Origin: a virus | Length of the DNA stretch: 55,764 nucleotides | Direction: 5' to 3' (one strand) | IMG/VR virus record: IMGVR_UViG_3300033402_000018 | Shown: one piece after another, positions 1 through 55,764 of the stretch | How the letters are laid out: each line of letters begins with the position of its first letter | Numbering within the stretch: the stretch's first letter is position 1 | Translations under genes and position numbers: made by a program | The notes under the pieces: model-generated | Told to the model about the DNA's origin: nothing | Database searches by the model: none | The model's input: only the letters and a program-made list of their open reading frames with translations

Positions 1-29
1 GCACATTCAATGGCTGCTTTGGAGAAACG

Positions 30-233
30 ATGGACTGGAAAACCGAATGGACTCTTTTTAAGCGGGTCATGCTTTACTACATACGCTTGGGTTTGATCGC
101 CATCCCCTTCGGAATCATTTACGGCTTTGCGCACAGGGCACTTGGGCACCCCAGCAAACTTGCTTTGATCGTGTGTTTGGTTGGGGCGATCTTTTGCAAC
201 CAGTTAATTCAAGGTTTCCCGCCAAGGGAGTAA
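30..233 (+). CDS. hypothetical small membrane protein
   Basis: 67-aa ORF with two hydrophobic segments (LGLIAIPFGIIYGF; LALIVCLVGAIFC); no family motif recognised. Confidence 0.4.
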   Translation: MDWKTEWTLFKRVMLYYIRLGLIAIPFGIIYGFAHRALGHPSKLALIVCLVGAIFCNQLIQGFPPRE

Positions 234-254
234 TAGAGTGGTGGAGGCCCCACC

Positions 255-584
255 ATGGCAAAGGCACAACTGAAGCGAACACCGTACATCACCCTGATCT
301 GCGCACCCGGAATCCCAACATCTGAACTCAAGGCGCTGAAAGCACACTGGCAAGAAGCCGAGCGCGACCCCAACTACTCCGTTGTGGTAAACTATGAATG
401 TGTCGTTTCGCTGATCGAGACACCCAAGGACACCAAGTTTGTGATCGTGGCTCCCGGCGTTCCGACAAGCGAGGTCACGGCGCTGAAGAAACAGTTTCGT
501 CAGGCGAAACGTGCGAAGAAGCAAGAAGATCGCATTGTCGTTGTAAATTACGAAGTGAGGATCGACGGTATCGGCTGGTACTGA
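255..584 (+). CDS. hypothetical protein built from two tandem ~40-aa repeats
   Basis: 109-aa ORF; aa 15-51 (ICAPGIPTSELKALK..VVVNYECVV) recur at aa 63-102 (IVAPGVPTSEVTALK..VVVNYEVRI). Confidence 0.6.
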   Translation: MAKAQLKRTPYITLICAPGIPTSELKALKAHWQEAERDPNYSVVVNYECVVSLIETPKDTKFVIVAPGVPTSEVTALKKQFRQAKRAKKQEDRIVVVNYEVRIDGIGWY

Positions 585-856
585 TGAGAAAGTTTTTCAA
601 GAAAAAGAAATACTCGTGGGAAGGCGTTAAGCACGCGATCCCGATTGACCAAGACATCTGGGATCACACCCAGCAATACGTCAAGGATCAGATCGCGATC
701 ATGAAACGCCACGGTTCGGAGCCTGACCCGCCGCTGACTGAGGCGCAGTTCCAAGACCTCGTGTATGTGACGGCACGGTATCCGCAGCAAGTGAGAAATC
801 TTCGAAAGAAGTACGAGGCACCAGAAGATGCGACTTTGCGGGCCAACGCAGTATAA
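584..856 (+). CDS. hypothetical protein
   Basis: internal ATG of ORF 398..856 sitting on a TGATG junction with the upstream stop; 90 aa; no motif. Confidence 0.5.
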   Translation: MRKFFKKKKYSWEGVKHAIPIDQDIWDHTQQYVKDQIAIMKRHGSEPDPPLTEAQFQDLVYVTARYPQQVRNLRKKYEAPEDATLRANAV

Positions 857-1457
857 CCGATTGCTTTCAGCGATCAAGTATTACGAGCAGTGCGGTTTCA
901 AATACATTGATGTGCCATGGACTGTCAGTGAAGAAGCCATGAACATTACGCGTCCGGCGTGGGCTGGTACGAATACGCTTATCTACACCGCTGGCGGCAA
1001 GCAGCATTGCCCCGTTGCTTCAGCCGAGCAATCATTTCTTCAAATGCAGTTGGACGCGCTTGATGGAAGTCTTGACAACCGAATTTCTGGCAGCTTTTGC
1101 ACACTAACACCATGCTTTCGCAATGAGCCTGTCATTGACGATCTTCACCAGCCGTATTTCATGAAGGTGGAGCTTATCAGTTGGGATAAGACAACCCGCG
1201 AAGACATGGACAAAATGATCGCTGGGGCGCGGTTATTTTTCGAAGAGCATCTTTGGATTGATTGTGTCTACAATACGGAGCCTGATCCTATCGGTGTTGT
1301 TGCCTATGATTTGGTGACCACGCACACAGGGATCGAGCTAGGGAGCTATGGCATTCGTGAGCATCCGAGAGTCGGACGCTGGGTTTACGGCACCGGATTA
1401 GCCGAACCGCGTTTTAGTCTCGCGCTTGAAAAAGAGCCGCAAAGTGAGACGGTATAA
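828..1457 (+). CDS. seryl-tRNA-synthetase-like class II aaRS catalytic core, truncated (no tRNA-binding arm)
   Basis: class II motif 1 GFKYIDVPWTV, motif 2 TPCFRNEP..HQPYFMKVEL (cf. SerRS TPCFRSE..HQFxKVE), motif 3 GTGLAEPR; only 209 aa. Confidence 0.55.
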   Translation: MRLCGPTQYNRLLSAIKYYEQCGFKYIDVPWTVSEEAMNITRPAWAGTNTLIYTAGGKQHCPVASAEQSFLQMQLDALDGSLDNRISGSFCTLTPCFRNEPVIDDLHQPYFMKVELISWDKTTREDMDKMIAGARLFFEEHLWIDCVYNTEPDPIGVVAYDLVTTHTGIELGSYGIREHPRVGRWVYGTGLAEPRFSLALEKEPQSETV

Positions 1458-1479
1458 TCGACTTCTGTTTGCTTAATAT

Positions 1480-2190
1480 ATGGCTTGGTTTGACCAAATC
1501 TCGATGTCGCAAATTAGCCACAGACTGTTTGTCAGTGGTTACGCTCCTGCCGCTGAGTTGGCAAAGGAAAATCCTCATAAAATCACTGCCGTTCTCTGTG
1601 TCCATCAAGTCATGGACTACGACCAGAACCCCAACATCATCTACATGCACGTGCCATTTGACGACGGATCACCCATCCCGCCGCGTCAGTTTGTAAAGTG
1701 CCTTGGTTGGTTGAAGTTCATGTGGGAGAACGGGCACACAATTCTTGTCCATTGCGCCGCTGGCATCTCGCGATCAGTCACGATCATGGCGTCGTTCATG
1801 CACTACGAAGGCATTTGCGATTTTGAAACAGCACTTGACCGAATCCGCATGGCCCGTCCGGTCGCATCTCCTGCCGCAGCCGTATCGAACTCCGCAAAGC
1901 AGATGCTTGGCGTATATCCTTACGATGGCTCAATGGTGCCGGAGCATGAACGCACCATGCACGAACTTATCGAACGCGTGCAGAATCAACGCGCCGCACA
2001 TGCGCACCCGGATGAGAACTGCCCGATGCGCCAGTTTTTACTAGGCGATCAAGAAGACAACAGACCGCGCTACGAAATCCCATGCACCTGCGAGAAGCTG
2101 CTGAATCCAATAGAGTACGCGCAGCAGAAAGAAAAAAATATCATCGTTGTTGCTGATCCCGGCATCATACTAACAGATGACGAGGGGTGA
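1480..2190 (+). CDS. dual-specificity (Cys-based) protein phosphatase
   Basis: P-loop VHCAAGISRS = HCX5R(S/T) signature; 236 aa. Confidence 0.8.
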   Translation: MAWFDQISMSQISHRLFVSGYAPAAELAKENPHKITAVLCVHQVMDYDQNPNIIYMHVPFDDGSPIPPRQFVKCLGWLKFMWENGHTILVHCAAGISRSVTIMASFMHYEGICDFETALDRIRMARPVASPAAAVSNSAKQMLGVYPYDGSMVPEHERTMHELIERVQNQRAAHAHPDENCPMRQFLLGDQEDNRPRYEIPCTCEKLLNPIEYAQQKEKNIIVVADPGIILTDDEG

Positions 2191-2819
2191 GTATGGAGCG
2201 GGTCTTAAACGATGCCTTGGAGCTTGAAGGGATTGCCCAAGGGCACCAAGACGACATCCGTGCCTACCTCAAAATCCTGCGCAACCGGGATCAGTCAACC
2301 TACGAGCATTCCATTCGAGTAGGGATACTCGCCAGTAAGATTGCCATCTATGCCGCCAAGCCGGGGGTTAGCGCACGCATGATGCTGTGGGCTGGCTTCC
2401 TGCATGACATCGGCAAGGTGCTGGTGCCGCCCGGAGTTCTTACTAAGAAATCTCACTTTACCGCTGACGATTACGCCGCGATGGAGCCGCACGTCAAGTA
2501 CGGCTGGGACATGCTCACCGAAGTTCACGATTACACCGCACACATCCTCGTCCGGCATCACCAGTATGGCTCCAAGCCCTACCCTAAAGAACTGCCAGCG
2601 CTGCCGGAGCACCTACAGGCTCGCGCTGAAGTGGTGGACAATGCCGCACGCCTATTGGCGCTCGCGGACTACTACGATGCTCTCATGCACCGGAACAACG
2701 ACAAAAACGGTGCGAAGCCGCTATCCGGCAAAGAGAAGCGGGAAATCTACATGCGGGACAACGCCGATCAGAAAGACCTGATCGAGCTTCTTGAGTCCGT
2801 GGGTGTGCTAAAATTCTAG
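2187..2819 (+). CDS. HD-GYP-family phosphohydrolase with degenerate GYP
   Basis: HSIRVG..LHDIGKVLVP..HHQYGSKPYP..ADYYDAL follows the HD / HDxGK / HHExDGxGYP / DxxDA layout; GTGA overlap with upstream stop. Confidence 0.7.
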   Translation: MSMERVLNDALELEGIAQGHQDDIRAYLKILRNRDQSTYEHSIRVGILASKIAIYAAKPGVSARMMLWAGFLHDIGKVLVPPGVLTKKSHFTADDYAAMEPHVKYGWDMLTEVHDYTAHILVRHHQYGSKPYPKELPALPEHLQARAEVVDNAARLLALADYYDALMHRNNDKNGAKPLSGKEKREIYMRDNADQKDLIELLESVGVLKF

Positions 2820-2826
2820 TAGACTC

Positions 2827-3384
2827 ATGAAAATCAAAGACTTAAAGCTACACGCTTTCTGGAAACGGTTTTTCCGCCGCCTTAGTAGGGGATTGGGCGT
2901 GCCGAAGAAGATTGCAGCGACAGAGGTAAAAGCACCGGGAAAATACGAAGCTGGTAAGCGGTACACCATCTTTCTCGCCGGAGCCATCGACCAAGGTAAA
3001 GCGGTGGACTGGCAGCAGAAAGTCGCCCGCGCTCTGGACGAACTGGACATTCTGATCCTGAATCCGCGCAGAGAGAATTGGGACCCAAGCTGGGATCAAT
3101 CCGCAGACAATCCTGAATTCAGGCAGCAGGTAAATTGGGAACTTGACGCACAGGCGGCCGCTGATATGGTGATTTTCGTGTTCACCAAGGACAGCAAGGC
3201 ACCGATCACGTTCTTGGAATTCGGTCTGTTCGCCCCAACCAAAGACGCCGTGGTCTGCGCTGAAGAAGGCTTCTACCGCAAGGGAAATCTTGACATCGTA
3301 GCTGAGCGCTACCACATTCCAATGTATGACAATTTGGATGAGATGATCGGTGACTTGAAGACGGTGCTTGGGGAGAAAGCATGA
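2827..3384 (+). CDS. nucleoside 2-deoxyribosyltransferase-like protein
   Basis: IFLAGAID..LNPRRENW..WELDAQAAADMVIFVF..PITFLEFG pattern typical of the NDT-like family. Confidence 0.6.
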   Translation: MKIKDLKLHAFWKRFFRRLSRGLGVPKKIAATEVKAPGKYEAGKRYTIFLAGAIDQGKAVDWQQKVARALDELDILILNPRRENWDPSWDQSADNPEFRQQVNWELDAQAAADMVIFVFTKDSKAPITFLEFGLFAPTKDAVVCAEEGFYRKGNLDIVAERYHIPMYDNLDEMIGDLKTVLGEKA

Positions 3385-3716
3385 GCCAGACAGTTTACGT
3401 GCTAACGACCTTGATGGGGGAAAACCCGAAGCTGCCGAAAGAGTGGCGTCCTGTTGGCGTGGTAACAAGCCTCGACATCGCTGAGCAATGGGTCGCGCAC
3501 GGCGGGAACAACGATTGGATTCCGTTTGAGATTGACGATACCAGTTTGACCGGATTAAGCGACAACCCTTCAGTGTTTAAGCCCGCGCCGCCTACGCCGA
3601 ACGAAGAGAAGCTGGAAAAGGCCAACCAGCAATTGCAAGGCGTGATTCAGACGCTTCAGAAGCGACTCGAAAAGAAAAAGCCAAAGGCTTCCCTTTTGAA
3701 CAAGAAACGGAGATAA
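3381..3716 (+). CDS. hypothetical protein
   Basis: 111-aa ORF; ATGA overlap with upstream stop; basic C-terminal tail; no motif. Confidence 0.55.
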   Translation: MSQTVYVLTTLMGENPKLPKEWRPVGVVTSLDIAEQWVAHGGNNDWIPFEIDDTSLTGLSDNPSVFKPAPPTPNEEKLEKANQQLQGVIQTLQKRLEKKKPKASLLNKKRR

Positions 3717-3722
3717 TAGGGT

Positions 3723-4046
3723 ATGGTCACATTGACACCCGGAGCGGTAAAGAAAGTCAAGGAAATCATGGAGCAGCAAGACCCGAAGCCAGCCGCACTG
3801 CGTCTTGGCGTTATTGGCGGCGGATGCTCCGGCTTTCAGTATTCTATGCAGTTCGAGAATGAGAAGGGCATGATGGACAAGTCCTTCGAGTTCGACGGTC
3901 TTACGTTGATCGTTGACGCTACATCGTACATGTATCTCGACGGCTGCGAAGTTGATTACCTTGAGACGCTCGAAGCCAGCGGCTTCAAGTTCAACAACCC
4001 GAACGTGAAAAGCACCTGTGGGTGCGGTCAGAGCTTCAACGCATGA
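3723..4046 (+). CDS. A-type Fe-S cluster carrier (IscA/ErpA/HesB family)
   Basis: GGGCSGFQY and C-terminal CGCGQSF three-Cys signature; 107 aa. Confidence 0.9.
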   Translation: MVTLTPGAVKKVKEIMEQQDPKPAALRLGVIGGGCSGFQYSMQFENEKGMMDKSFEFDGLTLIVDATSYMYLDGCEVDYLETLEASGFKFNNPNVKSTCGCGQSFNA

Positions 4047-4219
4047 GCGAAGAGAATTTTGATTTCGCATTGGACTCATGGACTATCACGCCTGAAGAAG
4101 GCGAAAGAATTGCCCGTGATTTGCAACGACAGTATATCGAAGATCACATTAGGCAGTTCGGGGGCGTCACCCTGCTTTGCCTGCGGCCCAAGAAAGATGA
4201 AACCAATGATGGATTGTAA
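4043..4219 (+). CDS. hypothetical protein
   Basis: ATG 4043 forms ATGA overlap with the IscA-like stop; 58 aa acidic; in frame of ORF 4022..4219. Confidence 0.4.
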   Translation: MSEENFDFALDSWTITPEEGERIARDLQRQYIEDHIRQFGGVTLLCLRPKKDETNDGL

Positions 4220-4552
4220 ACCCAAGCCGAAGAGAGACGGTGGTAAGTCGGAACCGTCTTCGCGGCACGTTCCGCGACGATCCACCGAACTACGACAAGC
4301 CGATCTATGACCGTGATGGTAACCAGATCGGTGTGATTTATGATGCGCCTCCCGCGCCGGGGCCGAGCGGATTATCATGATTTGTTGCTCAATTTGTAAA
4401 GAAATGGTCGTATCTAGTGTTGAAGACCTCCGTTTGAGCGAAACGTTGGTCAGGATACAAGACCACTACAAGACGCATTCTTGGCTGCGACGTAAGCTTC
4501 ACAGGCTACAAACGTTGCCAGCGACATTGCGGCTGAAGAGATTTCAAAAAAC

Positions 4553-4969
4553 ATGTACTCTGAAAAAGTAATCGACCACTACAACAACCCGCGTAATGTT
4601 GGCTCGCTGGACAAAGCATCGCCAGACGTGGGGACAGGTCTGGTTGGTGCGCCGGAGTGCGGCGACGTAATGAAGCTTCAGATCAAGGTGGAAAACAATG
4701 TCATTGTTGACGCTAAGTTCAAAACTTTTGGCTGCGGCAGTGCTATTGCTTCTAGCTCGCTCGCGACTGAATGGGTTAAAGGCAAGACAACTGATGAAGC
4801 CCTCGCCATTAAAAACACCGAGATCGTCAAAGAACTCGCCCTCCCACCTGTAAAGATTCACTGTTCAGTGCTCGCCGAAGACGCGATTCGCGCCGCGATT
4901 GCTGACTGGAAAAAGAAGCAAGATGCCGAAAAAGCCAAAGAAGAAAAAGCCCATCACGAAGCGCGATAA
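4553..4969 (+). CDS. iscU: Fe-S cluster assembly scaffold IscU
   Basis: YSEKVIDHYNNPRNVG..GAPECGDVMKL..FKTFGCGSAIASSS..LPPVKIHCSVLAEDA; canonical Cys/Asp ligand set. Confidence 0.92.
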   Translation: MYSEKVIDHYNNPRNVGSLDKASPDVGTGLVGAPECGDVMKLQIKVENNVIVDAKFKTFGCGSAIASSSLATEWVKGKTTDEALAIKNTEIVKELALPPVKIHCSVLAEDAIRAAIADWKKKQDAEKAKEEKAHHEAR

Positions 4970-5116
4970 CTTCGACCGCAACTACATGCGCCACATTGTG
5001 GAAGAAGAGGAAGAAACGCTGTTCAAACTTCTGCAAGAAGACAAGCCCACCAAATCCTAATTTCTCCAGTATTAAAGCCTTTAGTAGGCGGTATTCCGCC
5101 TTCGAAAGGAACGACT

Positions 5117-5503
5117 ATGTACAAAAGACCCGAAAGAAAGCATAAACCGAACACAGAAAAGTGCCCGTTCTGCGACAAAGATTTCAAACCAATTGATCCG
5201 TGGCGCGAATCACAATGCGTGCTCAACAAGCCGCTCTGGATGGTGATCCCACCCGGCGGCGTCCATCTCGAATGCCCGGTTCACCCCGAGGGACATCATG
5301 TCTTCGGCAGCCCGGTCATCTACATGGATTCTCCTATCCGTGTTCGTGAGAACAACTTACCTGACCCGTTAAACGCGCCGTGGTGCGAGTACGACCGCAC
5401 GAAGTATTCAGGCGGCTGCACCTACGATCACGATTCCAGCAAGGATTTGACGTTCGATTCCACCAAACCCTTCGGAACCACGACAGGCTCGAATTGGCGG
5501 TAA
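5117..5503 (+). CDS. hypothetical protein
   Basis: 128-aa ORF, SD-like AAAGGA upstream, CPFCDK Cys pair; no family recognised. Confidence 0.55.
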   Translation: MYKRPERKHKPNTEKCPFCDKDFKPIDPWRESQCVLNKPLWMVIPPGGVHLECPVHPEGHHVFGSPVIYMDSPIRVRENNLPDPLNAPWCEYDRTKYSGGCTYDHDSSKDLTFDSTKPFGTTTGSNWR

Positions 5504-5524
5504 TCTAGGAAAATTTGGTATTAG

Positions 5525-6106
5525 GTGGGCATGAGTCAATATGATCGTGTCTACCTAGACCAATGCTACGCACTCGCCAAGAACAGCACATGTGTGAAGG
5601 CCAAAGTTGGCGCTCAAGTGCGCGGACCCTACGGCGACATGTCTGACCACCTGCTAGGTCAAGGTTTTAACCAATCCCCCAATCCTGAGTTTGCTGACTG
5701 CGGCAAGCTGTGCGCCGGGGGCATCCGCTGCGGCATTAAGTCCGGTACTCGCGCTGAACTCTGTTACGCCGTCCACGCGGAGCAATACGCACTACTTCAG
5801 GCCGGATCGCTCGCGAAAGGGGCCACGATCTATGTCGCTTCCTACGATGACAAAGGCGAGAAACGCCTGAAGAACGCTGAACTCCCGCTGGGGCACCCGA
5901 TGCACGGTTTCTACTGTTCGGTGTGTGCTAGGCTCATCTGGGCTGCGGGAATCGCACGTGTAGTGACGGACGGTGTAAAGGGCCCGGTTGTTCTCAGCCT
6001 GAATGACATCTGGAAGACCTCTTACGGCGTGGCGGACAGTATTGACAAGAAGTACAAATCCTGCGGTTGCGAAGTAGGCAATTGCATCTGTGATATTGAG
6101 ACCTAA
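5525..6106 (+). CDS. cytidine/deoxycytidylate deaminase-fold protein (divergent)
   Basis: HAEQYALLQ catalytic motif and distal YCSVCARLI CxxC pair; GTG 5525 or ATG 5531 start. Confidence 0.7.
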   Translation: MGMSQYDRVYLDQCYALAKNSTCVKAKVGAQVRGPYGDMSDHLLGQGFNQSPNPEFADCGKLCAGGIRCGIKSGTRAELCYAVHAEQYALLQAGSLAKGATIYVASYDDKGEKRLKNAELPLGHPMHGFYCSVCARLIWAAGIARVVTDGVKGPVVLSLNDIWKTSYGVADSIDKKYKSCGCEVGNCICDIET

Positions 6107-6639
6107 TGTCAAACCTCGCTGAACTCAAAGACCTGCCCAAAGAGCGGAAGAAGTATGTCGTTGGCTTCTTGATTGATCCCACGTTGTCTAAGGTGGTGCT
6201 CGTGCGTAAGAACCGACCTGACTATCAACGCGGTCTGCTCAACGGCGTGGGCGGGAAAGTCGGAGACACGATCCTAGACGAAACCACGGAAGAGGCGATG
6301 GCCCGTGAGTTCCAAGAAGAGACGGGTGGGGTTGATCTCAACTGGCGGCGGTTCTTGCACATGATGACACCCCGGTCAGACCTGACATTTTTCTACGCCA
6401 TCGGCAATGTTCACTGTGTCCGAACACAGACCGACGAAGAAGTAGCGGTGTATGACATTTCCGATGTGATGGATCGCTGCGATACGATGCCCAATGTTCG
6501 CTGGTGCATTCAGATGGCACGCTCTATTGAGTTCGGTGAGCACGCGGATTACTTTGAAGTGGCTGAGATTTTGGAGACAGACTTACCAGCGAATTTTCAT
6601 TTCATCCCGGATGCAGCGCTTGAAAAAGAAGACCTATGA
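6106..6639 (+). CDS. Nudix hydrolase
   Basis: Nudix box GDTILDETTEEAMAREFQEETGG fits GX5EX7REUXEEXGU. Confidence 0.85.
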   Translation: MSNLAELKDLPKERKKYVVGFLIDPTLSKVVLVRKNRPDYQRGLLNGVGGKVGDTILDETTEEAMAREFQEETGGVDLNWRRFLHMMTPRSDLTFFYAIGNVHCVRTQTDEEVAVYDISDVMDRCDTMPNVRWCIQMARSIEFGEHADYFEVAEILETDLPANFHFIPDAALEKEDL

Positions 6640-7574
6640 ACATTGAATCGAAACTGATACTTGCCAGCAAGAGCGAAGCAACAGGCATCACCCTTTACAC
6701 GTTTGTGCTCACGTACCCACGTGTCATCCTAGCTGAAGTAAACACGCATCGAATGCTCAGCCGCAACACCGCGTCATCTCGCGCTATTCCAGCCAAGAAA
6801 CAGCGGGAACGCGTGCTTACTGATCCGTTCGTGCCTGTCACAATTGGGGCGAATCAGAAAGGGATGCAGGCTGGTGAAGAGCTTGACGGCTGGCGTCGGT
6901 TTGTTGCGATCAACACGTGGAAACTTGCACGCTACCCAATGGTAGCGGCGTCGTGGGTACTCGACAAGGTTGGTGCGCACAAGCAAGTTGTGAACCGCAT
7001 TGTGGAGCCGTGGACGTTCACGCAGCAAGTTGTGACTTGCACCGACCTGAAGAATGTCTTCAAACTGCGCAACCACAAAGATGCAGAGCCACACTTTCAA
7101 ATCATCGCGAAACAGATGCAGATGCAAGCAGAGTGGGCCGAGAAATGGTTTAACACCCTTTCGTGGAACTCGGAGAACGCGCTTGACCGTAGATTAGAAA
7201 TCAACAACCAACTTGGTGTTGGTACTCTTCAGGTGCTAAAGCCGGGGGAGTGGCACATGCCGTTTGTTGATGAGAAGGACATCACAGACACAATCCTGAA
7301 CTCCATGCTGCATGACAGCACTGACGAATCCCTGAAGAAAATCAGCACAGCACGCTGCGCACGTGTCAGCTACTTTCTACCGGAGAGCGGCAAAAGGTCT
7401 GACCCTAAGCGTGACGTAGAGCTTTGCAATAAACTGTCCGGCTCCGGTCATTGGAGTCCGTTCGAGCACGTAGCCACGCCGACAAAAGAAGCGGATTACA
7501 TTGGCAATTTTAAGGGCTGGAAGCAGTATCGTAAAGAGTATCCGCAAGAGTCTGGAGGGGACCGTGGGAATTGA
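6636..7574 (+). CDS. thyX: flavin-dependent thymidylate synthase ThyX
   Basis: ThyX motif NTHRMLSRNTASSRA (RHRxxSxxxxSxR); 312 aa; ATGA overlap with Nudix stop. Confidence 0.92.
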   Translation: MNIESKLILASKSEATGITLYTFVLTYPRVILAEVNTHRMLSRNTASSRAIPAKKQRERVLTDPFVPVTIGANQKGMQAGEELDGWRRFVAINTWKLARYPMVAASWVLDKVGAHKQVVNRIVEPWTFTQQVVTCTDLKNVFKLRNHKDAEPHFQIIAKQMQMQAEWAEKWFNTLSWNSENALDRRLEINNQLGVGTLQVLKPGEWHMPFVDEKDITDTILNSMLHDSTDESLKKISTARCARVSYFLPESGKRSDPKRDVELCNKLSGSGHWSPFEHVATPTKEADYIGNFKGWKQYRKEYPQESGGDRGN

Positions 7575-7608
7575 AGGCTGGGGCAGATCATTTGGGGCGA
7601 TTCAAGCG

Positions 7609-8094
7609 ATGGAGAAACGCCTTGCGAAGCAGCGCGAGTGGGACATCTACTACCTGAACATGGCCCGTTACGTCTCCACGAAGTCGAAGGACCCAAGCAC
7701 GCAAACCGGAGCGTGCATCGTGCGCCCGGACAACTCTTTGTGTTCCATTGGCTTCAACGGCTTCCCCAAAGGCATGAATGACGCCCCGGAGCTTTACGCC
7801 AACCGTGATGTAAAGTATTCTCGCACAGTGCATTGCGAAGTCAATGCCGAAATCTTCACCAGAGAAGACCTGAAGGGGTTTACGCTTTACACGTGGCCTT
7901 TCTCATCTTGCGACCGTTGCGCGGTGACGATGATTCAGGCGGGAATTGCACGTTTTGTGTTTCCAACCATGCCGCCAGAGAAGGCGTCCCGTTGGGCTGA
8001 AAACATGGCGATAGCGCAAGGCTACATGCGGGAAGCTGGGCGGGAAGTGGTTGAGATACCGTATGAACAGATTCCCAAGGTTGTGCTAGAATAA
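7609..8094 (+). CDS. dCMP deaminase
   Basis: YYLNMA..SKDPSTQTGACIV..VHCEVNAE..SCDRCAVTMIQAGI (HxE + CxxC); start ambiguous (7501, GTG 7564 or ATG 7609). Confidence 0.85.
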   Translation: MEKRLAKQREWDIYYLNMARYVSTKSKDPSTQTGACIVRPDNSLCSIGFNGFPKGMNDAPELYANRDVKYSRTVHCEVNAEIFTREDLKGFTLYTWPFSSCDRCAVTMIQAGIARFVFPTMPPEKASRWAENMAIAQGYMREAGREVVEIPYEQIPKVVLE

Positions 8095-8099
8095 ACGAT

Positions 8100-9131
8100 A
8101 TGGCTAAAAAACAGGTTCGAACAACGCGTAAGGAAGATAAGCCGAGACCGTACAAGGTCGATTATTTCGAAGAGAACGAAATGATCGACAACGACAAGGC
8201 GTTGGTCCGTAGCCGTGTCGTCCGCGCCGTTACGTCTGCGCAGGCGTCCAATCTTGTGATGCTCGAAGATGGGTGGGAATCGCGTAACCGATTTATTGTT
8301 CGTGCGTCTCGCTTTTATGGGGAGTTGAAACAAGCGCAGGAAAACAAGTACGTCCCCGTTGAAGACCTGTTCCCTGAAAAGAAGGCACTCGATGTCATGG
8401 CGAACATCGAGGTTATCCGCGCCGCCGCTAAATCCCGTACAGCCGCTCCCGTAGCGCCAGCCACTCCAGTTGCATCAAGCAACACGTGCCGCTGGCATGG
8501 CGATCAGTACCTTGATGCTTCAGGTCGTTGCACGCGTCTTGACCCATCCTTCATGTCTGCGGTGTGCGCTCCGTCTGTGCCTACGTCGGGGCCGGACAGT
8601 CAGGCAACCAAGGATGTCATGGCGGATTTCAATGGCATGATGTCTCATGACGAGCACGAACAGAGAATGGACAACTTCGTGCCGGACATCACGCCGGGAC
8701 TAAGAACTTCACAGTACCAAGCCGCAACGGGAAACAAGACTCCAATCGTTCGGACAGCGGACGGGCAACTTGGTGTGCTTACTCCGAGCCTTTCGTTCCC
8801 CGACAAGCCAGTGGTGCCTACACAGCCAGCCGTGTTTGACGGTGACGAGCACCACATTGATCTGGACGAGTGCGCACCAGTGATTCATCCCGCGCCGGAC
8901 GCGGGCTGTTCATGTGAGCCGCACGGCGAGACTGATCCAAGCTGTGTGGAACACGGCATTACAGCGCCGCCGATTGACACAACGGGTCAGGTGCTCACAT
9001 CTATGGGTACTTCGGCTCCATGGCAAACCCCGGACGACCCGCTCCCTACGTGGGCGAAGGTGCTCCTATTCGGGGGTGCGGCATTCTTCGCAGTGGTGAT
9101 AGCACTCGCAGTCCTGAAGTGTGGACATTAA
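8100..9131 (+). CDS. hypothetical protein with C-terminal membrane anchor
   Basis: 343 aa; Pro/Thr/Ser-rich centre; single C-terminal TM (VLLFGGAAFFAVVIALAVL). Confidence 0.6.
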   Translation: MAKKQVRTTRKEDKPRPYKVDYFEENEMIDNDKALVRSRVVRAVTSAQASNLVMLEDGWESRNRFIVRASRFYGELKQAQENKYVPVEDLFPEKKALDVMANIEVIRAAAKSRTAAPVAPATPVASSNTCRWHGDQYLDASGRCTRLDPSFMSAVCAPSVPTSGPDSQATKDVMADFNGMMSHDEHEQRMDNFVPDITPGLRTSQYQAATGNKTPIVRTADGQLGVLTPSLSFPDKPVVPTQPAVFDGDEHHIDLDECAPVIHPAPDAGCSCEPHGETDPSCVEHGITAPPIDTTGQVLTSMGTSAPWQTPDDPLPTWAKVLLFGGAAFFAVVIALAVLKCGH

Positions 9132-9219
9132 ACAAGTGGGTCAATGACCACTTGTTCGAGTTGGTAATTGCGTTGTTGGTTTTGCCCGTGGTTATTGCGT
9201 ATCTTTTCGGTCATCACTG

Positions 9220-9426
9220 ATGGAACAGCACTACTGCCAACGAATCCCAAAGCCGGGGCCAAACACGCTTTCTCTGACCTCCATAGAAGGCGACCCGGAC
9301 GCCTGTGGTAAGATCGCGCACTTCAAATACAGACCAGAGGACCCATACGATGTCTTTGAGCCGGACAAAGTTTGGTGGTTGTGTGCGGAGTGCTATGATT
9401 TTGCCATGATCTTCGACAAATTCTAA
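9220..9426 (+). CDS. hypothetical protein
   Basis: 68-aa ORF, TGATG junction; Cys pair CAECYDF; no motif. Confidence 0.5.
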   Translation: MEQHYCQRIPKPGPNTLSLTSIEGDPDACGKIAHFKYRPEDPYDVFEPDKVWWLCAECYDFAMIFDKF

Positions 9427-9441
9427 ATTTCTAAGATTCTA

Positions 9442-9458
9442 GCCCTCTTGTAGAGGGC
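9442..9458 (+). other. intergenic stem-loop
   Basis: GCCCTCT-tgt-AGAGGGC perfect 7-bp hairpin between stop 9426 and ATG 9461; no U-tract. Confidence 0.6.
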
Positions 9459-9460
9459 AA

Positions 9461-10027
9461 ATGGTTTATTTCATCATCGAAGCATCGCATCTTTTCCGCG
9501 CCGGGACAAAGTATCAGACCCAGTTTTTCGTGATGGATGTTGTGAATTTCATCCATCGCAAGTTCAGGGGTTTCTGCTCCGGCTGCCCAGAGCCTTGCCC
9601 GGAAATGGTGCCACATGTGATTGTTCTTCACGGCTCTGTTAAGCAGGAACAGGGCGACCGCTATGCCGCCGCGCTCGAACGCCACGGCGTGAAGGTTGTG
9701 CGTATGCGCCCGATTGAGTCGGACAGCGCAGGCAAATGGTTTTTCAAGCCAGCTTGGTACATGCACAAAATGATGGGGACGGACATCCCTGAAGGCTCTG
9801 ATGTTGTTCTGGTGGGGTTTCACAATATCCGCTACCTAAAGTTCCTCGAAAAGTATGCCACTCGATACAACCTGCATGTGGCCGCCTTTCAAACGCCAAG
9901 CGCCAAGCAAGGGATGATGCACGTTCCTGATGAGTTTAAGCCATTACTCAAAAGCGTAATTGACCTTGACATGGATGTCCCCGGCATCAAAGCAGAGTTC
10001 AAGAAAAAGCTCAGTAATAAAGCTTGA
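9461..10027 (+). CDS. hypothetical protein
   Basis: 188-aa ORF; only a weak LabA/NYN-like flavour (DVVLVGFHNIRYLKFLEK..HVAAF), not enough to call. Confidence 0.6.
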   Translation: MVYFIIEASHLFRAGTKYQTQFFVMDVVNFIHRKFRGFCSGCPEPCPEMVPHVIVLHGSVKQEQGDRYAAALERHGVKVVRMRPIESDSAGKWFFKPAWYMHKMMGTDIPEGSDVVLVGFHNIRYLKFLEKYATRYNLHVAAFQTPSAKQGMMHVPDEFKPLLKSVIDLDMDVPGIKAEFKKKLSNKA

Positions 10028-10130
10028 GCGGTTCACGGGCCTAAAGCTTCGTTGGTTAGCACCCCCCGATCTTATGTTCGCTCGCCAGAAGACCGGGAGA
10101 AGATGCAACCCGTGGACCGTCAAGGACTCA

Positions 10131-10515
10131 ATGAACGCTAACGAATACCAGACGCTCGCTGAAGTTACCGAGAGCAAAGATTTTGAAGCAATCGGTAAAC
10201 GCATGTCAACCATCCGTAGCATCCGTCTTCTCCACGCGACAACTTGGCATTTCCAGCGAATGCGGTGAAGTCGCTGACGCACTCAAGAAGCATATCTTCT
10301 ACGGCAAGGAACTGGACGTAGTAAACGTTGCCGAAGAGATCGGCGATATTTGCTGGTATCTGGCGCTCGCTTGCAATGAGCTTGGTATGGCATTCGAGCA
10401 GGACATCTTGGAAGTCAACATCGCCAAGCTGAAGGCCCGTTACGGGGACAAGTTCTCCGAGCACGCGGCCATGCACCGTGACCTCAACAAGGAACGTGCT
10501 ATACTCGAAGGATGA
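10131..10515 (+). pseudogene. MazG-like all-alpha NTP pyrophosphohydrolase interrupted by a +1 frame change
   Basis: N-terminal helix MNANEYQTLAEVTES..IRLLHAT in frame of ORF 9960..10268. The core LGISSECGEVADALKKHIFYGKELD..EEIGDICWYLA..NIAKLKARYGDKF is in frame of ORF 10183..10515. Frames meet near ACAACTT (~10246). The second frame has only a TTG start. Confidence 0.6.
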
Positions 10516-10922
10516 GCACAGTAATTGAGCGCGGCTTCAGCGGCCCCGTTTGCGGAGAATGCGGGTCTGTCCTGCCAGTGGCGGGAGACTACAACCGTGT
10601 TTGTCTGAAGTGCAACCCTGAAAAAGAAATCTACTGGTTTGACGAGCGCGAACTGAGAGTGCTCCGCGAGATGATGGATGCGAAAGAGATGTCGGCGAAG
10701 GCTGTTGTCCGGCATATTTTCCGTCTCGGTCAGATGTGCGATCTATTCATCTCCCAAGGCTATAAGATCAGGTTTGAATCACCTGATGGCGGGGAGACAG
10801 TAGACCCGTTAGCTGGCCCGCCAAAGATGGCAGAGATGCCATACTGCGGCAATCCGCTGTGTCATCGCACGAGCGGCTTAACGATTCATAATCCTGATTG
10901 CCCGGAGTACGAATACAGATGA
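10512..10922 (+). CDS. hypothetical zinc-ribbon protein
   Basis: 136 aa; CGECGS..CLKCN and CGNPLCH..C Cys clusters; ATGA overlap. Confidence 0.6.
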   Translation: MSTVIERGFSGPVCGECGSVLPVAGDYNRVCLKCNPEKEIYWFDERELRVLREMMDAKEMSAKAVVRHIFRLGQMCDLFISQGYKIRFESPDGGETVDPLAGPPKMAEMPYCGNPLCHRTSGLTIHNPDCPEYEYR

Positions 10923-11050
10923 GCTACAAAGACGACCAACTCGCGTTCAAAGTTATTCTAGGGGTCATCGTTACGATAATCGTTGGCACACTGGTGGTTT
11001 ATGCGACTGCTGGCGCTGTCATTATCCATTTCGTCAAGAAGTTCTGGTAA
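10919..11050 (+). CDS. small single-pass membrane protein (43 aa)
   Basis: found by eye (below the 60-aa track cutoff): ATGA overlap with upstream stop; MSYKDDQLAFKVILGVIVTIIVGTLVVYATAGAVIIHFVKKFW. Confidence 0.4.
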   Translation: MSYKDDQLAFKVILGVIVTIIVGTLVVYATAGAVIIHFVKKFW

Positions 11051-11052
11051 CC

Positions 11053-11253
11053 ATGAAGATCAGGGTTAAAATCACACCCGCACGCTTGGAACGCCTGATG
11101 GCTGGCGAGCCGCTCAATTACGCCGTGGGCAACACGGAAATTGAGATCGTCATGGCAGATGACGTTTTTTCCAAGTTTGATGCGATTTTCGAGAAGATTT
11201 CCAAGATCGTCAACAAGACGGTGGAGAAGATTGAATCCGCAATCCTTAAGTAG
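11053..11253 (+). CDS. hypothetical protein
   Basis: 66-aa ORF starting 3 nt after previous stop; no motif. Confidence 0.5.
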   Translation: MKIRVKITPARLERLMAGEPLNYAVGNTEIEIVMADDVFSKFDAIFEKISKIVNKTVEKIESAILK

Positions 11254-11261
11254 GATTGCCC

Positions 11262-11846
11262 ATGCCTCGTTACATCGACATTGACCAAGAGCGTTTGTCC
11301 CACCTTCATGAGGGTTTAGAGCTTCTGGAGATGGTTGACCGTGAAGCAATCGCGGGACTGGACTTGTGCGTTTACGGGATCACCAACAACGCGTCCATTC
11401 TTGATTCCGCTAAAGAAGCCATCGCTGATTCTGAAGAAGTAGCGGAGCAGGACGTAGCCCTTACTGAGATTGCTGTAGCCATTCCGATCTCGTCTGACAC
11501 TATCTACGCGCTGAACGGTTCCGGCATTCGCCTCAGCCGCGAGGATTTTGCATACATGGGTTCCGGTGGTGAAGGTGTCCGCACCATGACTTTCGCTTTC
11601 GCTCACTTCAAATCGACAGTGACCCTGAATTCATTTTCCAAGCTCGCAATTGCTTCGTCTGATTCGTGGCTGGATGATTTCTTGCGTAAGGAAGGCTCCG
11701 GGCAGCAAGCGAAGGTCACTCCCGCTGTTCACCGCACCGAAGAAGCCACAGTTCCCGGCGCTCCCCCGGCACCAGAAATTCCGAAACGTACATCCGTTAT
11801 GGGTGGGCCCCGTCTGGCGTCCTTGATTGACGAATTTCTTGCATGA
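11262..11846 (+). CDS. hypothetical protein
   Basis: ATG 11262 within ORF 11256..11846 (TTG at 11256); 194 aa; no motif. Confidence 0.6.
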   Translation: MPRYIDIDQERLSHLHEGLELLEMVDREAIAGLDLCVYGITNNASILDSAKEAIADSEEVAEQDVALTEIAVAIPISSDTIYALNGSGIRLSREDFAYMGSGGEGVRTMTFAFAHFKSTVTLNSFSKLAIASSDSWLDDFLRKEGSGQQAKVTPAVHRTEEATVPGAPPAPEIPKRTSVMGGPRLASLIDEFLA

Positions 11847-12298
11847 AACTAACGCGGCAACAGCGTGAGCAACTCCGCATGAAGTTTGGCGGGAAGTGTG
11901 CCTACTGCGGCTGCGATCTTCCTGAAAAAGGCTGGCACGCCGATCATGTTGAGCCTGTCTACCGTGAGTGGTGGAAAAGCACCAAATGGTGGAAAGAAGC
12001 GCACGGCACCAAGTGGTCGGTCAACGAAGCTGGTAACCTTGAGCAACACGCTGTCCCGCTGGAGAAACCGGGGTTCGAGCGCCCGGAAAATGACACACTG
12101 GAGAACCTGTTCCCGTCCTGTGTTCCCTGCAATCTGGACAAGCACGCGAGTCCCTTGGAAGTATGGCGGCAGCAGCTTGAAGGTCGCGTTGATGTATGTC
12201 GTAGAAACTATTCTGCATTCCGCCACGCCGAACGTTTCGGTTTAGTGCAGCAAATCCACAAACCTGTGGTATTCTGGTTTGAGCAATACTCCGGCTAG
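11843..12298 (+). CDS. HNH endonuclease
   Basis: CAYCGC..WHADHVEP..NLFPSCVPCNLDKH His-Me finger layout; ATGA overlap. Confidence 0.8.
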   Translation: MKLTRQQREQLRMKFGGKCAYCGCDLPEKGWHADHVEPVYREWWKSTKWWKEAHGTKWSVNEAGNLEQHAVPLEKPGFERPENDTLENLFPSCVPCNLDKHASPLEVWRQQLEGRVDVCRRNYSAFRHAERFGLVQQIHKPVVFWFEQYSG

Positions 12299-12351
12299 AC
12301 ATCCCCGAAAATTAAGAGTATCATTCGGTTTAGAACTGGCATCTAACCGAC

Positions 12352-13185
12352 ATGGCGAACAAACCCAGAACCGACTCGCTGGGTGACAGAATGAAGCGCT
12401 ACGAAGCAACCACGCGCTTCCTGTTGCCGCGCCGCACTTACACAATTCTTCGCGTTGATGGTCGTGCGTTCCACACGTGGACTCGCGGGCTTGACCGTCC
12501 CTATGACCGCAACTTCATGGCGTGCATGAACGAAGCCGCGCTCGAACTTTGCCAGCAGATCGCGGGAGCGCAGTTCGCTTACGTGCAGTCCGACGAAATC
12601 AGCCTGTTGGCTGTGGACTTCCTTGACATCAAAACCGAGCCGTGGTTTGAAGGCGGCGTGCAGAAATGGGCCAGCGTCGGCGCATCCATCGCAACGATGG
12701 CGTTCAACAATTGCTTGCTTCGGCTGAAGGGGGCAAACCTCGACGAGTCTGAGCTTAAGATCACCAAGAAGCTCCCGAACGCCACGTTCGACGCCCGCGT
12801 GTTCACCATCCCAGACTTGGTGGAAGTGGAAAATTATTTCGTGTGGCGGCAGCAGGATGCGGAACGCAACTCCGTCACAATGCTGGCGCAGAGCTACGCT
12901 TCCCACAAGCAACTCATGGGGAAAAATCGCGCCGCGCAGCATGAGATCATCCACAAAGCCGGGGACAATTGGGCGAAGCATCCTGTGCGTTTCAAGCATG
13001 GCGCTGTGATCCGCCGTGCCGCTGAAAACGAAGTCTGGACGGAAGTCGGCACCCATCATTTCAACTGGGTTGTGGACGAAGACACCCCAGCCTTCACCAA
13101 AGACCGCGCTTACATCCGTGGTCTGGTTCCTGTTGTTTGGGACAACGACCTTCTGGTCAGAAAGGCGGCAGCGAATGGAGAATAG
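12352..13185 (+). CDS. Thg1-like tRNA-His guanylyltransferase / 3'-5' RNA polymerase
   Basis: GDRMKRYE..LRVDGRAFHTWTRGL..AYVQSDEISLL..FDARVFTIP..NYFVWRQQDAERNS matches Thg1 hallmarks (RxDGxxFH, SDE, FDxR, WRQxD). Confidence 0.88.
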   Translation: MANKPRTDSLGDRMKRYEATTRFLLPRRTYTILRVDGRAFHTWTRGLDRPYDRNFMACMNEAALELCQQIAGAQFAYVQSDEISLLAVDFLDIKTEPWFEGGVQKWASVGASIATMAFNNCLLRLKGANLDESELKITKKLPNATFDARVFTIPDLVEVENYFVWRQQDAERNSVTMLAQSYASHKQLMGKNRAAQHEIIHKAGDNWAKHPVRFKHGAVIRRAAENEVWTEVGTHHFNWVVDEDTPAFTKDRAYIRGLVPVVWDNDLLVRKAAANGE

Positions 13186-13516
13186 CCCCAAGCTCGATTA
13201 TCGCGTCATTTCTGTAAACGACGCTGCATACCGCTTCCGCGTTCGCCAGCTTGAAACTGATTTCATGTTTGCGGATGGCTCCGTAAAGACGTTCACCAAT
13301 TGGGACGTGAAGGGTGTACGCGAGCGCCACTACATGGAAGAGTACATCAACGTTCCGGTTGAGGAATACCTGCGTTCCGCAGTTGGCGAGCAGGAAATCG
13401 TGGCGTATGGTGTAAAGATGTCAGACATTCGCAAGTTCATCTCGGATAAAGCGGAGTTCTTTGAAGACCTTCTGCTGGAAGCCGCGAGCAACGTTCCCCT
13501 CGATGGGGACGAATAG
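13175..13516 (+). CDS. hypothetical protein
   Basis: internal ATG 13175 of ORF 13016..13516, 11-nt overlap with Thg1 end; 113 aa. Confidence 0.55.
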   Translation: MENSPKLDYRVISVNDAAYRFRVRQLETDFMFADGSVKTFTNWDVKGVRERHYMEEYINVPVEEYLRSAVGEQEIVAYGVKMSDIRKFISDKAEFFEDLLLEAASNVPLDGDE

Positions 13517-13550
13517 ACCTTCAACCGCAGCGGGTAAGCGGTGGAGCATA

Positions 13551-13579
13551 GGGCGGGAGTTCAGAGTCGGCTCCCGCCC
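13551..13579 (+). other. intergenic stem-loop
   Basis: GGGCGGGAG-11 nt-CTCCCGCCC perfect 9-bp stem between 13516 and 13603; no U-tract. Confidence 0.6.
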
Positions 13580-13602
13580 AACAACTCAGAATCGAGGGAA
13601 CA

Positions 13603-13830
13603 ATGCAGTTCATACTTTACATGGTTTTGGCGGGGTTGCTGGGGTTGGTTCTCGGTGTGGAAGTTCTCGTCTACAAAGAGAACGAATGGGTGCGCAACTT
13701 CATGAGCAACCGCCCGGTGCTGGGTTGCACGGCTGCGTCGGTTCTAGCCGCATTAGCACTTTGCCTGCTCAGCTACCTACTTACCGTGGCTCTTTTGGCG
13801 GTGCTGGGTCTGCTTGTTGGAGGGCACTGA
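13603..13830 (+). CDS. small membrane protein
   Basis: 75 aa, three hydrophobic helices; SD GAGGGA upstream. Confidence 0.5.
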   Translation: MQFILYMVLAGLLGLVLGVEVLVYKENEWVRNFMSNRPVLGCTAASVLAALALCLLSYLLTVALLAVLGLLVGGH

Positions 13831-14033
13831 TGTTCGCACTGCACTTTCAAATCATTGAACGCCGGAAGCCGCTCAGCTTCAAGCTGGATGACACTGTTCT
13901 GGACAGCAAGACCTTCAGTCTTCCTGACCTGACGATTGACCAACGGGTTGAATTTTTCAACAAGATCGACAAGGTTTGCCGCCAGATTCAACGCAAGGCG
14001 GAAAGAACAGAGAAGGCGAAAAGCAAGAAATGA
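13830..14033 (+). CDS. hypothetical protein
   Basis: ATG 13830 on TGATG junction; C-terminal 67 aa of ORF 13461..14033 (the upstream part looks non-coding in this frame). Confidence 0.5.
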   Translation: MFALHFQIIERRKPLSFKLDDTVLDSKTFSLPDLTIDQRVEFFNKIDKVCRQIQRKAERTEKAKSKK

Positions 14034-14551
14034 ACTGGGCCAAACGATCTGGTGACGCGATTTACGCGTCCCGCTGGTTGCTGCTACCGCTGAGCGCGGC
14101 TATGCTTGTCGTGCTCGCGGCGTACATCGTCGCGTTCCTTGTCAGCGACTACGAGTTCATCCGCCACATCAAGTTCGATACTGAATCGCTCATGGTTGTG
14201 GCGCTGAGTTTCGCCGATGCTTACATGGTCGCAAACCTTCTGCTCATGATCGCGCAAGGCAGCTTCCAGATTTTCATCCAGAAATTCAATTTCCCCGATC
14301 CGGTGAACCGCCCGTCGTACCTCGACCATATTGATTCCGGTCTGCTGAAAGTGAAGATCGCGCAGTCTGTAGGCGGGATTATGCTGGTACGCCTGTTGGA
14401 AGATTACGTGAACATGGAACATGTTGATTGGGAGATCGTTAAGCACCGCTTGGTTGCGATCCTGACTACCGTCGTTGTAGCAATGATTTTCGCGGGCATC
14501 TGGCGCGTCACTCACCCAGCTTGGCAGCAGGAGCATCATGAAACACATTAG
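14030..14551 (+). CDS. YqhA/UPF0114-family membrane protein
   Basis: AIYASRWLLLPLS..LMIAQGSFQIF..IDSGLLKVKIAQSVGGI resembles E. coli YqhA (ASRWLLAP..); ATGA overlap. Confidence 0.7.
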   Translation: MNWAKRSGDAIYASRWLLLPLSAAMLVVLAAYIVAFLVSDYEFIRHIKFDTESLMVVALSFADAYMVANLLLMIAQGSFQIFIQKFNFPDPVNRPSYLDHIDSGLLKVKIAQSVGGIMLVRLLEDYVNMEHVDWEIVKHRLVAILTTVVVAMIFAGIWRVTHPAWQQEHHETH

Positions 14552-14954
14552 GCTTATTCTTCTTTTGGCAATGTTGATCGGTTTGTGCTCGTGCGACGGT
14601 TGTGACACGCGCCACAAGGCGAAGGTGTTCAAGCTCAAAAATCACCACATCGCTATGGTTGATGACCAAGGCAAGTGGTGGGAGTACGTCTTGAAGAACG
14701 CTGATGTTGATTTTGACATCCCAACGTCCACATCTGGTGAAATGAAGCTACCAAGCGGCGGAAGCTGGCGTCCCGCTACACAGCAAGAAGAGGAAGAAGT
14801 CACAGAAGAAACCGTGCAGACGGAAGACACCACGGTAGACGAGACAGACGCCGGGACACCGGACGGGGCCGGGGACGTGGGTGGTGACAGCGGCGGTGCA
14901 GATAGTGGTGACGGTGGTGACGGTGGTGGAGATGGCGGCGGGGGAGATGACTGA
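14538..14954 (+). CDS. putative lipoprotein with Gly/Asp-rich tail
   Basis: signal + lipobox-like LLAMLIGLCSC; C-terminal GDSGGADSGDGGDGGGDGGGGDD low complexity. Confidence 0.6.
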   Translation: MKHIRLILLLAMLIGLCSCDGCDTRHKAKVFKLKNHHIAMVDDQGKWWEYVLKNADVDFDIPTSTSGEMKLPSGGSWRPATQQEEEEVTEETVQTEDTTVDETDAGTPDGAGDVGGDSGGADSGDGGDGGGDGGGGDD

Positions 14955-15210
14955 AGAAATCGAACGATTGGTGATGGAGCTATCCCAATACAGTCCTTTG
15001 GCTAACGCCGTTCTCCGGCGAGCGCGGTTTGACGGTTGGGATATTCGCCGGACGATAGGTGTAATGGCATACGTCCTGCTTGTAGACGAGCAGGAACATT
15101 TCAACCGATTGGTTGAGGTCCAAGCTCAAAGCGCACGCCCCTTGCTCATCAAACAGCACTGTTCAACCTGCACTTGCACAGACAAAAGCACGGGTTACGA
15201 GGACTTATGA
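14947..15210 (+). CDS. hypothetical protein
   Basis: internal ATG 14947 of ORF 14881..15210 overlapping upstream stop; 87 aa. Confidence 0.5.
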   Translation: MTEEIERLVMELSQYSPLANAVLRRARFDGWDIRRTIGVMAYVLLVDEQEHFNRLVEVQAQSARPLLIKQHCSTCTCTDKSTGYEDL

Positions 15211-15491
15211 CCAAAGAACAGATCGAGAAGTCAGTTGCGGACGCGGCGCTAGTAACCGCAAGAATTATCATGGAGAGCAAGACCGAACTCTTGGTCAACT
15301 ACTTCAAAGAAGAAGCCGCGAAGAATGATGCTGCTATCGGTATCCAGATGTGGGGGCAGAAGCAAGGCTGGACTCAGGAGCGAATCGCCATAGCAATCGC
15401 GTTCGCACTGATGGTGCAACAGCGCGTCGTTGATAAGGCGCACAGAAGGGAGCAAAATGCCGACAGTACCAGCAATGAAAGCAACAACTGA
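15207..15491 (+). CDS. hypothetical protein
   Basis: ATGA overlap at 15207; 94 aa. Confidence 0.5.
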   Translation: MTKEQIEKSVADAALVTARIIMESKTELLVNYFKEEAAKNDAAIGIQMWGQKQGWTQERIAIAIAFALMVQQRVVDKAHRREQNADSTSNESNN

Positions 15492-15825
15492 ACAAGAGCG
15501 CGAAGTGATGCGCAAGATGATCGGGCGCAGTGGGGACGCGAAAAGCTGGAAAGAGTGTCCTTGCGGCTGGTTCTATCAGGGGGCGCGTTGTCCTGATAAA
15601 GTGTGCCAGCTATGGAAGAAAGCGCACGGTAAAAAGACCGTGAAAATGTACCTTTACGGCAACGACGAAACAAACCTTGAGAAGGGTAGAGAGCTTGGTC
15701 TGGAAGGCGTAGCCCTTGAAACTTTCAGCGGATGGGACTATGAGATCGAGTTCGACGTCGAAGTGGACATGGAAAAGGGAGAGGTCAAAATACTTTCCGT
15801 GGATGGTCACGATCTCAAGTATTAA
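15457..15825 (+). CDS. hypothetical protein
   Basis: ATG 15457 preceded by AGAAGGGAG; 122 aa; in frame of ORF 15430..15825. Confidence 0.5.
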   Translation: MPTVPAMKATTEQEREVMRKMIGRSGDAKSWKECPCGWFYQGARCPDKVCQLWKKAHGKKTVKMYLYGNDETNLEKGRELGLEGVALETFSGWDYEIEFDVEVDMEKGEVKILSVDGHDLKY

Positions 15826-15830
15826 GTTGC

Positions 15831-16373
15831 ATGGCGCAGGACGTTAATTTCAAGAAAACCGCAGCAACAGAGACGCAGTACAACACAGGCGCACAGCGGG
15901 ACAATCGAGTAGGTAAAGGGGCGTTTCACTGGATGCCGTGGGACGCCCTGTTTTGTGTCTCCCGCATCTATGAGCTTGGCAACAAAGGCCGGAGCAAAAC
16001 CGGAGACGGCAACGACCGTAATTGGGAAAACGGGATGCCGCTCATTGACCTGTTGCAGAGCGCGATCAATCACATCTCAGCCCACATCTCAGGCGACCGC
16101 AGCGAGCCGCACATCTCACAGGCAATCTGGAACCTATTGAACTACCTTCAGACTTCGATCTGGGTTATCCTAGGGTTCCGCCCCAAGGAACTCAACAAGC
16201 TGCCAGACCATCGCCATGCTTGGAAGCCGGGGGATGAGCCGCCATGCCCGTTGTCACCACAAGAGATTGAGTGGTTACAGTTCAAGGGTGTGATCCCAAA
16301 AGAGCCAGAGTTGCATGATTGCGGGCCTGAACCAGCCGTTCTTAAGGTGGTATTGCCCGGATCGGAACGCTGA
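15831..16373 (+). CDS. DUF5664-like (dATP/dGTP diphosphohydrolase N-terminal domain family) protein
   Basis: TGAQRDNRVGKGAFHWMPWDAL..NWENGMPLIDLLQSAINHI..PHISQAIWNLLNYLQ matches the GAxRDxxxGK..NWxxG..H..WN pattern recalled for this phage family. Confidence 0.55.
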   Translation: MAQDVNFKKTAATETQYNTGAQRDNRVGKGAFHWMPWDALFCVSRIYELGNKGRSKTGDGNDRNWENGMPLIDLLQSAINHISAHISGDRSEPHISQAIWNLLNYLQTSIWVILGFRPKELNKLPDHRHAWKPGDEPPCPLSPQEIEWLQFKGVIPKEPELHDCGPEPAVLKVVLPGSER

Positions 16374-16416
16374 TCTGGAATTTAGCGTATTCGTAGCTCT
16401 TTTGTAGGACTCACGA

Positions 16417-19125
16417 ATGCCCTCCCTTCTTCACAAGCTGAGCTTCTTTGACCCCGAGGTCGGACGCTACTTCGTCGTAGCGAGCGACGGTTTTTACTGG
16501 AAAGAAGCCAAAAAATCACCTGAAGACTCCAAGGTTACAAAGCTGCTGGCTCAATACGGCTGGCAACTCCGAAACGGCAATGACGTGTGGTTGATCTTTA
16601 GACGCCCACGGACGCCGGGGGAGTTGTTCGTAATTCGTGGGGAGAAACGCTGGTATTATGATCTCCCAGATTCCGACCTGTTTGACGTAGCGGCGGAGGG
16701 TAGGGGTCTCGACAGCCTTCAACAGGCAATCGAGAGCGGTAAGCTGCCGGGAGCAAAAGCCAAGGGAATGACCGCCAGCCCCACCACAACGGCCGTCAAT
16801 AACGCCGGAAATGGTCACGGCTCCATGCCGGACGACCAGCTTGAACCAGATACCAAGTACGGCATGATGGGCCGACCGGACTACGGTTCCGGGTACACCG
16901 GAATCATGAACGAGTTGAATGCTGAAGATGATGAATGGAGCAAGGAAGCGTCCATTCTGGTTCTGAACGGCAGCGTAAAGATGGGTTCCACGACAGCGGA
17001 AACCTCGCTCTACGTCACAGGAGCGGAGTATCAAGGCTTGACGCTCACCAAGTTTACCTTCAGCCCTGACCGTCACAAGGCAAAGATTTTCCCAAAGCTT
17101 ACCGCGCAGAATCTCAGTCAACAGATTTTCGGTAAGTTCGCCACGGTTGCTCGTGTCGTGCTCGCCGCCGACTATCGCGAGATGTTTAAGGCTACCCTTG
17201 CGCTCGATCCCAAGTACGATAAAGTAATCAACCGTGAAATTGAGTGGGCTAAGCGCGTCCTCAAGAAGCAGGATCGCATCGTATGGTATCTCCGTTGGGT
17301 TCGTTTGGCTTGCGTGCATGACATGCTTGGCAGGGCGCATCTGGACGAGAACCCGGCTGGCGTTACGGCGGCTGCGGCTGCTCCCGCCCCGGCCCCAAAT
17401 CAGCCCCAGCAGCCCGCGCAGCAACAAAAGAAGCCGCAGACACGCACAGAGCAGATCAAAGCGTTGTACCAGCAGTACGACCGCGAGATGACGAATAAGA
17501 GCGGCGGCGGTGAACTTGTCACGCTGACTGACTTGGTTCACATGAAGCAGAGCCTTGAACACTTCTACTCACTGCACTCGCCAGAGATTGACAACTATAG
17601 CCCCAAGTACGAAAGCTGGAATGATCTCTACGGAAAATTCTCCGTGTTCGAGCAGGCTTGGAAGGAAGAAGCCGGGAAAGCACTCAAACCCAAAGAGGGT
17701 GATGAGATTTGGATTCAGTTCCCGGACGGCTGGGCGTGGTGGCATTTGCCACGCGCATCATGCGAAGACGAAGCTGCGGCGATGGGTCACTGCGGAAACT
17801 CACCTAATGCCAAAGCCAAGGGTGTTTCAATTCTCAGTTTGCGTAGACCGATCAAACGCGGCAATGAGACTCGCTGGGAGCCGCATCTAACTTTCATCCT
17901 GCACGGCACTGTGCTGGGCGAGATGAAAGGTAAGGGAAACGACAAGCCAGCGCCACAGTACCACAAGTACATCATCCCTTTGCTGCTGGATAAACGTATC
18001 ACTGGGGTTGGCGGCGGCGGTTATCTCGCAGAGCACAACTTTTCAATGAACGATTTGACGCCGGAACAACGCGCAGAAATCTCCAAGGCGAAGCCATCAA
18101 TGGGTATGAGCCTAAGCGGTTACTATAAAGCCTACGGCATGGACGATACATTAGCCGCCAGAATCAAGGCGATCCTTGGCATGGACTCGGCAACTTATGA
18201 TCCACAGTGGGGTTTTGCCCTGCGTTCGTGGGATACGCGTGAAGATTTCCTCGATGATGTGGGTGATTCCGAAGCATCGAAGGCCGCCACGTTCGTCCAG
18301 ACCGGGGAGCATGACTACGATGACCCAGACATTGACGAGTTGACCGACCTACTGGACGGCTTTGATGAAGTGGAACTGCATAACCTAGGGTTGCAGTTGC
18401 AGTACGATTATCCACGCGAGATGCGTGAGTGGTACGCGAACTTCAATCCAAATGATCGTGACGCGCTTAAGATGGCGCTTACGGACCTGTACAACGCGTA
18501 CATCAAGGGAGCCAAAGCACAGCATTCAAACCAGCGCAAAGGCTTGGAAAAGAAGATCAAAGAACTGGAAGCCAATGTGTCTGAAGACCCGGCGGCAGCG
18601 AACGAAGTTACTCCGCTGAAAGAGAAGCTGAAGAATTTGCGTCTCGATAAAGTCTGGGAGAAAGTTCCAGCACTGCTTGAATTGTATTCTGCTTATTTGT
18701 CAGGCGGGCCCGATCAAAACACAGTGGATAAACTACTGCGTGAAGCGCTCGAACGTGGCGTGGACGAGAGCGGGACTGAGATTCGTCGTACCAAGGACGG
18801 CAAGTGGCTGCAACTTTTGAGCGAAGAACAGGCAGTTGCCGACGCCGAAGCCGCGCAGAATCGTCACGGCACCGGAGGCTACTATGAGGCCCCGGAAATT
18901 AACGTGAGCATTCCGTATGATTGGGATGAGTTCGATGAAGAACGCGCAAGGGAATCCGCGAAGGAATATTTCAGTCGTCCGCCGAAGCGCCCGGAAGTTG
19001 ATAAGCGGCAGCGCCGTTTGTTCCCGGAACCAAAGACGGAAGAGTCCGCAAAGCGGCACGGAATCACCGTTTCCCATGCAAAGAACCCGCTTCTGCGCCG
19101 CAAGTCGTTAAAAACAAAGGTGTAG
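16417..19125 (+). CDS. large hypothetical protein (902 aa)
   Basis: longest ORF in the window. Low-complexity linker AAAAAPAPAPNQPQQPAQQQKKPQ. Segment EDEAAAMGHCGNS..GVSILSLRRP..LGEMKGKGNDKP is reminiscent of PcfJ-like domains (tentative). Confidence 0.75.
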   Translation: MPSLLHKLSFFDPEVGRYFVVASDGFYWKEAKKSPEDSKVTKLLAQYGWQLRNGNDVWLIFRRPRTPGELFVIRGEKRWYYDLPDSDLFDVAAEGRGLDSLQQAIESGKLPGAKAKGMTASPTTTAVNNAGNGHGSMPDDQLEPDTKYGMMGRPDYGSGYTGIMNELNAEDDEWSKEASILVLNGSVKMGSTTAETSLYVTGAEYQGLTLTKFTFSPDRHKAKIFPKLTAQNLSQQIFGKFATVARVVLAADYREMFKATLALDPKYDKVINREIEWAKRVLKKQDRIVWYLRWVRLACVHDMLGRAHLDENPAGVTAAAAAPAPAPNQPQQPAQQQKKPQTRTEQIKALYQQYDREMTNKSGGGELVTLTDLVHMKQSLEHFYSLHSPEIDNYSPKYESWNDLYGKFSVFEQAWKEEAGKALKPKEGDEIWIQFPDGWAWWHLPRASCEDEAAAMGHCGNSPNAKAKGVSILSLRRPIKRGNETRWEPHLTFILHGTVLGEMKGKGNDKPAPQYHKYIIPLLLDKRITGVGGGGYLAEHNFSMNDLTPEQRAEISKAKPSMGMSLSGYYKAYGMDDTLAARIKAILGMDSATYDPQWGFALRSWDTREDFLDDVGDSEASKAATFVQTGEHDYDDPDIDELTDLLDGFDEVELHNLGLQLQYDYPREMREWYANFNPNDRDALKMALTDLYNAYIKGAKAQHSNQRKGLEKKIKELEANVSEDPAAANEVTPLKEKLKNLRLDKVWEKVPALLELYSAYLSGGPDQNTVDKLLREALERGVDESGTEIRRTKDGKWLQLLSEEQAVADAEAAQNRHGTGGYYEAPEINVSIPYDWDEFDEERARESAKEYFSRPPKRPEVDKRQRRLFPEPKTEESAKRHGITVSHAKNPLLRRKSLKTKV

Positions 19126-19129
19126 AAAG

Positions 19130-19160
19130 TTCACCAAATACGCCGATTCCATCGTATACT
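19130..19160 (+). promoter_or_regulatory. sigma70-like promoter, probably giving a leaderless mRNA
   Basis: TTCACC-N19-TATACT; -10 ends 8 nt before ATG 19169. Confidence 0.4.
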
Positions 19161-19168
19161 AGAGTGGA

Positions 19169-19798
19169 ATGACATTACTCGAACGAGCAATTGAGATCGC
19201 CGTCCACGCCCATGCTGGGCAGATGGACGAAGACGGCTTGCCGCACATCATCCACAGCCTTGAAGTCATGTTCGCTGTGAAACGCCGATTCAGCGGTGAC
19301 CGTTGCCTCGCGCCGATCCTGAAGAAATACACCGAAGAAGAACTACTCATCGCCGCCGTCTTGCACGACACCGTGGAAGATTCCAAGGGTGCGATCACTC
19401 TGGACTACATCAAGTCCGTGTTCGGTGAGAACGTGGCTGAGATCGTAGACAGCGTGACGCGGCGCGGTTTAGGCGAAGGCGAGACGAAAGAGTTTTACCG
19501 GGACTTCATCTATCGCGCCAGACTCAACGAAGGCGGTGCGATCATCAAGCTGAGCGACCTTCACCACAACTTCGGACGCCTGAACAAAATCGCCGCCAGT
19601 AAGAAGAAGTGGCGCGAGAAACTGGAGTTCAAGTACGGAATATCCATCGGCGTCATCACCGACAACATCTCATGGGAGCAAGCATCTTGGAGTGTCCAAC
19701 ACGACGGCCCCCATGCTCACTATTACATTGCTGACCCTAACGGCAAGAAGATCGAAATCCCCGAAGAAGAATTCAATCAGATTTTTGCAAAAAAGTAA
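19169..19798 (+). CDS. small alarmone hydrolase, (p)ppGpp pyrophosphohydrolase HD domain (SpoT/Mesh1-like)
   Basis: AIEIAVHAHAGQMDEDGLPHIIHSLEV..AAVLHDTVEDS..FGENVAEIVDSVT matches the RelA/SpoT hydrolase HD_4 pattern. Confidence 0.75.
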   Translation: MTLLERAIEIAVHAHAGQMDEDGLPHIIHSLEVMFAVKRRFSGDRCLAPILKKYTEEELLIAAVLHDTVEDSKGAITLDYIKSVFGENVAEIVDSVTRRGLGEGETKEFYRDFIYRARLNEGGAIIKLSDLHHNFGRLNKIAASKKKWREKLEFKYGISIGVITDNISWEQASWSVQHDGPHAHYYIADPNGKKIEIPEEEFNQIFAKK

Positions 19799-19854
19799 TT
19801 GAGCCGAAATCGAAAGATGTTAGACTGGCATCTAAGTTTTAGAGGGAACGCCTT

Positions 19855-21417
19855 ATGATGACACCGCAGGAAGAACGAATTCTCAACGCGGCACGCCAAA
19901 AGATCGAAGAGCAGCAGGAATTGCTCAGACGCCTGACCGCCCCAGCCTACCACCTTGGGATCGTCTGCGGTGTGTATCCGAAGACCGTGGTTGTGGACAC
20001 AGGTTCCCAACTCTTTGAGCTTGACCGCATCGAAGGCGGACCAGACATCAAGGTTGGTCAGGGCGTTGACATTCATCCGCAGACCGGGCAGATCGCCAAA
20101 GTTTCAGACTTCGTTTCCTACGGAAGCACCGGGACGGTATCGCAGATCGACGGCAACATCATCCAGATCAGTGTTCCGTCCGGCCTCATCACCACCGAAT
20201 ATTCGCTCATCCCGGTAAGCATCGGCGACAAGATCGTGATGAACAGCACGAACCACGTCATCATGAAGAAGCTGCCGACCGCGTCGAAGTATGCCTTCAA
20301 GACGAGCGCCGTGCTGGACTGGAAAGACATCGGCGCTTGCGAAGACGCGAAAAAAGAACTTATCGCCGCGCTCGAAACGCCTTACACCGCATCGCCGCTG
20401 TTCAAATTCTTCAACAAGGATCAGATCAAAGGCGCACTACTTTGGGGACGCCCCGGCAACGGCAAGACTTTGCTTGGACGAGCCGCCGCTGGCGCACTGG
20501 CGCGTATGCACGGCGTGGAAGCTAGGGACTCAGGCTTTATCTACATCAAGGGGCCAGAAATCCTTGACAAGTACGTTGGCGAAACTGAATCTCAGATTCG
20601 CGAAGCTTTCGCCTATGCCAAAGCGCACTTCAAGAAACACGGCTATCCGGCTGTCATGTTCGTGGACGAAGCGGACGCCGTAATGATGCGCCGTGGTTCG
20701 CGCACCGCATCCGGCATGGAAATGACCATCGTCCCGCAGTTCCTTTCTGAGATGGACGGCATCGAAGACAGCGGCGTGTTCGTGCTGCTGGCTACCAACC
20801 GTGCGGATACGCTCGATCCGGCAATCATTCGTCCCGGTCGCTGCGACCGCCGCGTCCATGTGGCACCACCCAACAAGCTCAACGCCCCGGAGATTTGGGA
20901 CATTCACATGCGCAAAGTGCCTGTAACTAACGGCGTGAGCAAAGAACAGTTGATCCAGAGCGTGAATGACACGCTGTTCAGCGAGCAATTTCCGCTCTAT
21001 TTGATTGACACGCCCAACGGACGCAAGACGTTCAGCCTTGGGAATCTTGTGTCAGGCGCTATGATCGCGGGAGCCGTGGAACGGGCATCAGCCATTGGCA
21101 TTGACCGTAATCTCATGGCCCTGTGCGGCACAACTCAGCCGACGCAGGATCAGCTTGCAAAGGTTGACCCAAAGAAATTTGACGGTCTCTCGCAAGGGGA
21201 CTTCACCGCCGCGCTTGCCGCCATGCACAAAGAGCAGTACGGCATGAACCATTTCGATGAACTGCGTGAGTTTATCGACATGCAGAAGCTCGAAGTCACG
21301 TCCATTGAGCAATGCCACGATGGGCAAAAGATCGAACGCCCGAAGCCGCAGCCGCGCAAGGAACCAGAGATCATCGGTGTTATTCCAATGCCGACAGGGA
21401 AGAAGTTCGACGCATAA
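19855..21417 (+). CDS. Mpa/ARC-type (proteasome-associated-like) AAA+ unfoldase
   Basis: N-terminal coiled coil (EERILNAARQKIEEQQELLRRL) plus OB-like segment. Walker A GRPGNGKT, Walker B VMFVDEAD. IKGPEILDKYVGETESQIR..TIVPQFLSEMDG..ATNRADTLDPAIIRPGRCDR closely parallels Mpa IKGPELLNKFVGETERHIR..VVPQLLSEIDG..ASNREDMIDPAILRPGRLD. Confidence 0.85.
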   Translation: MMTPQEERILNAARQKIEEQQELLRRLTAPAYHLGIVCGVYPKTVVVDTGSQLFELDRIEGGPDIKVGQGVDIHPQTGQIAKVSDFVSYGSTGTVSQIDGNIIQISVPSGLITTEYSLIPVSIGDKIVMNSTNHVIMKKLPTASKYAFKTSAVLDWKDIGACEDAKKELIAALETPYTASPLFKFFNKDQIKGALLWGRPGNGKTLLGRAAAGALARMHGVEARDSGFIYIKGPEILDKYVGETESQIREAFAYAKAHFKKHGYPAVMFVDEADAVMMRRGSRTASGMEMTIVPQFLSEMDGIEDSGVFVLLATNRADTLDPAIIRPGRCDRRVHVAPPNKLNAPEIWDIHMRKVPVTNGVSKEQLIQSVNDTLFSEQFPLYLIDTPNGRKTFSLGNLVSGAMIAGAVERASAIGIDRNLMALCGTTQPTQDQLAKVDPKKFDGLSQGDFTAALAAMHKEQYGMNHFDELREFIDMQKLEVTSIEQCHDGQKIERPKPQPRKEPEIIGVIPMPTGKKFDA

Positions 21418-21426
21418 GGGGAAGTC

Positions 21427-21639
21427 ATGAGCCAGAGACAGATCGAGAGACCGCAAGAGAAAAAGCCACGTCCGGCTGGCAATCAAGGGCCAACACTGGA
21501 TGTCAACATTGACATTGGCGGCGAAGAAGTTGATGACATCTTGCGCGATCTGGATGTGATCGAGCACCCGGAAAAATACTCGCAAGAACAGCGCGATTGC
21601 CAGTGTTTCCGCCCGTCAAGGGGCGGTGGATTCAGATAA
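21427..21639 (+). CDS. Pup-like small protein (prokaryotic ubiquitin-like family resemblance), C-terminus non-canonical
   Basis: 70 aa, 10 nt after the AAA+ stop. MSQRQIER.. vs Pup MAQEQTKR... GEEVDDILRDLDVIE vs Pup EETDDLLDEIDDVLE. Ends SRGGGFR, not GGQ/GGE. Confidence 0.45.
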   Translation: MSQRQIERPQEKKPRPAGNQGPTLDVNIDIGGEEVDDILRDLDVIEHPEKYSQEQRDCQCFRPSRGGGFR

Positions 21640-21956
21640 TGCAGAAACGAGAGCAAAGACCGTTGCTGCCCGTCAGCAAACGTGGTCAAATCTCGCCGAT
21701 GCAGGTTGAAGTGGCGTCGGCGGACAGCGTGCTGCATGTTCTCGACAGCTACAGGAAGAACCTTGCGGACTTGCTCCGTAAGACAGACGTAGCCGAAAAA
21801 ACGAAAGAATCTCACTGTGACATCAATTGTGAGTGTCCGCCGTGTATTTCCGGCGATTGCTCGAACTGTGTTGTTGACCGATTGAAGAAAACGCGTCAGT
21901 TCGGTGATCCAGCCATTGTTGATGCGTGCAACCAATATCGCGGGGGGAAAATGTGA
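21639..21956 (+). CDS. hypothetical Cys-rich protein
   Basis: ATG 21639 on TAATG junction; HCDINCECPPCISGDCSNC cluster; 105 aa. Confidence 0.5.
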   Translation: MQKREQRPLLPVSKRGQISPMQVEVASADSVLHVLDSYRKNLADLLRKTDVAEKTKESHCDINCECPPCISGDCSNCVVDRLKKTRQFGDPAIVDACNQYRGGKM

Positions 21957-22264
21957 ACGAATTTCTCAAACTGGTTTACCTCAGCATTGCGGTTGGTGCG
22001 ATCAGCTTGGTCATCACGAAGAGCCAGATTTTCAATGCCTTTCACGCTTGGCTTGAGAAGCGTTCTCTCTTTCTCGAAGACATGTTATCCTGTCCTTGGT
22101 GTACCAGCCATTGGGTTTCCCTGTTCTTCGTTCTCGTCTACCATCCACTGGTGGTAAACGTCTGGGCACCGCTTGACTACTTCGTGAGTATCATGATTGT
22201 GGTCGCGCTGTCTTCAATAACTGCAAGATTGATCTGGTCGGCGTATAAGCCGATGATGGGATAG
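21953..22264 (+). CDS. DUF1360-like membrane protein
   Basis: GTG 21953 (GTGA overlap, GGGGGG SD); LSCPWCTSHWVSLFFVLVY matches the CPWCxSxW motif of DUF1360. Confidence 0.55.
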   Translation: MNEFLKLVYLSIAVGAISLVITKSQIFNAFHAWLEKRSLFLEDMLSCPWCTSHWVSLFFVLVYHPLVVNVWAPLDYFVSIMIVVALSSITARLIWSAYKPMMG

Positions 22265-22274
22265 CCGGAGGAGT

Positions 22275-24353
22275 ATGACTAACAAAGAACTGGTGCAGAT
22301 GTTCAACGCCGATCTGGAAGCAGCGCGGGACGCCTACTACAAGAAGGCGGAACCGATCATGACCGACGCGGAATATGACGCTATGGAAAAGAGTCTCCGC
22401 AATCTCATTACCGTGTTTCCGGGACTCGCCGAGTTCGCACCTGTCCTGAAGACGGTCGGCTCTGACCTTACGTCCAGTGGGCGCATCAAACACGCTGTCC
22501 CGATGCTCAGCATCGAAAACCAGTACACTGAAGAGGATTTCACTGGTCAGTATGACAAGTGGGGCGCGAACATGCCTGTTGTGCTGGAGCCGAAGTTTGA
22601 CGGCATCAGCGTCTCCATCCTGTATCTCAACGGCGTGCTTGAACGGGCGCTGACTCGCGGCGACGGCACGTCCGGCGAGAACATCACCGCAGCGGTTAAA
22701 GCGGTCAAATCCATCCCCCAGACTCTTCCGATAGATGTGTTCACCAGCCAATGCGAGATTCGCGGTGAGCTTGTGATGGCAAACGCCACACTCGAACGCA
22801 TCAACCGGGAAGCGGCGGCGATAGGCGGTAAGCAGTATTCCAGCACGCGCAACTTGACTGCCGGAACGATGAAGCAGCGTGACATGGACATCGTTGCCAG
22901 TCGAGACATTTTGCTCATGCCGTGGGATGTGCTTAGTGTCAGCGCTTGGAAAGATGGCAAGCAGTTATTGCCGGACAGCCGTTACGAGCGCTTGCTTCTA
23001 CTGAGCGAACACGGCTTTGAAGAGCCAAAGGGTATTCGTTGCTTCCTTCGGGATGCGATCATCCCGGCGCTTCACATTCTCCTGAAGCACAACAAAGAGC
23101 GTGCAGTTAATTGTGACGGCGTTGTCATGAAGGTAGATAGTGTGACCGCGTGCAAAGAGCTTGGCAACGGCTCCAAATACACGAACTGGCAGACCTGCTT
23201 CAAACCACAGTCTGCGTCCGGCACTACATACTTGCGTGAGATTCAATGGCAAGTGGGGCGCACGGGCGTCATCAGTCCGGTTGCGAAATGTGACGTGGTT
23301 GTCTTGGCTAGTGCTAACGTCACCAGTGCCAGCTTGAACAACATCACGTTCATCCGCAAGATGGGCCTGAAGCTGGGCGCGAAAGTTGAAATGCTGCGCT
23401 CCGGCGATGTCATCCCGCAGATCGTGCGCGTCATTGATGACGGTGACGAAGAGATCAACCCTCCAACTCACTGTCCTGAATGCAACAGTCTGACGGAGTT
23501 GCGGGACGAAGGCGGGCAAGGCATTATCCAGTGCTTCTGCACCAGCCCGTTCTGCCCCGCACAGATCATAGGCTACCTTTCGTTCGTCGGCAGTCGTGAC
23601 GTTCTGGAGATCGACGGTCTGGGGCCGGAAATGGCGCGTAAGCTGGTCGAAGGTGAGTTCACTCGCGATCTTGCTGAGCTTTATGAATTTCAGCAGGACA
23701 TGATGAACATCCTCACGAAATTTGACGAGGAAACACTGATTCGCGGCGGACGCAAAAAAGGCTTTGACGCCACTCTTCCGAAGATGGTTCGGTCATTGGA
23801 GAAGGCGAAAACCGCGCCGTGGGAACGCTGGATCAAAGCGCTTGGCATTCCGATGATTGGCGAGACGCTGGGCAAGGTGGTCGCGTCTACTCTCGATCTT
23901 CAGGAAAAGAGCATGGCTACGCTGGATGTTGACCTGATCCTTTTTGCCGGGAAAGAAGTAGACGGGTTCGGTGAAGCCAAGATGAGCGCGATCCGAAGCT
24001 GGGCGGAACGAAACGGTGAACTCTGCCGGAAGCTCTACGGACTTGGTATTCGTCCTACTCCGATGGAAAAGGTGGTGGTCGCCGAAGGCGCACCACTGAA
24101 AGGTGTCGTCTTCTGCATCACCGGGGAGTTCAGCGAAGACCGCGATGCCCTGACGAAGAAGCTGGTTGCGCTTGGCGCGGAAGCGAAGTCCGGTGTCACT
24201 AAGAAAATCAACCTCTTAATCGTCGGGGAGAGCGCCGGAAAAACAAAATTGACCAAAGCCAAGGAACTTGGCATCAAACAGGTAGGCAAAGAGTGGCTGG
24301 AACAGGCGCTTGGCGGACTTAAGCCTGATACCTTCGCCGCTGAGAGGGCGTAA
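22275..24353 (+). CDS. ligA: NAD-dependent DNA ligase LigA
   Basis: adenylation motif EPKFDGISV (KxDG), Zn finger CPECNS..C..C, HhH region, C-terminal BRCT (GVVFCITGEF); 692 aa. Confidence 0.93.
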   Translation: MTNKELVQMFNADLEAARDAYYKKAEPIMTDAEYDAMEKSLRNLITVFPGLAEFAPVLKTVGSDLTSSGRIKHAVPMLSIENQYTEEDFTGQYDKWGANMPVVLEPKFDGISVSILYLNGVLERALTRGDGTSGENITAAVKAVKSIPQTLPIDVFTSQCEIRGELVMANATLERINREAAAIGGKQYSSTRNLTAGTMKQRDMDIVASRDILLMPWDVLSVSAWKDGKQLLPDSRYERLLLLSEHGFEEPKGIRCFLRDAIIPALHILLKHNKERAVNCDGVVMKVDSVTACKELGNGSKYTNWQTCFKPQSASGTTYLREIQWQVGRTGVISPVAKCDVVVLASANVTSASLNNITFIRKMGLKLGAKVEMLRSGDVIPQIVRVIDDGDEEINPPTHCPECNSLTELRDEGGQGIIQCFCTSPFCPAQIIGYLSFVGSRDVLEIDGLGPEMARKLVEGEFTRDLAELYEFQQDMMNILTKFDEETLIRGGRKKGFDATLPKMVRSLEKAKTAPWERWIKALGIPMIGETLGKVVASTLDLQEKSMATLDVDLILFAGKEVDGFGEAKMSAIRSWAERNGELCRKLYGLGIRPTPMEKVVVAEGAPLKGVVFCITGEFSEDRDALTKKLVALGAEAKSGVTKKINLLIVGESAGKTKLTKAKELGIKQVGKEWLEQALGGLKPDTFAAERA

Positions 24354-24613
24354 TGCACGATCTGCATGTAGGGCACATTCTCTTCTACTTGGTCGCGTTT
24401 GAAATCGCGGCTTTCGTTCTGACTTCCGTCATCCTGCTCATTAAGTGGACGCGAGCAGGGCACCCATTTAGTTCCGCGTGGGGCATAGTTTTCGGCAGTG
24501 AAGTTCGTTTCTTCGAGTTCCTGCCGCTGTTCGTGACCATCAACGGGATTAGCTTTGTGATCTGGATTCTATGGCTCGTCGCGTCCCACTTCGGCATAAC
24601 GTTGTCTTGGTGA
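24353..24613 (+). CDS. small membrane protein
   Basis: 86 aa, three hydrophobic helices; TAATG junction with ligA. Confidence 0.5.
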   Translation: MHDLHVGHILFYLVAFEIAAFVLTSVILLIKWTRAGHPFSSAWGIVFGSEVRFFEFLPLFVTINGISFVIWILWLVASHFGITLSW

Positions 24614-24616
24614 TCT

Positions 24617-25390
24617 ATGTTTTCTGAAGCGCTCAAAATCGAGATCAAAGCCTACGTTTGGAACGAAGGCGAGACGCCCATTGAGCTTGTGTGGGATGGG
24701 CCGGACAATTTCGACCACATCCAGCACCAGCTTCGTGACCATCTCAACGAGAAAGATTTCGGTAAGATCGTCGCCGTTCATGGCACCGGATTGGACGCCG
24801 ATCTGACGGAGCTTCACTATCGAGCTTTCACCGATCCGTTCCGTGGGCGCAAGATCGTTGCTGGCGTCACAGCGGAAGATTGCCAGAACCAGTATGAAGA
24901 AGTCATCACCAACTACCACCAAAAGGTGTTCAGCCCCCGCGACTTGTATCAGTTGAAGCCAGCGGACACAAGCTATTTCCTGTGGCATTTTGTGTCTGTT
25001 CACCTTCAGGAGGAACTTGGTATCTACGATCTGGATTTGGATTCTGCCGAAGAAGGCAAGCGGATCGAGATTCGCACCATCGCTGACATTTGCCATGACG
25101 GGCGGCGCACGTGGACGTTGCAGACAGTTTGGTTCGACGGCGTTCCGGTTATGGTGGTCAACAGCAGTGGGCGAGACGGCGACGAATATCACCAGCGCTG
25201 GATTACGAACCTGACGCAGTTCGGTGAACTGCTTAACTATTTGCGGAACTTCACCAAGAGACAGATTGAAGGTTTTGTGGCTGAAGACACGATCATCCCC
25301 AACATGACGGAGTTCTACGGCGGCACGATTCATGACTTTTACGATGTCGTTAGCCAGCGGCCGATTCCGGCGAAAGTCCGAATTGGGTAG
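24617..25390 (+). CDS. hypothetical protein
   Basis: 257-aa ORF; no motif recognised. Confidence 0.6.
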   Translation: MFSEALKIEIKAYVWNEGETPIELVWDGPDNFDHIQHQLRDHLNEKDFGKIVAVHGTGLDADLTELHYRAFTDPFRGRKIVAGVTAEDCQNQYEEVITNYHQKVFSPRDLYQLKPADTSYFLWHFVSVHLQEELGIYDLDLDSAEEGKRIEIRTIADICHDGRRTWTLQTVWFDGVPVMVVNSSGRDGDEYHQRWITNLTQFGELLNYLRNFTKRQIEGFVAEDTIIPNMTEFYGGTIHDFYDVVSQRPIPAKVRIG

Positions 25391-25444
25391 ATTTTTTGAA
25401 TCGCTTTACGGTAAGATGGAATCTTAGAGCGTAGGAGCAATATT

Positions 25445-26113
25445 ATGTCCAAACTGAGCGATGCACTCAAACACATTCCCGGCGCAAGCGCCATTGTTGA
25501 TTTTGACGAAGATACGAAGCCAGCGCCAGTCCCAACCAAGCCCGTTTCAGAGCACCCGGCGTTCAACTTGACCCCCGGAGCTTTCAGCGCCGCACCAGCG
25601 GTCCCAGCATCCGGCTCGCCGTTCGCGGTTCCAAGCACCGTGGTGATTGACGAAGGCGTGTACCAGAGCATTCTGAAAAAGACCAACTTTGACGCGACGT
25701 CGGTCGGTCAGACGATCCACAAGTATTACGATGCCCTCGAAGGCACCGGGATGGACCCGAACGCACGGTTCAAAGCAGCATTGAAACAAGCCGCCGCGCT
25801 GGATCACATTGCACCTGACCAAGTTCTTGCGACATTCGATCAGTTGACCGCCGCGCTGGAGAAAGACGCGCAGGGATTCGCCGGAGTTGCTTCGAGCGTG
25901 GAAGCCAAGGAAATCACTGCACGCCAGCAGAAGTTGCAGGACATCGCACAGCAAATCGCGCAGCTTCAACAGCAACAGACACAGGTTCAGGGTGAGCTTG
26001 TTGACGCGCAGACCACGCACGCCAACGCGACCGCCCAATACAACATGGCAAAGCAGCGCCGGGAGCAGGAAATCACCGCTCAGAAGGCGCAGTTCGCGGC
26101 CCTGTTGAAATAA
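25445..26113 (+). CDS. hypothetical coiled-coil protein
   Basis: 222 aa; Pro/Ala-rich N-terminal part, Gln-rich heptad C-terminus (QQIAQLQQQQTQVQGELV). Confidence 0.6.
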   Translation: MSKLSDALKHIPGASAIVDFDEDTKPAPVPTKPVSEHPAFNLTPGAFSAAPAVPASGSPFAVPSTVVIDEGVYQSILKKTNFDATSVGQTIHKYYDALEGTGMDPNARFKAALKQAAALDHIAPDQVLATFDQLTAALEKDAQGFAGVASSVEAKEITARQQKLQDIAQQIAQLQQQQTQVQGELVDAQTTHANATAQYNMAKQRREQEITAQKAQFAALLK

Positions 26114-26139
26114 CGAGCTTGCCGCTCGTAGCTTAATGC

Positions 26140-26167
26140 GTGGCAAACCGTGCGCACGGTTTGCCAC
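26140..26167 (+). other. strong intergenic hairpin (possible terminator or processing site)
   Basis: GTGGCAAACCGT-gcgc-ACGGTTTGCCAC perfect 12-bp stem, 27 nt after stop 26113; no U-tract. Confidence 0.7.
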
Positions 26168-26293
26168 ACGGAAAAGAGTCCCTCTTTAAGTGGGAAAGAT
26201 GTTCTCGGACTTCGCAAGGGGCACCGAGTATCCGGGCACGGATAGGTTCAAATCCAACCGGGCGGCATTGATTTCAGTAGTCAAGCAGGTAGG

Positions 26294-26319
26294 TTTCGCG
26301 GTATACTTTCGCGGTATAC
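26294..26319 (+). repeat. 13-bp perfect tandem duplication carrying two TATACT boxes
   Basis: TTTCGCGGTATAC x2 (26294-26306, 26307-26319) followed by partial TCGCG; 25 nt upstream of ATG 26345. Confidence 0.9.
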
Positions 26320-26344
26320 TCGCGAAGAAAAGGAAAACGACTCT

Positions 26345-27436
26345 ATGAGCACCACACCTTCACCACTCGCCAACTTCAATCCGAAGTCGTTCTGGAAAAA
26401 GCCGGAAGGCGTTCCCGGAATGATCCTGATGGGTCTGTTACTCGGACTAGGGGGCTGGGGACTGTACATCGCACTCCCCTTTATTATCACCCTGCTGACC
26501 AACGTCATCTACACCGCCGCGCTCGTCGGCGTCATCGCTGCTCTGGCGTACATCGTCATGAACGGGACCGTTCAAACGCTCGCCAAGAACATTTTCCAGT
26601 CCATCTGCCGGGGCATCGCCACTTGCTATACCACGATTGATCCCATCGGCATCCTGAAGAACCAGCTTGACGACATGAAGAAGGCAAAGCGTGAACTGGA
26701 TGACACCATTCAGCGTTTCGCTGGCTCTGACAACAGCCTTCGCACCAACATCGCCAAGAAGCAGCAGGAGATCGCGCAGTTGAAGGCGCAGTCACAGGCG
26801 GCTGACCGTATGTTGGCGAGCAAGTCCGATCCATTGGAGCGGGAACGCATCAAGCTGCAAGGCGAAACGTATCTGGAGAAAGCTGGATTGCTGATGCAAG
26901 CAGTTGCGCAGCTTCAGGCTCTTGAAGATCAGACCGCCGACATGCTTGGCAAGTTCCGTCACTGGAGTCAGGTATCCGACGCCAAGATTGACCGCACCGC
27001 GATGCGCGTTGAAATCTTCGCCGAACAGCGCAAGATGATTTTGGACGCCAAGAAGACGCTCAGCGTCGGCCTCCGCTTGCTCAAGGGCGATGACGAACAG
27101 TTGAAGCTGGTGGACGGCGCTATCGAATTCCTCACGGAAGACGCAGCCCGCACGCTTGGTGAAATCCAAGAGTTCAACCGCTTCTCTGACAAGATGTTGA
27201 CCGACATCGACATCAGCAACAGCGCCAACGCTGAAATGGCACGCGCCAAGTTCGCCGAAATGGGAACGAAGCTCGAAGCCAGCGCTAACCGTCCGTCCGC
27301 CGTAGATCAGTTGCAGGCGGCGATGAACGGCGCTGGGCCGATCAGCATCCCATCGTCTCCGGTTGTGGGACGCGGGACAGCGGCGAGCGGTGGTCAGTCA
27401 GACAACACGGACTACAGCAGCCTGTTCAACAAATAA
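26345..27436 (+). CDS. membrane-anchored coiled-coil protein, PspA/IM30-like (tentative)
   Basis: two N-terminal TM helices, then DPIGILKNQLDDMKKAKRELDD..KKQQEIAQLKAQSQAA long heptad region resembling PspA (DPxKL..I.EME..); family call tentative. Confidence 0.5.
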   Translation: MSTTPSPLANFNPKSFWKKPEGVPGMILMGLLLGLGGWGLYIALPFIITLLTNVIYTAALVGVIAALAYIVMNGTVQTLAKNIFQSICRGIATCYTTIDPIGILKNQLDDMKKAKRELDDTIQRFAGSDNSLRTNIAKKQQEIAQLKAQSQAADRMLASKSDPLERERIKLQGETYLEKAGLLMQAVAQLQALEDQTADMLGKFRHWSQVSDAKIDRTAMRVEIFAEQRKMILDAKKTLSVGLRLLKGDDEQLKLVDGAIEFLTEDAARTLGEIQEFNRFSDKMLTDIDISNSANAEMARAKFAEMGTKLEASANRPSAVDQLQAAMNGAGPISIPSSPVVGRGTAASGGQSDNTDYSSLFNK

Positions 27437-27442
27437 GTTTGC

Positions 27443-27476
27443 CGGGGCTGAAAAGATTTGAAGCTTTTCGGCCCCG
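27443..27476 (+). other. 13-bp intercistronic stem-loop
   Basis: CGGGGCTGAAAAG-8 nt-CTTTTCGGCCCCG (one G-U) between stop 27436 and ATG 27507. Confidence 0.65.
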
Positions 27477-27506
27477 CTTGACATCGAAGAAACGAGGAGA
27501 TTCACA

Positions 27507-29327
27507 ATGCACATCAAACCGCAAGCAAAGATCGCTCTGGTAGTTGTTCTGGTTCTGGGCGTAGTCTTCGGACTCCGCACCGCCGCAGAGCATGGATTGA
27601 TCCCAACCCCCGGCATCATGAAGGCGTTGGTGCCTCAGAAGGCTGTCCTGCCTGATGTAAAGGATGCTCAAGTTCAGAACGTCGCCCCTGTAGCCCTCCC
27701 GCAAGACTCCCCGGCTAACGTTCAAGCCACGCCGATTCGTGGCGCGATCTGGGAATGGAACGCTCAGATGGGCATGATCTTCGCCAACGGCGGCGCAACC
27801 ACGACCGCTGGTTCGTTGATGGCGAAGCGCAACGTCAACCTGATTCTGTATCGTCAGGACGACACCAGCAAGATGCAAGAAGACCTGATCGCTTGCGCCA
27901 AGGAACTGCATGACGGCAATCCGTCTTGCTCGAACGGTGCAAACTTCGTGGTCATCATGGGAGACGGCGCTGGTCAGTTTGCCGCCGCAGTCAACCCGCA
28001 GCTTGCTAAGCTGGGCCCGCAATATCTCGTGAAGGTCATCGCCGCCACTGGTTACAGCCGTGGTGAAGATGCTTTCATGGCTCCCCCGGACGTGAAGAAG
28101 AGTCCCGCCGCTGCGAAGGGACTTCTGGTTGAAGGCGTGCTCCGCGATGGCGACTGGAATATTGCCATGAAGTGGGCTGCTGACAACAACATCCCCAACA
28201 ACCCGGACGAGAAGACCTACGACGCCAACGCTCTCAACTGGATTAACGCGCCGGACTACAATACCGCCGCGTCTGATTACGTTGCTGGCAAGTGCGAAGA
28301 CCGCAAGGTCGTAAAAGACGGTCACCCGACTGGCGAAACGAAGCACGTCTGCGTCAATGCGGTCGTGACTTGGACTCCCGGCGACGTGACGGCTGCTACT
28401 CAAAAGGGCGGCTTGGTCAAGGTGGTTTCGTCCAAGCAGTACCGTTCGCAGATGCCCGCTGTGGTCCTTGGCCCCGGCAAGTTCTTCGCCGACAATCGTG
28501 ACGAAGTAACCAACATGATCGCTGCCATCTTTGAAGGTGGAGATCAGGTTAAGGCGTTTGACACGTCTCTGCGCAAGGCTGCGGTCATTTCGACCAAGGT
28601 CTACAATGACGAAGGCGATCAGACTTCGCACAACGGCGATTTCTGGTATCGCTACTTCAAGGGCGTCCCGTACAAGGATCAGACCACGGGCGCGACTGTT
28701 GAGCTTGGCGGCTCCGCAGTGAACAACCTTGATGACAACCTCATCCTGTTCGGCTTGAAGCCCGGAACCAACGACAACTTCCGCAGCACCTACACGGTGT
28801 TTGCCAACATCGACGTTCAACAGTATCCGCAGTTGTTCAAAGAGACGCCGATTCCAGACGTGAAGTTGGTCGAAGACAAGTCTTACATCACCGGAGCACA
28901 GGCTGTTCTGTCCGGCGAAGGTGACACTGGTTCTGAAGCCAGCGCTCCGGCTTACGAGCAGGAAGCCAGCGGCGAGACCGTTTCCAGCCGCTCGTACAAC
29001 ATCAACTTCCAAACGGGAAGTGGGCAGCTTACGCCGCAAGGCGAACAGCAGCTTCGCGATCTGAAAGATGGTCTGGCAATCACCGGACTGTTCATTCAGG
29101 TGGACGGATACACCGACAACACTGGCTCTGATAGCGTTAACATCCCGCTGTCTCAGGCTCGTGCGGAGTCCGTGCGCAACTTCCTGCAACGCAACTATCC
29201 CGGCAACTTCCCGAACAAACGGTTCGCGGTCGCCGGACATGGTTCGCAGAACCCAATCGCGTCGAACGCCACGGCGGACGGTAAAGCTCAGAACCGCCGC
29301 GTGACGATCACGTTGAAAGGCAACTAA
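27507..29327 (+). CDS. periplasmic substrate-binding-like domain fused to OmpA-family peptidoglycan-binding domain
   Basis: N-terminal TM/signal (IALVVVLVLGVVFGL). C-terminus FQTGSGQLTPQGEQQL..VDGYTDNTGSDSVNIPLSQARAESV..GHGSQNPIASNATADGKAQNRRVTI is a classic OmpA_C motif. The central ~400 aa look SBP-like, next to ABC genes. Confidence 0.75.
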   Translation: MHIKPQAKIALVVVLVLGVVFGLRTAAEHGLIPTPGIMKALVPQKAVLPDVKDAQVQNVAPVALPQDSPANVQATPIRGAIWEWNAQMGMIFANGGATTTAGSLMAKRNVNLILYRQDDTSKMQEDLIACAKELHDGNPSCSNGANFVVIMGDGAGQFAAAVNPQLAKLGPQYLVKVIAATGYSRGEDAFMAPPDVKKSPAAAKGLLVEGVLRDGDWNIAMKWAADNNIPNNPDEKTYDANALNWINAPDYNTAASDYVAGKCEDRKVVKDGHPTGETKHVCVNAVVTWTPGDVTAATQKGGLVKVVSSKQYRSQMPAVVLGPGKFFADNRDEVTNMIAAIFEGGDQVKAFDTSLRKAAVISTKVYNDEGDQTSHNGDFWYRYFKGVPYKDQTTGATVELGGSAVNNLDDNLILFGLKPGTNDNFRSTYTVFANIDVQQYPQLFKETPIPDVKLVEDKSYITGAQAVLSGEGDTGSEASAPAYEQEASGETVSSRSYNINFQTGSGQLTPQGEQQLRDLKDGLAITGLFIQVDGYTDNTGSDSVNIPLSQARAESVRNFLQRNYPGNFPNKRFAVAGHGSQNPIASNATADGKAQNRRVTITLKGN

Positions 29328-29351
29328 GAGTCGTACCCCGTTCATTCGGCT

Positions 29352-29390
29352 GGGCAGGGATGAAATATTCCCTGCCCTTTTTTATTTTTT
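29352..29390 (+). terminator. Rho-independent terminator
   Basis: GGGCAGGGA-tgaaatat-TCCCTGCCC followed by TTTTTTATTTTTT. Confidence 0.85.
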
Positions 29391-29405
29391 CTGCATCTAA
29401 GAGAC

Positions 29406-29621
29406 ATGAGACCGAAACCAGCAGACGTTGAATTGAAGATCGCTGAGAGTGTCGGCTGGTACATTGACGTAACTAACGAAGAGAAGTGGCTGGTGCGTGA
29501 CGGCGGCGTGAATCAATGGGTCGGCCCCGGCGCAGCTACGGACGCGGAACTGAAATTGTGGGTTCTGCTGCTGACCAAGATTGTGACGAAAGAAGCCAAG
29601 GAATTTTTGGAGAGCCTGTAA
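29406..29621 (+). CDS. hypothetical protein
   Basis: 71-aa ORF right after terminator and GCATCTAAG motif. Confidence 0.5.
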   Translation: MRPKPADVELKIAESVGWYIDVTNEEKWLVRDGGVNQWVGPGAATDAELKLWVLLLTKIVTKEAKEFLESL

Positions 29622-30406
29622 TGAGTGAGTTCATTTCCGCTTACACACCGAACAAACCCACCAAGGTATCCACGGTCAAGATGCTGATCGCTAGCTATGC
29701 CGCGTTCTTCTTCGTGTTCTGGTTCTTCTCGCCGTTCCCGTTCCTGCCTTCAATCGGTGAAACATGGGCAGCGTGGGTTGAGCAGTGGGGGCAAGGCTTA
29801 GGCGGGGAACTCATTACTAGCTTCGAAGCCAACTTGCAAGCTATCGCTCTTTCTTCTCTCATCTCGCTGGGACTTGCCTATTTGACAGTGCTCGCCGGAT
29901 TCCGTCCAATCGTCACGTTCCTGTCCAAGCTACGCTTCCTTTCAATGGTCGGCTTGAGCTTTTTCTTCACGGTTGCCACGAAGACACAGCACCAACTCAA
30001 GATCAGCTTGTTGGTGTTCAGCATCAGTGTGTTCTTCGTGACCGGGATGGCTGACGTGATCGAGTCAATTCCGAAAGAACAGTATGATCTTGCACGCACG
30101 CTGCGCATGGGGCCGTGGCGCACCGTCTGGGAAGTAGTAGTGCTGGGTCAAATTGACAAGGCGTTTGATGTGCTGCGCCAGAACGCCGCCATCGGATGGA
30201 TGATGCTTACGATGATTGAAAGCATGGTTCGTTCCGAAGGCGGCATTGGCGCTATGCTCACCACCGCGAACAAACACTTTTACCTTAACGCAGTCTTTGC
30301 CATCCAGATCACCATTCTGTTGATGGGGTTGGGGCAGGACTACTTGATCGGCGCATCGAAGAAGCTCTTCTGTCCGTATGCCGCGCTGGGATCGGAGCGC
30401 AAGTGA
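29621..30406 (+). CDS. ABC transporter permease (NitT/TauT-type binding-protein-dependent family)
   Basis: ATG 29621 (TAATG). About 6 TM helices. EAA-like loop ESIPKEQYDLARTLRMGPWRTVWEVVVLGQI. Confidence 0.8.
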   Translation: MSEFISAYTPNKPTKVSTVKMLIASYAAFFFVFWFFSPFPFLPSIGETWAAWVEQWGQGLGGELITSFEANLQAIALSSLISLGLAYLTVLAGFRPIVTFLSKLRFLSMVGLSFFFTVATKTQHQLKISLLVFSISVFFVTGMADVIESIPKEQYDLARTLRMGPWRTVWEVVVLGQIDKAFDVLRQNAAIGWMMLTMIESMVRSEGGIGAMLTTANKHFYLNAVFAIQITILLMGLGQDYLIGASKKLFCPYAALGSERK

Positions 30407-30798
30407 AGAACCTTGAAGGATACGCGCTGATAGCGCTCGTGCTGTTCACATTGTTCACATTGTTCACCATTGGCTGCGGAAGCACGCCTCCTGTATGGAC
30501 AGCCTATACTGCGGAAGCTGTGTACCTGAACGAACCCGGCTCCGTGTCAATTCTGATGCGTAACGAAGATAACAGTCTTTCGGTGAAAAAGTTTTATGTC
30601 AGTACCGATGCACTGATTATCAAAGACGACATCGTTGATTCCCGCGCACATCCATGGGTGAGTGTTGAGCAAGAGAGTGAGATGGGCGACTTGGTGACTA
30701 CCAAAATCACAGTCCACGTTCACAGCATCAAAGAAATCCAGCCCGGACACTGGAACCACGGAAAGTTCGGACAGGGACAAGATCAGCAGATAGAATAG
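30403..30798 (+). CDS. putative lipoprotein
   Basis: GTGA overlap; signal with LFTLFTLFTIGCGS lipobox-like Cys; 9-bp TGTTCACAT x3 repeat at 30443-30469 encodes LFT repeats. Confidence 0.55.
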   Translation: MKNLEGYALIALVLFTLFTLFTIGCGSTPPVWTAYTAEAVYLNEPGSVSILMRNEDNSLSVKKFYVSTDALIIKDDIVDSRAHPWVSVEQESEMGDLVTTKITVHVHSIKEIQPGHWNHGKFGQGQDQQIE

Positions 30799-30807
30799 GG
30801 GAAGACA

Positions 30808-31263
30808 ATGGGCTTCATATTTGGGATAGTGGTTGGGATTTGCCTTGCGGCGCTTATAGGGCATTGCTGGCAGGAAGACGGCTGTGACCACACATGGAAA
30901 GTCACCGCTGCGCATCAGATGATGCTCGTACACACCATCCACGGCGTTACCATTGGGGAGCCGGATGATGGGCAACCAGTCACCGAAGTGCTTTCTCGCT
31001 GCACCGTCTGCGGGGAAACGGTCACCGAAGAACTCTCAGGTCACTGGACTTACGAGCAGCTATCCGGTGAGCCGGATGCGTCCGGGGAAAACACAACTTT
31101 TTGGCGAACGGCGAAAAAGCCGGAGCCGGAGCAAACCGATATTTTTTGGCGAACGGCGAAAAAGCCGGAGCCGGAGCAAACCGATGATCGAAGTGGGACA
31201 GGAAGTGACGCGCTGGCTGGCGGGGACAATCCCGATGCAGCTAAAAGTGACAGCGGTAACTGA
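30808..31263 (+). CDS. hypothetical membrane-anchored protein with 15-aa tandem repeat
   Basis: N-terminal TM; FWRTAKKPEPEQTD(I) x2. Confidence 0.5.
   Translation: MGFIFGIVVGICLAALIGHCWQEDGCDHTWKVTAAHQMMLVHTIHGVTIGEPDDGQPVTEVLSRCTVCGETVTEELSGHWTYEQLSGEPDASGENTTFWRTAKKPEPEQTDIFWRTAKKPEPEQTDDRSGTGSDALAGGDNPDAAKSDSGN
31098..31185 (+). repeat. perfect 43-nt direct repeat at 45-nt period
   Basis: TTTTTGGCGAACGGCGAAAAAGCCGGAGCCGGAGCAAACCGAT at 31098-31140 and 31143-31185. Confidence 0.9.
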
Positions 31264-31447
31264 AGACCGAATCATCTGCGGCGACTACGAGTTCGACAAA
31301 CGGACTGGCGCTGAGATTGATGACTTCATGGGATTCGGGCCGGACTTCACAGGCAGCTACATCAAGGTTCCCGGCGTGAACTATGTTCAGGCTTCTGATG
31401 AAGAAGCACTGGCACGTCTCGAACAAATCGGCAAGAAAGGCGAATGA
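31184..31447 (+). CDS. hypothetical protein
   Basis: ATG 31184 at the end of the repeat, frame of ORF 30953..31447; 87 aa globular-looking; overlaps previous gene tail by 80 nt. Confidence 0.45.
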   Translation: MIEVGQEVTRWLAGTIPMQLKVTAVTEDRIICGDYEFDKRTGAEIDDFMGFGPDFTGSYIKVPGVNYVQASDEEALARLEQIGKKGE

Positions 31448-31448
31448 T

Positions 31449-31622
31449 ATGAATGCCGCGATCAAAGAAGTTATCGAGAAGCACGTCTGGGCGTATGGGC
31501 CTAACCGCAAAGGCTGCGTTATGTTCATGACGGATGGCGTCAGGGAAGTAGCCAACGAACTTGAAATCAGCTATCGGGCGGCGGAAGAGCTTGTCCGATG
31601 CTGGATTGGGGAGACATTCTAA
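31449..31622 (+). CDS. hypothetical protein
   Basis: ATG 31449, 57 aa, frame of ORF 31383..31622. Confidence 0.4.
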   Translation: MNAAIKEVIEKHVWAYGPNRKGCVMFMTDGVREVANELEISYRAAEELVRCWIGETF

Positions 31623-32497
31623 TGGCGGCACTTTATCCATACACCTACGGGCCTACGCTTCTTAAAATCGACAACGTTTGCCTATCGGCGTCGTCTGACG
31701 GTCTGCGGTTGCTCGAACACGAAGAACCGGGGAGCCGCCCCATTCTGAAGAACGTGAGCGCCGAAATCAAGAAGATCGACCGTGTTGGATACGTTAACGG
31801 TCAGATCGTAGGATTCATCGGCCCGTCTGGTATCGGCAAAACACAGCTTTTCCGCATCATTGCCGGACTCAACAAGCCAACATCAGGTTCCGTCACGATC
31901 AATGGCGGCAAAGTGGTGCAGGCAGGTGAAGTAGGCGTCGTGGCGCAGAATTACCCGCTCTTTGCGCATCGCACGGTCATGAGTAACCTCATGCTCGCCG
32001 CCAAACAGAAAGAGAAAGACCCCAAAGTAGCGCATGACAAAATCATGACGTTCTTGAACGAATTCAAGCTGGCGGACAAGGCCCCATTGTATCCGGCGCA
32101 GTTATCAGGTGGGCAGAAGCAGCGCATCGCCATCATTCAGCAAATCCTGTGCTCAGAGCATTTCCTGCTCATGGATGAGCCTTTCTCCGGCTTGGACATC
32201 ATCGTAGAAGGCAAATGCACTGAGTTGATCTTGAAGGTTGCCAACATGGACGGCTTGAACACCGTGATCGTAGTCACGCATGACATTTCAGCCGCCGCAG
32301 CCATCGCCGATCACATCTGGGCATTGGGGCGTGAGCATGATGCTGAAGGCAACCCGCTCCCCGGCGCGAGTATTGTGAAGACCTACGACCTGATAAACGA
32401 AGGTCTGTGCTGGACACAGTTGGGTGAACACGCGATGGTTCAACCAAACATGGTTGAGTTCATCCGCCAAGTCAAGGAAGATTTCTACAAGTTCTAA
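31622..32497 (+). CDS. ABC transporter ATP-binding protein (NitT/TauT-like)
   Basis: Walker A GPSGIGKT, signature LSGGQKQR, Walker B LLMDEPFSGLD, H-loop VVTHD; TAATG junction. Confidence 0.88.
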   Translation: MAALYPYTYGPTLLKIDNVCLSASSDGLRLLEHEEPGSRPILKNVSAEIKKIDRVGYVNGQIVGFIGPSGIGKTQLFRIIAGLNKPTSGSVTINGGKVVQAGEVGVVAQNYPLFAHRTVMSNLMLAAKQKEKDPKVAHDKIMTFLNEFKLADKAPLYPAQLSGGQKQRIAIIQQILCSEHFLLMDEPFSGLDIIVEGKCTELILKVANMDGLNTVIVVTHDISAAAAIADHIWALGREHDAEGNPLPGASIVKTYDLINEGLCWTQLGEHAMVQPNMVEFIRQVKEDFYKF

Positions 32498-32512
32498 CAT
32501 TTGTGGTAAAAT
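32484..32512 (+). promoter_or_regulatory. extended -10 promoter candidate
   Basis: TCTACA-N17-TAAAAT with TG (TTGTGGTAAAAT); 17 nt upstream of ATG 32529 with SD AGAGAGGAG. Confidence 0.35.
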
Positions 32513-32528
32513 CCAGAGAGGAGTTTTT

Positions 32529-32741
32529 ATGGCGAAGAAAGAAGCGAAAGTTTTGAAGCTGGTCTGCAAGTGCGGCGAATGCACCCATTGGGAAATTCTG
32601 CTGACTCGTAGCAGCGCGGGCAACTACACGGAGAACGAGCACATCAAGTGCATGACCTGCGGCACCTTGATTGAAGTGAGTTTCAGCGTCGGGCCTCACG
32701 AAGGTCTGCACTTCGAGAGACAGGGCAAGAACGAGAAGTAA
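32529..32741 (+). CDS. hypothetical zinc-ribbon protein
   Basis: CKCGEC..CMTCG two CxxC pairs; 70 aa; strong SD. Confidence 0.5.
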   Translation: MAKKEAKVLKLVCKCGECTHWEILLTRSSAGNYTENEHIKCMTCGTLIEVSFSVGPHEGLHFERQGKNEK

Positions 32742-32744
32742 ACC

Positions 32745-32885
32745 ATGCTGGATCGCGCCTTAGACTGGACGGGGGATCACCCGGTGATAACCGTGGTGAT
32801 CTGCCTTCTCCTGTTGACAGGCGGGTGCGGTATTAGCATTCATGTCGGCATCCTTTCGTCTCAGACGAAGTTGATGCCCTATTGA
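32745..32885 (+). CDS. small membrane peptide (46 aa), tentative
   Basis: found by eye; MLDRALDWTGDHPVITVVICLLLLTGGCGISIH..; fills gap between 32741 and 32892. Confidence 0.3.
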   Translation: MLDRALDWTGDHPVITVVICLLLLTGGCGISIHVGILSSQTKLMPY

Positions 32886-32891
32886 GGAACT

Positions 32892-33152
32892 ATGGCATAC
32901 GTCATTGCAGAGCCGTGTATCGGCGTCAAAGACACAGCATGTGTCGATGCGTGTCCAGTGGATTGCATTCACCCCAAAAAAGGCACACCTGAGTTCGAGA
33001 AAGAGCCGCAGCTTTACATTGATCCCGTAGAGTGCATCGACTGCGGCGCTTGCGTCCCGGTTTGCCCAACGGCCGCAATTTTCCCGGTGGACGATTTGCC
33101 CGAACAGTGGAAGAAATTCACCGAGATCAACGCCAAGTATTTTGGAAGGTAA
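32892..33152 (+). CDS. ferredoxin (7Fe-type, 3Fe-4S + 4Fe-4S)
   Basis: MAYVIAEPCIGVKDTACVDACPVDCIHP and CIDCGACVPVCPTAAIF cluster motifs; 86 aa. Confidence 0.9.
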   Translation: MAYVIAEPCIGVKDTACVDACPVDCIHPKKGTPEFEKEPQLYIDPVECIDCGACVPVCPTAAIFPVDDLPEQWKKFTEINAKYFGR

Positions 33153-33153
33153 C

Positions 33154-38516: not shown

Positions 38517-39238
38517 GCGAAAATAACTCCAAACTTGAAACTGCCGTGGGATGGATTCTCGGCGCGTTGATCGTCATAGTTTTGATCCTGCTGATGCTTC
38601 TCCCGGCACACGGGCAAGAAGTCATCATGAACCAGCCGTCCGCCGACGTCGTAGACAAAGGGCATCTCTTCGTTCGGTCTGATTCCTTCTACACTCAGAA
38701 GCCTGCCTATTTCTTCGAGAACGTGGCGTTTGCCTATGGCCTCGGGCATAACCTTGAAGTCAGCGTCAACGGCAGCGATCTTGCACACGGCTCCGATGTC
38801 TGGCAGATTGTTCCCGGCATCAAGTGGGCCCCGATCAAGACGAAGAACTTTGAAATTTACGTTGGCGACCAACTCTGGAAGCCTGTCTCCAACTTCACCT
38901 ATTACCATACGGGCAACGTCAGCTACGAAGCGGCGGCGTACAAGTACGGAAACTTCCGCTTCACTGGCGGCACGTACCAGTCCTATAACGCCTATGCGCC
39001 GGGGAACCGCGCCGGGGCTATCGGCGGCGTTGAATGGATGGCGAAGATGTTCAAGAACGGCTGGATGGTTGCGCCGGGGATTGACTACGCTTCTGGTGCT
39101 GGGACGAACGGCTACACCAGCCCCGGTCTGATGTTCCAGAAGAAAAACTTCTTCATCTGTCCCGGTTACATGATCGCCAATCCCGGCAACCCGAACGGCG
39201 CTCATCAAAGTTTCATAATGATCGGTGACACCTTTTAA
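38513..39238 (+). CDS. putative outer-membrane beta-barrel protein
   Basis: signal peptide (LIVIVLILLMLLPAHG/QE), alternating aromatic/Gly-rich strands (NVSYEAAAYKYGNFRFTGGTYQSY), C-terminal ..IMIGDTF ending in Phe. Confidence 0.5.
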   Translation: MSENNSKLETAVGWILGALIVIVLILLMLLPAHGQEVIMNQPSADVVDKGHLFVRSDSFYTQKPAYFFENVAFAYGLGHNLEVSVNGSDLAHGSDVWQIVPGIKWAPIKTKNFEIYVGDQLWKPVSNFTYYHTGNVSYEAAAYKYGNFRFTGGTYQSYNAYAPGNRAGAIGGVEWMAKMFKNGWMVAPGIDYASGAGTNGYTSPGLMFQKKNFFICPGYMIANPGNPNGAHQSFIMIGDTF

Positions 39239-39247
39239 GGCCCGATT

Positions 39248-39472
39248 ATGATTGTGATGGTGGTAGGGGACTTCACGTTTTTCGTGGCGGACCACAGCAA
39301 GATTCAGGAGACGATTGATGAGATAGTGGGCAAGAAAGACTACTGCCACTTCTGTCAGGCGGTTCCGATCACTGTCATTTATCGTGGCTGGGATGATAAG
39401 ATAGTAGCGGCGTGCAAGTTGCACGAAGAGATCGTGATGGAGATGATCGAAAGAGCACAGCATGATTCCTAG
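39248..39472 (+). CDS. hypothetical protein
   Basis: 74-aa ORF; no motif. Confidence 0.5.
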   Translation: MIVMVVGDFTFFVADHSKIQETIDEIVGKKDYCHFCQAVPITVIYRGWDDKIVAACKLHEEIVMEMIERAQHDS

Positions 39473-39983
39473 TTCAGTGACGCGAGAAGAATATCGTCCC
39501 CACATGCGGCGATACGCCCGCGACACGATGGTTATGTCGTTCGTGGTGACCAAGCATCCTGATTTCGAGTGGATGCAGGCGGCGGGGAAAGAGATCATCC
39601 AATACCTGCTGGAAGACTTGATTGATCCAAACTGGCATTGCTCACACTGCTACGGCGAAGGCTTTGAGTTTCCGGCTGATTGGGTGTGGGACAACGAAAA
39701 AAGAAACTGGCCCACAGACACCGGGGTTCCGTGTACTGTGTGCAACGGCAAGGGCGGCATTAACTCGTGGGCGTGCATGACATTGTTGCGCATGGCTGCG
39801 GGAGACGACAGCCCAAAAATTGAAGAATGGATGCGGGGTCGGCACGACCCGCTCGTGAAAGTGTGGCGTGAATGGGGAGAACAAAAGGGTTACCTACCCG
39901 TAAGTCCAAAAACAGAAGACGAAAGACAACCAAGCGTCCTAAGAATACTGGGGCGAGCCATCGTAAGCCTGTTTTGGGAGTAA
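39462..39983 (+). CDS. hypothetical protein with two DnaJ-type CxxCxGxG zinc-finger motifs
   Basis: CSHCYGEG and CTVCNGKG; 173 aa. Confidence 0.55.
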   Translation: MIPSSVTREEYRPHMRRYARDTMVMSFVVTKHPDFEWMQAAGKEIIQYLLEDLIDPNWHCSHCYGEGFEFPADWVWDNEKRNWPTDTGVPCTVCNGKGGINSWACMTLLRMAAGDDSPKIEEWMRGRHDPLVKVWREWGEQKGYLPVSPKTEDERQPSVLRILGRAIVSLFWE

Positions 39984-40003
39984 AGAAGAGTCCTGATCCG
40001 GTG

Positions 40004-40186
40004 ATGGAACTGCTGGCGCTGCTGCGCGTTAATCCCGGCGTGGACGGCATCAGAAACCTTGTGCAGTTCGTTGAAGATGAGAGAGCGGACTATTACAACC
40101 TTGGCAAGGCGGTGCGTAGTATCATGGTGCGTGCCTTGACGGAAGAAGAAGAGCAGCTTGTAAAAAGACTTGGCGCAAATGCCTGA
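40004..40186 (+). CDS. hypothetical protein
   Basis: ATG 40004 in frame of ORF 39872..40186; 60 aa. Confidence 0.4.
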   Translation: MELLALLRVNPGVDGIRNLVQFVEDERADYYNLGKAVRSIMVRALTEEEEQLVKRLGANA

Positions 40187-40204
40187 AATTGGTAGGATGA
40201 GAGT

Positions 40205-40753
40205 ATGACCACAAGCAAAGTGTTGGTGTCCATAGCGGCTCTAGTAGTTGTCATGGGTTTTGCCATGACGTGCGCCATCGGCAAGAAAGCCAACGAAGAG
40301 CAAGGTGCGAAGAACCGCGTGCCTGTGCTTCAGCAAAGCGTGCAGGAAGCGGTGCAGGCGTCCAAGGATGCACAAACGGCCGCACAGCAAGCCCAAGCGT
40401 CCCAGCAAGCTGTACAAGCGCAGCTTGACCAGTTGAAGCAGGAGCAAGCGAAGGCTAAGCCGTCTACGGCACCTTGCACCGGATCGCCAGATTGCCCAGA
40501 AAAGATCGGCCCCGGCAGCATCTCAGATGTCAGTGCCACTCCACTTGAAGGCACGGGCCAAAACGATGACGTTTATCTGGCGTTTACTTTCACAGAAAAC
40601 GGCGGGTTCACCAAGCGTTTCTACCCAGTTTGCACCCAGCAGGTGGTCCCGGCTGGCAAGGCGGTCGTCCTTCAATATCACTGGCGTCAGTGGGAATCGA
40701 ACCTGAACATGAAGCGCGGCTGCTATCAGATCGACGGATACCAGACCAAGTAG
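40205..40753 (+). CDS. secreted or lipid-anchored protein with Gln/Ala-rich coil
   Basis: signal VLVSIAALVVVMGFAMTCA; QQSVQEAVQASKDAQTAAQQAQASQQAVQAQLDQLKQEQ. Confidence 0.55.
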   Translation: MTTSKVLVSIAALVVVMGFAMTCAIGKKANEEQGAKNRVPVLQQSVQEAVQASKDAQTAAQQAQASQQAVQAQLDQLKQEQAKAKPSTAPCTGSPDCPEKIGPGSISDVSATPLEGTGQNDDVYLAFTFTENGGFTKRFYPVCTQQVVPAGKAVVLQYHWRQWESNLNMKRGCYQIDGYQTK

Positions 40754-40760
40754 GAGCAAA

Positions 40761-40961
40761 ATGCCCGGAAAGAGAACCAAGAACGTTACAAATCCCCAAG
40801 CATTTGAAGCTTGGAAGCGCCGCAAGCGCGAGATCAATGCGGCTGATACGCAACACCACCAGTTTCAGAAGATGTATCGCCGCGACTGCTTGAAGGCGCG
40901 TGCCGCCGCTGGCAAGCTGACCGAAAAGAACAAGGCGGAAATGGCGCGATTGGGGTTCTAA
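40761..40961 (+). CDS. hypothetical basic protein
   Basis: 66-aa ORF. Confidence 0.45.
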   Translation: MPGKRTKNVTNPQAFEAWKRRKREINAADTQHHQFQKMYRRDCLKARAAAGKLTEKNKAEMARLGF

Positions 40962-41537
40962 GTGGGAATTTGGGCTGACATGTCGGCTGAGAACAAGATT
41001 GGTTCAGTGTTCGCTCTGCTTCTTGTTGTCGCTGTGATTGCTGGCGTTATCCACTTTATGTCTTCGAGCAATGACACCAAAGCAGCGAAACCAGCGCAGC
41101 AGTTTGGTCTACAAACTCAGCCGCCCCCTGTCGCCAAGCCTGAGCCGGAGAAGGTCTATACTTACGCCCCACCTGTCCCCGAAATCCCACACGCCAAGAA
41201 GATTGTTGAAGGCGTGGTGTGGACGGTGAAATGGAACGGCAACGATCCTGCGATTGGTGTTGACAAGGAAAAGACGCACTATCAGCCGGACAACACGGAA
41301 GTTGAAACCTACGAACCGGGAACGGATGACAAGCCAGAGTATACCTACTTCTGCGGCGACGCGCTCGCACGCTTCACTCCCGGCAAGCGGATCAGAATGA
41401 TTTTAGAAGACACCAACGTGTCAGACTACAACAGTTGTTACACGCTAAAGGGTGTGGGGCTTACCTTTGGTGGTAAGCCACAGGCAGAAGTGCAGCTTGG
41501 CACGGTAATGCCTTCGTCAGTGCCGGGGGCGAAATGA
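40962..41537 (+). CDS. membrane-anchored hypothetical protein
   Basis: GTG 40962 (ATG 40980 alternative); N-terminal TM VFALLLVVAVIAGVIHF. Confidence 0.5.
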   Translation: MGIWADMSAENKIGSVFALLLVVAVIAGVIHFMSSSNDTKAAKPAQQFGLQTQPPPVAKPEPEKVYTYAPPVPEIPHAKKIVEGVVWTVKWNGNDPAIGVDKEKTHYQPDNTEVETYEPGTDDKPEYTYFCGDALARFTPGKRIRMILEDTNVSDYNSCYTLKGVGLTFGGKPQAEVQLGTVMPSSVPGAK

Positions 41538-42028
41538 ACACCTTCGATCTCGATAGCGTCAACATCGGGCCTGTTCGTATCGGTGGGTTCATCGGGCATG
41601 GGCTGGTGCTGGGAAAGAAAACTTTCTTTTTGGCGTTGAGAAGTACCCTCTTACGCAAGACGATTTTGACCTTGGTCGCCGGAAGCGCCATCATTTTCGG
41701 CGGGATTCGTGGCATTAGAGCTATCACGAACTGGAAAGCACAATCCCCCATTGAAAAAGATGTTTACCTTGTGGAAGACATGCGAGACGGCGGACAGTAT
41801 ATCGTCGTGCGGCATGGCAGCGAGCACATAAAGCTTCATTGCGAACGCAACATCTTTGTTGATCCCACGAAGAACCAATGGACTGACAACAGTTACGGAT
41901 GCACGGTGCAGCACCCCGGCAACCAAATCGTTCTTGAGAAATGGGACGACCGCACATACGTTTTCAAGAAGGGCACCTTCAACGGCTACACGTCCGAAGG
42001 TGAAGATGATTTTTCCGTGCAGGAATAA
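41534..42028 (+). CDS. membrane-anchored hypothetical protein
   Basis: ATGA overlap; TM ILTLVAGSAIIFGGI; 164 aa. Confidence 0.5.
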   Translation: MNTFDLDSVNIGPVRIGGFIGHGLVLGKKTFFLALRSTLLRKTILTLVAGSAIIFGGIRGIRAITNWKAQSPIEKDVYLVEDMRDGGQYIVVRHGSEHIKLHCERNIFVDPTKNQWTDNSYGCTVQHPGNQIVLEKWDDRTYVFKKGTFNGYTSEGEDDFSVQE

Positions 42029-42030
42029 CG

Positions 42031-42306
42031 ATGCCCTGTTATGTGGTGCATGTGCGCAAGGCACCGTTCGATGTTTACTGCGGACGAGCGTTCCTTGAAT
42101 TCGATGAAAGTATTTGGCACAACCCGTTTAAGGTTGAGCCGTACTGCGGCAGAAAGTGCGTGATCGAGAAGTTCAGGCAATATCTGCTGAACAGCCCGGA
42201 ATTGATGGCGCGGCTGCCGGAGTTAAAGGACAAAGTTCTTGGCTGCTGGTGCAAACCGAAAGACTGCCATTGCGATGTAATCGCGGAGTTAGTGAACAAG
42301 CTATGA
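42031..42306 (+). CDS. DUF4326-family protein
   Basis: VVHVRKAPFDVYCGR..WHNPF..LGCWCKPKDCHCDVIAELV matches the DUF4326 LxCWCxPxxCHxDVL signature. Confidence 0.7.
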   Translation: MPCYVVHVRKAPFDVYCGRAFLEFDESIWHNPFKVEPYCGRKCVIEKFRQYLLNSPELMARLPELKDKVLGCWCKPKDCHCDVIAELVNKL

Positions 42307-42872
42307 AAGCAAAGAAAGCACAGAGCACGCTGGAAAAGACCGTTACCAAGAACGTTAGGAGCGCCAAGGCAAAGCAGCTACGGGCTGAACGTCAAGCGGC
42401 GGCGGAAGAGAAAGCTTACCAAGCGAAGCTCCCCAAGACGCCTGAAGAGCGTGCAAAAATTGTTTGGCCGTCCATCACAGATGGTAAGTGGGACATTTAC
42501 TTTGCCGCTGGACACTGGCGGTTACGCTTTTGGGTGGGTAAGTTCGAGTTCCAAATTCACGATGATTTTGTGCCAGCGGACGAAGGCACACCCACCGAAG
42601 GGTATCCCGCAACAGAAGCACACTGGGTGAAGTCTTTATTTGTTATTCCACCCGATGAGTACGAGCACTGTTTGGGATACGTGGGCGATCTGGACGACAG
42701 TTGGCTGGCGCATCGCAACGACACAGGTAAAGAAGCCGAGTGGTACAAGAAGAACATGAACGAGGAAATCAAAAAACTCAACGACCGCGTGACTGAAATG
42801 GTTCAAGAGTTCATGTCTAAAAAAGACGATTACTCGTATCGTGAATATTTACGGCGTTCGAGTTCGAGGTAG
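42303..42872 (+). CDS. hypothetical protein
   Basis: ATGA overlap at 42303; 189 aa; basic N-terminus. Confidence 0.55.
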   Translation: MKAKKAQSTLEKTVTKNVRSAKAKQLRAERQAAAEEKAYQAKLPKTPEERAKIVWPSITDGKWDIYFAAGHWRLRFWVGKFEFQIHDDFVPADEGTPTEGYPATEAHWVKSLFVIPPDEYEHCLGYVGDLDDSWLAHRNDTGKEAEWYKKNMNEEIKKLNDRVTEMVQEFMSKKDDYSYREYLRRSSSR

Positions 42873-42874
42873 TC

Positions 42875-43084
42875 ATGAGACAGGTCAAGCAAGGTAAGCT
42901 AAAAGAGAAAATCTGGCGCGGCGAGTGCAACGAATGCGGCGCGGTATGGGAAGCGAAAGAAAACGAGCTTCATCCGACCTATGACCAGCGCGAAGGGGCA
43001 ATGGCTCGGTCTGAATGTGGACAGTGCGGTACGGAAATGTGGTTTTATCCAAAGGATGCTGGTTCACAGTGGGGCGATCACTGA
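42875..43084 (+). CDS. hypothetical zinc-ribbon protein
   Basis: CNECG..CGQCG; 69 aa. Confidence 0.5.
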   Translation: MRQVKQGKLKEKIWRGECNECGAVWEAKENELHPTYDQREGAMARSECGQCGTEMWFYPKDAGSQWGDH

Positions 43085-43087
43085 TAA

Positions 43088-43252
43088 ATGGCTACTCTCA
43101 AAGAACAACTCATGGCAATTCTGGTGTGTGACCAGTGCGGCGCACCAGTAGAGTTTGACCCGGCGGACAAAGTGTACCGCCATAAGGAACCGCTTGACCG
43201 ATTCTGCAAACGAAACGGCTACCCGGTGGAAACAAAGGTTCGAACTTCCTAG
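43088..43252 (+). CDS. hypothetical small protein (54 aa), tentative
   Basis: found by eye: MATLKEQLMAILVCDQCGAPVEFDPADKVYRHKEPLDRFCKRNGYPVETKVRTS. Confidence 0.35.
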   Translation: MATLKEQLMAILVCDQCGAPVEFDPADKVYRHKEPLDRFCKRNGYPVETKVRTS

Positions 43253-43380
43253 CGCAGCCGGAAGCGACCTTGAATTCATCGGCGACCTTGTTGGCGTGGA
43301 ACGCGACCCGCGTGGGTTCTACCGCTGGAGAACCGTGCCAGCAGTTCGCAACAGTTACATTCTCATTTTTCGGCTGAATT

Positions 43381-43674
43381 ATGACTTTGAACGAGCCTGA
43401 GTTGCATGTCACTCCCCAAGAATTCGCCGAAATGCAGGAATGGTCGTTAGGGCCTCCAGAACTGTTTGTCGATAAAACACTGGCGAAGTGGCCTCATCTG
43501 CGTGCATACATGTTCAAAGACATCACTGTGCATGTTGTGGTGCAGTGGGGTGGGATCGAACGTTACGTGATCGTGCTTAACGAAAACCCTATGACGAAAT
43601 TTTTCCGCGAGCACACTCCAACCATTGCAGATGAAGAAGCTCGAAAAATTCTTCGTGAGATCGCAGGTTTGTAA
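43381..43674 (+). CDS. hypothetical protein
   Basis: 97-aa ORF. Confidence 0.5.
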   Translation: MTLNEPELHVTPQEFAEMQEWSLGPPELFVDKTLAKWPHLRAYMFKDITVHVVVQWGGIERYVIVLNENPMTKFFREHTPTIADEEARKILREIAGL

Positions 43675-43692
43675 TACCTGAACCCTTTGTGT

Positions 43693-43899
43693 ATGCCAAT
43701 CATCAGAATTGAAGACCCCGATGTTTTCGTCGGTCTCGCACTCATCAAGGCGCAGGCTGAGATCAAAGACCACGGCTACGATTCCCGCGTTGTCTGGGCC
43801 GATGGTCGCTCCCTTCACACCGAGAAGGCGGATTACGATCCGCTCCGCATCAGCCTGCATGTCAAGGACGGCAAAGTCGTGAAAGCTCTTCGCGGCTAA
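43693..43899 (+). CDS. I78-type peptidase-inhibitor-like small protein (tentative)
   Basis: ATG 43693 (TTG 43687 in track); AEIKDHGYDSRVVWADGRSLHTEKADYDPLRISLHVKDGKVVKALRG resembles the ..RV..PG...T.DYRxDRLN..D..G.I pattern. Confidence 0.4.
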   Translation: MPIIRIEDPDVFVGLALIKAQAEIKDHGYDSRVVWADGRSLHTEKADYDPLRISLHVKDGKVVKALRG

Positions 43900-43925
43900 A
43901 CCACTCATTGTAAAAGCTTTATTTC

Positions 43926-43955
43926 TGGCCTATTTTCCCCGTTTTCGAGTATACT
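43926..43955 (+). promoter_or_regulatory. sigma70-like promoter, probably leaderless
   Basis: TGGCCT-N18-TATACT; -10 ends 7 nt before ATG 43963. Confidence 0.45.
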
Positions 43956-43962
43956 TGGGGTG

Positions 43963-44211
43963 ATGAAGATCACCGTCCCATTCTCTGAAGTGCTGAAGAT
44001 TGTTGAGTTGGAACTTCGTGCTCGCGGTGTGTCAGTCTACCCGGACTCCGGCAACATCGAGAGCCACGTAGAAGGTCAGTACGAAGAACAGCAGAGCATC
44101 CCTGACGGCATCTCGTACACTCTTGACCTGCCGCGCCACTGCAAAACCTGCGGCTATAACGGCCCCTGCACAACCTGCCCAAAATGTATCACACTCACGG
44201 AGCCACGATAA
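43963..44211 (+). CDS. hypothetical protein
   Basis: ATG 43963 (GTG 43960 in track); 82 aa; C-terminal CKTCG..CTTCPKC. Confidence 0.5.
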   Translation: MKITVPFSEVLKIVELELRARGVSVYPDSGNIESHVEGQYEEQQSIPDGISYTLDLPRHCKTCGYNGPCTTCPKCITLTEPR

Positions 44212-44438
44212 TGCCACGCATTTACACATCATGTTCCGATCCCGAAGATTTTTGTAAGCGATGCTTTCCGAAGTCGGAAGCCGCTGCCGAAAAGAAGTAC
44301 GGCAACGTAGCGATCACTGGCGAAGGGCCGGACGGTCGCGGCAATTGCTTCGATTACAACTCGGTGCATCCGCCGTATGAAGAATGCGACTACAACTGCA
44401 CGTCCTGCGGCAAGCGCCTGACGGAGAATGACAACTGA
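44211..44438 (+). CDS. hypothetical Cys-rich protein
   Basis: TAATG junction at 44211; 75 aa. Confidence 0.5.
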   Translation: MPRIYTSCSDPEDFCKRCFPKSEAAAEKKYGNVAITGEGPDGRGNCFDYNSVHPPYEECDYNCTSCGKRLTENDN

Positions 44439-44752
44439 TGATCCCCCTACCGCCAGATTCGCTTGGCCCGAAGCCGACGAAAAAGCAACTTGACCTGCTC
44501 ACAGAGATGGTGAAGCCGGGGGTGACCGTTCACCGCTGGCATGGCACCAGACCTGACTCCGAAGGCGCGTATCTCCGCTATTCCAACGGCGAAGGGCAAT
44601 CGCCGACTCACGTGAACTGCAACGTGGGCACCGTAGAAAAATACATTTCTTGGGGCTGGCTGGCTGCGATAGAATTAGACTGGCGCGGCAACACCTATGC
44701 CGCAACAGATCGCGCACGTAAAGTGGTTGAAAAGGGAGTCTTTCGAAAATGA
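44438..44752 (+). CDS. hypothetical protein
   Basis: TGATG junction; 104 aa. Confidence 0.5.
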   Translation: MIPLPPDSLGPKPTKKQLDLLTEMVKPGVTVHRWHGTRPDSEGAYLRYSNGEGQSPTHVNCNVGTVEKYISWGWLAAIELDWRGNTYAATDRARKVVEKGVFRK

Positions 44753-44946
44753 ACGATTCCGCGAGACTCGAATGGCTTTTCGACCACGGCGGCGCGGACT
44801 TGGACTACAGGGTCGTGGACGGTCATATTGCGTTTTTCTACATCCGGTGGTTCAGTGATTCGGACTGGTACATCGTGCGTGGTAAAGACTGGCGCGAGTG
44901 TATTGATAACGCCATCGACGGGAAAGCTGAAAAGGTAGGAGACTAA
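44749..44946 (+). CDS. hypothetical protein
   Basis: ATGA overlap; 65 aa. Confidence 0.45.
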   Translation: MNDSARLEWLFDHGGADLDYRVVDGHIAFFYIRWFSDSDWYIVRGKDWRECIDNAIDGKAEKVGD

Positions 44947-45305
44947 TGGCGACGCCGATGAAGAAGCACTGGTACTTCGATATTCACGATCCAGAAGTGA
45001 CTCCCGCCGTCTACCACTTGCTGTGGGCGGTGATCTACGAGACGCCGAATGATCTGATCCACGAAGTATGGTGGGAGCGCTTCGTAGACGCTATCGAGTT
45101 CGGCGACAACCAGAGAAAGCAGTATAACGAGCGCATCTCGCATCCTGACTCGTACTGCTACTCAGGCGGCAAAGAACAACTGGAAGCCTTCAAAGCTAAG
45201 ACCCCGCCGACTTTTGAAGAAGCAATCGAAGAGTACAGGCTTTGGCTTGAAGCCCGTGGTGTAGACGCTCTGCACGAGCCAGTGCTGGTCAAGATGTGGT
45301 GGTAA
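44946..45305 (+). CDS. hypothetical protein
   Basis: TAATG junction; 119 aa. Confidence 0.55.
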   Translation: MATPMKKHWYFDIHDPEVTPAVYHLLWAVIYETPNDLIHEVWWERFVDAIEFGDNQRKQYNERISHPDSYCYSGGKEQLEAFKAKTPPTFEEAIEEYRLWLEARGVDALHEPVLVKMWW

Positions 45306-45401
45306 CCAAGGAGGAATAGTGCCACTTCACGGAAGGTTTCATCGGACGCTGCTATACGTCAGCAACGCGCCCGTAGTATACTCTTAGCGAGGGCTACTGA
45401 T

Positions 45402-45773
45402 ATGGCAAAAGCTAAGAAAGGCATTCTCTCCCCGAAGGTTGTTGAGTTTAAGAAGCCGGAACTGGACGGCATTCCCGAAGACGCCGACCCGAAGTTTGTT
45501 GAGTTCGCAATGAAGGTTGACACGCTCAGCCGGAAGATCATCGACGTCGTGGACACGGAAGAAACCAGTGTAGTTCTGGCGTCACTCGAAATGGTTCTCA
45601 AGGCTGCGGTTGGCACGTTGGGTAAGCGTGAGCAGCAATTACTCGTTGACCACTTGAACGATTTCCACCGTGAGATCGCGGTGACGTTGCTTTTAGGCGG
45701 CATCCTGCGTCAAGCTGGACTGGACCCGAACGCGGAGCCGGACTTGGGTGCTCTGGATGAAAAAGATCGGTGA
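45402..45773 (+). CDS. hypothetical protein
   Basis: 123-aa ORF downstream of TATACT box at 45377-45382. Confidence 0.55.
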   Translation: MAKAKKGILSPKVVEFKKPELDGIPEDADPKFVEFAMKVDTLSRKIIDVVDTEETSVVLASLEMVLKAAVGTLGKREQQLLVDHLNDFHREIAVTLLLGGILRQAGLDPNAEPDLGALDEKDR

Positions 45774-45954
45774 TGTGATTTTCATAGCTTGGCTGGTGTT
45801 CGCGGCTCTCGGTGAAAGCCGGAAGCTCATGCTGGTGCTGATCGCCTTCGCAGGACTGGCGGCGCTCCTGCATCACAACGGTTACGCGGTTTTCTTCGGC
45901 GGCGCGGCGCTACTCGGTTATATCGCAGCCGGGAACCCGCCAAAGTTCTATTGA
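45757..45954 (+). CDS. small membrane protein
   Basis: ATG 45757 in frame of ORF 45748..45954; two TM helices. Confidence 0.45.
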   Translation: MKKIGDVIFIAWLVFAALGESRKLMLVLIAFAGLAALLHHNGYAVFFGGAALLGYIAAGNPPKFY

Positions 45955-46184
45955 TGGAGAACCGCGAACAAGTCGAGCGATTAGTACAGGATGGTGTGGC
46001 GTGCTATGAAGCCCGCCGCAACACCGCTGCTTTGCTCGCCAGAGCTAGGCAAGATACTATTCTTTTAGAGCAAGAATTAAATCGAATCGAAGCTGAATGC
46101 GACAGCATCATAAAGAAGCTGAGGTCTTTTGGGTTTCACGATGTAGGTCACGCCAAGGGAGAACTTGGAAAGGGGACGCCATGA
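45954..46184 (+). CDS. hypothetical coiled-coil protein
   Basis: ATG 45954 on TGATG junction; 76 aa. Confidence 0.45.
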   Translation: MENREQVERLVQDGVACYEARRNTAALLARARQDTILLEQELNRIEAECDSIIKKLRSFGFHDVGHAKGELGKGTP

Positions 46185-46525
46185 AAGAACGCCACGTAAT
46201 GCCGTTCATAATTTTGCTCGTAGTCCTGCTGTTCTTAGGCTGCACATTTGCCCACGCGCAGTACAGTTCCATCAGCCCACTCAACGGGCCTTCTTATCAG
46301 CCGCCCAGCAACCCGCGTCACGCGGACCAGCATGATCTGGCACCAATGCAAAACCTGCTCGGAAACAACTCCATCAGCGAAGGTCATGGCGAGCGCCCGC
46401 TTTGGGAGTTTGGTGGAACGCCGGAAGTTTCACTTGGGGATTTCGCCAAAAAATATCGCGCTGAACACGCCAAGCTCGCACCGGAAGACCGCGCACAAAT
46501 CCGATGGAATAAGCAGGGTCAGTAA
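46181..46525 (+). CDS. secreted protein or lipoprotein
   Basis: ATGA overlap; signal MPFIILLVVLLFLGCTFAHA. Confidence 0.5.
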   Translation: MKERHVMPFIILLVVLLFLGCTFAHAQYSSISPLNGPSYQPPSNPRHADQHDLAPMQNLLGNNSISEGHGERPLWEFGGTPEVSLGDFAKKYRAEHAKLAPEDRAQIRWNKQGQ

Positions 46526-46866
46526 TGCCGGAAGGATTCACAGTCAACGATTTTGACGCGCTGGCGGTAGAGAAGCGTGAGCGGAACGGCTGGGGCTTTA
46601 CGCGTGAAGACCTTGAGAAGTACGGCGTGCTCATGGTTACGGATGTCCGGCTGGTATGGGACGAGAGCACTCCGGTGGAGATGCGCAAGGTTTTTGCGGA
46701 AGCCAGCCACGTGCTTCACTTCATCGCGGAGCGTGCCGTCATGGATCAGCTTACGCATGACAAGCTGAAGCCGACTGAACAGTTGGATTTGCTGTATGGG
46801 GATTCAATCACCGGAGAACACGTGCTCTTGCGCAAGAGCGACTGGCACCCGGTTGGGAGTGAGTGA
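46525..46866 (+). CDS. hypothetical protein
   Basis: TAATG junction; 113 aa. Confidence 0.5.
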   Translation: MPEGFTVNDFDALAVEKRERNGWGFTREDLEKYGVLMVTDVRLVWDESTPVEMRKVFAEASHVLHFIAERAVMDQLTHDKLKPTEQLDLLYGDSITGEHVLLRKSDWHPVGSE

Positions 46867-47171
46867 TGCAGAAGATTTACGTGGCGCAGACGGATGAAAC
46901 GTGGGGAACAGGCGCTCAGTATGGTCCTTTTGATACCAGCGGCGAGGCCGAACGCGCAGCAAAGCAACTAGGCTGGGGCTACGTGACGGTTCTTTCTTGG
47001 GACGATGAAGTATTCGTCGGCGCACGGACGTATCCGGTCGCACCGTCCATCGAGCAGTTACGTGCGGTGATCGCTGGCGTGCCGCCACTGAGCGCTGCTG
47101 AGTCAAAATTTTTCGCTTTCTATGAAGACCAATTGAATGCACCTTCTGATCCAAAAACTGCTGGGCGGTAG
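46866..47171 (+). CDS. hypothetical protein
   Basis: ATG 46866 on TGATG junction (GTG 46863 in track); 101 aa. Confidence 0.5.
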   Translation: MQKIYVAQTDETWGTGAQYGPFDTSGEAERAAKQLGWGYVTVLSWDDEVFVGARTYPVAPSIEQLRAVIAGVPPLSAAESKFFAFYEDQLNAPSDPKTAGR

Positions 47172-47175
47172 ACCG

Positions 47176-47346
47176 ATGCTGCGCGTGCAGCGTGTCACCG
47201 ACCGTGCGTCCAGCTTCATTGACTGCTGGGGCCGTTTGTGGCTTGCTGAGCATGAATGGAGTTGGAAGCGTTACCGGGAAGGCGTTGAAGTTCAAGAATC
47301 GCAGCCGTTGTTCTTCCCGACTCTCAGGGGTGATCTCAATGAGTAA
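47176..47346 (+). CDS. hypothetical small protein
   Basis: ATG 47176 in frame of ORF 47137..47346; 56 aa. Confidence 0.35.
   Translation: MLRVQRVTDRASSFIDCWGRLWLAEHEWSWKRYREGVEVQESQPLFFPTLRGDLNE

Positions 47347-55764: not shown

Follow-up and report, generated by a model that had tools for sequence, protein, structure and literature searches.

The window, the whole stretch of DNA that was analysed, comprises 55,764 nucleotides (55.8 kb) of the IMG/VR virus record IMGVR_UViG_3300033402_000018. The genes of main interest in it encode a putative Fe-S cluster carrier and an IscU-type scaffold. The carrier gene lies on the plus strand at positions 3723 to 4046 and encodes 107 amino acids. Its assignment to the A-type Fe-S carriers was supported by a Pfam profile search (PF01521, E = 8.8e-22), by a score of 126.6 bits against TIGR00049, which is above the cutoff of 58.8, and by the presence of the ligand triad C-X63-C-X-C, with Cys35 in the segment GGGCSGFQY and Cys99 and Cys101 in STCGCGQSF. 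The original prediction, made from the letters of the DNA, had proposed an IscA/ErpA-type carrier at this position, and this was borne out with the coordinates and strand exact. Among the equivalog models, the highest score was obtained for ErpA (NF010147), while the models for IscA (TIGR02011, 96.6 bits against a cutoff of 150.6) and SufA (TIGR01997, 92.1 bits against 136.2) were failed. The top match among solved structures was HI1723 of H. influenzae (2APN, 92.7 bits), with E. coli IscA and SufA ranking lower. The label "ErpA-like" was deemed fair since both the best equivalog and the best PDB match pointed to it. The GGGCSGFQY and STCGCG signatures are common to the phage carrier and to ErpA, the type I A-type carrier represented by HI1723 and NF010147, yet the phage protein lies formally outside that equivalog because its score of 112.4 bits is narrowly below the cutoff of 117. 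Identity was 47% to the sequence that we take to be E. coli ErpA.

The second gene, at 4553 to 4969 on the plus strand, encodes 138 amino acids and passed the IscU equivalog TIGR01999 (216.3 bits, cutoff 192.4). It matched PF01592 (NifU_N) with an E value of 8e-53, human ISCU with an E value of 5.7e-64, and the E. coli IscU structures at about 200 bits. Residues Cys36, Asp38, Cys62, His104, and Cys105 aligned with the ligands of human ISCU and of E. coli IscU, the counterparts in the latter being C37, D39, C63, H105, and C106, and the HscA-docking motif LPPVK was kept at residues 98 to 102. Compared to 118 close homologues, the only unusual features were L19, V52, T80, a charged C-terminal tail, and a 2-residue loop deletion, and this deletion was also present in 29 of the homologues. 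Judged by its sequence, the product is a canonical IscU Fe-S scaffold. This agrees with the earlier description of a near-canonical IscU lying within 1.3 kb of the carrier, the pair being found to span 1,247 bp. Alignment had been proposed as a check for the loss of conserved ligands; the five ligand residues were found to be retained in the window IscU and invariant in every related phage copy.

The genes around the pair were then compared to those of related contigs. Directly upstream of the carrier is orf111 (3381 to 3716, plus strand, 111 amino acids), a lineage-specific gene that occupies the same position in the related contigs L087, L088, and L090. Its family has 17 members and is confined to contigs of this clade of phages. 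No family match was obtained for orf111, and its AF2 model (pLDDT 74.8) gave nothing below an E value of 0.5 in a Foldseek search against the PDB. The stop codon of the carrier is overlapped by a small conserved ORF (4043 to 4219, plus strand, 58 amino acids) that was called as a gene on five of five metagenome contigs and was 49% identical in L087, the relative of 463 kb; it had no Pfam, NCBIfam, or PHROG match. The spacer that follows (4220 to 4552) is variable and contains doubtful small ORFs, with different small ORFs intervening in the window and in L087, and a gap between carrier and IscU of about 20 nt in L088 and L007. No promoter or terminator signal above chance was detected around the carrier/IscU pair, and there was no Rfam match. 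Downstream of IscU lies the Cys/His-rich orf128 (5117 to 5503, plus strand, 128 amino acids). Counterparts of 45 to 46% identity follow the module in both L087 and L090, with the Cys and His positions kept. The orf128 product is possibly a metal protein; no family match was found, and a single-sequence AF2 model (pLDDT 34) was unusable. The block DSP-HD-NDT-orf111-carrier-IscU-orf128-ThyX was syntenic in the IMG/VR contigs of 463 kb and 102 kb. In L090, the carrier was present with no IscU within 10 kb, and therefore the pairing of carrier and IscU is not obligatory.

A further ORF at 32892 to 33152 (plus strand, 86 amino acids), about 29 kb from the carrier/IscU module, was assigned to a 7Fe-type ([3Fe-4S]+[4Fe-4S]), FdxA-like ferredoxin, confirming the 7Fe ferredoxin that had been predicted there. 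This was deduced from the cysteine pattern, C9-X7-C17-X3-C21P ... C48-X2-C51-X2-C54-X3-C58P, and from the matches to the solved 7Fe ferredoxins of Thermus (1H98), Bacillus schlegelii (1BC6), and Mycobacterium smegmatis (2V2K), which ranged in E value from 6e-25 to 1e-23 with all cysteines aligned. The scores lay below the cutoffs of the NCBIfam FdxA models (100 versus 125 bits for FdxA_Actino and 71.3 versus 135 bits for FdxA_Protbact). In the relatives of 463 kb and 102 kb the ferredoxin was 91% conserved, and its distance to the carrier/IscU module was about equal. Five unrelated viral contigs likewise have an FdxA-type ferredoxin, which either separates IscU from the carrier or immediately follows IscU, and this placement supports a functional tie between FdxA-type ferredoxins and the viral module.

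The other members of the ISC pathway were searched for by tblastn with the eight proteins of a complete Acidobacteria operon (iscR-iscS-iscU-iscA-hscB-hscA-fdx-iscX) as queries. Only the carrier and IscU were matched, with no IscS, IscR, HscB, HscA, [2Fe-2S] Fdx, or IscX in the window. A Pfam search of the larger ORFs of the window gave no desulfurase, chaperone, or radical SAM protein, and the ferredoxin was the only recognisable Fe-S enzyme or client in the 55.8 kb. The earlier statement that neither IscS nor HscBA is seen in the window was thus upheld by both searches. A scan of IMG/VR for IscS returned 54 loci, none of them on contigs related to the window, which is a weak negative as two patterns only were used; these were derived from a two-sequence alignment, the patterns from a single-protein query being uninformative (1 match). 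An ABC transporter at 29516 to 32497 was considered as a module-linked Fe/S importer and was dropped, as all of its substrate-family matches were far below the cutoffs; no link to the module is claimed since the substrate could not be assigned.

The closest cellular counterparts of both genes were found in Acidobacteriota. The window IscU was 90 to 93% identical to the IscU proteins of Terriglobales, Sulfotelmatobacter, and other Acidobacteria. In the Acidobacteria MAG GCA_016196065.1, an IscU with 91% identity to that of the window is encoded within a full iscR-iscS-iscU-iscA-hscB-hscA-fdx-iscX operon, from which it follows that every ISC partner exists in that lineage. The carrier was 66% identical to a stand-alone Acidobacteriota carrier but only 44% identical to the IscA of the operon. 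Its 80 closest cellular relatives, at 61 to 69% identity, were mostly from Acidobacteriota MAGs (Terriglobia, Bryobacterales, and Acidoferrales), with a few labelled as other phyla, and longer metagenomic proteins, one of them named Acidobacteriota, reached 75 to 79%. In all 80 cellular loci there was no IscU or IscS within 4 kb of this stand-alone paralogue. Since the phage IscU corresponds to the operon gene and the carrier to the stand-alone paralogue, the phage is deduced to have joined two unlinked host genes. The phage order, carrier then IscU, is the reverse of the host order iscU-iscA. Compared to the bacterial ISC operon of GCA_016196065.1, the IscU ligands and LPPVK motif are the same, whereas IscU is the only gene that the phage shares with it: the phage carrier is the unlinked ErpA-like paralogue, the order is reversed, and the other six genes are absent. 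The host is most likely a member of the Acidobacteriota (Terriglobia).

The most plausible reading of the window is that it comes from a huge phage of soil or peat. Nearly all of its genes are short, lie on the same strand, and have no recognised family. Five tRNA genes are clustered in it, and a set of nucleotide-metabolism and RNA-repair genes was found, consisting of ThyX, dCMP deaminases, a nucleoside deoxyribosyltransferase-like protein, NUDIX, MazG, Thg1, RlaP, and an NAD ligase. No cellular housekeeping genes were seen in the window. A major-vault-protein-like protein of 815 amino acids was 41 to 44% identical over 98 to 99% of its length to proteins of LR756500 (462 kb) and of LR756501 and LR756503 (both 735 kb), and other window proteins matched Salicola phage SCTP-2 (440 kb) and jumbo Xanthomonas and Erwinia phages. 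The exact window IscU was present on eight metagenome contigs, the longest of 128 kb. The closest relatives were two viral contigs in IMG/VR, one of 463 kb with the record IMGVR_UViG_3300033405_000001 and one of 102 kb, and a separate assembly of 458 kb carried the same carrier family. The rest of the genome would amount to at least 128 kb and perhaps to about 460 kb. In a nucleotide search against deposited phages, the IscU gene alone was matched, at 69 to 71% identity, which indicates that there is no close cultured phage relative. No exact copy of the ligase protein was on record. Neither the window nor the readable flanks of about 5 kb and 8 kb contained a capsid, terminase, or tail gene, and no Fe-S genes were found in these flanks. 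The description of the pair as phage-encoded in the original prediction was supported by the syntenic viral contigs of up to 463 kb and by the protein matches to huge and jumbo phages, and it stops short of proof because the window has no structural gene and the case for a viral origin is made from gene content and from the relatives.

The huge phages described by Al-Shayeb et al. (2020) are among the nearest comparisons. The full-length major-vault-protein-like gene is common to the window and to LR756500, LR756501, and LR756503, and A-type carriers are encoded by LR756511 and LR756504 as they are by the window phage. Unlike the window, the LR7565xx records gave no IscU at an E value below 1e-5, and they had no nucleotide-level similarity to it.

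Selection on the two genes was assessed from their synonymous and nonsynonymous divergence. Both among the phage copies and between phage and host, pS was at least 0.75 and therefore saturated, while dN was about 0.1 for IscU and 0.1 to 0.4 for the carrier. The saturation of synonymous sites made dN/dS noncomputable for most pairs, and only a qualitative conclusion can be taken from these values. Saturated pS together with low dN indicates that the genes are under purifying selection. The GC content at third codon positions (GC3) tracked each phage genome, being 0.54 for the window IscU, 0.41 for that of L088, and 0.755 for the host. By these sequence comparisons, the carrier and IscU are long-resident, selected genes rather than recent passengers. 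Each phage IscU copy was closer to host IscU than to the other phage copies; the identities are therefore uninformative on whether there was a single acquisition or several, and synteny was used instead.

From the data above, we consider it likely that this stretch is an auxiliary module for Fe-S biogenesis, derived from the host and carried by a very large phage, most likely one that infects Acidobacteriota (Terriglobia). The phage would add an extra IscU scaffold and an extra ErpA-type carrier to the ISC pathway of its host. As no sulfur donor or chaperone of the phage was found, the module must use the host IscS, [2Fe-2S] Fdx, and HscB/HscA. We infer as follows how the module partners with these host proteins, in which direction clusters move, and which proteins receive them. 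Clusters would be built on the phage IscU with sulfur from host IscS, with host Fdx helping to load the scaffold, and would be released by host HscBA acting through the retained LPPVK motif. The phage carrier would then receive the clusters and insert them into apo-proteins. The putative recipients include the 7Fe ferredoxin as a phage-encoded client, and further recipients are probably host or phage enzymes needed in a long infection. It is proposed that, because the genes lie in a phage transcription unit, the supply would no longer depend on expression of the host isc operon. The suggestion in the original prediction that Fe-S assembly in the host is boosted or rewired by the phage is the usual way of reading such auxiliary genes, and it fits the retained ligands, the LPPVK motif, the purifying selection, and the synteny with the ferredoxin.

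Four other explanations were weighed against this one. The two proteins could instead act mainly as a buffer in stress and repair, holding clusters and re-inserting them. Their beneficiaries would be the respiratory and central-metabolic Fe-S enzymes of the host, shielded during infection against the oxidative or iron stress of acidic peat, and not any phage clients. Essential aerobic enzymes receive clusters from ErpA-type carriers, as is the case for E. coli ErpA and IspG/H, and a single client encoded by the phage turned up in the 55.8 kb. Such a buffer is inseparable from the main explanation by sequence data, but we regard it as unlikely since the co-conserved ferredoxin and the IscU-Fdx-carrier modules of other viruses point to at least one viral client. 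Still less probable is a role for excess phage IscU as a decoy that hijacks sulfur flux, occupying mainly host IscS or HscA rather than raising the net supply of clusters. Sulfur would then be diverted from rival acceptors, for example tRNA thiolation, thiamine, or Moco, or host Fe-S homeostasis and IscR signalling would be disturbed. IscS acceptors compete in E. coli, the phage encodes a client of IscS and HscA but neither enzyme, and its IscU is almost identical to the host protein outside the C-terminal tail, all of which would suit a decoy. A decoy needs no cluster ligands, however, and the five ligand residues were invariant in the phage copies despite the saturated synonymous divergence. 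The pairing of IscU with a carrier and its co-conservation with an Fe-S client also fit productive assembly better, and we consider the decoy quite unlikely.

The remaining two alternatives concern where the genes belong. The window might derive from a cellular genome or from a large extrachromosomal element, such as a megaplasmid, with extra ISC genes, as would be suggested by the lack of a capsid, terminase, or tail gene in the window or its readable flanks and by the occurrence of misfiled contigs in IMG/VR. This was judged to be very unlikely, given that nearly all genes are short, unidirectional, and without a recognised family, that a tRNA cluster and nucleotide-metabolism genes typical of large phages are present, that the major-vault-protein-like protein matches LR756500, LR756501, and LR756503 and other proteins match SCTP-2 and the jumbo Xanthomonas and Erwinia phages, and that cellular housekeeping genes were not seen. 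Least probable of all, and already disfavoured, is that the genes are passengers, that is, recent captures of host DNA that are selectively neutral and play no part in infection. The very high amino acid identity of the window IscU to the host protein would be expected of such a capture, but synonymous sites were saturated both between phage and host and among the phage copies, GC3 had drifted to the composition of each phage, and two unlinked host loci are represented in a syntenic block conserved in several divergent phages.

A bolder form of the auxiliary-module explanation was also considered, and it is rather unlikely in our estimation. The lineage may have assembled a partial line of Fe-S supply for itself from unlinked host parts (carrier, IscU, and 7Fe ferredoxin), possibly with orf111 and orf128 as new accessory factors. 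This line would be uncoupled from IscR and would feed unseen phage Fe-S or radical SAM enzymes encoded elsewhere in the genome of roughly 460 kb, with the ferredoxin, beyond being a client, acting as an electron donor in place of the ISC [2Fe-2S] Fdx. Such a role of the ferredoxin in cluster assembly is hinted at by the IscU-Fdx-carrier modules in other viruses.

The module belongs to a documented class of viral auxiliary metabolic genes, which the original prediction did not mention. Viral IscU and A-type carrier genes have already been published and were interpreted as an aid to Fe-S proteins of the virus or the host (PMC5332604, PMC9038755, PMC7678222), with IscU/carrier auxiliary genes in environmental marine viral genomes (Nishimura et al. 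2017; PMC5332604) and Fe-S auxiliary genes in HMO-2011-type phages (PMC9038755). As in the window phage, the marine viral genes comprise a scaffold and/or a carrier, are host-derived and often adjacent, and occur without IscS or HscBA. The described cases are mostly from marine T4-like, pelagiphage, or HMO-2011-type viruses with genes of gammaproteobacterial type, whereas the window phage is of a huge-phage lineage and has Acidobacteriota-derived genes, the order carrier then IscU, and a co-conserved 7Fe ferredoxin. Viral helper genes of this class have been known chiefly from marine viromes, and the present finding extends their range to huge phages of Acidobacteriota, a phylum that is dominant in soil and peat and has been little studied. 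It also provides a lead to the host, since for each of the two Fe-S genes the nearest counterpart is an Acidobacteriota gene, and an example of a viral module that was not lifted as a piece of an operon but built from two host loci lying apart. The general understanding of Fe-S biogenesis or of phage auxiliary metabolism is unchanged by it.

Viral IscU and carrier genes without an accompanying IscS proved to be common. In a pattern scan of IMG/VR, at least 598 IscU relatives were found among the 600 matched stretches listed. IscU and a carrier were both present in 84 of 125 fetched loci, five being metagenome copies of this phage. It was considered that many "viral" IscU loci in IMG/VR might be misfiled host isc operons, and this was rejected because, in roughly 120 loci, no IscS, IscR, HscB, [2Fe-2S] Fdx, or IscX was found near IscU. 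In PHROGs, where the IscU family is already tagged as an auxiliary metabolic gene, the window IscU matched phrog_8429 (E = 1.2e-40) and the carrier matched phrog_17776 (E = 3.8e-33).

In three IMG/VR contigs unrelated to the window, L012 (10001-11092), L013 (5652-6689) and L041 (10001-11049), an IscU-Fdx-carrier module was found in which an FdxA-type ferredoxin sits between IscU and the A-type carrier. These ferredoxins were 39-43% identical to the ferredoxin of the window (32892-33152). In two other viral loci fetched around IscU, L032 and L055, the ferredoxin lay 3' of IscU and the locus stopped short of any carrier. Seven viral loci from IMG/VR, among them L064 (7435-7611), have a recurring 58-aa Cys-rich ORF (CISVC..C.GCGR) that separates IscU from the carrier.

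In the window, the gene preceding the carrier is orf111 (3381-3716, plus strand), which belongs to a family of 17 members found only in this phage clade. The A-type carrier was directly downstream of orf111 every time in the related phage contigs L087, L088 and L090. The family has invariant residues at E21, R23, P24, W37, D45-W46-I47 and D52-D53; orf111 contains no cysteines, and no fold match was found for its AF2 model (pLDDT 74.8). Just 3' of the module is the Cys/His-rich orf128 (5117-5503, plus strand; CPFC ... QC ... ECPVHPEGHH), which is conserved at this position in L087 and L090. This ORF matched no family, and its single-sequence AF2 model was unusable.

A dense set of nucleotide-metabolism genes occupies plus-strand positions 1480-8094, 10183-10515 and 15831-16373. 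It comprises a dual-specificity phosphatase, an HD domain protein, a nucleoside 2-deoxyribosyltransferase-like gene, two dCMP-deaminase-like genes, NUDIX, ThyX, MazG and a dATP/dGTP diphosphohydrolase-N-like domain (PF18909, E 6.6e-8). Taken together, these genes suggest a modified-base DNA pathway.

Five tRNA genes are clustered at 35639-36514, corresponding to Leu-TAA and four serine isoacceptors (GCT, CGA, GGA and TGA), and a minus-strand ORF with an HNH-like motif (DHRDGDRKNN..CPNCH; 36278-36514) overlaps tRNA-Leu. Two plus-strand genes with roles in RNA repair and maturation, at 12352-13185 and 52726-53562, encode a Thg1-like tRNA-His guanylyltransferase and an RlaP nucleotidyltransferase. 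Just past the window end, in locus L209 (16523-16990), lies a gene for a 155-aa product with HisRS-like class II tRNA-synthetase domains (PF13393, PF00587).

ABC transporter parts at 29516-32497 (plus strand) consist of a permease (BPD_transp_1, with NtrB/SaoP-like matches too weak to assign a substrate) and an ATPase, separated by two ORFs without assigned function; no tie of these parts to Fe or S supply was found. The AAA+ ATPase at 19855-21417 (plus strand) is similar to the bacterial proteasome ATPase Mpa/ARC, with a TIGR03689 score under the cutoff (229 versus 505 bits); phages of Brevundimonas have genes annotated that resemble it. A major-vault-protein-like gene (50013-52460, plus strand) encodes an 815-aa protein with MVP_shoulder (E 3.3e-26) and Vault_3 (E 5.5e-11) domains. 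Across 98-99% of its length, this protein shares 41-44% identity with proteins of the uncultured huge phages LR756500 (462 kb) and LR756501/LR756503 (735 kb). This putative vault-like shell protein is conserved among huge phages.

What the first reader, a model, noticed from the sequence alone, without database searches (positions are those of the whole stretch)
12352..13185. Thg1-like 3'-5' polymerase: candidate tRNA 5'-end repair enzyme in a phage
Seen in sequence: all Thg1 hallmarks are present (RVDGRAFH, SDEIS, FDARV, WRQQD).

Established knowledge: bacterial and archaeal Thg1-like proteins repair 5'-truncated tRNAs by templated 3'-5' addition, rather than only adding G-1 to tRNA-His.

Inference: the window also holds the tRNA operon, PTH2 (37505-37768) and a Pol-beta-type RNA-repair-like nucleotidyltransferase (52726-53562). 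Together these look like a translation-apparatus maintenance kit, plausibly a counter-measure to host tRNA-targeting defences.
Basis: partly seen in the sequence, partly recalled or inferred. Interest (0 to 1): 0.55.

Follow-up and report, generated by a model that had tools for sequence, protein, structure and literature searches.

The report
Bacterial-type Thg1-like enzyme in huge phage
A giant-phage gene encodes an intact, apparently active Thg1-like "reverse" (3'-5') RNA polymerase of the bacterial tRNA 5'-end-repair type. Such genes are already annotated in over 160 phage genomes and the repair-kit idea is already published, so this is a sound but ordinary find whose role in infection is still untested.

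Summary
The ORF at 12352-13185 (+, 277 aa) is real, and all four quoted motifs are present. It is a clear Thg1-superfamily member (Pfam E=1.9e-26; PHROG 4717 E=1.6e-76). It belongs to the bacterial TLP branch: the best PDB match is Bacillus thuringiensis TLP (E=1.4e-51; model TM 0.92-0.93). All BtTLP catalytic and nucleotide-binding residues are conserved except K43->R49, and the eukaryotic HINNLYN motif is absent. It belongs to a large virus-specific clade found on ~450-kb phage contigs. The source phage's own tRNA-His, 4 kb beyond the window edge, encodes G-1 opposite C73, and the phage tRNAs have perfectly paired acceptor stems. So neither obligatory G-1 addition nor 5'-editing is needed, and templated 5'-end repair or quality control is the best reading. 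However, these genes lie 23-40 kb from the Thg1-like gene and are not operonic with it. No RNA ligase or kinase was found in the 73 kb available. No known anti-phage tRNase makes a TLP substrate. The "kit" hypothesis was already published (Iyer et al. 2021). Verdict: new member of a known kind, of modest interest. Side finds: a minimal HisRS next to tRNA-His, and a SerRS-like core mislabelled as HisRS.

The parts
12352..13185 (+). Thg1-like protein (TLP) coding sequence, 277 aa
   Evidence: ORF and translation. Pfam PF04446 E=1.9e-26. PHROG 4717 E=1.6e-76. PDB 4kgk E=1.4e-51. AF2 model pLDDT 84.6, with Foldseek best hit 4kgm at TM 0.92-0.93.
12451..12474 (+). RVDGRAFH motif: R34 (incoming-NTP phosphate contact), D36 (metal carboxylate 1), H41 (contacts the ribose 3'-OH)
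   Evidence: Coordinates. Residue roles come from BtTLP R28/D30/H35 in PMC3701042. R34 and H41 are invariant and D36 is conserved in >=90% of the clade.
12589..12603 (+). SDEIS motif: D81 (metal carboxylate 2) and E82 (third carboxylate)
   Evidence: Coordinates. These equal BtTLP D75/E76. Invariant in 39 clade members.
12787..12801 (+). FDARV motif: R149, which equals BtTLP R131 (triphosphate contact in the nucleotidyl-transfer site)
12844..12882 (+). WRQQDAERNSVTM: R166 (BtTLP R147) and M177 (BtTLP M158, Met as in TLPs). This stretch replaces the eukaryotic HINNLYN signature.
   Evidence: Alignments to 4kgk and to C. albicans Thg1 3wbz. Residue roles. Coordinates.
13123..13182 (+). C-terminal tail LVPVVWDNDLLVRKAAANGE. 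It is conserved in the phage clade, lies beyond the region that aligns to BtTLP, and is modelled with low confidence. Function unknown.
   Evidence: Alignments A1/A4. pLDDT 52-59 over the last 20 residues.
12296..12324 (+). Sigma-70-like promoter match (TAGACA-17-TATCAT, 10 of 12) 28 nt upstream of the ATG. No clear Shine-Dalgarno sequence. This is a consensus match only.
11843..12298 (+). HNH endonuclease gene, a lineage-specific insertion immediately upstream of the TLP gene. Context only.
   Evidence: PHROG 2118 E=4.7e-52 and Pfam HNH. Absent at this position in relatives L005-L007.
11256..11846 (+). Conserved 196-aa protein of unknown function, usually just upstream of the TLP gene. It is syntenic with the TLP but not strictly linked to it.
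   Evidence: 64-66% identity in L005-L007. About 8 kb away in L016 and about 1 kb away in L018. No Pfam, PHROG, NCBIfam or PADLOC hit.
13175..13516 (+). 113-aa protein of unknown function whose ATG overlaps the TLP stop codon. Present in four relatives examined (L005-L007 and L017) and absent in two (L016 and L018).
35639..36311 (+). tRNA cluster: Ser-GCT, Ser-CGA, Ser-GGA, Ser-TGA and Leu-TAA. All have perfect acceptor stems and an encoded CCA. Context: possible substrates, not shown to be linked.
37505..37768 (+). Short (87 aa) PTH2-type peptidyl-tRNA hydrolase homolog. Context only.
   Evidence: Pfam PF01981 E=5e-14. Human Bit1/PTH2 1q7s E=1.3e-8, with two internal deletions. Below the NCBIfam equivalog cut-offs.
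52726..53562 (+). RlaP-family Pol-beta nucleotidyltransferase. Context only.
   Evidence: Pfam PF10127 E=1.7e-17 and PHROG 388 E=2.3e-46. The GS...DxD motif is visible in the translation.

Best explanation
The gene encodes a catalytically competent, bacterial-type Thg1-like protein (TLP). By homology to BtTLP, the mechanism would be as follows. The enzyme activates the 5'-monophosphate of a tRNA that lacks one or more 5' nucleotides, using ATP or GTP. It then adds the missing nucleotides in the 3'-to-5' direction, using the intact 3' strand of the acceptor stem as a Watson-Crick template. Catalysis uses two metal ions held by D36 and D81, with E82 and R34 positioning the incoming NTP. In this phage the most likely role is 5'-end quality control and repair of the tRNA pool during infection. 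That pool includes the phage's own >=20 tRNAs, which are transcribed from dense arrays, and the role would include re-adding G-1 to tRNA-His opposite C73 if it is lost. What is shown here: family, branch, fold, conservation of active-site residues, and the nature of the phage tRNAs. What is inferred: the activity, the substrates and the physiological role.
For: Family and branch: Pfam Thg1 E=1.9e-26 and PHROG 4717 E=1.6e-76. The PDB ranking is BtTLP 4kgk 1.4e-51, far ahead of C. albicans Thg1 1.3e-14, archaeal TLP 8e-10 and human Thg1 2e-5. The AF2 model (pLDDT 84.6) superimposes on BtTLP at TM 0.92-0.93 and rmsd ~2 A, against 0.65-0.81 for eukaryotic Thg1 and archaeal TLP.

Active site: BtTLP residues E12, R16, R28, D30, H35, D75, E76, K99, R131, R147 and M158 (PMC3701042) map to E18, R22, R34, D36, H41, D81, E82, K105, R149, R166 and M177. 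Except M177 (variable between M and L), these are invariant or conserved in >=90% of 39 clade members at 58-77% identity, which indicates purifying selection.

Biochemical precedent: BtTLP prefers 5'-truncated tRNAs, is template-dependent and is not restricted to tRNA-His (PMC3061083).

Substrate context: the same phage (L012, 99.985% identical over 13 kb) carries 15 more tRNA genes with spacers down to 0-12 nt. Its tRNA-His has an encoded G-1 and C73. Nineteen tRNAs have perfect acceptor stems. So the enzyme is not needed for maturation and fits a repair or quality-control role.

Loose recurrent proximity to RNA ligases in other phages: RtcB 3 kb away in Bacillus phage Goe8, an RnlA-like ligase 4 kb away in Stenotrophomonas RAS14, and a PF09414 ligase 3-5 kb away in the divergent clade members L016 and L018.
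Against: No activity data exist for this or any phage TLP in the searchable literature. The in-vivo role of bacterial TLPs is itself unknown. The ATP-positioning lysine (BtTLP K43) is Arg here (R49), although most clade members keep Lys. The gene sits in a conserved nucleotide-metabolism block (dCMP deaminases, ThyX, NUDIX, MazG, dGTP_diPhyd_N, HD proteins), not beside tRNA or RNA-repair genes. No source of 5'-truncated tRNAs is identified. Sinorhizobium phage Phosso carries about 70 tRNAs but no TLP, so a large tRNA set does not by itself require one.
Confidence: 0.6

Rival explanations
1. Counter-defence kit. The TLP, RlaP, PTH2 and the phage tRNAs act together to undo damage done to tRNAs by host immune nucleases.
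For: All the named components exist in the window. The hypothesis is published for jumbo phages (PMC7824862; PMC2904730). tRNA-targeting immunity is widespread. RNA ligases lie within 3-5 kb of the TLP gene in four other phages.
Against: The components are 23-40 kb apart and not co-operonic. The TLP's conserved neighbours are nucleotide-metabolism genes. No RNA ligase or polynucleotide kinase was found in the 73 kb available for this phage. Described anti-phage tRNases cut anticodon loops or stems, D-loops, T-loops, the 3' strand of the acceptor stem or the CCA tail, and none of these lesions can be repaired by templated 5' extension (PMC12851939 title and abstract). There are no PADLOC matches.
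Confidence: 0.2
2. Dedicated guardian of tRNA-His identity. The TLP keeps G-1 on the phage's canonical tRNA-His so that the phage's minimal HisRS can charge it. That HisRS has no anticodon-binding domain and can therefore read only the acceptor end.
For: The phage has a tRNA-His with G-1:C73 directly downstream of a HisRS catalytic core. The core matches E. coli HisRS residues 64-135 and 246-288 (E=7e-20) and lacks the insertion and anticodon-binding domains. The mini HisRS and TLP relatives lie on the same 465,019-bp and 447,784-bp contigs. BtTLP performs template-dependent N-1 addition on tRNA-His (PMC3061083).
Against: G-1 is genome-encoded, so no addition is needed in normal maturation. 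Phage Phosso has the same mini-HisRS/tRNA-His pair but no TLP anywhere in its 469 kb. The TLP and the mini HisRS are 47 kb apart. Most TLP-bearing phages in GenBank lack the mini HisRS (164 records against 3). BtTLP kinetically prefers truncated tRNAs over -1 addition.
Confidence: 0.12
3. A non-tRNA role, for example 5'-end extension or repair of other small RNAs, or a nucleotide-metabolism or signalling role suggested by its genomic block and by the kinship of Thg1 with GGDEF and CRISPR-polymerase palm domains.
For: The gene is embedded in a conserved nucleotide-metabolism block. The Thg1 palm is related to GGDEF and Cas10 (PMC2904730). Weak Foldseek hits to cyclases and GGDEF appear at E~1e-2. 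The clade has a conserved C-terminal tail that BtTLP lacks.
Against: The protein is 40-44% identical to BtTLP with the full set of tRNA-repair active-site residues. Huge-phage early regions are long syntenic blocks, so adjacency carries little functional weight there.
Confidence: 0.06
4. A decayed or inactive remnant, or a chance ORF.
For: None beyond the K43->R49 change.
Against: E-values range from 1e-26 to 1e-76. The exact protein occurs on 7 independent metagenome contigs. Catalytic positions are invariant or nearly so across a clade at 58-77% identity. The fold is predicted with confidence.
Confidence: 0.02

Closest known systems
Bacillus thuringiensis Thg1-like protein, BtTLP (PDB 4KGK/4KGM; Rao 2011 PMC3061083; Hyde 2013 PMC3701042)
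   Same: The proteins are 40-44% identical over about 250 aa. The fold is the same (TM 0.92-0.93). The metal carboxylates and the activation and transfer-site residues match, Met is present at the M158 position, and there is no HINNLYN motif.
   Different: The window protein is viral rather than cellular. K43 is Arg. There is a variable insertion at about aa 122-140. A roughly 20-aa C-terminal tail is conserved in the phage clade. The closest cellular TLPs reach only <=51% identity. No biochemistry exists for the phage protein.
Phage 'tRNA-His guanylyltransferase' genes (PHROG 4717; e.g. Bacillus phages Goe8, Bc431v3 and G, Caulobacter CcrColossus-like phages, Xanthomonas XacN1, Lak phages)
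   Same: Same family (E=1.6e-76 to the PHROG). Homologs occur in 164 GenBank phage records, mostly large or jumbo phages rich in tRNA genes.
   Different: Identity to any deposited phage is only 29-44%. The window protein belongs to a separate, uncultured clade (55-78% identity) found on contigs of about 405-465 kb and one of 894 kb. The usual product name implies G-1 addition, which the evidence here does not favour.
Eukaryotic Thg1 (yeast, human, C. albicans; PDB 3OTB, 3WBZ)
   Same: Same superfamily, same palm fold and same three carboxylates.
   Different: Identity is only 19-24%. The HINNLYN motif is missing, and Asn at the M158-equivalent position is replaced by Met. Eukaryotic Thg1 adds a non-templated G-1 opposite A73 on tRNA-His. 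Here tRNA-His has C73 and an encoded G-1.
Jumbo-phage RNA-repair/ribosome-rescue gene set (Iyer, Anantharaman, Krishnan, Burroughs and Aravind 2021, PMC7824862)
   Same: The window holds three of the listed parts (Thg1, RlaP, PTH2) plus tRNA genes.
   Different: No RNA ligase, polynucleotide kinase or CCA-adding enzyme was found in the 73 kb examined. The parts are dispersed. The set is a bioinformatic proposal, not a demonstrated system.
Mitochondrial tRNA 5'-editing TLPs of Dictyostelium and Acanthamoeba
   Same: Templated 3'-5' repair of acceptor-stem 5' nucleotides by TLPs (background in PMC5041481 and PMC6471195, as listed).
   Different: Those systems act on tRNA genes with encoded acceptor-stem mismatches. 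All 19 parsable tRNAs of this phage have perfectly paired acceptor stems.

Membership tests
Thg1 superfamily (3'-5' nucleotidyltransferases, Pfam PF04446) | Significant match to the family profile above the curated threshold | tested here: met
   93 bits against a cut-off of 29.2, E=1.9e-26, covering profile positions 2-130 of 130. PHROG 4717 E=1.6e-76.
Thg1 superfamily | Three conserved active-site carboxylates (hThg1 D29/D76/E77; BtTLP D30/D75/E76) | tested here: met
   D36, D81 and E82 are present. D81 and E82 are invariant and D36 is conserved in >=90% of 39 clade members.
Thg1 superfamily | RRM-like polymerase palm fold as in solved Thg1/TLP structures | tested here: met
   AF2 model pLDDT 84.6, pTM 0.82. 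The top 32 Foldseek hits are all Thg1/TLP structures, the best being 4kgm at TM 0.92-0.93. This is a prediction, not a solved structure.
Bacterial/archaeal TLP branch (as opposed to eukaryotic Thg1) | Closer to characterised TLPs than to eukaryotic Thg1, with the HINNLYN motif absent and Met rather than Asn at the BtTLP M158 position | tested here: met
   4kgk E=1.4e-51 against 3wbz 1.3e-14 and 3otb 2e-5. The sequence DAERNSVTM aligns with BtTLP DASKNSISM and with C. albicans DCHINNLYN. M177 is confirmed.
Bacterial/archaeal TLP branch | Residues for 5'-end activation and nucleotidyl transfer (BtTLP E12, R16, R28, H35, K43, K99, R131, R147) | tested here: met
   All are conserved (E18, R22, R34, H41, K105, R149, R166) except K43->R49, a conservative change. 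Most clade members keep Lys.
Bacterial/archaeal TLP branch | Template-dependent 3'-5' addition to 5'-truncated tRNAs | not testable with these tools
   This needs an enzyme assay. The only precedent is BtTLP/MaTLP (PMC3061083).
Bacterial/archaeal TLP branch | Oligomeric assembly (dimer of dimers) with cross-subunit contacts to the nucleotide | not tested
   Only a monomer was modelled. The cross-subunit residues R16' and K99' of BtTLP are conserved as R22 and K105.
Dedicated tRNA-His G-1-adding enzyme (functional class implied by the usual annotation) | A cognate tRNA-His gene that lacks an encoded G-1, so that post-transcriptional addition is required | tested here: not met
   The phage tRNA-His (L012 17090-17167, window-equivalent 59815-59892) has G at -1, C73 and an encoded CCA. 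The host's tRNA-His is unknown.
tRNA 5'-editing system (mitochondrial type) | tRNA genes with mismatches in the first three acceptor-stem pairs | tested here: not met
   19 of 19 parsable phage tRNAs have fully paired 7-bp acceptor stems.
Phage RNA-repair module (RlaP plus RNA ligase plus end-healing enzymes) | RNA ligase and/or polynucleotide kinase-phosphatase encoded with the nucleotidyltransferases | tested here: not met
   No Pfam or PHROG RNA-ligase or PNK hit among the roughly 50 window ORFs scanned. tblastn with the clade's own PF09414 ligase finds nothing in the window, L012 or L014. The rest of the genome (probably about 400 kb) could not be examined.
Known anti-phage defence components (PADLOC) | Match to a defence-system protein model | tested here: not met
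   No hit for the TLP, RlaP, PTH2 or the flanking unknown proteins.

The most novel reading that the evidence does not exclude
The TLP is one arm of a phage-autonomous histidine-decoding unit. The unit would consist of a canonical tRNA-His (G-1:C73), a stripped-down HisRS with no anticodon-binding domain that can read only the acceptor end, and a 3'-5' polymerase that restores G-1 whenever processing or damage removes it. This would make histidine decoding independent of the host's own tRNA-His identity rules. A second reading is also not excluded: the virus-specific TLP clade may answer a still-undiscovered host activity that trims tRNA 5' ends.
Probability: 0.12. Interest if true: 0.6.

Novelty: new member of a known kind. 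Interest (0 to 1): 0.3.

Why it matters
The biological role of bacterial-type TLPs is unknown even in bacteria, and no phage TLP has been characterised. This gene belongs to a strongly conserved, virus-specific clade: thousands of metagenomic homologs, with the nearest relatives on ~450-kb phage genomes. That conservation shows that 3'-5' polymerisation is under selection during infection. It also offers a setting in which the enzyme's natural substrates could be found. Practically, the routine product name "tRNA-His guanylyltransferase" probably misdescribes the function. If the histidine-module or counter-defence readings proved true, the gene would reveal either a phage-borne orthogonal decoding unit or a new class of tRNA-directed immunity. 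On present evidence, though, this is a well-annotated family with an already-published hypothesis.

Tried and rejected
1. 5'-editing of phage tRNAs: rejected, because every acceptor stem is perfectly paired.

2. Obligatory G-1 addition: rejected, because G-1 is encoded opposite C73.

3. Flanking unknown proteins (196 aa upstream, 113 aa downstream) as dedicated partners: rejected. They drift to 1-8 kb away or are absent in the more divergent relatives L016 and L018, and they match no family.

4. RNA ligase or PNK in this phage: none found in 73 kb.

5. The 209-aa ORF at 828-1457, labelled 'histidyl tRNA synthetase' in PHROGs and RefSeq, as a histidine link to Thg1: rejected. It has no similarity to the mini HisRS, its profile hits SerRS, and its fold matches SerRS/PylRS/PheRS cores with no HisRS in the top 50.

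6. Mini HisRS and TLP as an obligate pair: weakened. Phage Phosso has the mini HisRS and tRNA-His but no TLP in its whole 469-kb genome.

7. Host inference: failed. There was no nucleotide match in the phage collection. Bacterial TLP loci from Bryobacteraceae, Terriglobia, Streptomyces and others share only the TLP gene, with no synteny.

8. Schlafen/type II tRNA idea for the Ser and Leu-TAA tRNA set: the bacterial Schlafens characterised so far cut anticodon arms or T-loops of many tRNAs, not type II tRNAs specifically. It remains speculation.

9. NCBIfam has no model that matches the TLP.
Full report
**Observation.** The window has an ATG-initiated ORF at 12352-13185 on the + strand, encoding 277 aa. 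The match to the Thg1 family is far beyond chance. Pfam PF04446 scores 93 bits against a cut-off of 29.2, E=1.9e-26, across the whole 130-position model, with a weak sub-threshold match to the Thg1 C-terminal domain. PHROG 4717 gives E=1.6e-76. The longer antisense ORF at 12343-13191 is a shadow of this gene. Almost all long ORFs in the window are on the + strand and GC content is an even 51-57%.

**Which kind of Thg1.** Against all PDB sequences, the best match is the Bacillus thuringiensis Thg1-like protein (4kgk, E=1.4e-51, alignable over aa 8-259). It is far ahead of Candida Thg1 (1.3e-14), an archaeal TLP (8e-10), yeast Thg1 (1.2e-8) and human Thg1 (2e-5). Where eukaryotic Thg1 has WRQVDCHINNLYN, this protein has WRQQDAERNSVTM, like BtTLP's WRQQDASKNSISM. 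An AlphaFold2 model built on 39 clade members (pLDDT 84.6, pTM 0.82) superimposes on BtTLP at TM 0.92-0.93 and rmsd about 2 A. Against eukaryotic Thg1 and archaeal TLP it reaches TM 0.65-0.81.

Hyde et al. 2013 (PMC3701042) assign roles to BtTLP residues E12, R16', R28, D30, H35, K43, D75, E76, K99', R131, R147 and M158. These map to E18, R22, R34, D36, H41, R49, D81, E82, K105, R149, R166 and M177. All are conserved. The one exception is the ATP-positioning lysine, which is Arg here, while most clade members keep Lys. Across 39 homologs at 58-77% identity, most of these positions are invariant and the rest are conserved in at least 90% of sequences; the exceptions are R22, R49 and M177, which vary between similar residues.

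Two features set the phage clade apart from BtTLP. One is a variable insertion around aa 122-140. The other is a conserved C-terminal tail (LVPxIWxxDLLVRKAAA), which is modelled with low confidence.

**Where it comes from.** The region has no nucleotide match in 50,697 deposited phage genomes. The exact protein occurs on seven metagenome contigs of up to 128 kb. About 7,600 homologs score E<=1e-10. The nearest 120 are 55-78% identical, and many lie on contigs of 405-465 kb, with one of 894 kb.

These relatives are syntenic with the window. The shared gene order is: nucleoside deoxyribosyltransferase-like, Fe-S assembly genes, two dCMP-deaminase-like genes, NUDIX, ThyX, dUTPase or MazG, a ~195-aa unknown, the TLP, a ~113-aa unknown, UPF0114, dGTP_diPhyd_N, an HD protein, an AAA ATPase and a DNA ligase. 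The window is therefore a piece of an uncultured huge phage. In species-representative bacterial and archaeal genomes the closest relatives reach only 51% identity or less (Streptomyces, Bryobacteraceae and Terriglobia MAGs, and others), and they share no neighbouring genes with the window. The clade thus looks virus-specific.

**How new is a phage Thg1?** Not new. tblastn finds homologs at 29-44% identity in 164 deposited phage records. These include 46 Bacillus, 15 Prevotella Lak, 13 Caulobacter, 11 Mycobacterium and 7 Brevundimonas phages, and most are already annotated as tRNA-His guanylyltransferase. Anantharaman et al. [quoted passage not shown] Iyer et al. 2021 list RlaP, the CCA-adding enzyme, Thg1 and PTH2 together as jumbo-phage RNA-repair and ribosome-rescue adaptations (PMC7824862). 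I found no experimental study of any phage TLP.

**The "kit".** Each cited component is real.
- The ORF at 37505-37768 is a short (87 aa) PTH2. It matches Pfam at E=5e-14 and human Bit1/PTH2 1q7s at E=1.3e-8 with two internal deletions, but falls below the NCBIfam equivalog cut-offs.
- The ORF at 52726-53562 is an RlaP-family nucleotidyltransferase (PF10127 E=1.7e-17, PHROG 388 E=2.3e-46).
- Five tRNA genes lie at 35639-36311.

But these lie 23, 25 and 40 kb from the TLP gene. The TLP's conserved neighbours are nucleotide-metabolism genes. The two flanking unknown proteins are only loosely linked to it: in L016 and L018 the upstream one lies 8 kb and 1 kb away and the downstream one is missing.

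According to Iyer et al., RlaP works with RNA ligases. No ligase, polynucleotide kinase or CCA-adding enzyme appears among about 50 window ORFs scanned with Pfam or PHROGs. tblastn with the clade's own PF09414 ligase finds nothing in the window or in its 9.2-kb left and 7.8-kb right extensions. Ligases do lie 3-5 kb from the TLP in two divergent clade members and in two unrelated deposited phages. That is a weak but recurrent hint of an RNA-repair association.

The tRNases of anti-phage systems described so far cut:
- anticodon loops or arms (and the discussion quoted);
- D-loops;
- T-loops (Cash, PMC13462974);
- the 3' strand of the acceptor stem, 6-7 nt from the CCA (retron Eco2, PMC12916289);
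- the CCA tail (Cas12a3, PMC12851939).

None of these leaves a 5'-truncated tRNA with an intact template strand, which is the only lesion a TLP can mend. The counter-defence reading therefore remains an inference with no identified opponent.

**Tests that discriminate between functions.** Locus L012 is 99.985% identical to window 42726-55764 and extends it by 7.8 kb. That extension holds 15 more tRNA genes. One is a tRNA-His(GTG), at window-equivalent 59815-59892, with G at position -1, discriminator C73 and an encoded CCA. This is the standard bacterial arrangement, in which G-1 is genome-encoded (PMC3061083), so post-transcriptional G-1 addition is not required. Nineteen of the twenty predicted tRNAs parse cleanly, and all nineteen have seven perfectly paired acceptor-stem positions and an encoded CCA. 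The twentieth is an 86-nt Arg-ACG call that Rfam did not confirm. Mitochondrial-style 5'-editing is therefore not needed either.

What remains is repair or quality control of 5' ends. This matches BtTLP's kinetic preference for truncated tRNAs of any identity. It is also plausible for tRNAs cut out of arrays with spacers of 0-12 nt. That last link is my inference.

**A histidine link examined and mostly set aside.** Directly upstream of the tRNA-His lies a HisRS catalytic core. It is 155 aa as called, and probably about 195 aa from an upstream start codon. It matches E. coli HisRS residues 64-135 and 246-288 (E=7e-20), and lacks the insertion domain and the anticodon-binding domain. The family is large and tightly conserved: 1,804 homologs, the top 120 at 65-99% identity. 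Members lie on the same 465,019-bp and 447,784-bp contigs as TLP relatives. A synthetase that can see only the acceptor end would depend entirely on G-1 and C73, and a TLP could restore G-1.

However, the cultured Sinorhizobium phage Phosso (469 kb) has the same mini HisRS (52% identity) next to a canonical tRNA-His, yet has no TLP anywhere in its genome. The pair therefore does not need a TLP. I keep this reading as a low-probability rival.

**Conclusion.** The gene encodes an intact TLP of the bacterial type, almost certainly active. Its most likely job is templated restoration of missing tRNA 5' nucleotides during infection. A dedicated tRNA-His-maturation role is disfavoured. The counter-defence kit is possible but unsupported by linkage or by any known lesion, and it is already in the literature. 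This is a new member of a known kind, and interest is modest.

Noticed in passing
L012:16523-17167 (same phage; window-equivalent 59248-59892, just beyond the right edge): A minimal HisRS consisting of the catalytic core only, with no insertion or anticodon-binding domain (E=7e-20 to E. coli HisRS). It sits directly upstream of a canonical tRNA-His (G-1, C73). The family is large and highly conserved (1,804 homologs, top 120 at 65-99% identity) and also occurs in Hahella chromosomes at 70% identity.
   Followed up: partly
Sinorhizobium phage Phosso PV764938.1: L019:3746-4686 and L070:19192-19265: Phosso carries two tRNA-His genes. One is canonical (G-1, C73) and lies next to its mini HisRS. 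The other is the alpha-proteobacterial host type (T at -1, G1:U72, A73). [quoted passage not shown] Phosso has no Thg1 homolog. No paper on Phosso was found.
   Followed up: partly
window 828-1457 (+): This 209-aa protein belongs to PHROG 4806, which is named 'histidyl tRNA synthetase', as are its RefSeq homologs in Caulobacter phages. That name looks wrong. A 43-sequence profile hits SerRS catalytic domains (best E=9e-7). The AF2 model (pLDDT 93) matches SerRS, PylRS and PheRS cores, with no HisRS in the top 50. It is a bare class II core without a tRNA-binding arm. Homologs occur in 276 phage records.
   Followed up: yes
window 35639-36311; L012:16253-20757: The window's tRNA set is all four tRNA-Ser isoacceptors plus a Leu-TAA that has a short (class I-like) variable arm. 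In the neighbouring array, Trp (91 nt), Gln (89 nt), Asn (86 nt) and Arg-CCT (88 nt) have long variable arms instead. Ser and Leu are the type II tRNAs preferred by human SLFN11 (mentioned in PMC13462974), but the bacterial Schlafens characterised so far cut elsewhere.
   Followed up: partly
window 50013-52460 (+): An 815-aa protein carries a Major Vault Protein shoulder domain (PF11978, E=3e-26) and a Vault_3 repeat (E=5.5e-11). It has no PHROG match and lies immediately upstream of RlaP. A vault-like protein in a phage is unusual.
   Followed up: no
window 16417-19125 (+): A 902-aa ORF with no Pfam or PHROG hit. It occupies the slot after dGTP_diPhyd_N. In that slot, relatives L005 and L007 have a GP88-family protein (sharing only the N-terminal ~250 aa with this ORF), and relatives L016 and L018 have an RNA ligase.
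   Followed up: partly
window 2827-10515 and 15831-16373: A dense nucleotide-metabolism block is conserved across the clade. It holds a nucleoside 2-deoxyribosyltransferase-like gene, two dCMP-deaminase-like genes, NUDIX, ThyX, MazG, dGTP_diPhyd_N and several HD proteins. This may point to modified DNA bases. Fe-S assembly genes (Fe-S_biosyn, NifU_N) are embedded in the block.
   Followed up: no
window 11843-12298 (+); window 36278-36514 (-): An HNH endonuclease is inserted between the conserved 196-aa gene and the TLP gene in this lineage only. A second small HNH-like ORF (…LDHRDGDRKNNKLDNLRLLCPNCH…) lies on the minus strand right after tRNA-Leu. A further HNH gene sits inside the outer tRNA array (L012:19412-19960).
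   Followed up: partly
window 37505-37768 (+): The PTH2 homolog is unusually short: 87 aa against about 115, with two internal deletions relative to human PTH2. It scores below the NCBIfam equivalog cut-offs, so its activity is uncertain.
   Followed up: partly
window 1480-2190 (+) and 2187-2819 (+): A dual-specificity (Cys-based) phosphatase (PF00782, E=1.2e-14) and an HD-domain protein directly follow the SerRS-like core gene. Phosphatases of this family include RNA 5'-end phosphatases, but this was not examined.
   Followed up: no
window 13123-13182 (+): The phage TLP clade has a conserved C-terminal tail (LVPxIWxxDLLVRKAAA) that extends beyond the region aligning to BtTLP and is modelled with low confidence. 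It could be an interaction motif.
   Followed up: no

What the first reader, a model, noticed from the sequence alone, without database searches (positions are those of the whole stretch)
21427..21639. Pup-like mini-protein immediately downstream of the Mpa-like ATPase
Seen in sequence:
- A 70-aa ORF starts 10 nt after the AAA+ stop, behind SD AAGGGGA.
- Its N-terminus MSQRQIER resembles Pup MAQEQTKR.
- Its central helix GEEVDDILRDLDVIEHPEKY resembles the Mpa-binding helix of Pup, EETDDLLDEIDDVLEENAEDF (recalled M. tuberculosis sequence).
- It is disordered and charged overall.
- It ends ..SRGGGFR rather than the GGQ/GGE needed for PafA ligation.

Established knowledge: Pup is recognised by the Mpa coiled coil through this helix.

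Inference: this may be a cognate tag, adaptor, decoy or inhibitor for the adjacent phage unfoldase or for the host Mpa. No PafA/Dop-like ligase is visible in this window.
Basis: partly seen in the sequence, partly recalled or inferred. Interest (0 to 1): 0.75.

Follow-up and report, generated by a model that had tools for sequence, protein, structure and literature searches.

The report
Pup-like partner of phage Mpa-type unfoldase
A small disordered protein encoded right after a phage's proteasome-type unfolding motor resembles the bacterial degradation tag Pup in the part that grips the motor. It ends in a cysteine motif instead of Pup's ligation site and travels with a cysteine-bearing membrane protein, which suggests a ligase-free way of feeding such motors.

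Summary
A 70-aa ORF (21427-21639) lies 9 nt after a 520-aa AAA+ gene and is a real gene under purifying selection.

The ATPase is Mpa/ARC-type: its N-region models as a coiled-coil helix plus two OB domains, and the top 41 PDB fold matches are all Mpa or ARC.

The mini-protein is not a Pup family member:
- no significant Pfam or NCBIfam hit;
- no GGQ/GGE end;
- no PafA/Dop or proteasome gene in the window.

Targeted profile comparisons do link it to Pup and UBact, over the N-terminal tail and first half of the helix. That region overlaps the helix by which Pup binds Mpa. hhalign gives 79-89% probability, above all shuffles. In reciprocal HMM searches each family picks the other out of thousands of neighbouring ORFs (top 10 of 5,020 all Pup/UBact).

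GGFR is a clade-specific extension. The small ORF is tightly co-inherited with a DUF1360-like membrane protein carrying CPxCxSHW (21 of 22 loci, P = 6e-8).

Best reading: a ligase-free, Pup-like recognition element for the phage unfoldase, whose Cys end couples to partners. This reading is inferred and has not been shown experimentally.

The parts
19855..21417 (+). Mpa/ARC-type AAA+ ATPase, 520 aa: N-terminal coiled-coil helix (aa 4-28), two OB-like beta domains (aa 33-140), one classic AAA module. Its C-terminus has no QYL/HbYX motif.
   Evidence: Pfam AAA 5e-31. Best NCBIfam match is TIGR03689 pup_AAA, 1e-67, 229 bits, aa 9-421 on profile 23-460/512, below the 505-bit cutoff. AF2 of aa 1-160 has pLDDT 86. 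Foldseek top 41 PDB hits are all Mtb Mpa or Rhodococcus ARC. C-terminal tails vary and carry no QYL.
21416..21422 (+). Shine-Dalgarno-like AAGGGGA, overlapping the ATPase stop codon, 4 nt before the ATG
   Evidence: Read directly from the sequence
21427..21639 (+). Mini-protein gene (70 aa plus stop): a Pup/UBact-like small disordered protein with a C-terminal Cys motif
21427..21474 (+). Conserved basic, Q-rich N-terminal block MSQRQIERPQEKKPRP (aa 1-16), the candidate pore-entry tail
   Evidence: Q3, E7, K13 invariant and R8, P9, Q10, K12, P14, R15, P16 at >=90%. Aligns with the UBact N-terminal region in hhalign, 41 columns.
21520..21564 (+). Predicted amphipathic acidic helix, aa 32-46 (GEEVDDILRDLDVIE), the candidate coiled-coil-binding element
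   Evidence: AF2 helix 32-46. Aligns to Pup TDDLLDEIDDV with the hydrophobic positions matched.
21598..21609 (+). CxC-aromatic motif (C58-Q-C60-F61), the hallmark of the wider family
   Evidence: C58 invariant, C60 >=90%. Divergent members end CTCW*, CGCF*, CECW*, CGCWGN*, CKC*, CGC*, CVC*, CEC*.
21625..21636 (+). Clade-specific tail G-G-F-R with invariant terminal Arg. It is absent from divergent members.
21639..21956 (+). Cys-rich 105-aa protein. Its ATG overlaps the mini-protein stop (TAATG). It has a basic N-terminus, a motif I-x-V-x(2,3)-V/A-D-[SDL]-[VL]-L, then a C-x3-C-x-C-x2-C-x4-C cluster. It may be a relative of the mini-protein.
   Evidence: Alignment with orthologs and the L012 ortholog. 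hhalign to the mini family gives 20%, P 1e-3. The UBact HMM's top hit among phage-locus ORFs is the L005 ortholog, E 0.002.
21953..22264 (+). DUF1360-like membrane protein with three TM segments (103 aa from GTG 21953, overlapping the previous stop). Conserved CPWC-T-SHW lies at the start of TM2; the CPWC codons are 22091-22102.
   Evidence: Pfam DUF1360 2e-4, 21.6 bits against a cutoff of 21. phrog_781. The motif is found downstream of 22 of 48 phage ATPase loci, 21 of which also have the Cys-ended small ORF (Fisher P 5.6e-8). Hydropathy and K/R distribution.

Best explanation
The 70-aa protein is a dedicated partner of the adjacent phage Mpa/ARC-type unfoldase and is built like Pup or UBact at its motor-engaging end. 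It has a disordered basic N-terminal tail and a short acidic amphipathic helix.

By analogy with Pup and Mpa, the helix would dock on the ATPase's N-terminal coiled coil and the tail would enter the pore. This step is inferred.

The conjugation end of Pup, meaning the PafA/Dop-binding C-terminal half and GGQ/GGE, has been replaced by a CxC(W/F) cysteine motif. The system therefore appears ligase-free. The Cys end most plausibly couples by shared metal (zinc-clasp-like) or thiol chemistry to the co-inherited membrane protein with a cytoplasm-facing CPxC motif. In this clade it may also couple to the intervening Cys-rich protein. That would link those partners to the unfoldase for tethering, extraction, remodelling or regulation. 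This step is more speculative.

Shown:
- it is a real gene;
- the ATPase has the Mpa architecture;
- sequence similarity to Pup/UBact is limited to the tail and helix;
- the ligation features are absent;
- the three genes are co-inherited.

Inferred: physical binding, pore entry, and the Cys-mediated coupling.
For: 1. The ATPase has the Mpa/ARC architecture. Its closest cellular relatives, at 28-36% identity over nearly the full length, are proteasome ATPases of Verrucomicrobiota, Poribacteria, Nitrospirota/Nitrospinota and Actinomycetota.
2. A small ORF follows the ATPase directly (from an 8-nt overlap to a 48-nt gap) in every core-clade and divergent locus inspected. A Cys-ended small ORF lies within 500 nt in 26 of 48 distinct phage-type loci.
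3. hhalign against a phylogenetically broad Pup profile gives 86% (P 5e-6) for the core clade, 89% (P 2e-6) for 23 non-core members alone, and 79% for all 45. Against UBact it gives 68% (P 5e-5) over 41 columns covering the N-terminus and helix. Zero of 100-120 column shuffles per comparison reach the real scores, and reversed profiles score 8-20 against 19-31. The accepted homologs Pup and UBact score only 3.6% against each other.
4. Reciprocal HMMER against natural backgrounds: the phage-family HMM ranks authentic Pup/UBact, labelled only by their C-terminal signature, as 10 of its top 10 among 5,020 ORFs (P 4e-22). The Pup HMM's top 11 hits among 2,791 phage-locus ORFs are all mini-proteins, and the UBact HMM's top 13 are mini-proteins plus the Cys-rich neighbour. 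In the window alone the mini-protein is the Pup HMM's best hit of 694 ORFs.
5. AF2 predicts a disordered protein with one helix at aa 32-46. Pup is likewise disordered and forms a helix (residues 21-51) on Mpa's coiled coil, and its N-terminus is needed for pore entry (PMC3769308; PMC5515868).
6. The Cys-ended small ORF and the CxxCxSHW membrane ORF co-occur in 21 loci, with 5 and 1 alone and 21 with neither (Fisher P 5.6e-8). The K/R-rich loop before the CxxC suggests a cytoplasmic face.
7. There is precedent for an intermolecular CxC + CxxC zinc clasp between a membrane protein's tail and a soluble partner, CD4/CD8 with Lck (PMC10768021).
8. There is precedent for Pup/ARC acting without a 20S proteasome, in Corynebacterium (PMC5515868).
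Against: - There is no significant curated-family hit. Pfam Pup is touched by 1 of 45 members at E=1.7. PDB Pup chains are not matched at E<=10. The exhaustive HMM search of 1.84 billion proteins returned no Pup.
- The shared region is short (about 14-23 columns for Pup) and compositionally biased. With a narrow Mycobacteriales Pup profile the probability was only 36%, and it fell to 12% when divergent members were added.
- In the most divergent viral set the Pup and UBact HMMs enrich for Cys-ended ORFs only modestly (P about 3e-4).
- The reversed Pup profile still reaches scores of 18-20, so part of the signal is a generic acidic amphipathic pattern.
- No interaction with the ATPase was predicted or measured here.
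- The metal or thiol coupling to the membrane protein rests only on motif co-occurrence and an analogy.
Confidence: 0.45

Rival explanations
1. The protein is an unrelated small cysteine-motif protein, for example a metal-binding or regulatory peptide, or simply a substrate or assembly factor of the ATPase and membrane-protein module. On this view its likeness to Pup is convergent or a by-product of being a short acidic amphipathic helix in a disordered protein. It is functionally tied to the neighbouring genes but does not engage the ATPase the way Pup engages Mpa.
For: There is no curated-family hit and no Pup among the exhaustive HMM hits. The aligned region is short and biased, and reversed Pup still scores 18-20. 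The signal fades in divergent members. The most conserved and defining feature is the Cys motif, not the helix.
Against: Each family picks the other out of thousands of natural ORFs in reciprocal searches. The similarity is replicated in non-core lineages at 89%. The order of elements matches Pup (tail, helix, functional C-terminus), as does the size. The invariable partner is an ATPase with the very coiled-coil plus double-OB N-domain that recognises Pup.
Confidence: 0.3
2. The protein is a decoy or inhibitor aimed at a host Mpa/ARC-proteasome system. It would occupy the host unfoldase's coiled coil without being ligatable, blocking degradation of pupylated or UBact-tagged proteins during infection.
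For: The Mpa-engaging part is retained while the ligation end is lost. The closest cellular relatives of the phage ATPase are from phyla that have Pup or UBact systems.
Against: The gene is always coupled to the phage's own ATPase and to a membrane protein, which a simple decoy would not need. The host is unknown. The conserved Cys motif has no role in this model.
Confidence: 0.1
3. The protein is a true conjugated tag. It would be attached covalently to targets, either after C-terminal processing (for example removal of F-R to expose GG) by a ligase encoded elsewhere in the roughly 450-kb genome or by the host, or through its cysteines.
For: In this clade the tail contains GG (GGFR). One divergent member ends ...CGCWGE. 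Only 55.8 kb of a much larger genome was visible.
Against: GGFR is absent from most of the family, which ends right at CxC(W/F). Neither the window nor the neighbouring regions of related contigs contain a Pup-ligase family protein. The PafA/Dop-binding C-terminal half of Pup is not conserved.
Confidence: 0.07

Closest known systems
Pup (prokaryotic ubiquitin-like protein, PF05639) with Mpa/ARC
   Same: About 60-70 aa and intrinsically disordered. It has a Q/K/R-rich N-terminal tail followed by an acidic amphipathic helix whose hydrophobic positions align (VDDILrDLDvI against TDDLLDEIDdV). It is encoded next to an ATPase with the coiled-coil, double-OB and AAA architecture. Profile-profile probability is 79-89% over the helix.
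   Different: There is no GGQ/GGE end, no FVxxYVQKGG C-terminal half, no PafA/Dop and no 20S genes nearby, and no Pfam-level match. It ends in CxC(W/F). Cellular pup lies about 3 kb downstream of mpa, whereas this gene abuts the ATPase.
UBact (Pup homolog of Verrucomicrobiota, Nitrospirota, Nitrospinota, Poribacteria, Armatimonadota)
   Same: The alignment is the longest found (41 columns), covering the N-terminal basic and Pro-rich tail, a GP..P.V motif and the start of the helix (xDDLLK). The phage ATPase's closest cellular relatives include the phyla that carry UBact.
   Different: UBact ends ...VDPxQxxRYRQRTGQ/E and is encoded with Dop/PafA and proteasome genes. The phage protein has none of these.
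CD4/CD8-Lck zinc clasp and Rad50 zinc hook (intermolecular Zn(Cys)4 sites)
   Same: A CxC motif in one partner and a CxxC motif in another, one of them a membrane protein with the motif at the cytoplasmic face. This is the model proposed for how the C-terminal end couples.
   Different: This is purely an analogy. There is no sequence relationship, and metal binding has not been tested.
Adaptor and anti-adaptor peptides of AAA+ unfoldases (for example SspB for ClpX, lambda CIII for FtsH)
   Same: Small, partly disordered proteins that bind an unfoldase through a short helix or peptide and change what it processes. Some are phage-encoded.
   Different: They belong to different unfoldase families with different binding sites, and none has a Cys-motif terminus or a membrane-protein partner. 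This comparison comes from general knowledge and was not tested.

Membership tests
Pup (PF05639 / ubiquitin-like protein Pup) | Sequence matches the curated family profile above threshold | tested here: not met
   The window protein has no Pfam or NCBIfam hit at E<=1. Of 45 family members scanned at E<=10, one hits PF05639 at E=1.7.
Pup (PF05639 / ubiquitin-like protein Pup) | C-terminal GGQ or GGE (the Glu gamma-carboxylate is ligated to a substrate Lys) | tested here: not met
   The protein ends GGFR with an invariant Arg. Wider family members end in CxC(W/F). The chemistry is defined in PMC5515868.
Pup (PF05639 / ubiquitin-like protein Pup) | Dop deamidase and/or PafA ligase encoded with it | tested here: not met
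   No Pup_ligase family protein among about 103 window ORFs or in the precomputed Pfam lists for neighbouring genes of related contigs. The rest of the roughly 450-kb genomes was not seen.
Pup (PF05639 / ubiquitin-like protein Pup) | Small intrinsically disordered protein that forms a helix which binds the Mpa coiled coil | tested here: inconclusive
   Disorder plus one helix is predicted. The helix aligns to Pup's at 79-89% hhalign probability. Binding itself was not testable.
Pup (PF05639 / ubiquitin-like protein Pup) | Genomic association with an Mpa/ARC-type ATPase | tested here: met
   The gene lies directly downstream of an ATPase whose N-domain matches only Mpa/ARC structures. The pairing is conserved.
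UBact | C-terminal ...YRQR[TS]G[QE] and an operon with Dop/PafA and the proteasome | tested here: not met
   Authentic UBact sequences were harvested next to cellular Mpa. The phage family lacks this terminus. The similarity covers the N-terminal region and helix only, at 63-73%.
Mpa/ARC proteasome ATPase (TIGR03689), for the neighbouring gene | N-terminal coiled-coil helix, double OB inter-domain and a single AAA module | tested here: met
   AF2 gives a helix at 4-28 plus two five-stranded beta domains, pLDDT 86. The Foldseek top 41 hits are Mpa or ARC, including 3m9b over 161 columns. The AAA module is shown.
Mpa/ARC proteasome ATPase (TIGR03689), for the neighbouring gene | Score above the equivalog cutoff, and a C-terminal QYL motif that docks on the 20S core | tested here: not met
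   229 bits against a cutoff of 505. The C-termini are KKFDA, KSKLN, KSRVN and KQRYD(S). The QYL role is described in PMC5515868.
DUF1360 (PF07098), for the downstream membrane protein | Profile match at or above the gathering score | tested here: met
   21.6 bits against a cutoff of 21, E 2e-4. Orthologs carry weak or faint DUF1360 marks. The match is marginal.

The most novel reading that the evidence does not exclude
Large phages carry a ligase-free analogue of the Pup system. A genetically encoded Pup/UBact-like 'handle' is recognised by a phage Mpa-type unfoldase, and it attaches to its cargo through a C-terminal CxC motif instead of an isopeptide bond. The CxC motif would form a zinc clasp or thiol link with a CPxC motif on a small membrane protein. 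The motor would thereby be tethered to the membrane protein, or would extract or remodel it, for example to time lysis or remodel the envelope. This would be a new mode of substrate targeting for proteasomal-type AAA+ motors.
Probability: 0.2. Interest if true: 0.88.

Novelty: new variant of a known kind. Interest (0 to 1): 0.72.

Why it matters
Pup-type tagging is known only from cellular lineages and depends on Dop and PafA. I found no description of phage-encoded Mpa-type ATPases with a Pup-like partner in the literature library.

If the model holds, three things follow:
- The Mpa recognition module (tail plus helix) can be separated in evolution from the ligation chemistry.
- Phages use proteasome-type unfoldases without a proteasome.
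- Targeting can run through a cysteine or metal link to a membrane protein.

The module is small, with three or four short genes, and it recurs on dozens of viral contigs. It is therefore directly testable by co-expression, pull-down, metal analysis and cryo-EM. The Pup-like handle might also be useful as a portable, ligase-free degron or tether.

Tried and rejected
- **Pfam, PHROGs and NCBIfam scans of the mini-protein:** no hits.
- **Family profile against PDB sequences:** only chance hits. A 2-Cys peroxiredoxin helix VDEILRIIDAIQHHEKY scored E 0.12; no Pup chain appeared.
- **Exhaustive HMM search of 1.84 billion representatives:** only 7 hits, 4 of them true family members (P0154, P0155, P0157, P0158); P0156, P0159 and P0160 are repetitive or unrelated matches. 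No Pup.
- **Narrow Mycobacteriales Pup profile:** it gave a misleadingly weak result, 36% and then 12%. I replaced it with a broad Pup and UBact set harvested next to cellular Mpa genes.
- **GGFR as an HbYX/QYL-like proteasome-docking tail:** rejected as a family feature, because divergent members lack it.
- **ATPase and mini-protein in the same frame, separated by a single TAA:** readthrough would fuse them. This holds in the window, L001 and L007 but not in L005, so I treat it as coincidence.
- **First genome-contig scan:** it found nothing, because the confirmation sequence was only the N-domain. It was repeated with the full-length protein.
- **First shuffle script:** timed out.
- **The listing of cluster members:** gave no taxon names, so the host remains unknown.
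- **Pseudo-multimer structure prediction:** not attempted.
- **Paralogy of the downstream Cys-rich protein with the mini-protein:** suggestive only (20%, P 1e-3; the UBact HMM hits the L005 ortholog at E 0.002).
Full report
**1. The observation**

The ORF is in the sequence exactly as described. It runs 21427-21639 on the + strand, starts with ATG and encodes 70 aa: MSQRQIERPQEKKPRPAGNQGPTLDVNIDIGGEEVDDILRDLDVIEHPEKYSQEQRDCQCFRPSRGGGFR. It begins 9 nt after the TAA stop (21415-21417) of a 520-aa AAA+ gene (19855-21417). AAGGGGA lies at 21416-21422.

It is a real gene. A word-indexed search of 5.8 billion proteins found 33 homologs of 66-70 aa at 55-100% identity. Their alignment shows strong constraint, with invariant Q3, E7, K13, L39, D43, E46, H47, P48, E49, Y51, Q55, C58, P63 and R70. 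Between orthologs dN is 0.09-0.23 within the clade while synonymous sites are saturated.

The protein is 36% charged. The N-terminal 20 residues carry net +3, the middle net -9, and the tail net +3. AlphaFold2 with the family alignment predicts disorder apart from one helix at aa 32-46, with mean pLDDT 66.

**2. The neighbouring ATPase is Mpa/ARC-type**

- Its best NCBIfam match is TIGR03689, the Pup-system proteasome ATPase (E 1e-67). The match covers aa 9-421 against profile positions 23-460 of 512, but the 229-bit score is below the 505-bit equivalog cutoff.
- AlphaFold2 of aa 1-160, using 52 homologs, gives a confident model (pLDDT 86). It has a helix at 4-28 followed by two five-stranded beta domains.
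- Foldseek against the PDB returns Mtb Mpa or Rhodococcus ARC as all of the top 41 matches. These include 3m9b (coiled coil plus inter-domain, 161 aligned columns), 3fp9, 5kzf, 7ljf, 7px9 and 2wfw.
- The AAA module is the classic clade, with VAT/p97 D2 and ARC as the best PDB sequence matches.
- The closest cellular relatives are proteasome ATPases at 28-36% identity over almost the full length. They come from Verrucomicrobiota, Poribacteria, Nitrospirota/Nitrospinota and Actinomycetota, which are the phyla that carry Pup or UBact.
- Unlike Mpa, the protein has no C-terminal QYL-type motif. Its tails are variable: KKFDA, KSKLN, KSRVN, KQRYD. The role of QYL is described in PMC5515868.

**3. 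Context**

The window is phage-like, with dense genes almost all on the + strand. They include nucleotide-metabolism genes, a DNA ligase, Thg1 and HNH endonucleases.

Relatives sit on contigs of 100-465 kb, and one sits on an 894-kb contig that is about twice 447 kb. This looks like a clade of huge phages.

Synteny is conserved: HD phosphohydrolase, ATPase, mini-protein, Cys-rich protein, DUF1360-like membrane protein, DNA ligase.

About 103 window ORFs were scanned against Pfam. None belongs to the Pup-ligase/Dop, proteasome or Clp families.

**4. Is it Pup? Standard tests say no**

- The mini-protein has no Pfam, PHROGs or NCBIfam hit.
- When 45 family members were scanned one by one against all of Pfam at E<=10, only one touched PF05639 (Pup), at E=1.7. 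No family recurred.
- A family profile did not match PDB Pup chains at E<=10.
- An exhaustive HMM search of 1.84 billion representative proteins found only 7 hits, none of them Pup.
- The C-terminus is not GGQ/GGE.

On the defining features of Pup, namely the profile match, the ligatable terminus and Dop/PafA (PMC5515868), membership fails.

**5. Targeted comparisons show a specific resemblance to the motor-engaging part of Pup and UBact**

With a narrow Mycobacteriales Pup alignment, hhalign gave only 36% probability (the real score of 23.3 still beat all 400 column shuffles, which had a maximum of 18.6). That fell to 12% when divergent family members were added.

I then harvested 25 phylogenetically diverse Pup sequences and 9 UBact sequences. 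Each lies about 3 kb downstream of a cellular Mpa gene in the genome loci. Results against these broad profiles:

| Query | Target | Probability | P | Aligned columns |
|---|---|---|---|---|
| Core clade | Pup | 86% | 4.8e-6 | 22 |
| Core clade | UBact | 68% | 4.6e-5 | 41 (N-terminal tail through the helix) |
| 17-member family alignment A6 | Pup / UBact | 72% / 73% | 3e-5 | 18 / 42 |
| 23 non-core members only | Pup | 89% | 2.2e-6 | 23 |
| 23 non-core members only | UBact | 18.5% | 1.3e-3 | 19 |
| All 45 members | Pup / UBact | 79% / 64% | 1.6e-5 / 6.8e-5 | 17 / 39 |

Controls:
- None of the 100-120 column shuffles per comparison reached the real scores.
- Reversed profiles scored 8-20, against 19-31 for the real ones.
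- As a yardstick, Pup against UBact, which are accepted homologs, scored only 3.6% (P 0.012).

I also ran unfiltered reciprocal HMMER searches against natural-sequence backgrounds:
- Among 5,020 six-frame ORFs of the cellular loci, 41 are Pup or UBact when labelled only by their C-terminal signature, which the phage family lacks. The wide-family (A6) HMM ranks them as 10 of its top 10 (hypergeometric P 4e-22) and 18 of its top 20.
- Among 2,791 ORFs of the phage loci, the Pup HMM's top 11 hits are all mini-proteins (E 0.18-0.39, with noise starting at 2.1). The UBact HMM's top 13 are mini-proteins plus the Cys-rich neighbour (best E 0.002).
- In the window alone, the mini-protein is the Pup HMM's best hit of 694 ORFs (E 0.059).

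The aligned hydrophobic positions are I38, L39, L42 and I45 against Pup L39, L40, I43 and V46. They fall within the segment that forms the Mpa-bound helix (Pup residues 21-51) and shows NMR perturbation on Mpa binding (PMC3769308).

Caveats:
- The shared segment is short and compositionally biased.
- None of these scores would survive a database-wide search.
- In the most divergent viral set the enrichment is modest (P about 3e-4).

I therefore rate homology with Pup/UBact as plausible but unproven. I put it at roughly even odds. I rate functional analogy somewhat higher.

**6.

Divergent family members were found directly after ATPases of 41-55% identity, and on viral and MAG contigs. They keep the basic tail and the helix but end at or next to a CxC(W/F) motif. 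Examples are CECW*, CGCWGE*, CGCWGN*, CTCW*, CGCF*, CCGCCG*, GCFCFR*, DRCRC*, DDDCKC*, GPCGC*, RGCVC*, HNCEC*, DNCGC* and ERGCGCW*.

In the window's clade the same motif is C58-x-C60-F61. PxxxGGFR is a roughly 10-residue clade-specific extension after it.

One member (L122) starts MSAQEQIKKRSHKGGGGGGS, which is strikingly like Mtb Pup's MAQEQTKRGGGGG.

A third gene is co-inherited: a small DUF1360-like membrane protein with three TM segments and a conserved CP(Y/W)CxSHW motif at the start of TM2. Across 48 distinct phage-type ATPase loci the counts are (Fisher P 5.6e-8):

| | Membrane ORF present | Membrane ORF absent |
|---|---|---|
| Cys-ended small ORF present | 21 | 5 |
| Cys-ended small ORF absent | 1 | 21 |

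The loop before the CxxC is rich in K and R. By the positive-inside rule the motif should face the cytoplasm (this is an inference).

In the window's clade a Cys-rich 105-aa protein lies between the two genes. It has its own basic N-terminus, an IxVxxVDDLL-like motif and a C-x3-C-x-C-x2-C-x4-C cluster. It may be a relative of the mini-protein, but the evidence is weak.

**7. Most likely mechanism**

- *Shown:* an Mpa-architecture unfoldase is invariably followed by a small disordered protein whose tail and helix resemble those of Pup and UBact. The Pup ligation end and the ligases are absent. A Cys motif replaces that end, and a CPxC membrane protein is co-inherited.
- *Inferred:* the helix docks on the ATPase coiled coil and the tail enters the pore, as for Pup and Mpa (PMC3769308, PMC5515868). 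The helix is shorter (about 15 residues against Pup's 30), in keeping with the shorter coiled-coil helix of the phage ATPase (25 residues).
- *More speculative:* the CxC end couples to the CPxC motif of the membrane protein, and here perhaps to the Cys-rich protein. The link would be a shared metal, as in the CD4/CD8-Lck CxC + CxxC zinc clasp (PMC10768021), or thiol chemistry. The partner would then be tethered to, extracted by or remodelled by the motor.

The lack of a QYL tail and of protease genes suggests a stand-alone unfoldase. Pup/ARC also functions without a 20S core in Corynebacterium (PMC5515868).

**8. Rivals**

| Rival | Confidence |
|---|---|
| Convergent or unrelated small Cys-motif protein that works with the module in some other way | 0.30 |
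| Decoy for a host Mpa | 0.10 |
| Truly conjugated tag, processed or ligated by unseen enzymes | 0.07 |

An artefact is excluded by the conservation and selection data.

**9. Novelty**

Seven full-text searches found no description of phage Mpa-type ATPases with a Pup-like partner, of this Cys-ended family, or of a function for DUF1360.

I file the finding as a new variant of a known kind. It is a Pup/UBact-like recognition element separated from pupylation chemistry, embedded in a recurrent three-gene phage module. I do not file it as a member of the Pup family.

Noticed in passing
window 50013-52460 (+): An 815-aa ORF with Major Vault Protein shoulder (PF11978, 3e-26) and vault repeat (PF17795, 5e-11) domains. 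An MVP-like protein is unusual in a phage genome.
   Followed up: no
window 3723-4046 and 4553-4969 (+): The phage encodes Fe-S cluster assembly proteins. One is IscA-like (it ends CGCGQSFNA; Fe-S_biosyn 9e-22) and one is IscU/NifU-like (NifU_N 8e-53). This may be relevant to the cysteine-rich proteins of the ATPase module, but no link was tested.
   Followed up: partly
window 12352-13185 (+); also L001 2374-3282 and L005 544-1398: A Thg1-like tRNA-His guanylyltransferase (PF04446, 2e-26) is conserved in this phage clade.
   Followed up: no
Contigs of P0003/P0183 (894,233 bp), P0201 (447,784), P0229 (453,890), P0168 (458,496), P0286/P0288 (about 462-465 kb): Members of the clade sit on contigs of 447-465 kb, which suggests huge-phage genomes of about 450 kb. 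The 894-kb JGI contig is about twice that size and may be a concatemer assembly.
   Followed up: no
window 22275-24353 compared with L001 10924-12036 and L005 11056-12207: At the same syntenic position, the window and L007/L012 carry an NAD-dependent LigA-type ligase, while L001-L005 carry an ATP-dependent ligase (PF01068). This is a non-orthologous replacement within one clade.
   Followed up: no
L011 7418-7618, 7609-7824 and 9427-10947: One divergent phage has two tandem Cys-ended mini-proteins (ending ...CTCW and ...CGCF) after the ATPase, and a second 506-aa AAA gene 2 kb downstream.
   Followed up: partly
L013 1-5588 compared with 6001 onward: The left flank holds cellular-type genes (PhoU, alpha/beta hydrolase, SDR, TetR, cupin). 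It is followed by the ATPase, mini-protein and DUF1360 module and many small ORFs. This looks like a prophage junction and could identify a host.
   Followed up: no
L104, L117, L123, L131, L114 (ORFs directly after the ATPase): In loci without the CPxC membrane protein, the small post-ATPase ORF often ends in a CPxCG...C/H knuckle, for example ...CPICGQESCPYTRRA and ...CPNCGSYH. This may be a self-contained metal site in place of the split CxC + CPxC arrangement.
   Followed up: no
window 19855-21639: The ATPase and the mini-protein are in the same reading frame, separated only by TAA GGG GAA GTC. Stop-codon readthrough would therefore fuse them. The same holds in L001 and L007 but not in L005, so it is probably coincidence.
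   Followed up: partly
L014 (513-kb contig labelled Gammaproteobacteria MAG) and L015 (Saccharibacteria MAG): These 'genome' contigs carry the full ATPase, Cys-ended mini-protein and CPYC membrane protein module. They may be huge-phage sequence binned into MAGs.
   Followed up: partly
window 27507-29327, 29516-30406, 31598-32497: An OmpA-C-domain protein and ABC-transporter permease-like and ATPase genes are conserved in the phage clade.
   Followed up: no

Follow-up and report, generated by a model that had tools for sequence, protein, structure and literature searches.

Why would a virus carry a gene for what looks like a solute receptor fastened to the cell wall of its host? The question is raised by gene C (27507..29327, + strand), which lies in the IMG/VR virus record IMGVR_UViG_3300033402_000018. 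The window, that is, the whole stretch of DNA that was analyzed, has 55,764 nucleotides, and all positions below refer to it. An earlier reading made from the letters alone (hereafter the sequence-only reading) described the 606-aa product as an N-terminal signal or transmembrane (TM) segment, a central region and an OmpA domain; the ORF, the modelled helix and Pfam agree with this description.

Architecture of the gene C product

The ATG of gene C is preceded, 8 nt 5′, by the Shine-Dalgarno sequence AGGAG. Its product has four parts, namely a hydrophobic helix at the N-terminus, a linker rich in Pro, an NrtA-like binding domain of ~420 aa and an OmpA-like domain. The helix occupies residues 5-28 in the AF2 model (27519..27590, + strand; KIALVVVLVLGVVFGLRTAAE) and coincides with the hydrophobic stretch IALVVVLVLGVVFGL. 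No lipobox was found in the N-terminal segment, and the helix may serve as a Sec signal peptide or stay uncleaved as a signal anchor. The family of C is large, with 2419 homologues at E<=1e-3 and, at 50% identity, 481 clusters. Its members keep the OmpA fusion: nearly all full-length representatives are ~600 aa long, and 104 of 120 end with an NRRV-like motif. One more ORF, of 639 aa (27426-29345, minus strand), is wholly antisense to C, and we treated it as a shadow ORF because C has thousands of homologues.

The C-terminal domain (residues 501-597; 29007..29297, + strand) was called a textbook OmpA domain by the sequence-only reading, and rightly so: Pfam OmpA (PF00691) matches it with E=1.1e-18 and 67.9 bits, well above the cut-off of 27.2, over positions 2-98 of the 98 in the profile. 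OmpA-like domains of the PDB match C at E values down to 3e-16. Among 120 diverse members of the C family, T536, D537, G540, N545, L548, S549, R552, A553 and N596-R597-R598-V599 are conserved in at least 90%. In OmpA of A. baumannii (PDB 3td3-3td5) diaminopimelate is contacted by a conserved Asp and a conserved Arg, Asp271 and Arg286. The candidates for such a pair in C are D537 (in GYTD) and R552 (in SQARA), both at least 90% conserved; here 3td3 matches at the level of the domain (E=2.9e-10) and not as a residue-to-residue alignment. The domain would be expected to bind peptidoglycan. The envelope anchors YiaD, YfiB, TssL/TagL, MotB/PomB and Pal match it with E values from 1e-15 to 1e-27 and share the motifs TD...G....N..LS..RA and NRRV, but they have no match to the N-terminal 480 residues of C.

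The central part (residues 62-478; 27690..28940, + strand) is a different case. No sequence match to residues ~62-478 was obtained with Pfam, NCBIfam, PHROGs, phmmer against PDB or family profiles against PDB, and the profile of the C family found no binding protein in PDB. Since all these searches matched solely the OmpA domain, the central domain was identified by structure prediction only. Foldseek aligned the AF2 model of C, which is of moderate confidence (pLDDT 74), with NrtA 2g29 at E=9e-10 and TMt 0.62 over ~420-440 columns, and with CmpA (2i48, 2i49 and 2i4b) at TMt 0.63, where 2i48 had E=4e-9. The NMT1-type binding proteins 3qsl and 4nmy also match the model, as does 9uai. Pfam NMT1 and NMT1_2 gave five sub-threshold member-matches among 21 diverse relatives of C (best E=5.7e-4) and none for the protein of the window itself. 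We therefore describe the domain as a periplasmic-binding-protein domain with two alpha/beta lobes, of the NrtA/CmpA/NMT1 type. The sequence-only reading had taken it for a periplasmic binding protein, a claim that would fall if such a fold were lacking; the predicted structure has the fold, and the weak NMT1/NMT1_2 matches of the relatives agree with it. In the comparison with families of substrate-binding proteins that the same reading had proposed, sequence profiles were silent on the protein of the window, and its predicted structure matched NrtA and CmpA.

Six residues are invariant in the family (S184, D188, N232, N244, P291 and G402), while W84, M151-G152, G186-E187, D214-G215-D216, D239, W289, D293, W380, G401/S403 and Y429 are near-invariant. 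Most of these residues directly follow modelled beta-strands. Their richness in Asp, Glu, Asn and Trp is a weak argument for a ligand that, in contrast to nitrate and bicarbonate, is not an anion.

Permease, ATPase and the spacers around them

If C is a receptor, then we can ask: Which transporter does it serve? Gene D (29621..30406, + strand) encodes a 261-aa permease of the ABC importer type, BPD_transp_1 or NtrB/TauC-like according to Pfam and NCBIfam. Its score against Pfam BPD_transp_1, 25.7 bits, is just below the cut-off of 26.4, and the NCBIfam matches to ntrB (E=2.7e-6) and TauC (E=4e-3) are both far below the equivalog cut-offs. Gene E (31622..32497, + strand) encodes a 291-aa ABC ATPase (Pfam ABC_tran, E=8e-26), whose translation has intact Walker A (GPSGIGKT), signature (LSGGQKQR), Walker B (LLMDEPFSGLD) and H-loop (VTHD) motifs. 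The best NCBIfam matches of E are importer ATPases, namely PhnT2, CysA, SaoA, NtrCD and TauB. Translation of E most likely begins at M9 (31622), as this codon overlaps the stop of a 79-aa ORF (TAATG) and independent gene calls also give 291 aa.

The presence of a permease and an ATPase after C, as stated by the sequence-only reading, was confirmed. The genes are not strictly adjacent: a 71-aa ORF separates C from D, and ~1.2 kb of small ORFs separates D from E. The further claim that the tethered binding protein is cognate to this transporter gained support, because the same permease and an intact ATPase accompany C in most of ~130 related loci.

The spacers have features of their own. Between genes B and C there is an imperfect 12-bp inverted repeat (27443..27474, + strand), read from the sequence; no T-run follows it, and the terminator scan flags this place on the minus strand only. 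Directly 3′ of C lies a hairpin resembling an intrinsic terminator (29352..29390, + strand), in which a 9-bp stem with seven G-C pairs (29352-29377) is followed by TTTTTTATTTTTT. It was the top terminator-like site within 24000-33500, in line with the terminator proposed earlier for the end of C, although the total of such sites in this region, 13, is not above the shuffled expectation of 10.6. Comparable hairpins stand 3′ of the C homologue in five other loci, both phage and bacterial (L004, L088, L007, L026 and L131).

The 71-aa ORF (29406..29621, + strand) shares a TAATG overlap of its stop with the first codon of D. It is predicted as a gene on independent contigs too, and no homologue of it was found in the bacterial loci examined. 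The small ORFs between D and E (30403..31622, + strand) are likewise absent from the examined bacterial loci. They include a lipoprotein-like ORF of 131 aa (30403-30798), one of 151 aa and the 79-aa ORF coupled to E, and in the spacer a sequence of 45 bp is perfectly duplicated in tandem (31098-31185). Its content varies even among near-identical contigs (L133 compared with L132 and L134). Co-expression of C, D and E is therefore not guaranteed in the phage, since the hairpin splits C from D and extra ORFs separate C from D and D from E.

Two upstream genes

The sequence-only reading pictured a receptor and a transporter alone. This picture had to be replaced: C stands third in a conserved module of five genes, the first two of which, A and B, had been missed.

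Gene A (25445..26113, + strand) encodes a soluble protein of 222 aa. A short motif at its N-terminus is conserved, and the protein further has a linker rich in Pro and Ala and, at the C-terminus, a coiled coil. The protein encoded at the corresponding place of a Terriglobales chromosome (L003) has 226 aa and is 37% identical to A. Homologues of A were found by phmmer 5′ of B in 71 of 95 loci, and more divergent ones are visible by eye. An assignment of A as PspA was considered and found unsupported, as Pfam and PDB yield generic coiled-coil matches only.

Gene B (26345..27436, + strand) encodes a membrane protein of 363 aa. Its layout comprises a KSFWxxPEG motif and two TM helices, a long hairpin of helices of the PspA/Vipp1 type (ESCRT-III superfamily) and, at the C-terminus, a conserved DYxxLF(K) motif, and the AF2 model places helices at 23-72, 74-95, 100-159, 163-242, 251-287 and 293-315. 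The best six Foldseek matches of this model in PDB are all Vipp1, with E values from 3e-3 to 1.3e-2, and SynPspA and Asgard ESCRT-IIIB come lower; these matches are weak, none reaching E<=1e-3, and coiled coils match promiscuously. Pfam PspA_IM30 matches three of 17 members of the B family (best E=2e-4), and some homologues of B bear the JGI name 'phage shock protein A' or PF04012.

B lies immediately 5′ of C in 86 of 105 loci. In Thermoanaerobaculia and Holophagales loci the place 5′ of C is taken by another membrane coiled-coil protein without detectable homology to B; as a divergent B, the Thermoanaerobaculia protein obtained an hhalign probability of only 0.2%, and it was counted as a different partner. 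The PspA-like partner is thus not universal.

Distribution in bacteria and phages

All five genes are present in Terriglobales chromosomes, with identities of 68% for C, 62% for D, 64% for E, 37% for A and 27% for B. Genes C, D and E occur together in most of the bacterial and viral loci that extend far enough (~130 examined), in a sample which was collected with a closer alignment (A1) and is biased toward Acidobacteriota-like relatives. Species-representative genomes have at least 365 loci of the module. The adjacency of B and C persists even where D and E lie on the opposite side, and in phage and bacterial loci with A and B beside C the identity of the receptor ranges from 33 to 86%.

In viruses, the receptor gene was detected in 44 IMG/VR contigs, 14 of which are at least 200 kb long. 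The complete A-E module is also present in a GenBank huge phage of 462 kb (LR756500.1), and the window is syntenic with IMG/VR UViG contigs of 102-463 kb, among them the 463-kb UViG L088. Contigs with the phage module come from peat and soil samples (e.g. JGI 3300033405). Nearest-neighbour identities point to a wide viral diversity, to be set beside a biased bacterial sample. Most simply, these huge soil phages would have acquired the module from Acidobacteriota-type bacteria.

A single-domain classical AAA gene (19855-21417), with one Pfam AAA stretch and its best match to the CDC48/VCP D2 region, lies 4 kb 5′ of the module. We do not regard it as a constant member, as it is syntenic in the closest phage relatives only and is absent, within ±6-8 kb, from the bacterial and most viral loci.

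Comparison with known systems

The closest system by architecture has been described in bacteria. Using comparative genomics, Popp et al. (mSystems 2024, PMC11237479) reported operons composed of PspA, TM-Snf7, a 'SIG+PBPB+OmpA' protein, an ABC permease and an ABC-ATPase, with OGG56892.1 of Candidatus Handelsmanbacteria as an example. In the logic that they propose, which is also ours, OmpA attaches to the wall and PBP recognizes the solute carried by the linked transporter; a link to membrane remodelling is stressed. Both this operon and the window combine a receptor made of signal, PBP and OmpA with a single permease, a single ABC ATPase and a protein of the ESCRT-III superfamily that is anchored in the membrane; the likeness is one of architecture and not of direct homology to OGG56892.1 or its neighbours. 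The gene order differs: coiled-coil, TM-PspA-like, receptor, permease and ATPase in the window, but PspA, receptor, permease, ATPase, TM-Snf7 and double AAA+ in the published operon. Where the latter has a separate PspA, the window has gene A, a soluble coiled coil with generic matches. The double (inactive plus active) classical AAA+, a component of only some of the published operons, is not adjacent to the module in the window. The passages of Popp et al. on this operon report no phage-borne copies. Because they describe the bacterial version, the module of the window may be placed as a phage-borne member of an operon type known from genome comparison.

The receptors NrtA and CmpA (2g29, 2i48), which serve the nitrate importer NrtABCD and the bicarbonate importer CmpABCD, are the best full-domain structural matches to C. 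The class of transporter appears to be shared, with an NtrB-like permease and an NtrCD-like ATPase, but identity in the structural alignment is only 10-11% and C has no membership at the level of Pfam. NrtA and CmpA are tethered lipoproteins, not free receptors. The tether itself is different, being a lipid anchor in NrtA/CmpA and an N-terminal helix plus OmpA domain in C. The ligand of C is probably also different, because the conserved polar residues of C are mainly acidic.

NMT1 proteins of the SsuA, TauA and ThiY types, which serve importers of sulfonate, taurine and pyrimidine, resemble C in the weak NMT1/NMT1_2 matches, the structural matches 3qsl and 4nmy and the TauC-like permease. All profile scores of the C family are nevertheless far below the cut-offs of these families, and the proteins are smaller, ~300-340 aa (318 modelled residues in 3qsl, 299 in 4nmy) against the ~420 aa of the C domain, which has insertions such as the modelled beta-hairpin 263-282. 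Receptors of these types are not known to have a wall anchor.

How unusual is such a gene in a phage? PstS of cyanophages, an auxiliary metabolic gene (AMG) product, is a free phosphate-binding receptor that relies on membrane components of the host. Like C, it is encoded by a phage and belongs to an ABC importer as the periplasmic binding protein, whereas the window has a receptor, a permease, an ATPase and two partners, and its receptor is wall-anchored. The sequence-only reading had judged a wall-anchored phage receptor unusual. This holds in so far as BFVD has no full-length match to C (only OmpA-domain matches) and PHROGs matches the OmpA part only; it does not hold in that the gene recurs in huge phages and its architecture had already been described in bacteria. 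For PspA-like genes in huge phages there is a precedent in the gut 'Jug' phages (Sci Adv 2026, PMC12880540). There, pspA-like genes stand beside terD, and that paper mentions neither an ABC transporter nor OmpA.

Proposed function and alternative explanations

We consider it probable that C is the wall-anchored receptor of the D/E importer within a five-gene envelope module shared by huge phages and Acidobacteriota-type bacteria. C would be exported via its N-terminal hydrophobic segment, and a flexible linker of ~35 residues would lead to the two lobes of the NrtA-like binding domain. At the C-terminus, the OmpA-like domain would bind peptidoglycan non-covalently, so that the receptor would be kept in the periplasm near its transporter and not diffuse freely. 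C would serve as the extracytoplasmic solute receptor for an importer of D and E, each presumably a homodimer, which may form a divergent branch of the nitrate/sulfonate/taurine (NitT/TauT-like) class. The transporter would be one half of the module; the other half would be B, with two TM helices and a putatively cytoplasmic PspA/Vipp1-like domain, and its coiled-coil partner A. A likely role of the whole is maintenance or remodelling of the inner membrane coupled to the uptake of one specific small solute. A plausible gain for the phage would be a host envelope that is kept sealed and supplied through a long infection. The analysis shows the make-up of the domains, the match in fold, the linkage of the genes and their distribution in bacteria and phages; the topology, the binding to peptidoglycan, the direction of transport, the functional coupling to B and A and the gain for the phage are inferred.

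Another explanation, which we regard as rather unlikely, is a plain set of nutrient-acquisition AMGs. C, D and E would then be a complete importer of high affinity for a source of N, S or C (of the nitrate, nitrite, cyanate, bicarbonate, sulfonate or taurine type) that feeds virion production, and A and B would be unrelated neighbours. The idea that phages carry AMGs for transport, PstS being an example, is well established. NrtA and CmpA, which are receptors for nitrate and bicarbonate, are the top structural matches, the permease is nearest to NtrB/TauC, and the ATPase resembles CysA, NtrCD and TauB, all of which would suit such a set. Chance adjacency of A and B to C is however hard to accept, because both are kept beside C in bacteria and phages while the receptor ranges over 33-86% identity. 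In addition, the ±8-kb flanks in the bacterial contigs examined have no nitrate or nitrite reductase, sulfonate monooxygenase or carbonic anhydrase, and the conserved Asp, Glu, Asn and Trp of C differ from the Lys, His and Gln that would be expected at anion sites, a comparison of residue types rather than of superposed structures.

Could the module be a tether or a sensor instead of an importer? C might staple the inner-membrane ABC complex to peptidoglycan and sense a signal in the periplasm, such as a fragment of the cell wall, and ATP hydrolysis by E would drive conformational signalling to B in place of net import. The nearest relatives of the OmpA domain do anchor envelope machines (YiaD, YfiB, TssL/TagL, MotB/MotY), the neighbourhood of B and C outlasts the displacement of D and E, and Popp et al. 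(PMC11237479), in their account of the operon, stress membrane remodelling. D appears however to belong to the family of type I importer permeases (BPD_transp_1) and not to the MacB/FtsX mechanotransmission type, and strong residue conservation in the binding domain suggests one specific small ligand. We therefore hold this explanation to be improbable.

Least credible is the view that the window is a bacterial or other mobile-element contig with C as an ordinary host gene. In its favour, genes for capsid, terminase or tail were not identified within the 55.8 kb of the window, and among named relatives those closest to C lie in Terriglobales chromosomes. Against it, nearly all ORFs of at least 150 aa lie on the + strand, five tRNA genes form a cluster, ThyX, dCMP deaminase, NUDIX, Thg1, RlaP and ligase genes with PHROG matches are present, small ORFs missing from the bacterial loci examined sit inside the module, the window is syntenic with the UViG contigs of 102-463 kb, and the module recurs in the deposited 462-kb phage genome.

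Beyond the reading of C as the anchored receptor of the D/E importer, a wider proposition can be offered tentatively, as possible but still doubtful. Diverse huge phages (at least 14 IMG/VR contigs of 200-530 kb, plus LR756500.1) may keep a complete, host-like, virus-encoded ESCRT-III-type system with a dedicated transporter, made up of the anchored ESCRT-III/PspA-superfamily protein, its coiled-coil partner and the wall-tethered importer, which would remodel or repair the inner membrane of the host in a manner coupled to solute uptake, and the ligand of the receptor would be of a class new for NrtA-like proteins.

Biological significance

The module of a PspA/ESCRT-III-like protein, a PBP-OmpA receptor and an ABC transporter is widespread and is known from genome comparison only. 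Its bacterial version was recognized earlier, through comparative genomics, in the operon descriptions of Popp et al. (2024), and the window has a phage-borne one. Phage transport genes are usually seen as single PstS-like receptors, and the window has a complete wall-anchored transporter. Because huge phages keep five intact genes over deep divergence (33-86% identity of the receptor), a selectable benefit during infection can be argued. The module thereby offers a compact gene set for probing how membrane maintenance may be coupled to solute transport.

Receptor Gene and Its Domains

The receptor gene (C) occupies positions 27507–29327 on the + strand, codes for 606 amino acids and has an AGGAG ribosome-binding site 8 nt 5′ of its ATG. 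In the AlphaFold2 model its product starts with a hydrophobic helix (residues 5–28; the N-terminus has no lipobox), followed by a Pro-rich linker, of low confidence, up to about residue 60. Residues 501–597 form an OmpA domain (Pfam, E = 1.1e-18; 67.9 bits, with the cut-off at 27.2), to which all NCBIfam and PDB sequence matches are confined; its nearest relatives there are YiaD, YfiB, TssL/TagL, MotB/MotY, and Rv0899. A terminator-like hairpin at 29352–29390 (9-bp stem with 7 G-C pairs, then TTTTTTATTTTTT) follows the gene and was found again in phage and bacterial loci. These results bear out the ORF, N-terminal signal or transmembrane segment, OmpA domain, and terminator described in the sequence-only reading. 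The 70-nt spacer between C and the preceding gene, B, carries an imperfect 12-bp inverted repeat (27443–27474, GGGGCTGAAAAG … CTTTTCGGCCCC), with no T-run 3′ of it.

Is the central region the binding protein of the neighbouring transporter, as had been proposed? Residues 60–480 had no match in Pfam, NCBIfam, and PDB sequence searches, family profiles included. We therefore rely on the AlphaFold2 model (37 homologues as input, pLDDT 74, pTM 0.66), which was compared with PDB by Foldseek. The first-ranked match, 6aeo, is an artificial MBP-TssL fusion, found because it likewise couples a binding protein with an OmpA-like domain. The full-domain matches include the nitrate receptor NrtA (2g29, E = 9e-10, TMt 0.62), the bicarbonate receptor CmpA (2i48, 2i49, and 2i4b, E = 4e-9 to 1.5e-8, TMt 0.63), the NMT1-like protein 3qsl (E = 3.2e-7, TMt 0.63), the thiamin-binding protein 4nmy (E = 3.4e-7, TMt 0.58), and the CmpBCD regulatory domain (9uai, E = 9.2e-7, TMt 0.56). 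When 21 diverse family members were scanned singly against Pfam, weak matches to NMT1_2 appeared in three and to NMT1 in two (best E = 5.7e-4). The model thus shows a binding-protein fold, and the proposal of a cognate binding protein stands.

In class II binding proteins the ligand usually sits just after beta-strands. In C, the invariant or near-invariant residues of the family alignment (W84, M151-G152, S184, G186-E187-D188, D214-G215-D216, N232, D239, N244, W289-P291-D293, W380, G401-G402-S403, and Y429) mostly lie directly after modelled strands. The acidic and aromatic character of this set hints that the ligand may be neither nitrate nor bicarbonate. Two cysteine pairs, C130 and C141 (27894–27929), invariant in the Terriglobales/phage clade, and C263 and C282 (28293–28352), at least 90% conserved there and flanking a beta-hairpin insertion, are possible periplasmic disulfides.

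A search with the N-terminal 490 residues detected 2419 homologues at E ≤ 1e-3, and an exhaustive search with them gave 481 clusters at 50% identity. Nearly all full-length members have about 600 residues, an NRRV-like OmpA motif makes the C-terminal end in 104 of 120 representatives, and the OmpA motif residues are at least 90% conserved across the family. This makes the fusion a stable trait of the family and no local accident.

The Five-Gene Module

The earlier reading overlooked the context of C, which is a five-gene module with a PspA-like partner. The order A-B-C-D-E is the same as on a 1.34-Mb Acidobacteriaceae contig, where genes for proteins of 226 and 353 aa, the receptor (68% identical to C), a 261-aa permease, and a 273-aa ATPase follow one another. 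Identity to Terriglobales proteins is 37% for A (soluble coiled-coil protein, 25445–26113), 27% for B (26345–27436), 68% for C, 62% for the permease D (29621–30406), and 64% for the ABC ATPase E (31622–32497). The start of E is most likely M9 (31622), because its ATG overlaps the stop of a preceding 79-aa ORF and the protein has 291 aa in independent gene calls.

The permease and ATPase do lie downstream of C, as had been stated, but neither is immediately adjacent. A 71-aa ORF (29406–29621) precedes D, and about 1.2 kb of small ORFs separates D from E. The small ORFs at 29406–29621, 30403–30798, and 31383–31622 are inside the transporter operon and have no counterpart in the bacterial loci that were examined. 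TAATG overlaps couple the translation of two of them to D and E, and the 131-aa ORF at 30403–30798 overlaps the D stop and has a lipoprotein-like N-terminus (…LFTIGCGS…). These insertions may be accessory subunits or morons. The D-E spacer also holds a perfect 45-bp tandem duplication (31098–31185, 2.0 copies), which repeats peptides in each of two overlapping frames, and the gene content of this spacer varies among near-identical contigs (L133 versus L132/L134).

We surveyed 80 loci from species-representative genomes (among 365 relatives, including Terriglobales, Ca. Sulfotelmatobacter, Thermoanaerobaculia, Holophagales, Vicinamibacteria, and Chthonomonadales) and 44 IMG/VR loci. C, D, and E occur together in most loci of sufficient length, B is directly 5′ of C in 86 of 105, and A is 5′ of B in 71 of 95; distant phage loci contain further proteins that can be recognised as diverged relatives of A. 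Thermoanaerobaculia and Holophagales loci have the order permease, ATPase, X, receptor. Here X, a membrane-anchored protein of about 335–373 aa with a TM hairpin and coiled coil, has no homology to B detectable by hhalign and looks like its analogous, non-homologous counterpart.

B itself has a conserved KSFWxxPEG motif, two TM helices, a DPIGIL-initiated long helical hairpin (100–159, 163–242), and further helices before a conserved C-terminal DYxxLF(K) motif. Vipp1 takes the first six places among its PDB matches, with SynPspA and Asgard ESCRT-IIIB ranking lower; at 3e-3 and above these E-values are weak, which is common for coiled coils. Of 17 family members, 3 match Pfam PspA_IM30 (best E = 2e-4), and some homologues carry PF04012 or the JGI name phage shock protein A. 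With moderate confidence, B is a membrane-anchored PspA/Vipp1-like protein of the ESCRT-III superfamily. For A we found only generic coiled-coil matches.

Probable Phage Origin and Distribution

No virion gene was recognised in the 55.8-kb window. Nevertheless, several features speak for a phage: of the ORFs of at least 150 aa, nearly all are on the + strand; five tRNA genes cluster at 35639–36311 (four tRNA-Ser with GCT, CGA, GGA, and TGA, one tRNA-Leu with TAA); there are genes for ThyX, dCMP deaminase, NUDIX, Thg1, RlaP, NAD-ligase, and SprT; and several flanking genes keep their order in IMG/VR contigs L088 (463 kb) and L089 (102 kb).

Genes connected with tRNA and RNA repair encode a 209-aa protein whose PHROG match has the annotation histidyl-tRNA synthetase (828–1457, E = 5e-40), a Thg1-like tRNA-His guanylyltransferase (12352–13185, E = 2e-26), and an RlaP RNA-repair nucleotidyltransferase (52726–53562, E = 2e-17). 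The one-strand array also includes genes for a dual-specificity phosphatase (1480–2190), a small 2x[4Fe-4S] ferredoxin (86 aa, 32892–33152), and an SprT-like metalloprotease (34545–35228). The 692-aa NAD-dependent LigA (22275–24353) has the same syntenic position in L088 and L089, while the 84%-related contigs L004–L006 have a 370-aa ATP-dependent ligase instead (L004, 4144–5256), a non-orthologous replacement between close relatives.

The receptor gene is present in 44 IMG/VR contigs, 14 of them of 200–530 kb, and the deposited 462-kb "uncultured phage" genome LR756500.1 has all five genes in order. A wall-anchored receptor had been called unusual for a phage; this agrees with the lack of full-length counterparts in BFVD and PHROGs, but not with its recurrence in these contigs. 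Identity to C among viral receptors lies between 86% and 33%, and for some of them no bacterial relative in the sample exceeds 38%. Given this divergence, the module is long established in huge phages.

Relation to Known Operons and Proposed Role

Popp et al. (PMC11237479) propose for bacterial PspA/Snf7 operons that OmpA binds peptidoglycan and that the linked transporter's solute is the ligand of the PBP domain. Both the architecture of C and this type of operon thus have a computational description already; our literature search found no experimental work on either. The module is a phage-borne case of a known system, and this limits its novelty. It differs from the operon of Popp et al. in gene order and in having no adjacent AAA+ gene. 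A pspA-like gene has also been noted in huge gut phages, in a different context (PMC12880540).

A classical AAA ATPase of 520 aa (19855–21417) lies 4 kb upstream of the module. It has a single Pfam AAA stretch (residues 195–336), and in its best PDB matches the aligned part is the CDC48/VCP D2 region (E = 4e-75). This ATPase may be the counterpart of the AAA+ partner in PspA/Snf7 operons, although the linkage is weak: synteny of the gene is limited to the closest phage relatives (L004–L006, L089).

An 815-aa protein (50013–52460, +) has domains of the major vault protein, MVP_shoulder (Pfam, E = 3e-26) and Vault_3 (Pfam, E = 5.5e-11), and its 58%-identical homologue in IMG/VR locus L121 (3701–6115) is directly upstream of A-B-C-D-E. 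The MVP shoulder has a band-7/SPFH-like fold. Since band-7 proteins are among those linked to PspA by Popp et al. (PMC11237479), a functional tie between this protein and the module is possible.

We propose that C would be exported and kept at the peptidoglycan layer by its OmpA domain, while its binding domain would capture a specific small solute and dock on D2E2. The hairpin after C may lift the amount of receptor mRNA above that of the membrane components, an effect known from other ABC operons. B and A would work at the same membrane, on its cytoplasmic side. The likely benefit for the phage would be a host envelope that is sealed, energised, and supplied over a long infection cycle.
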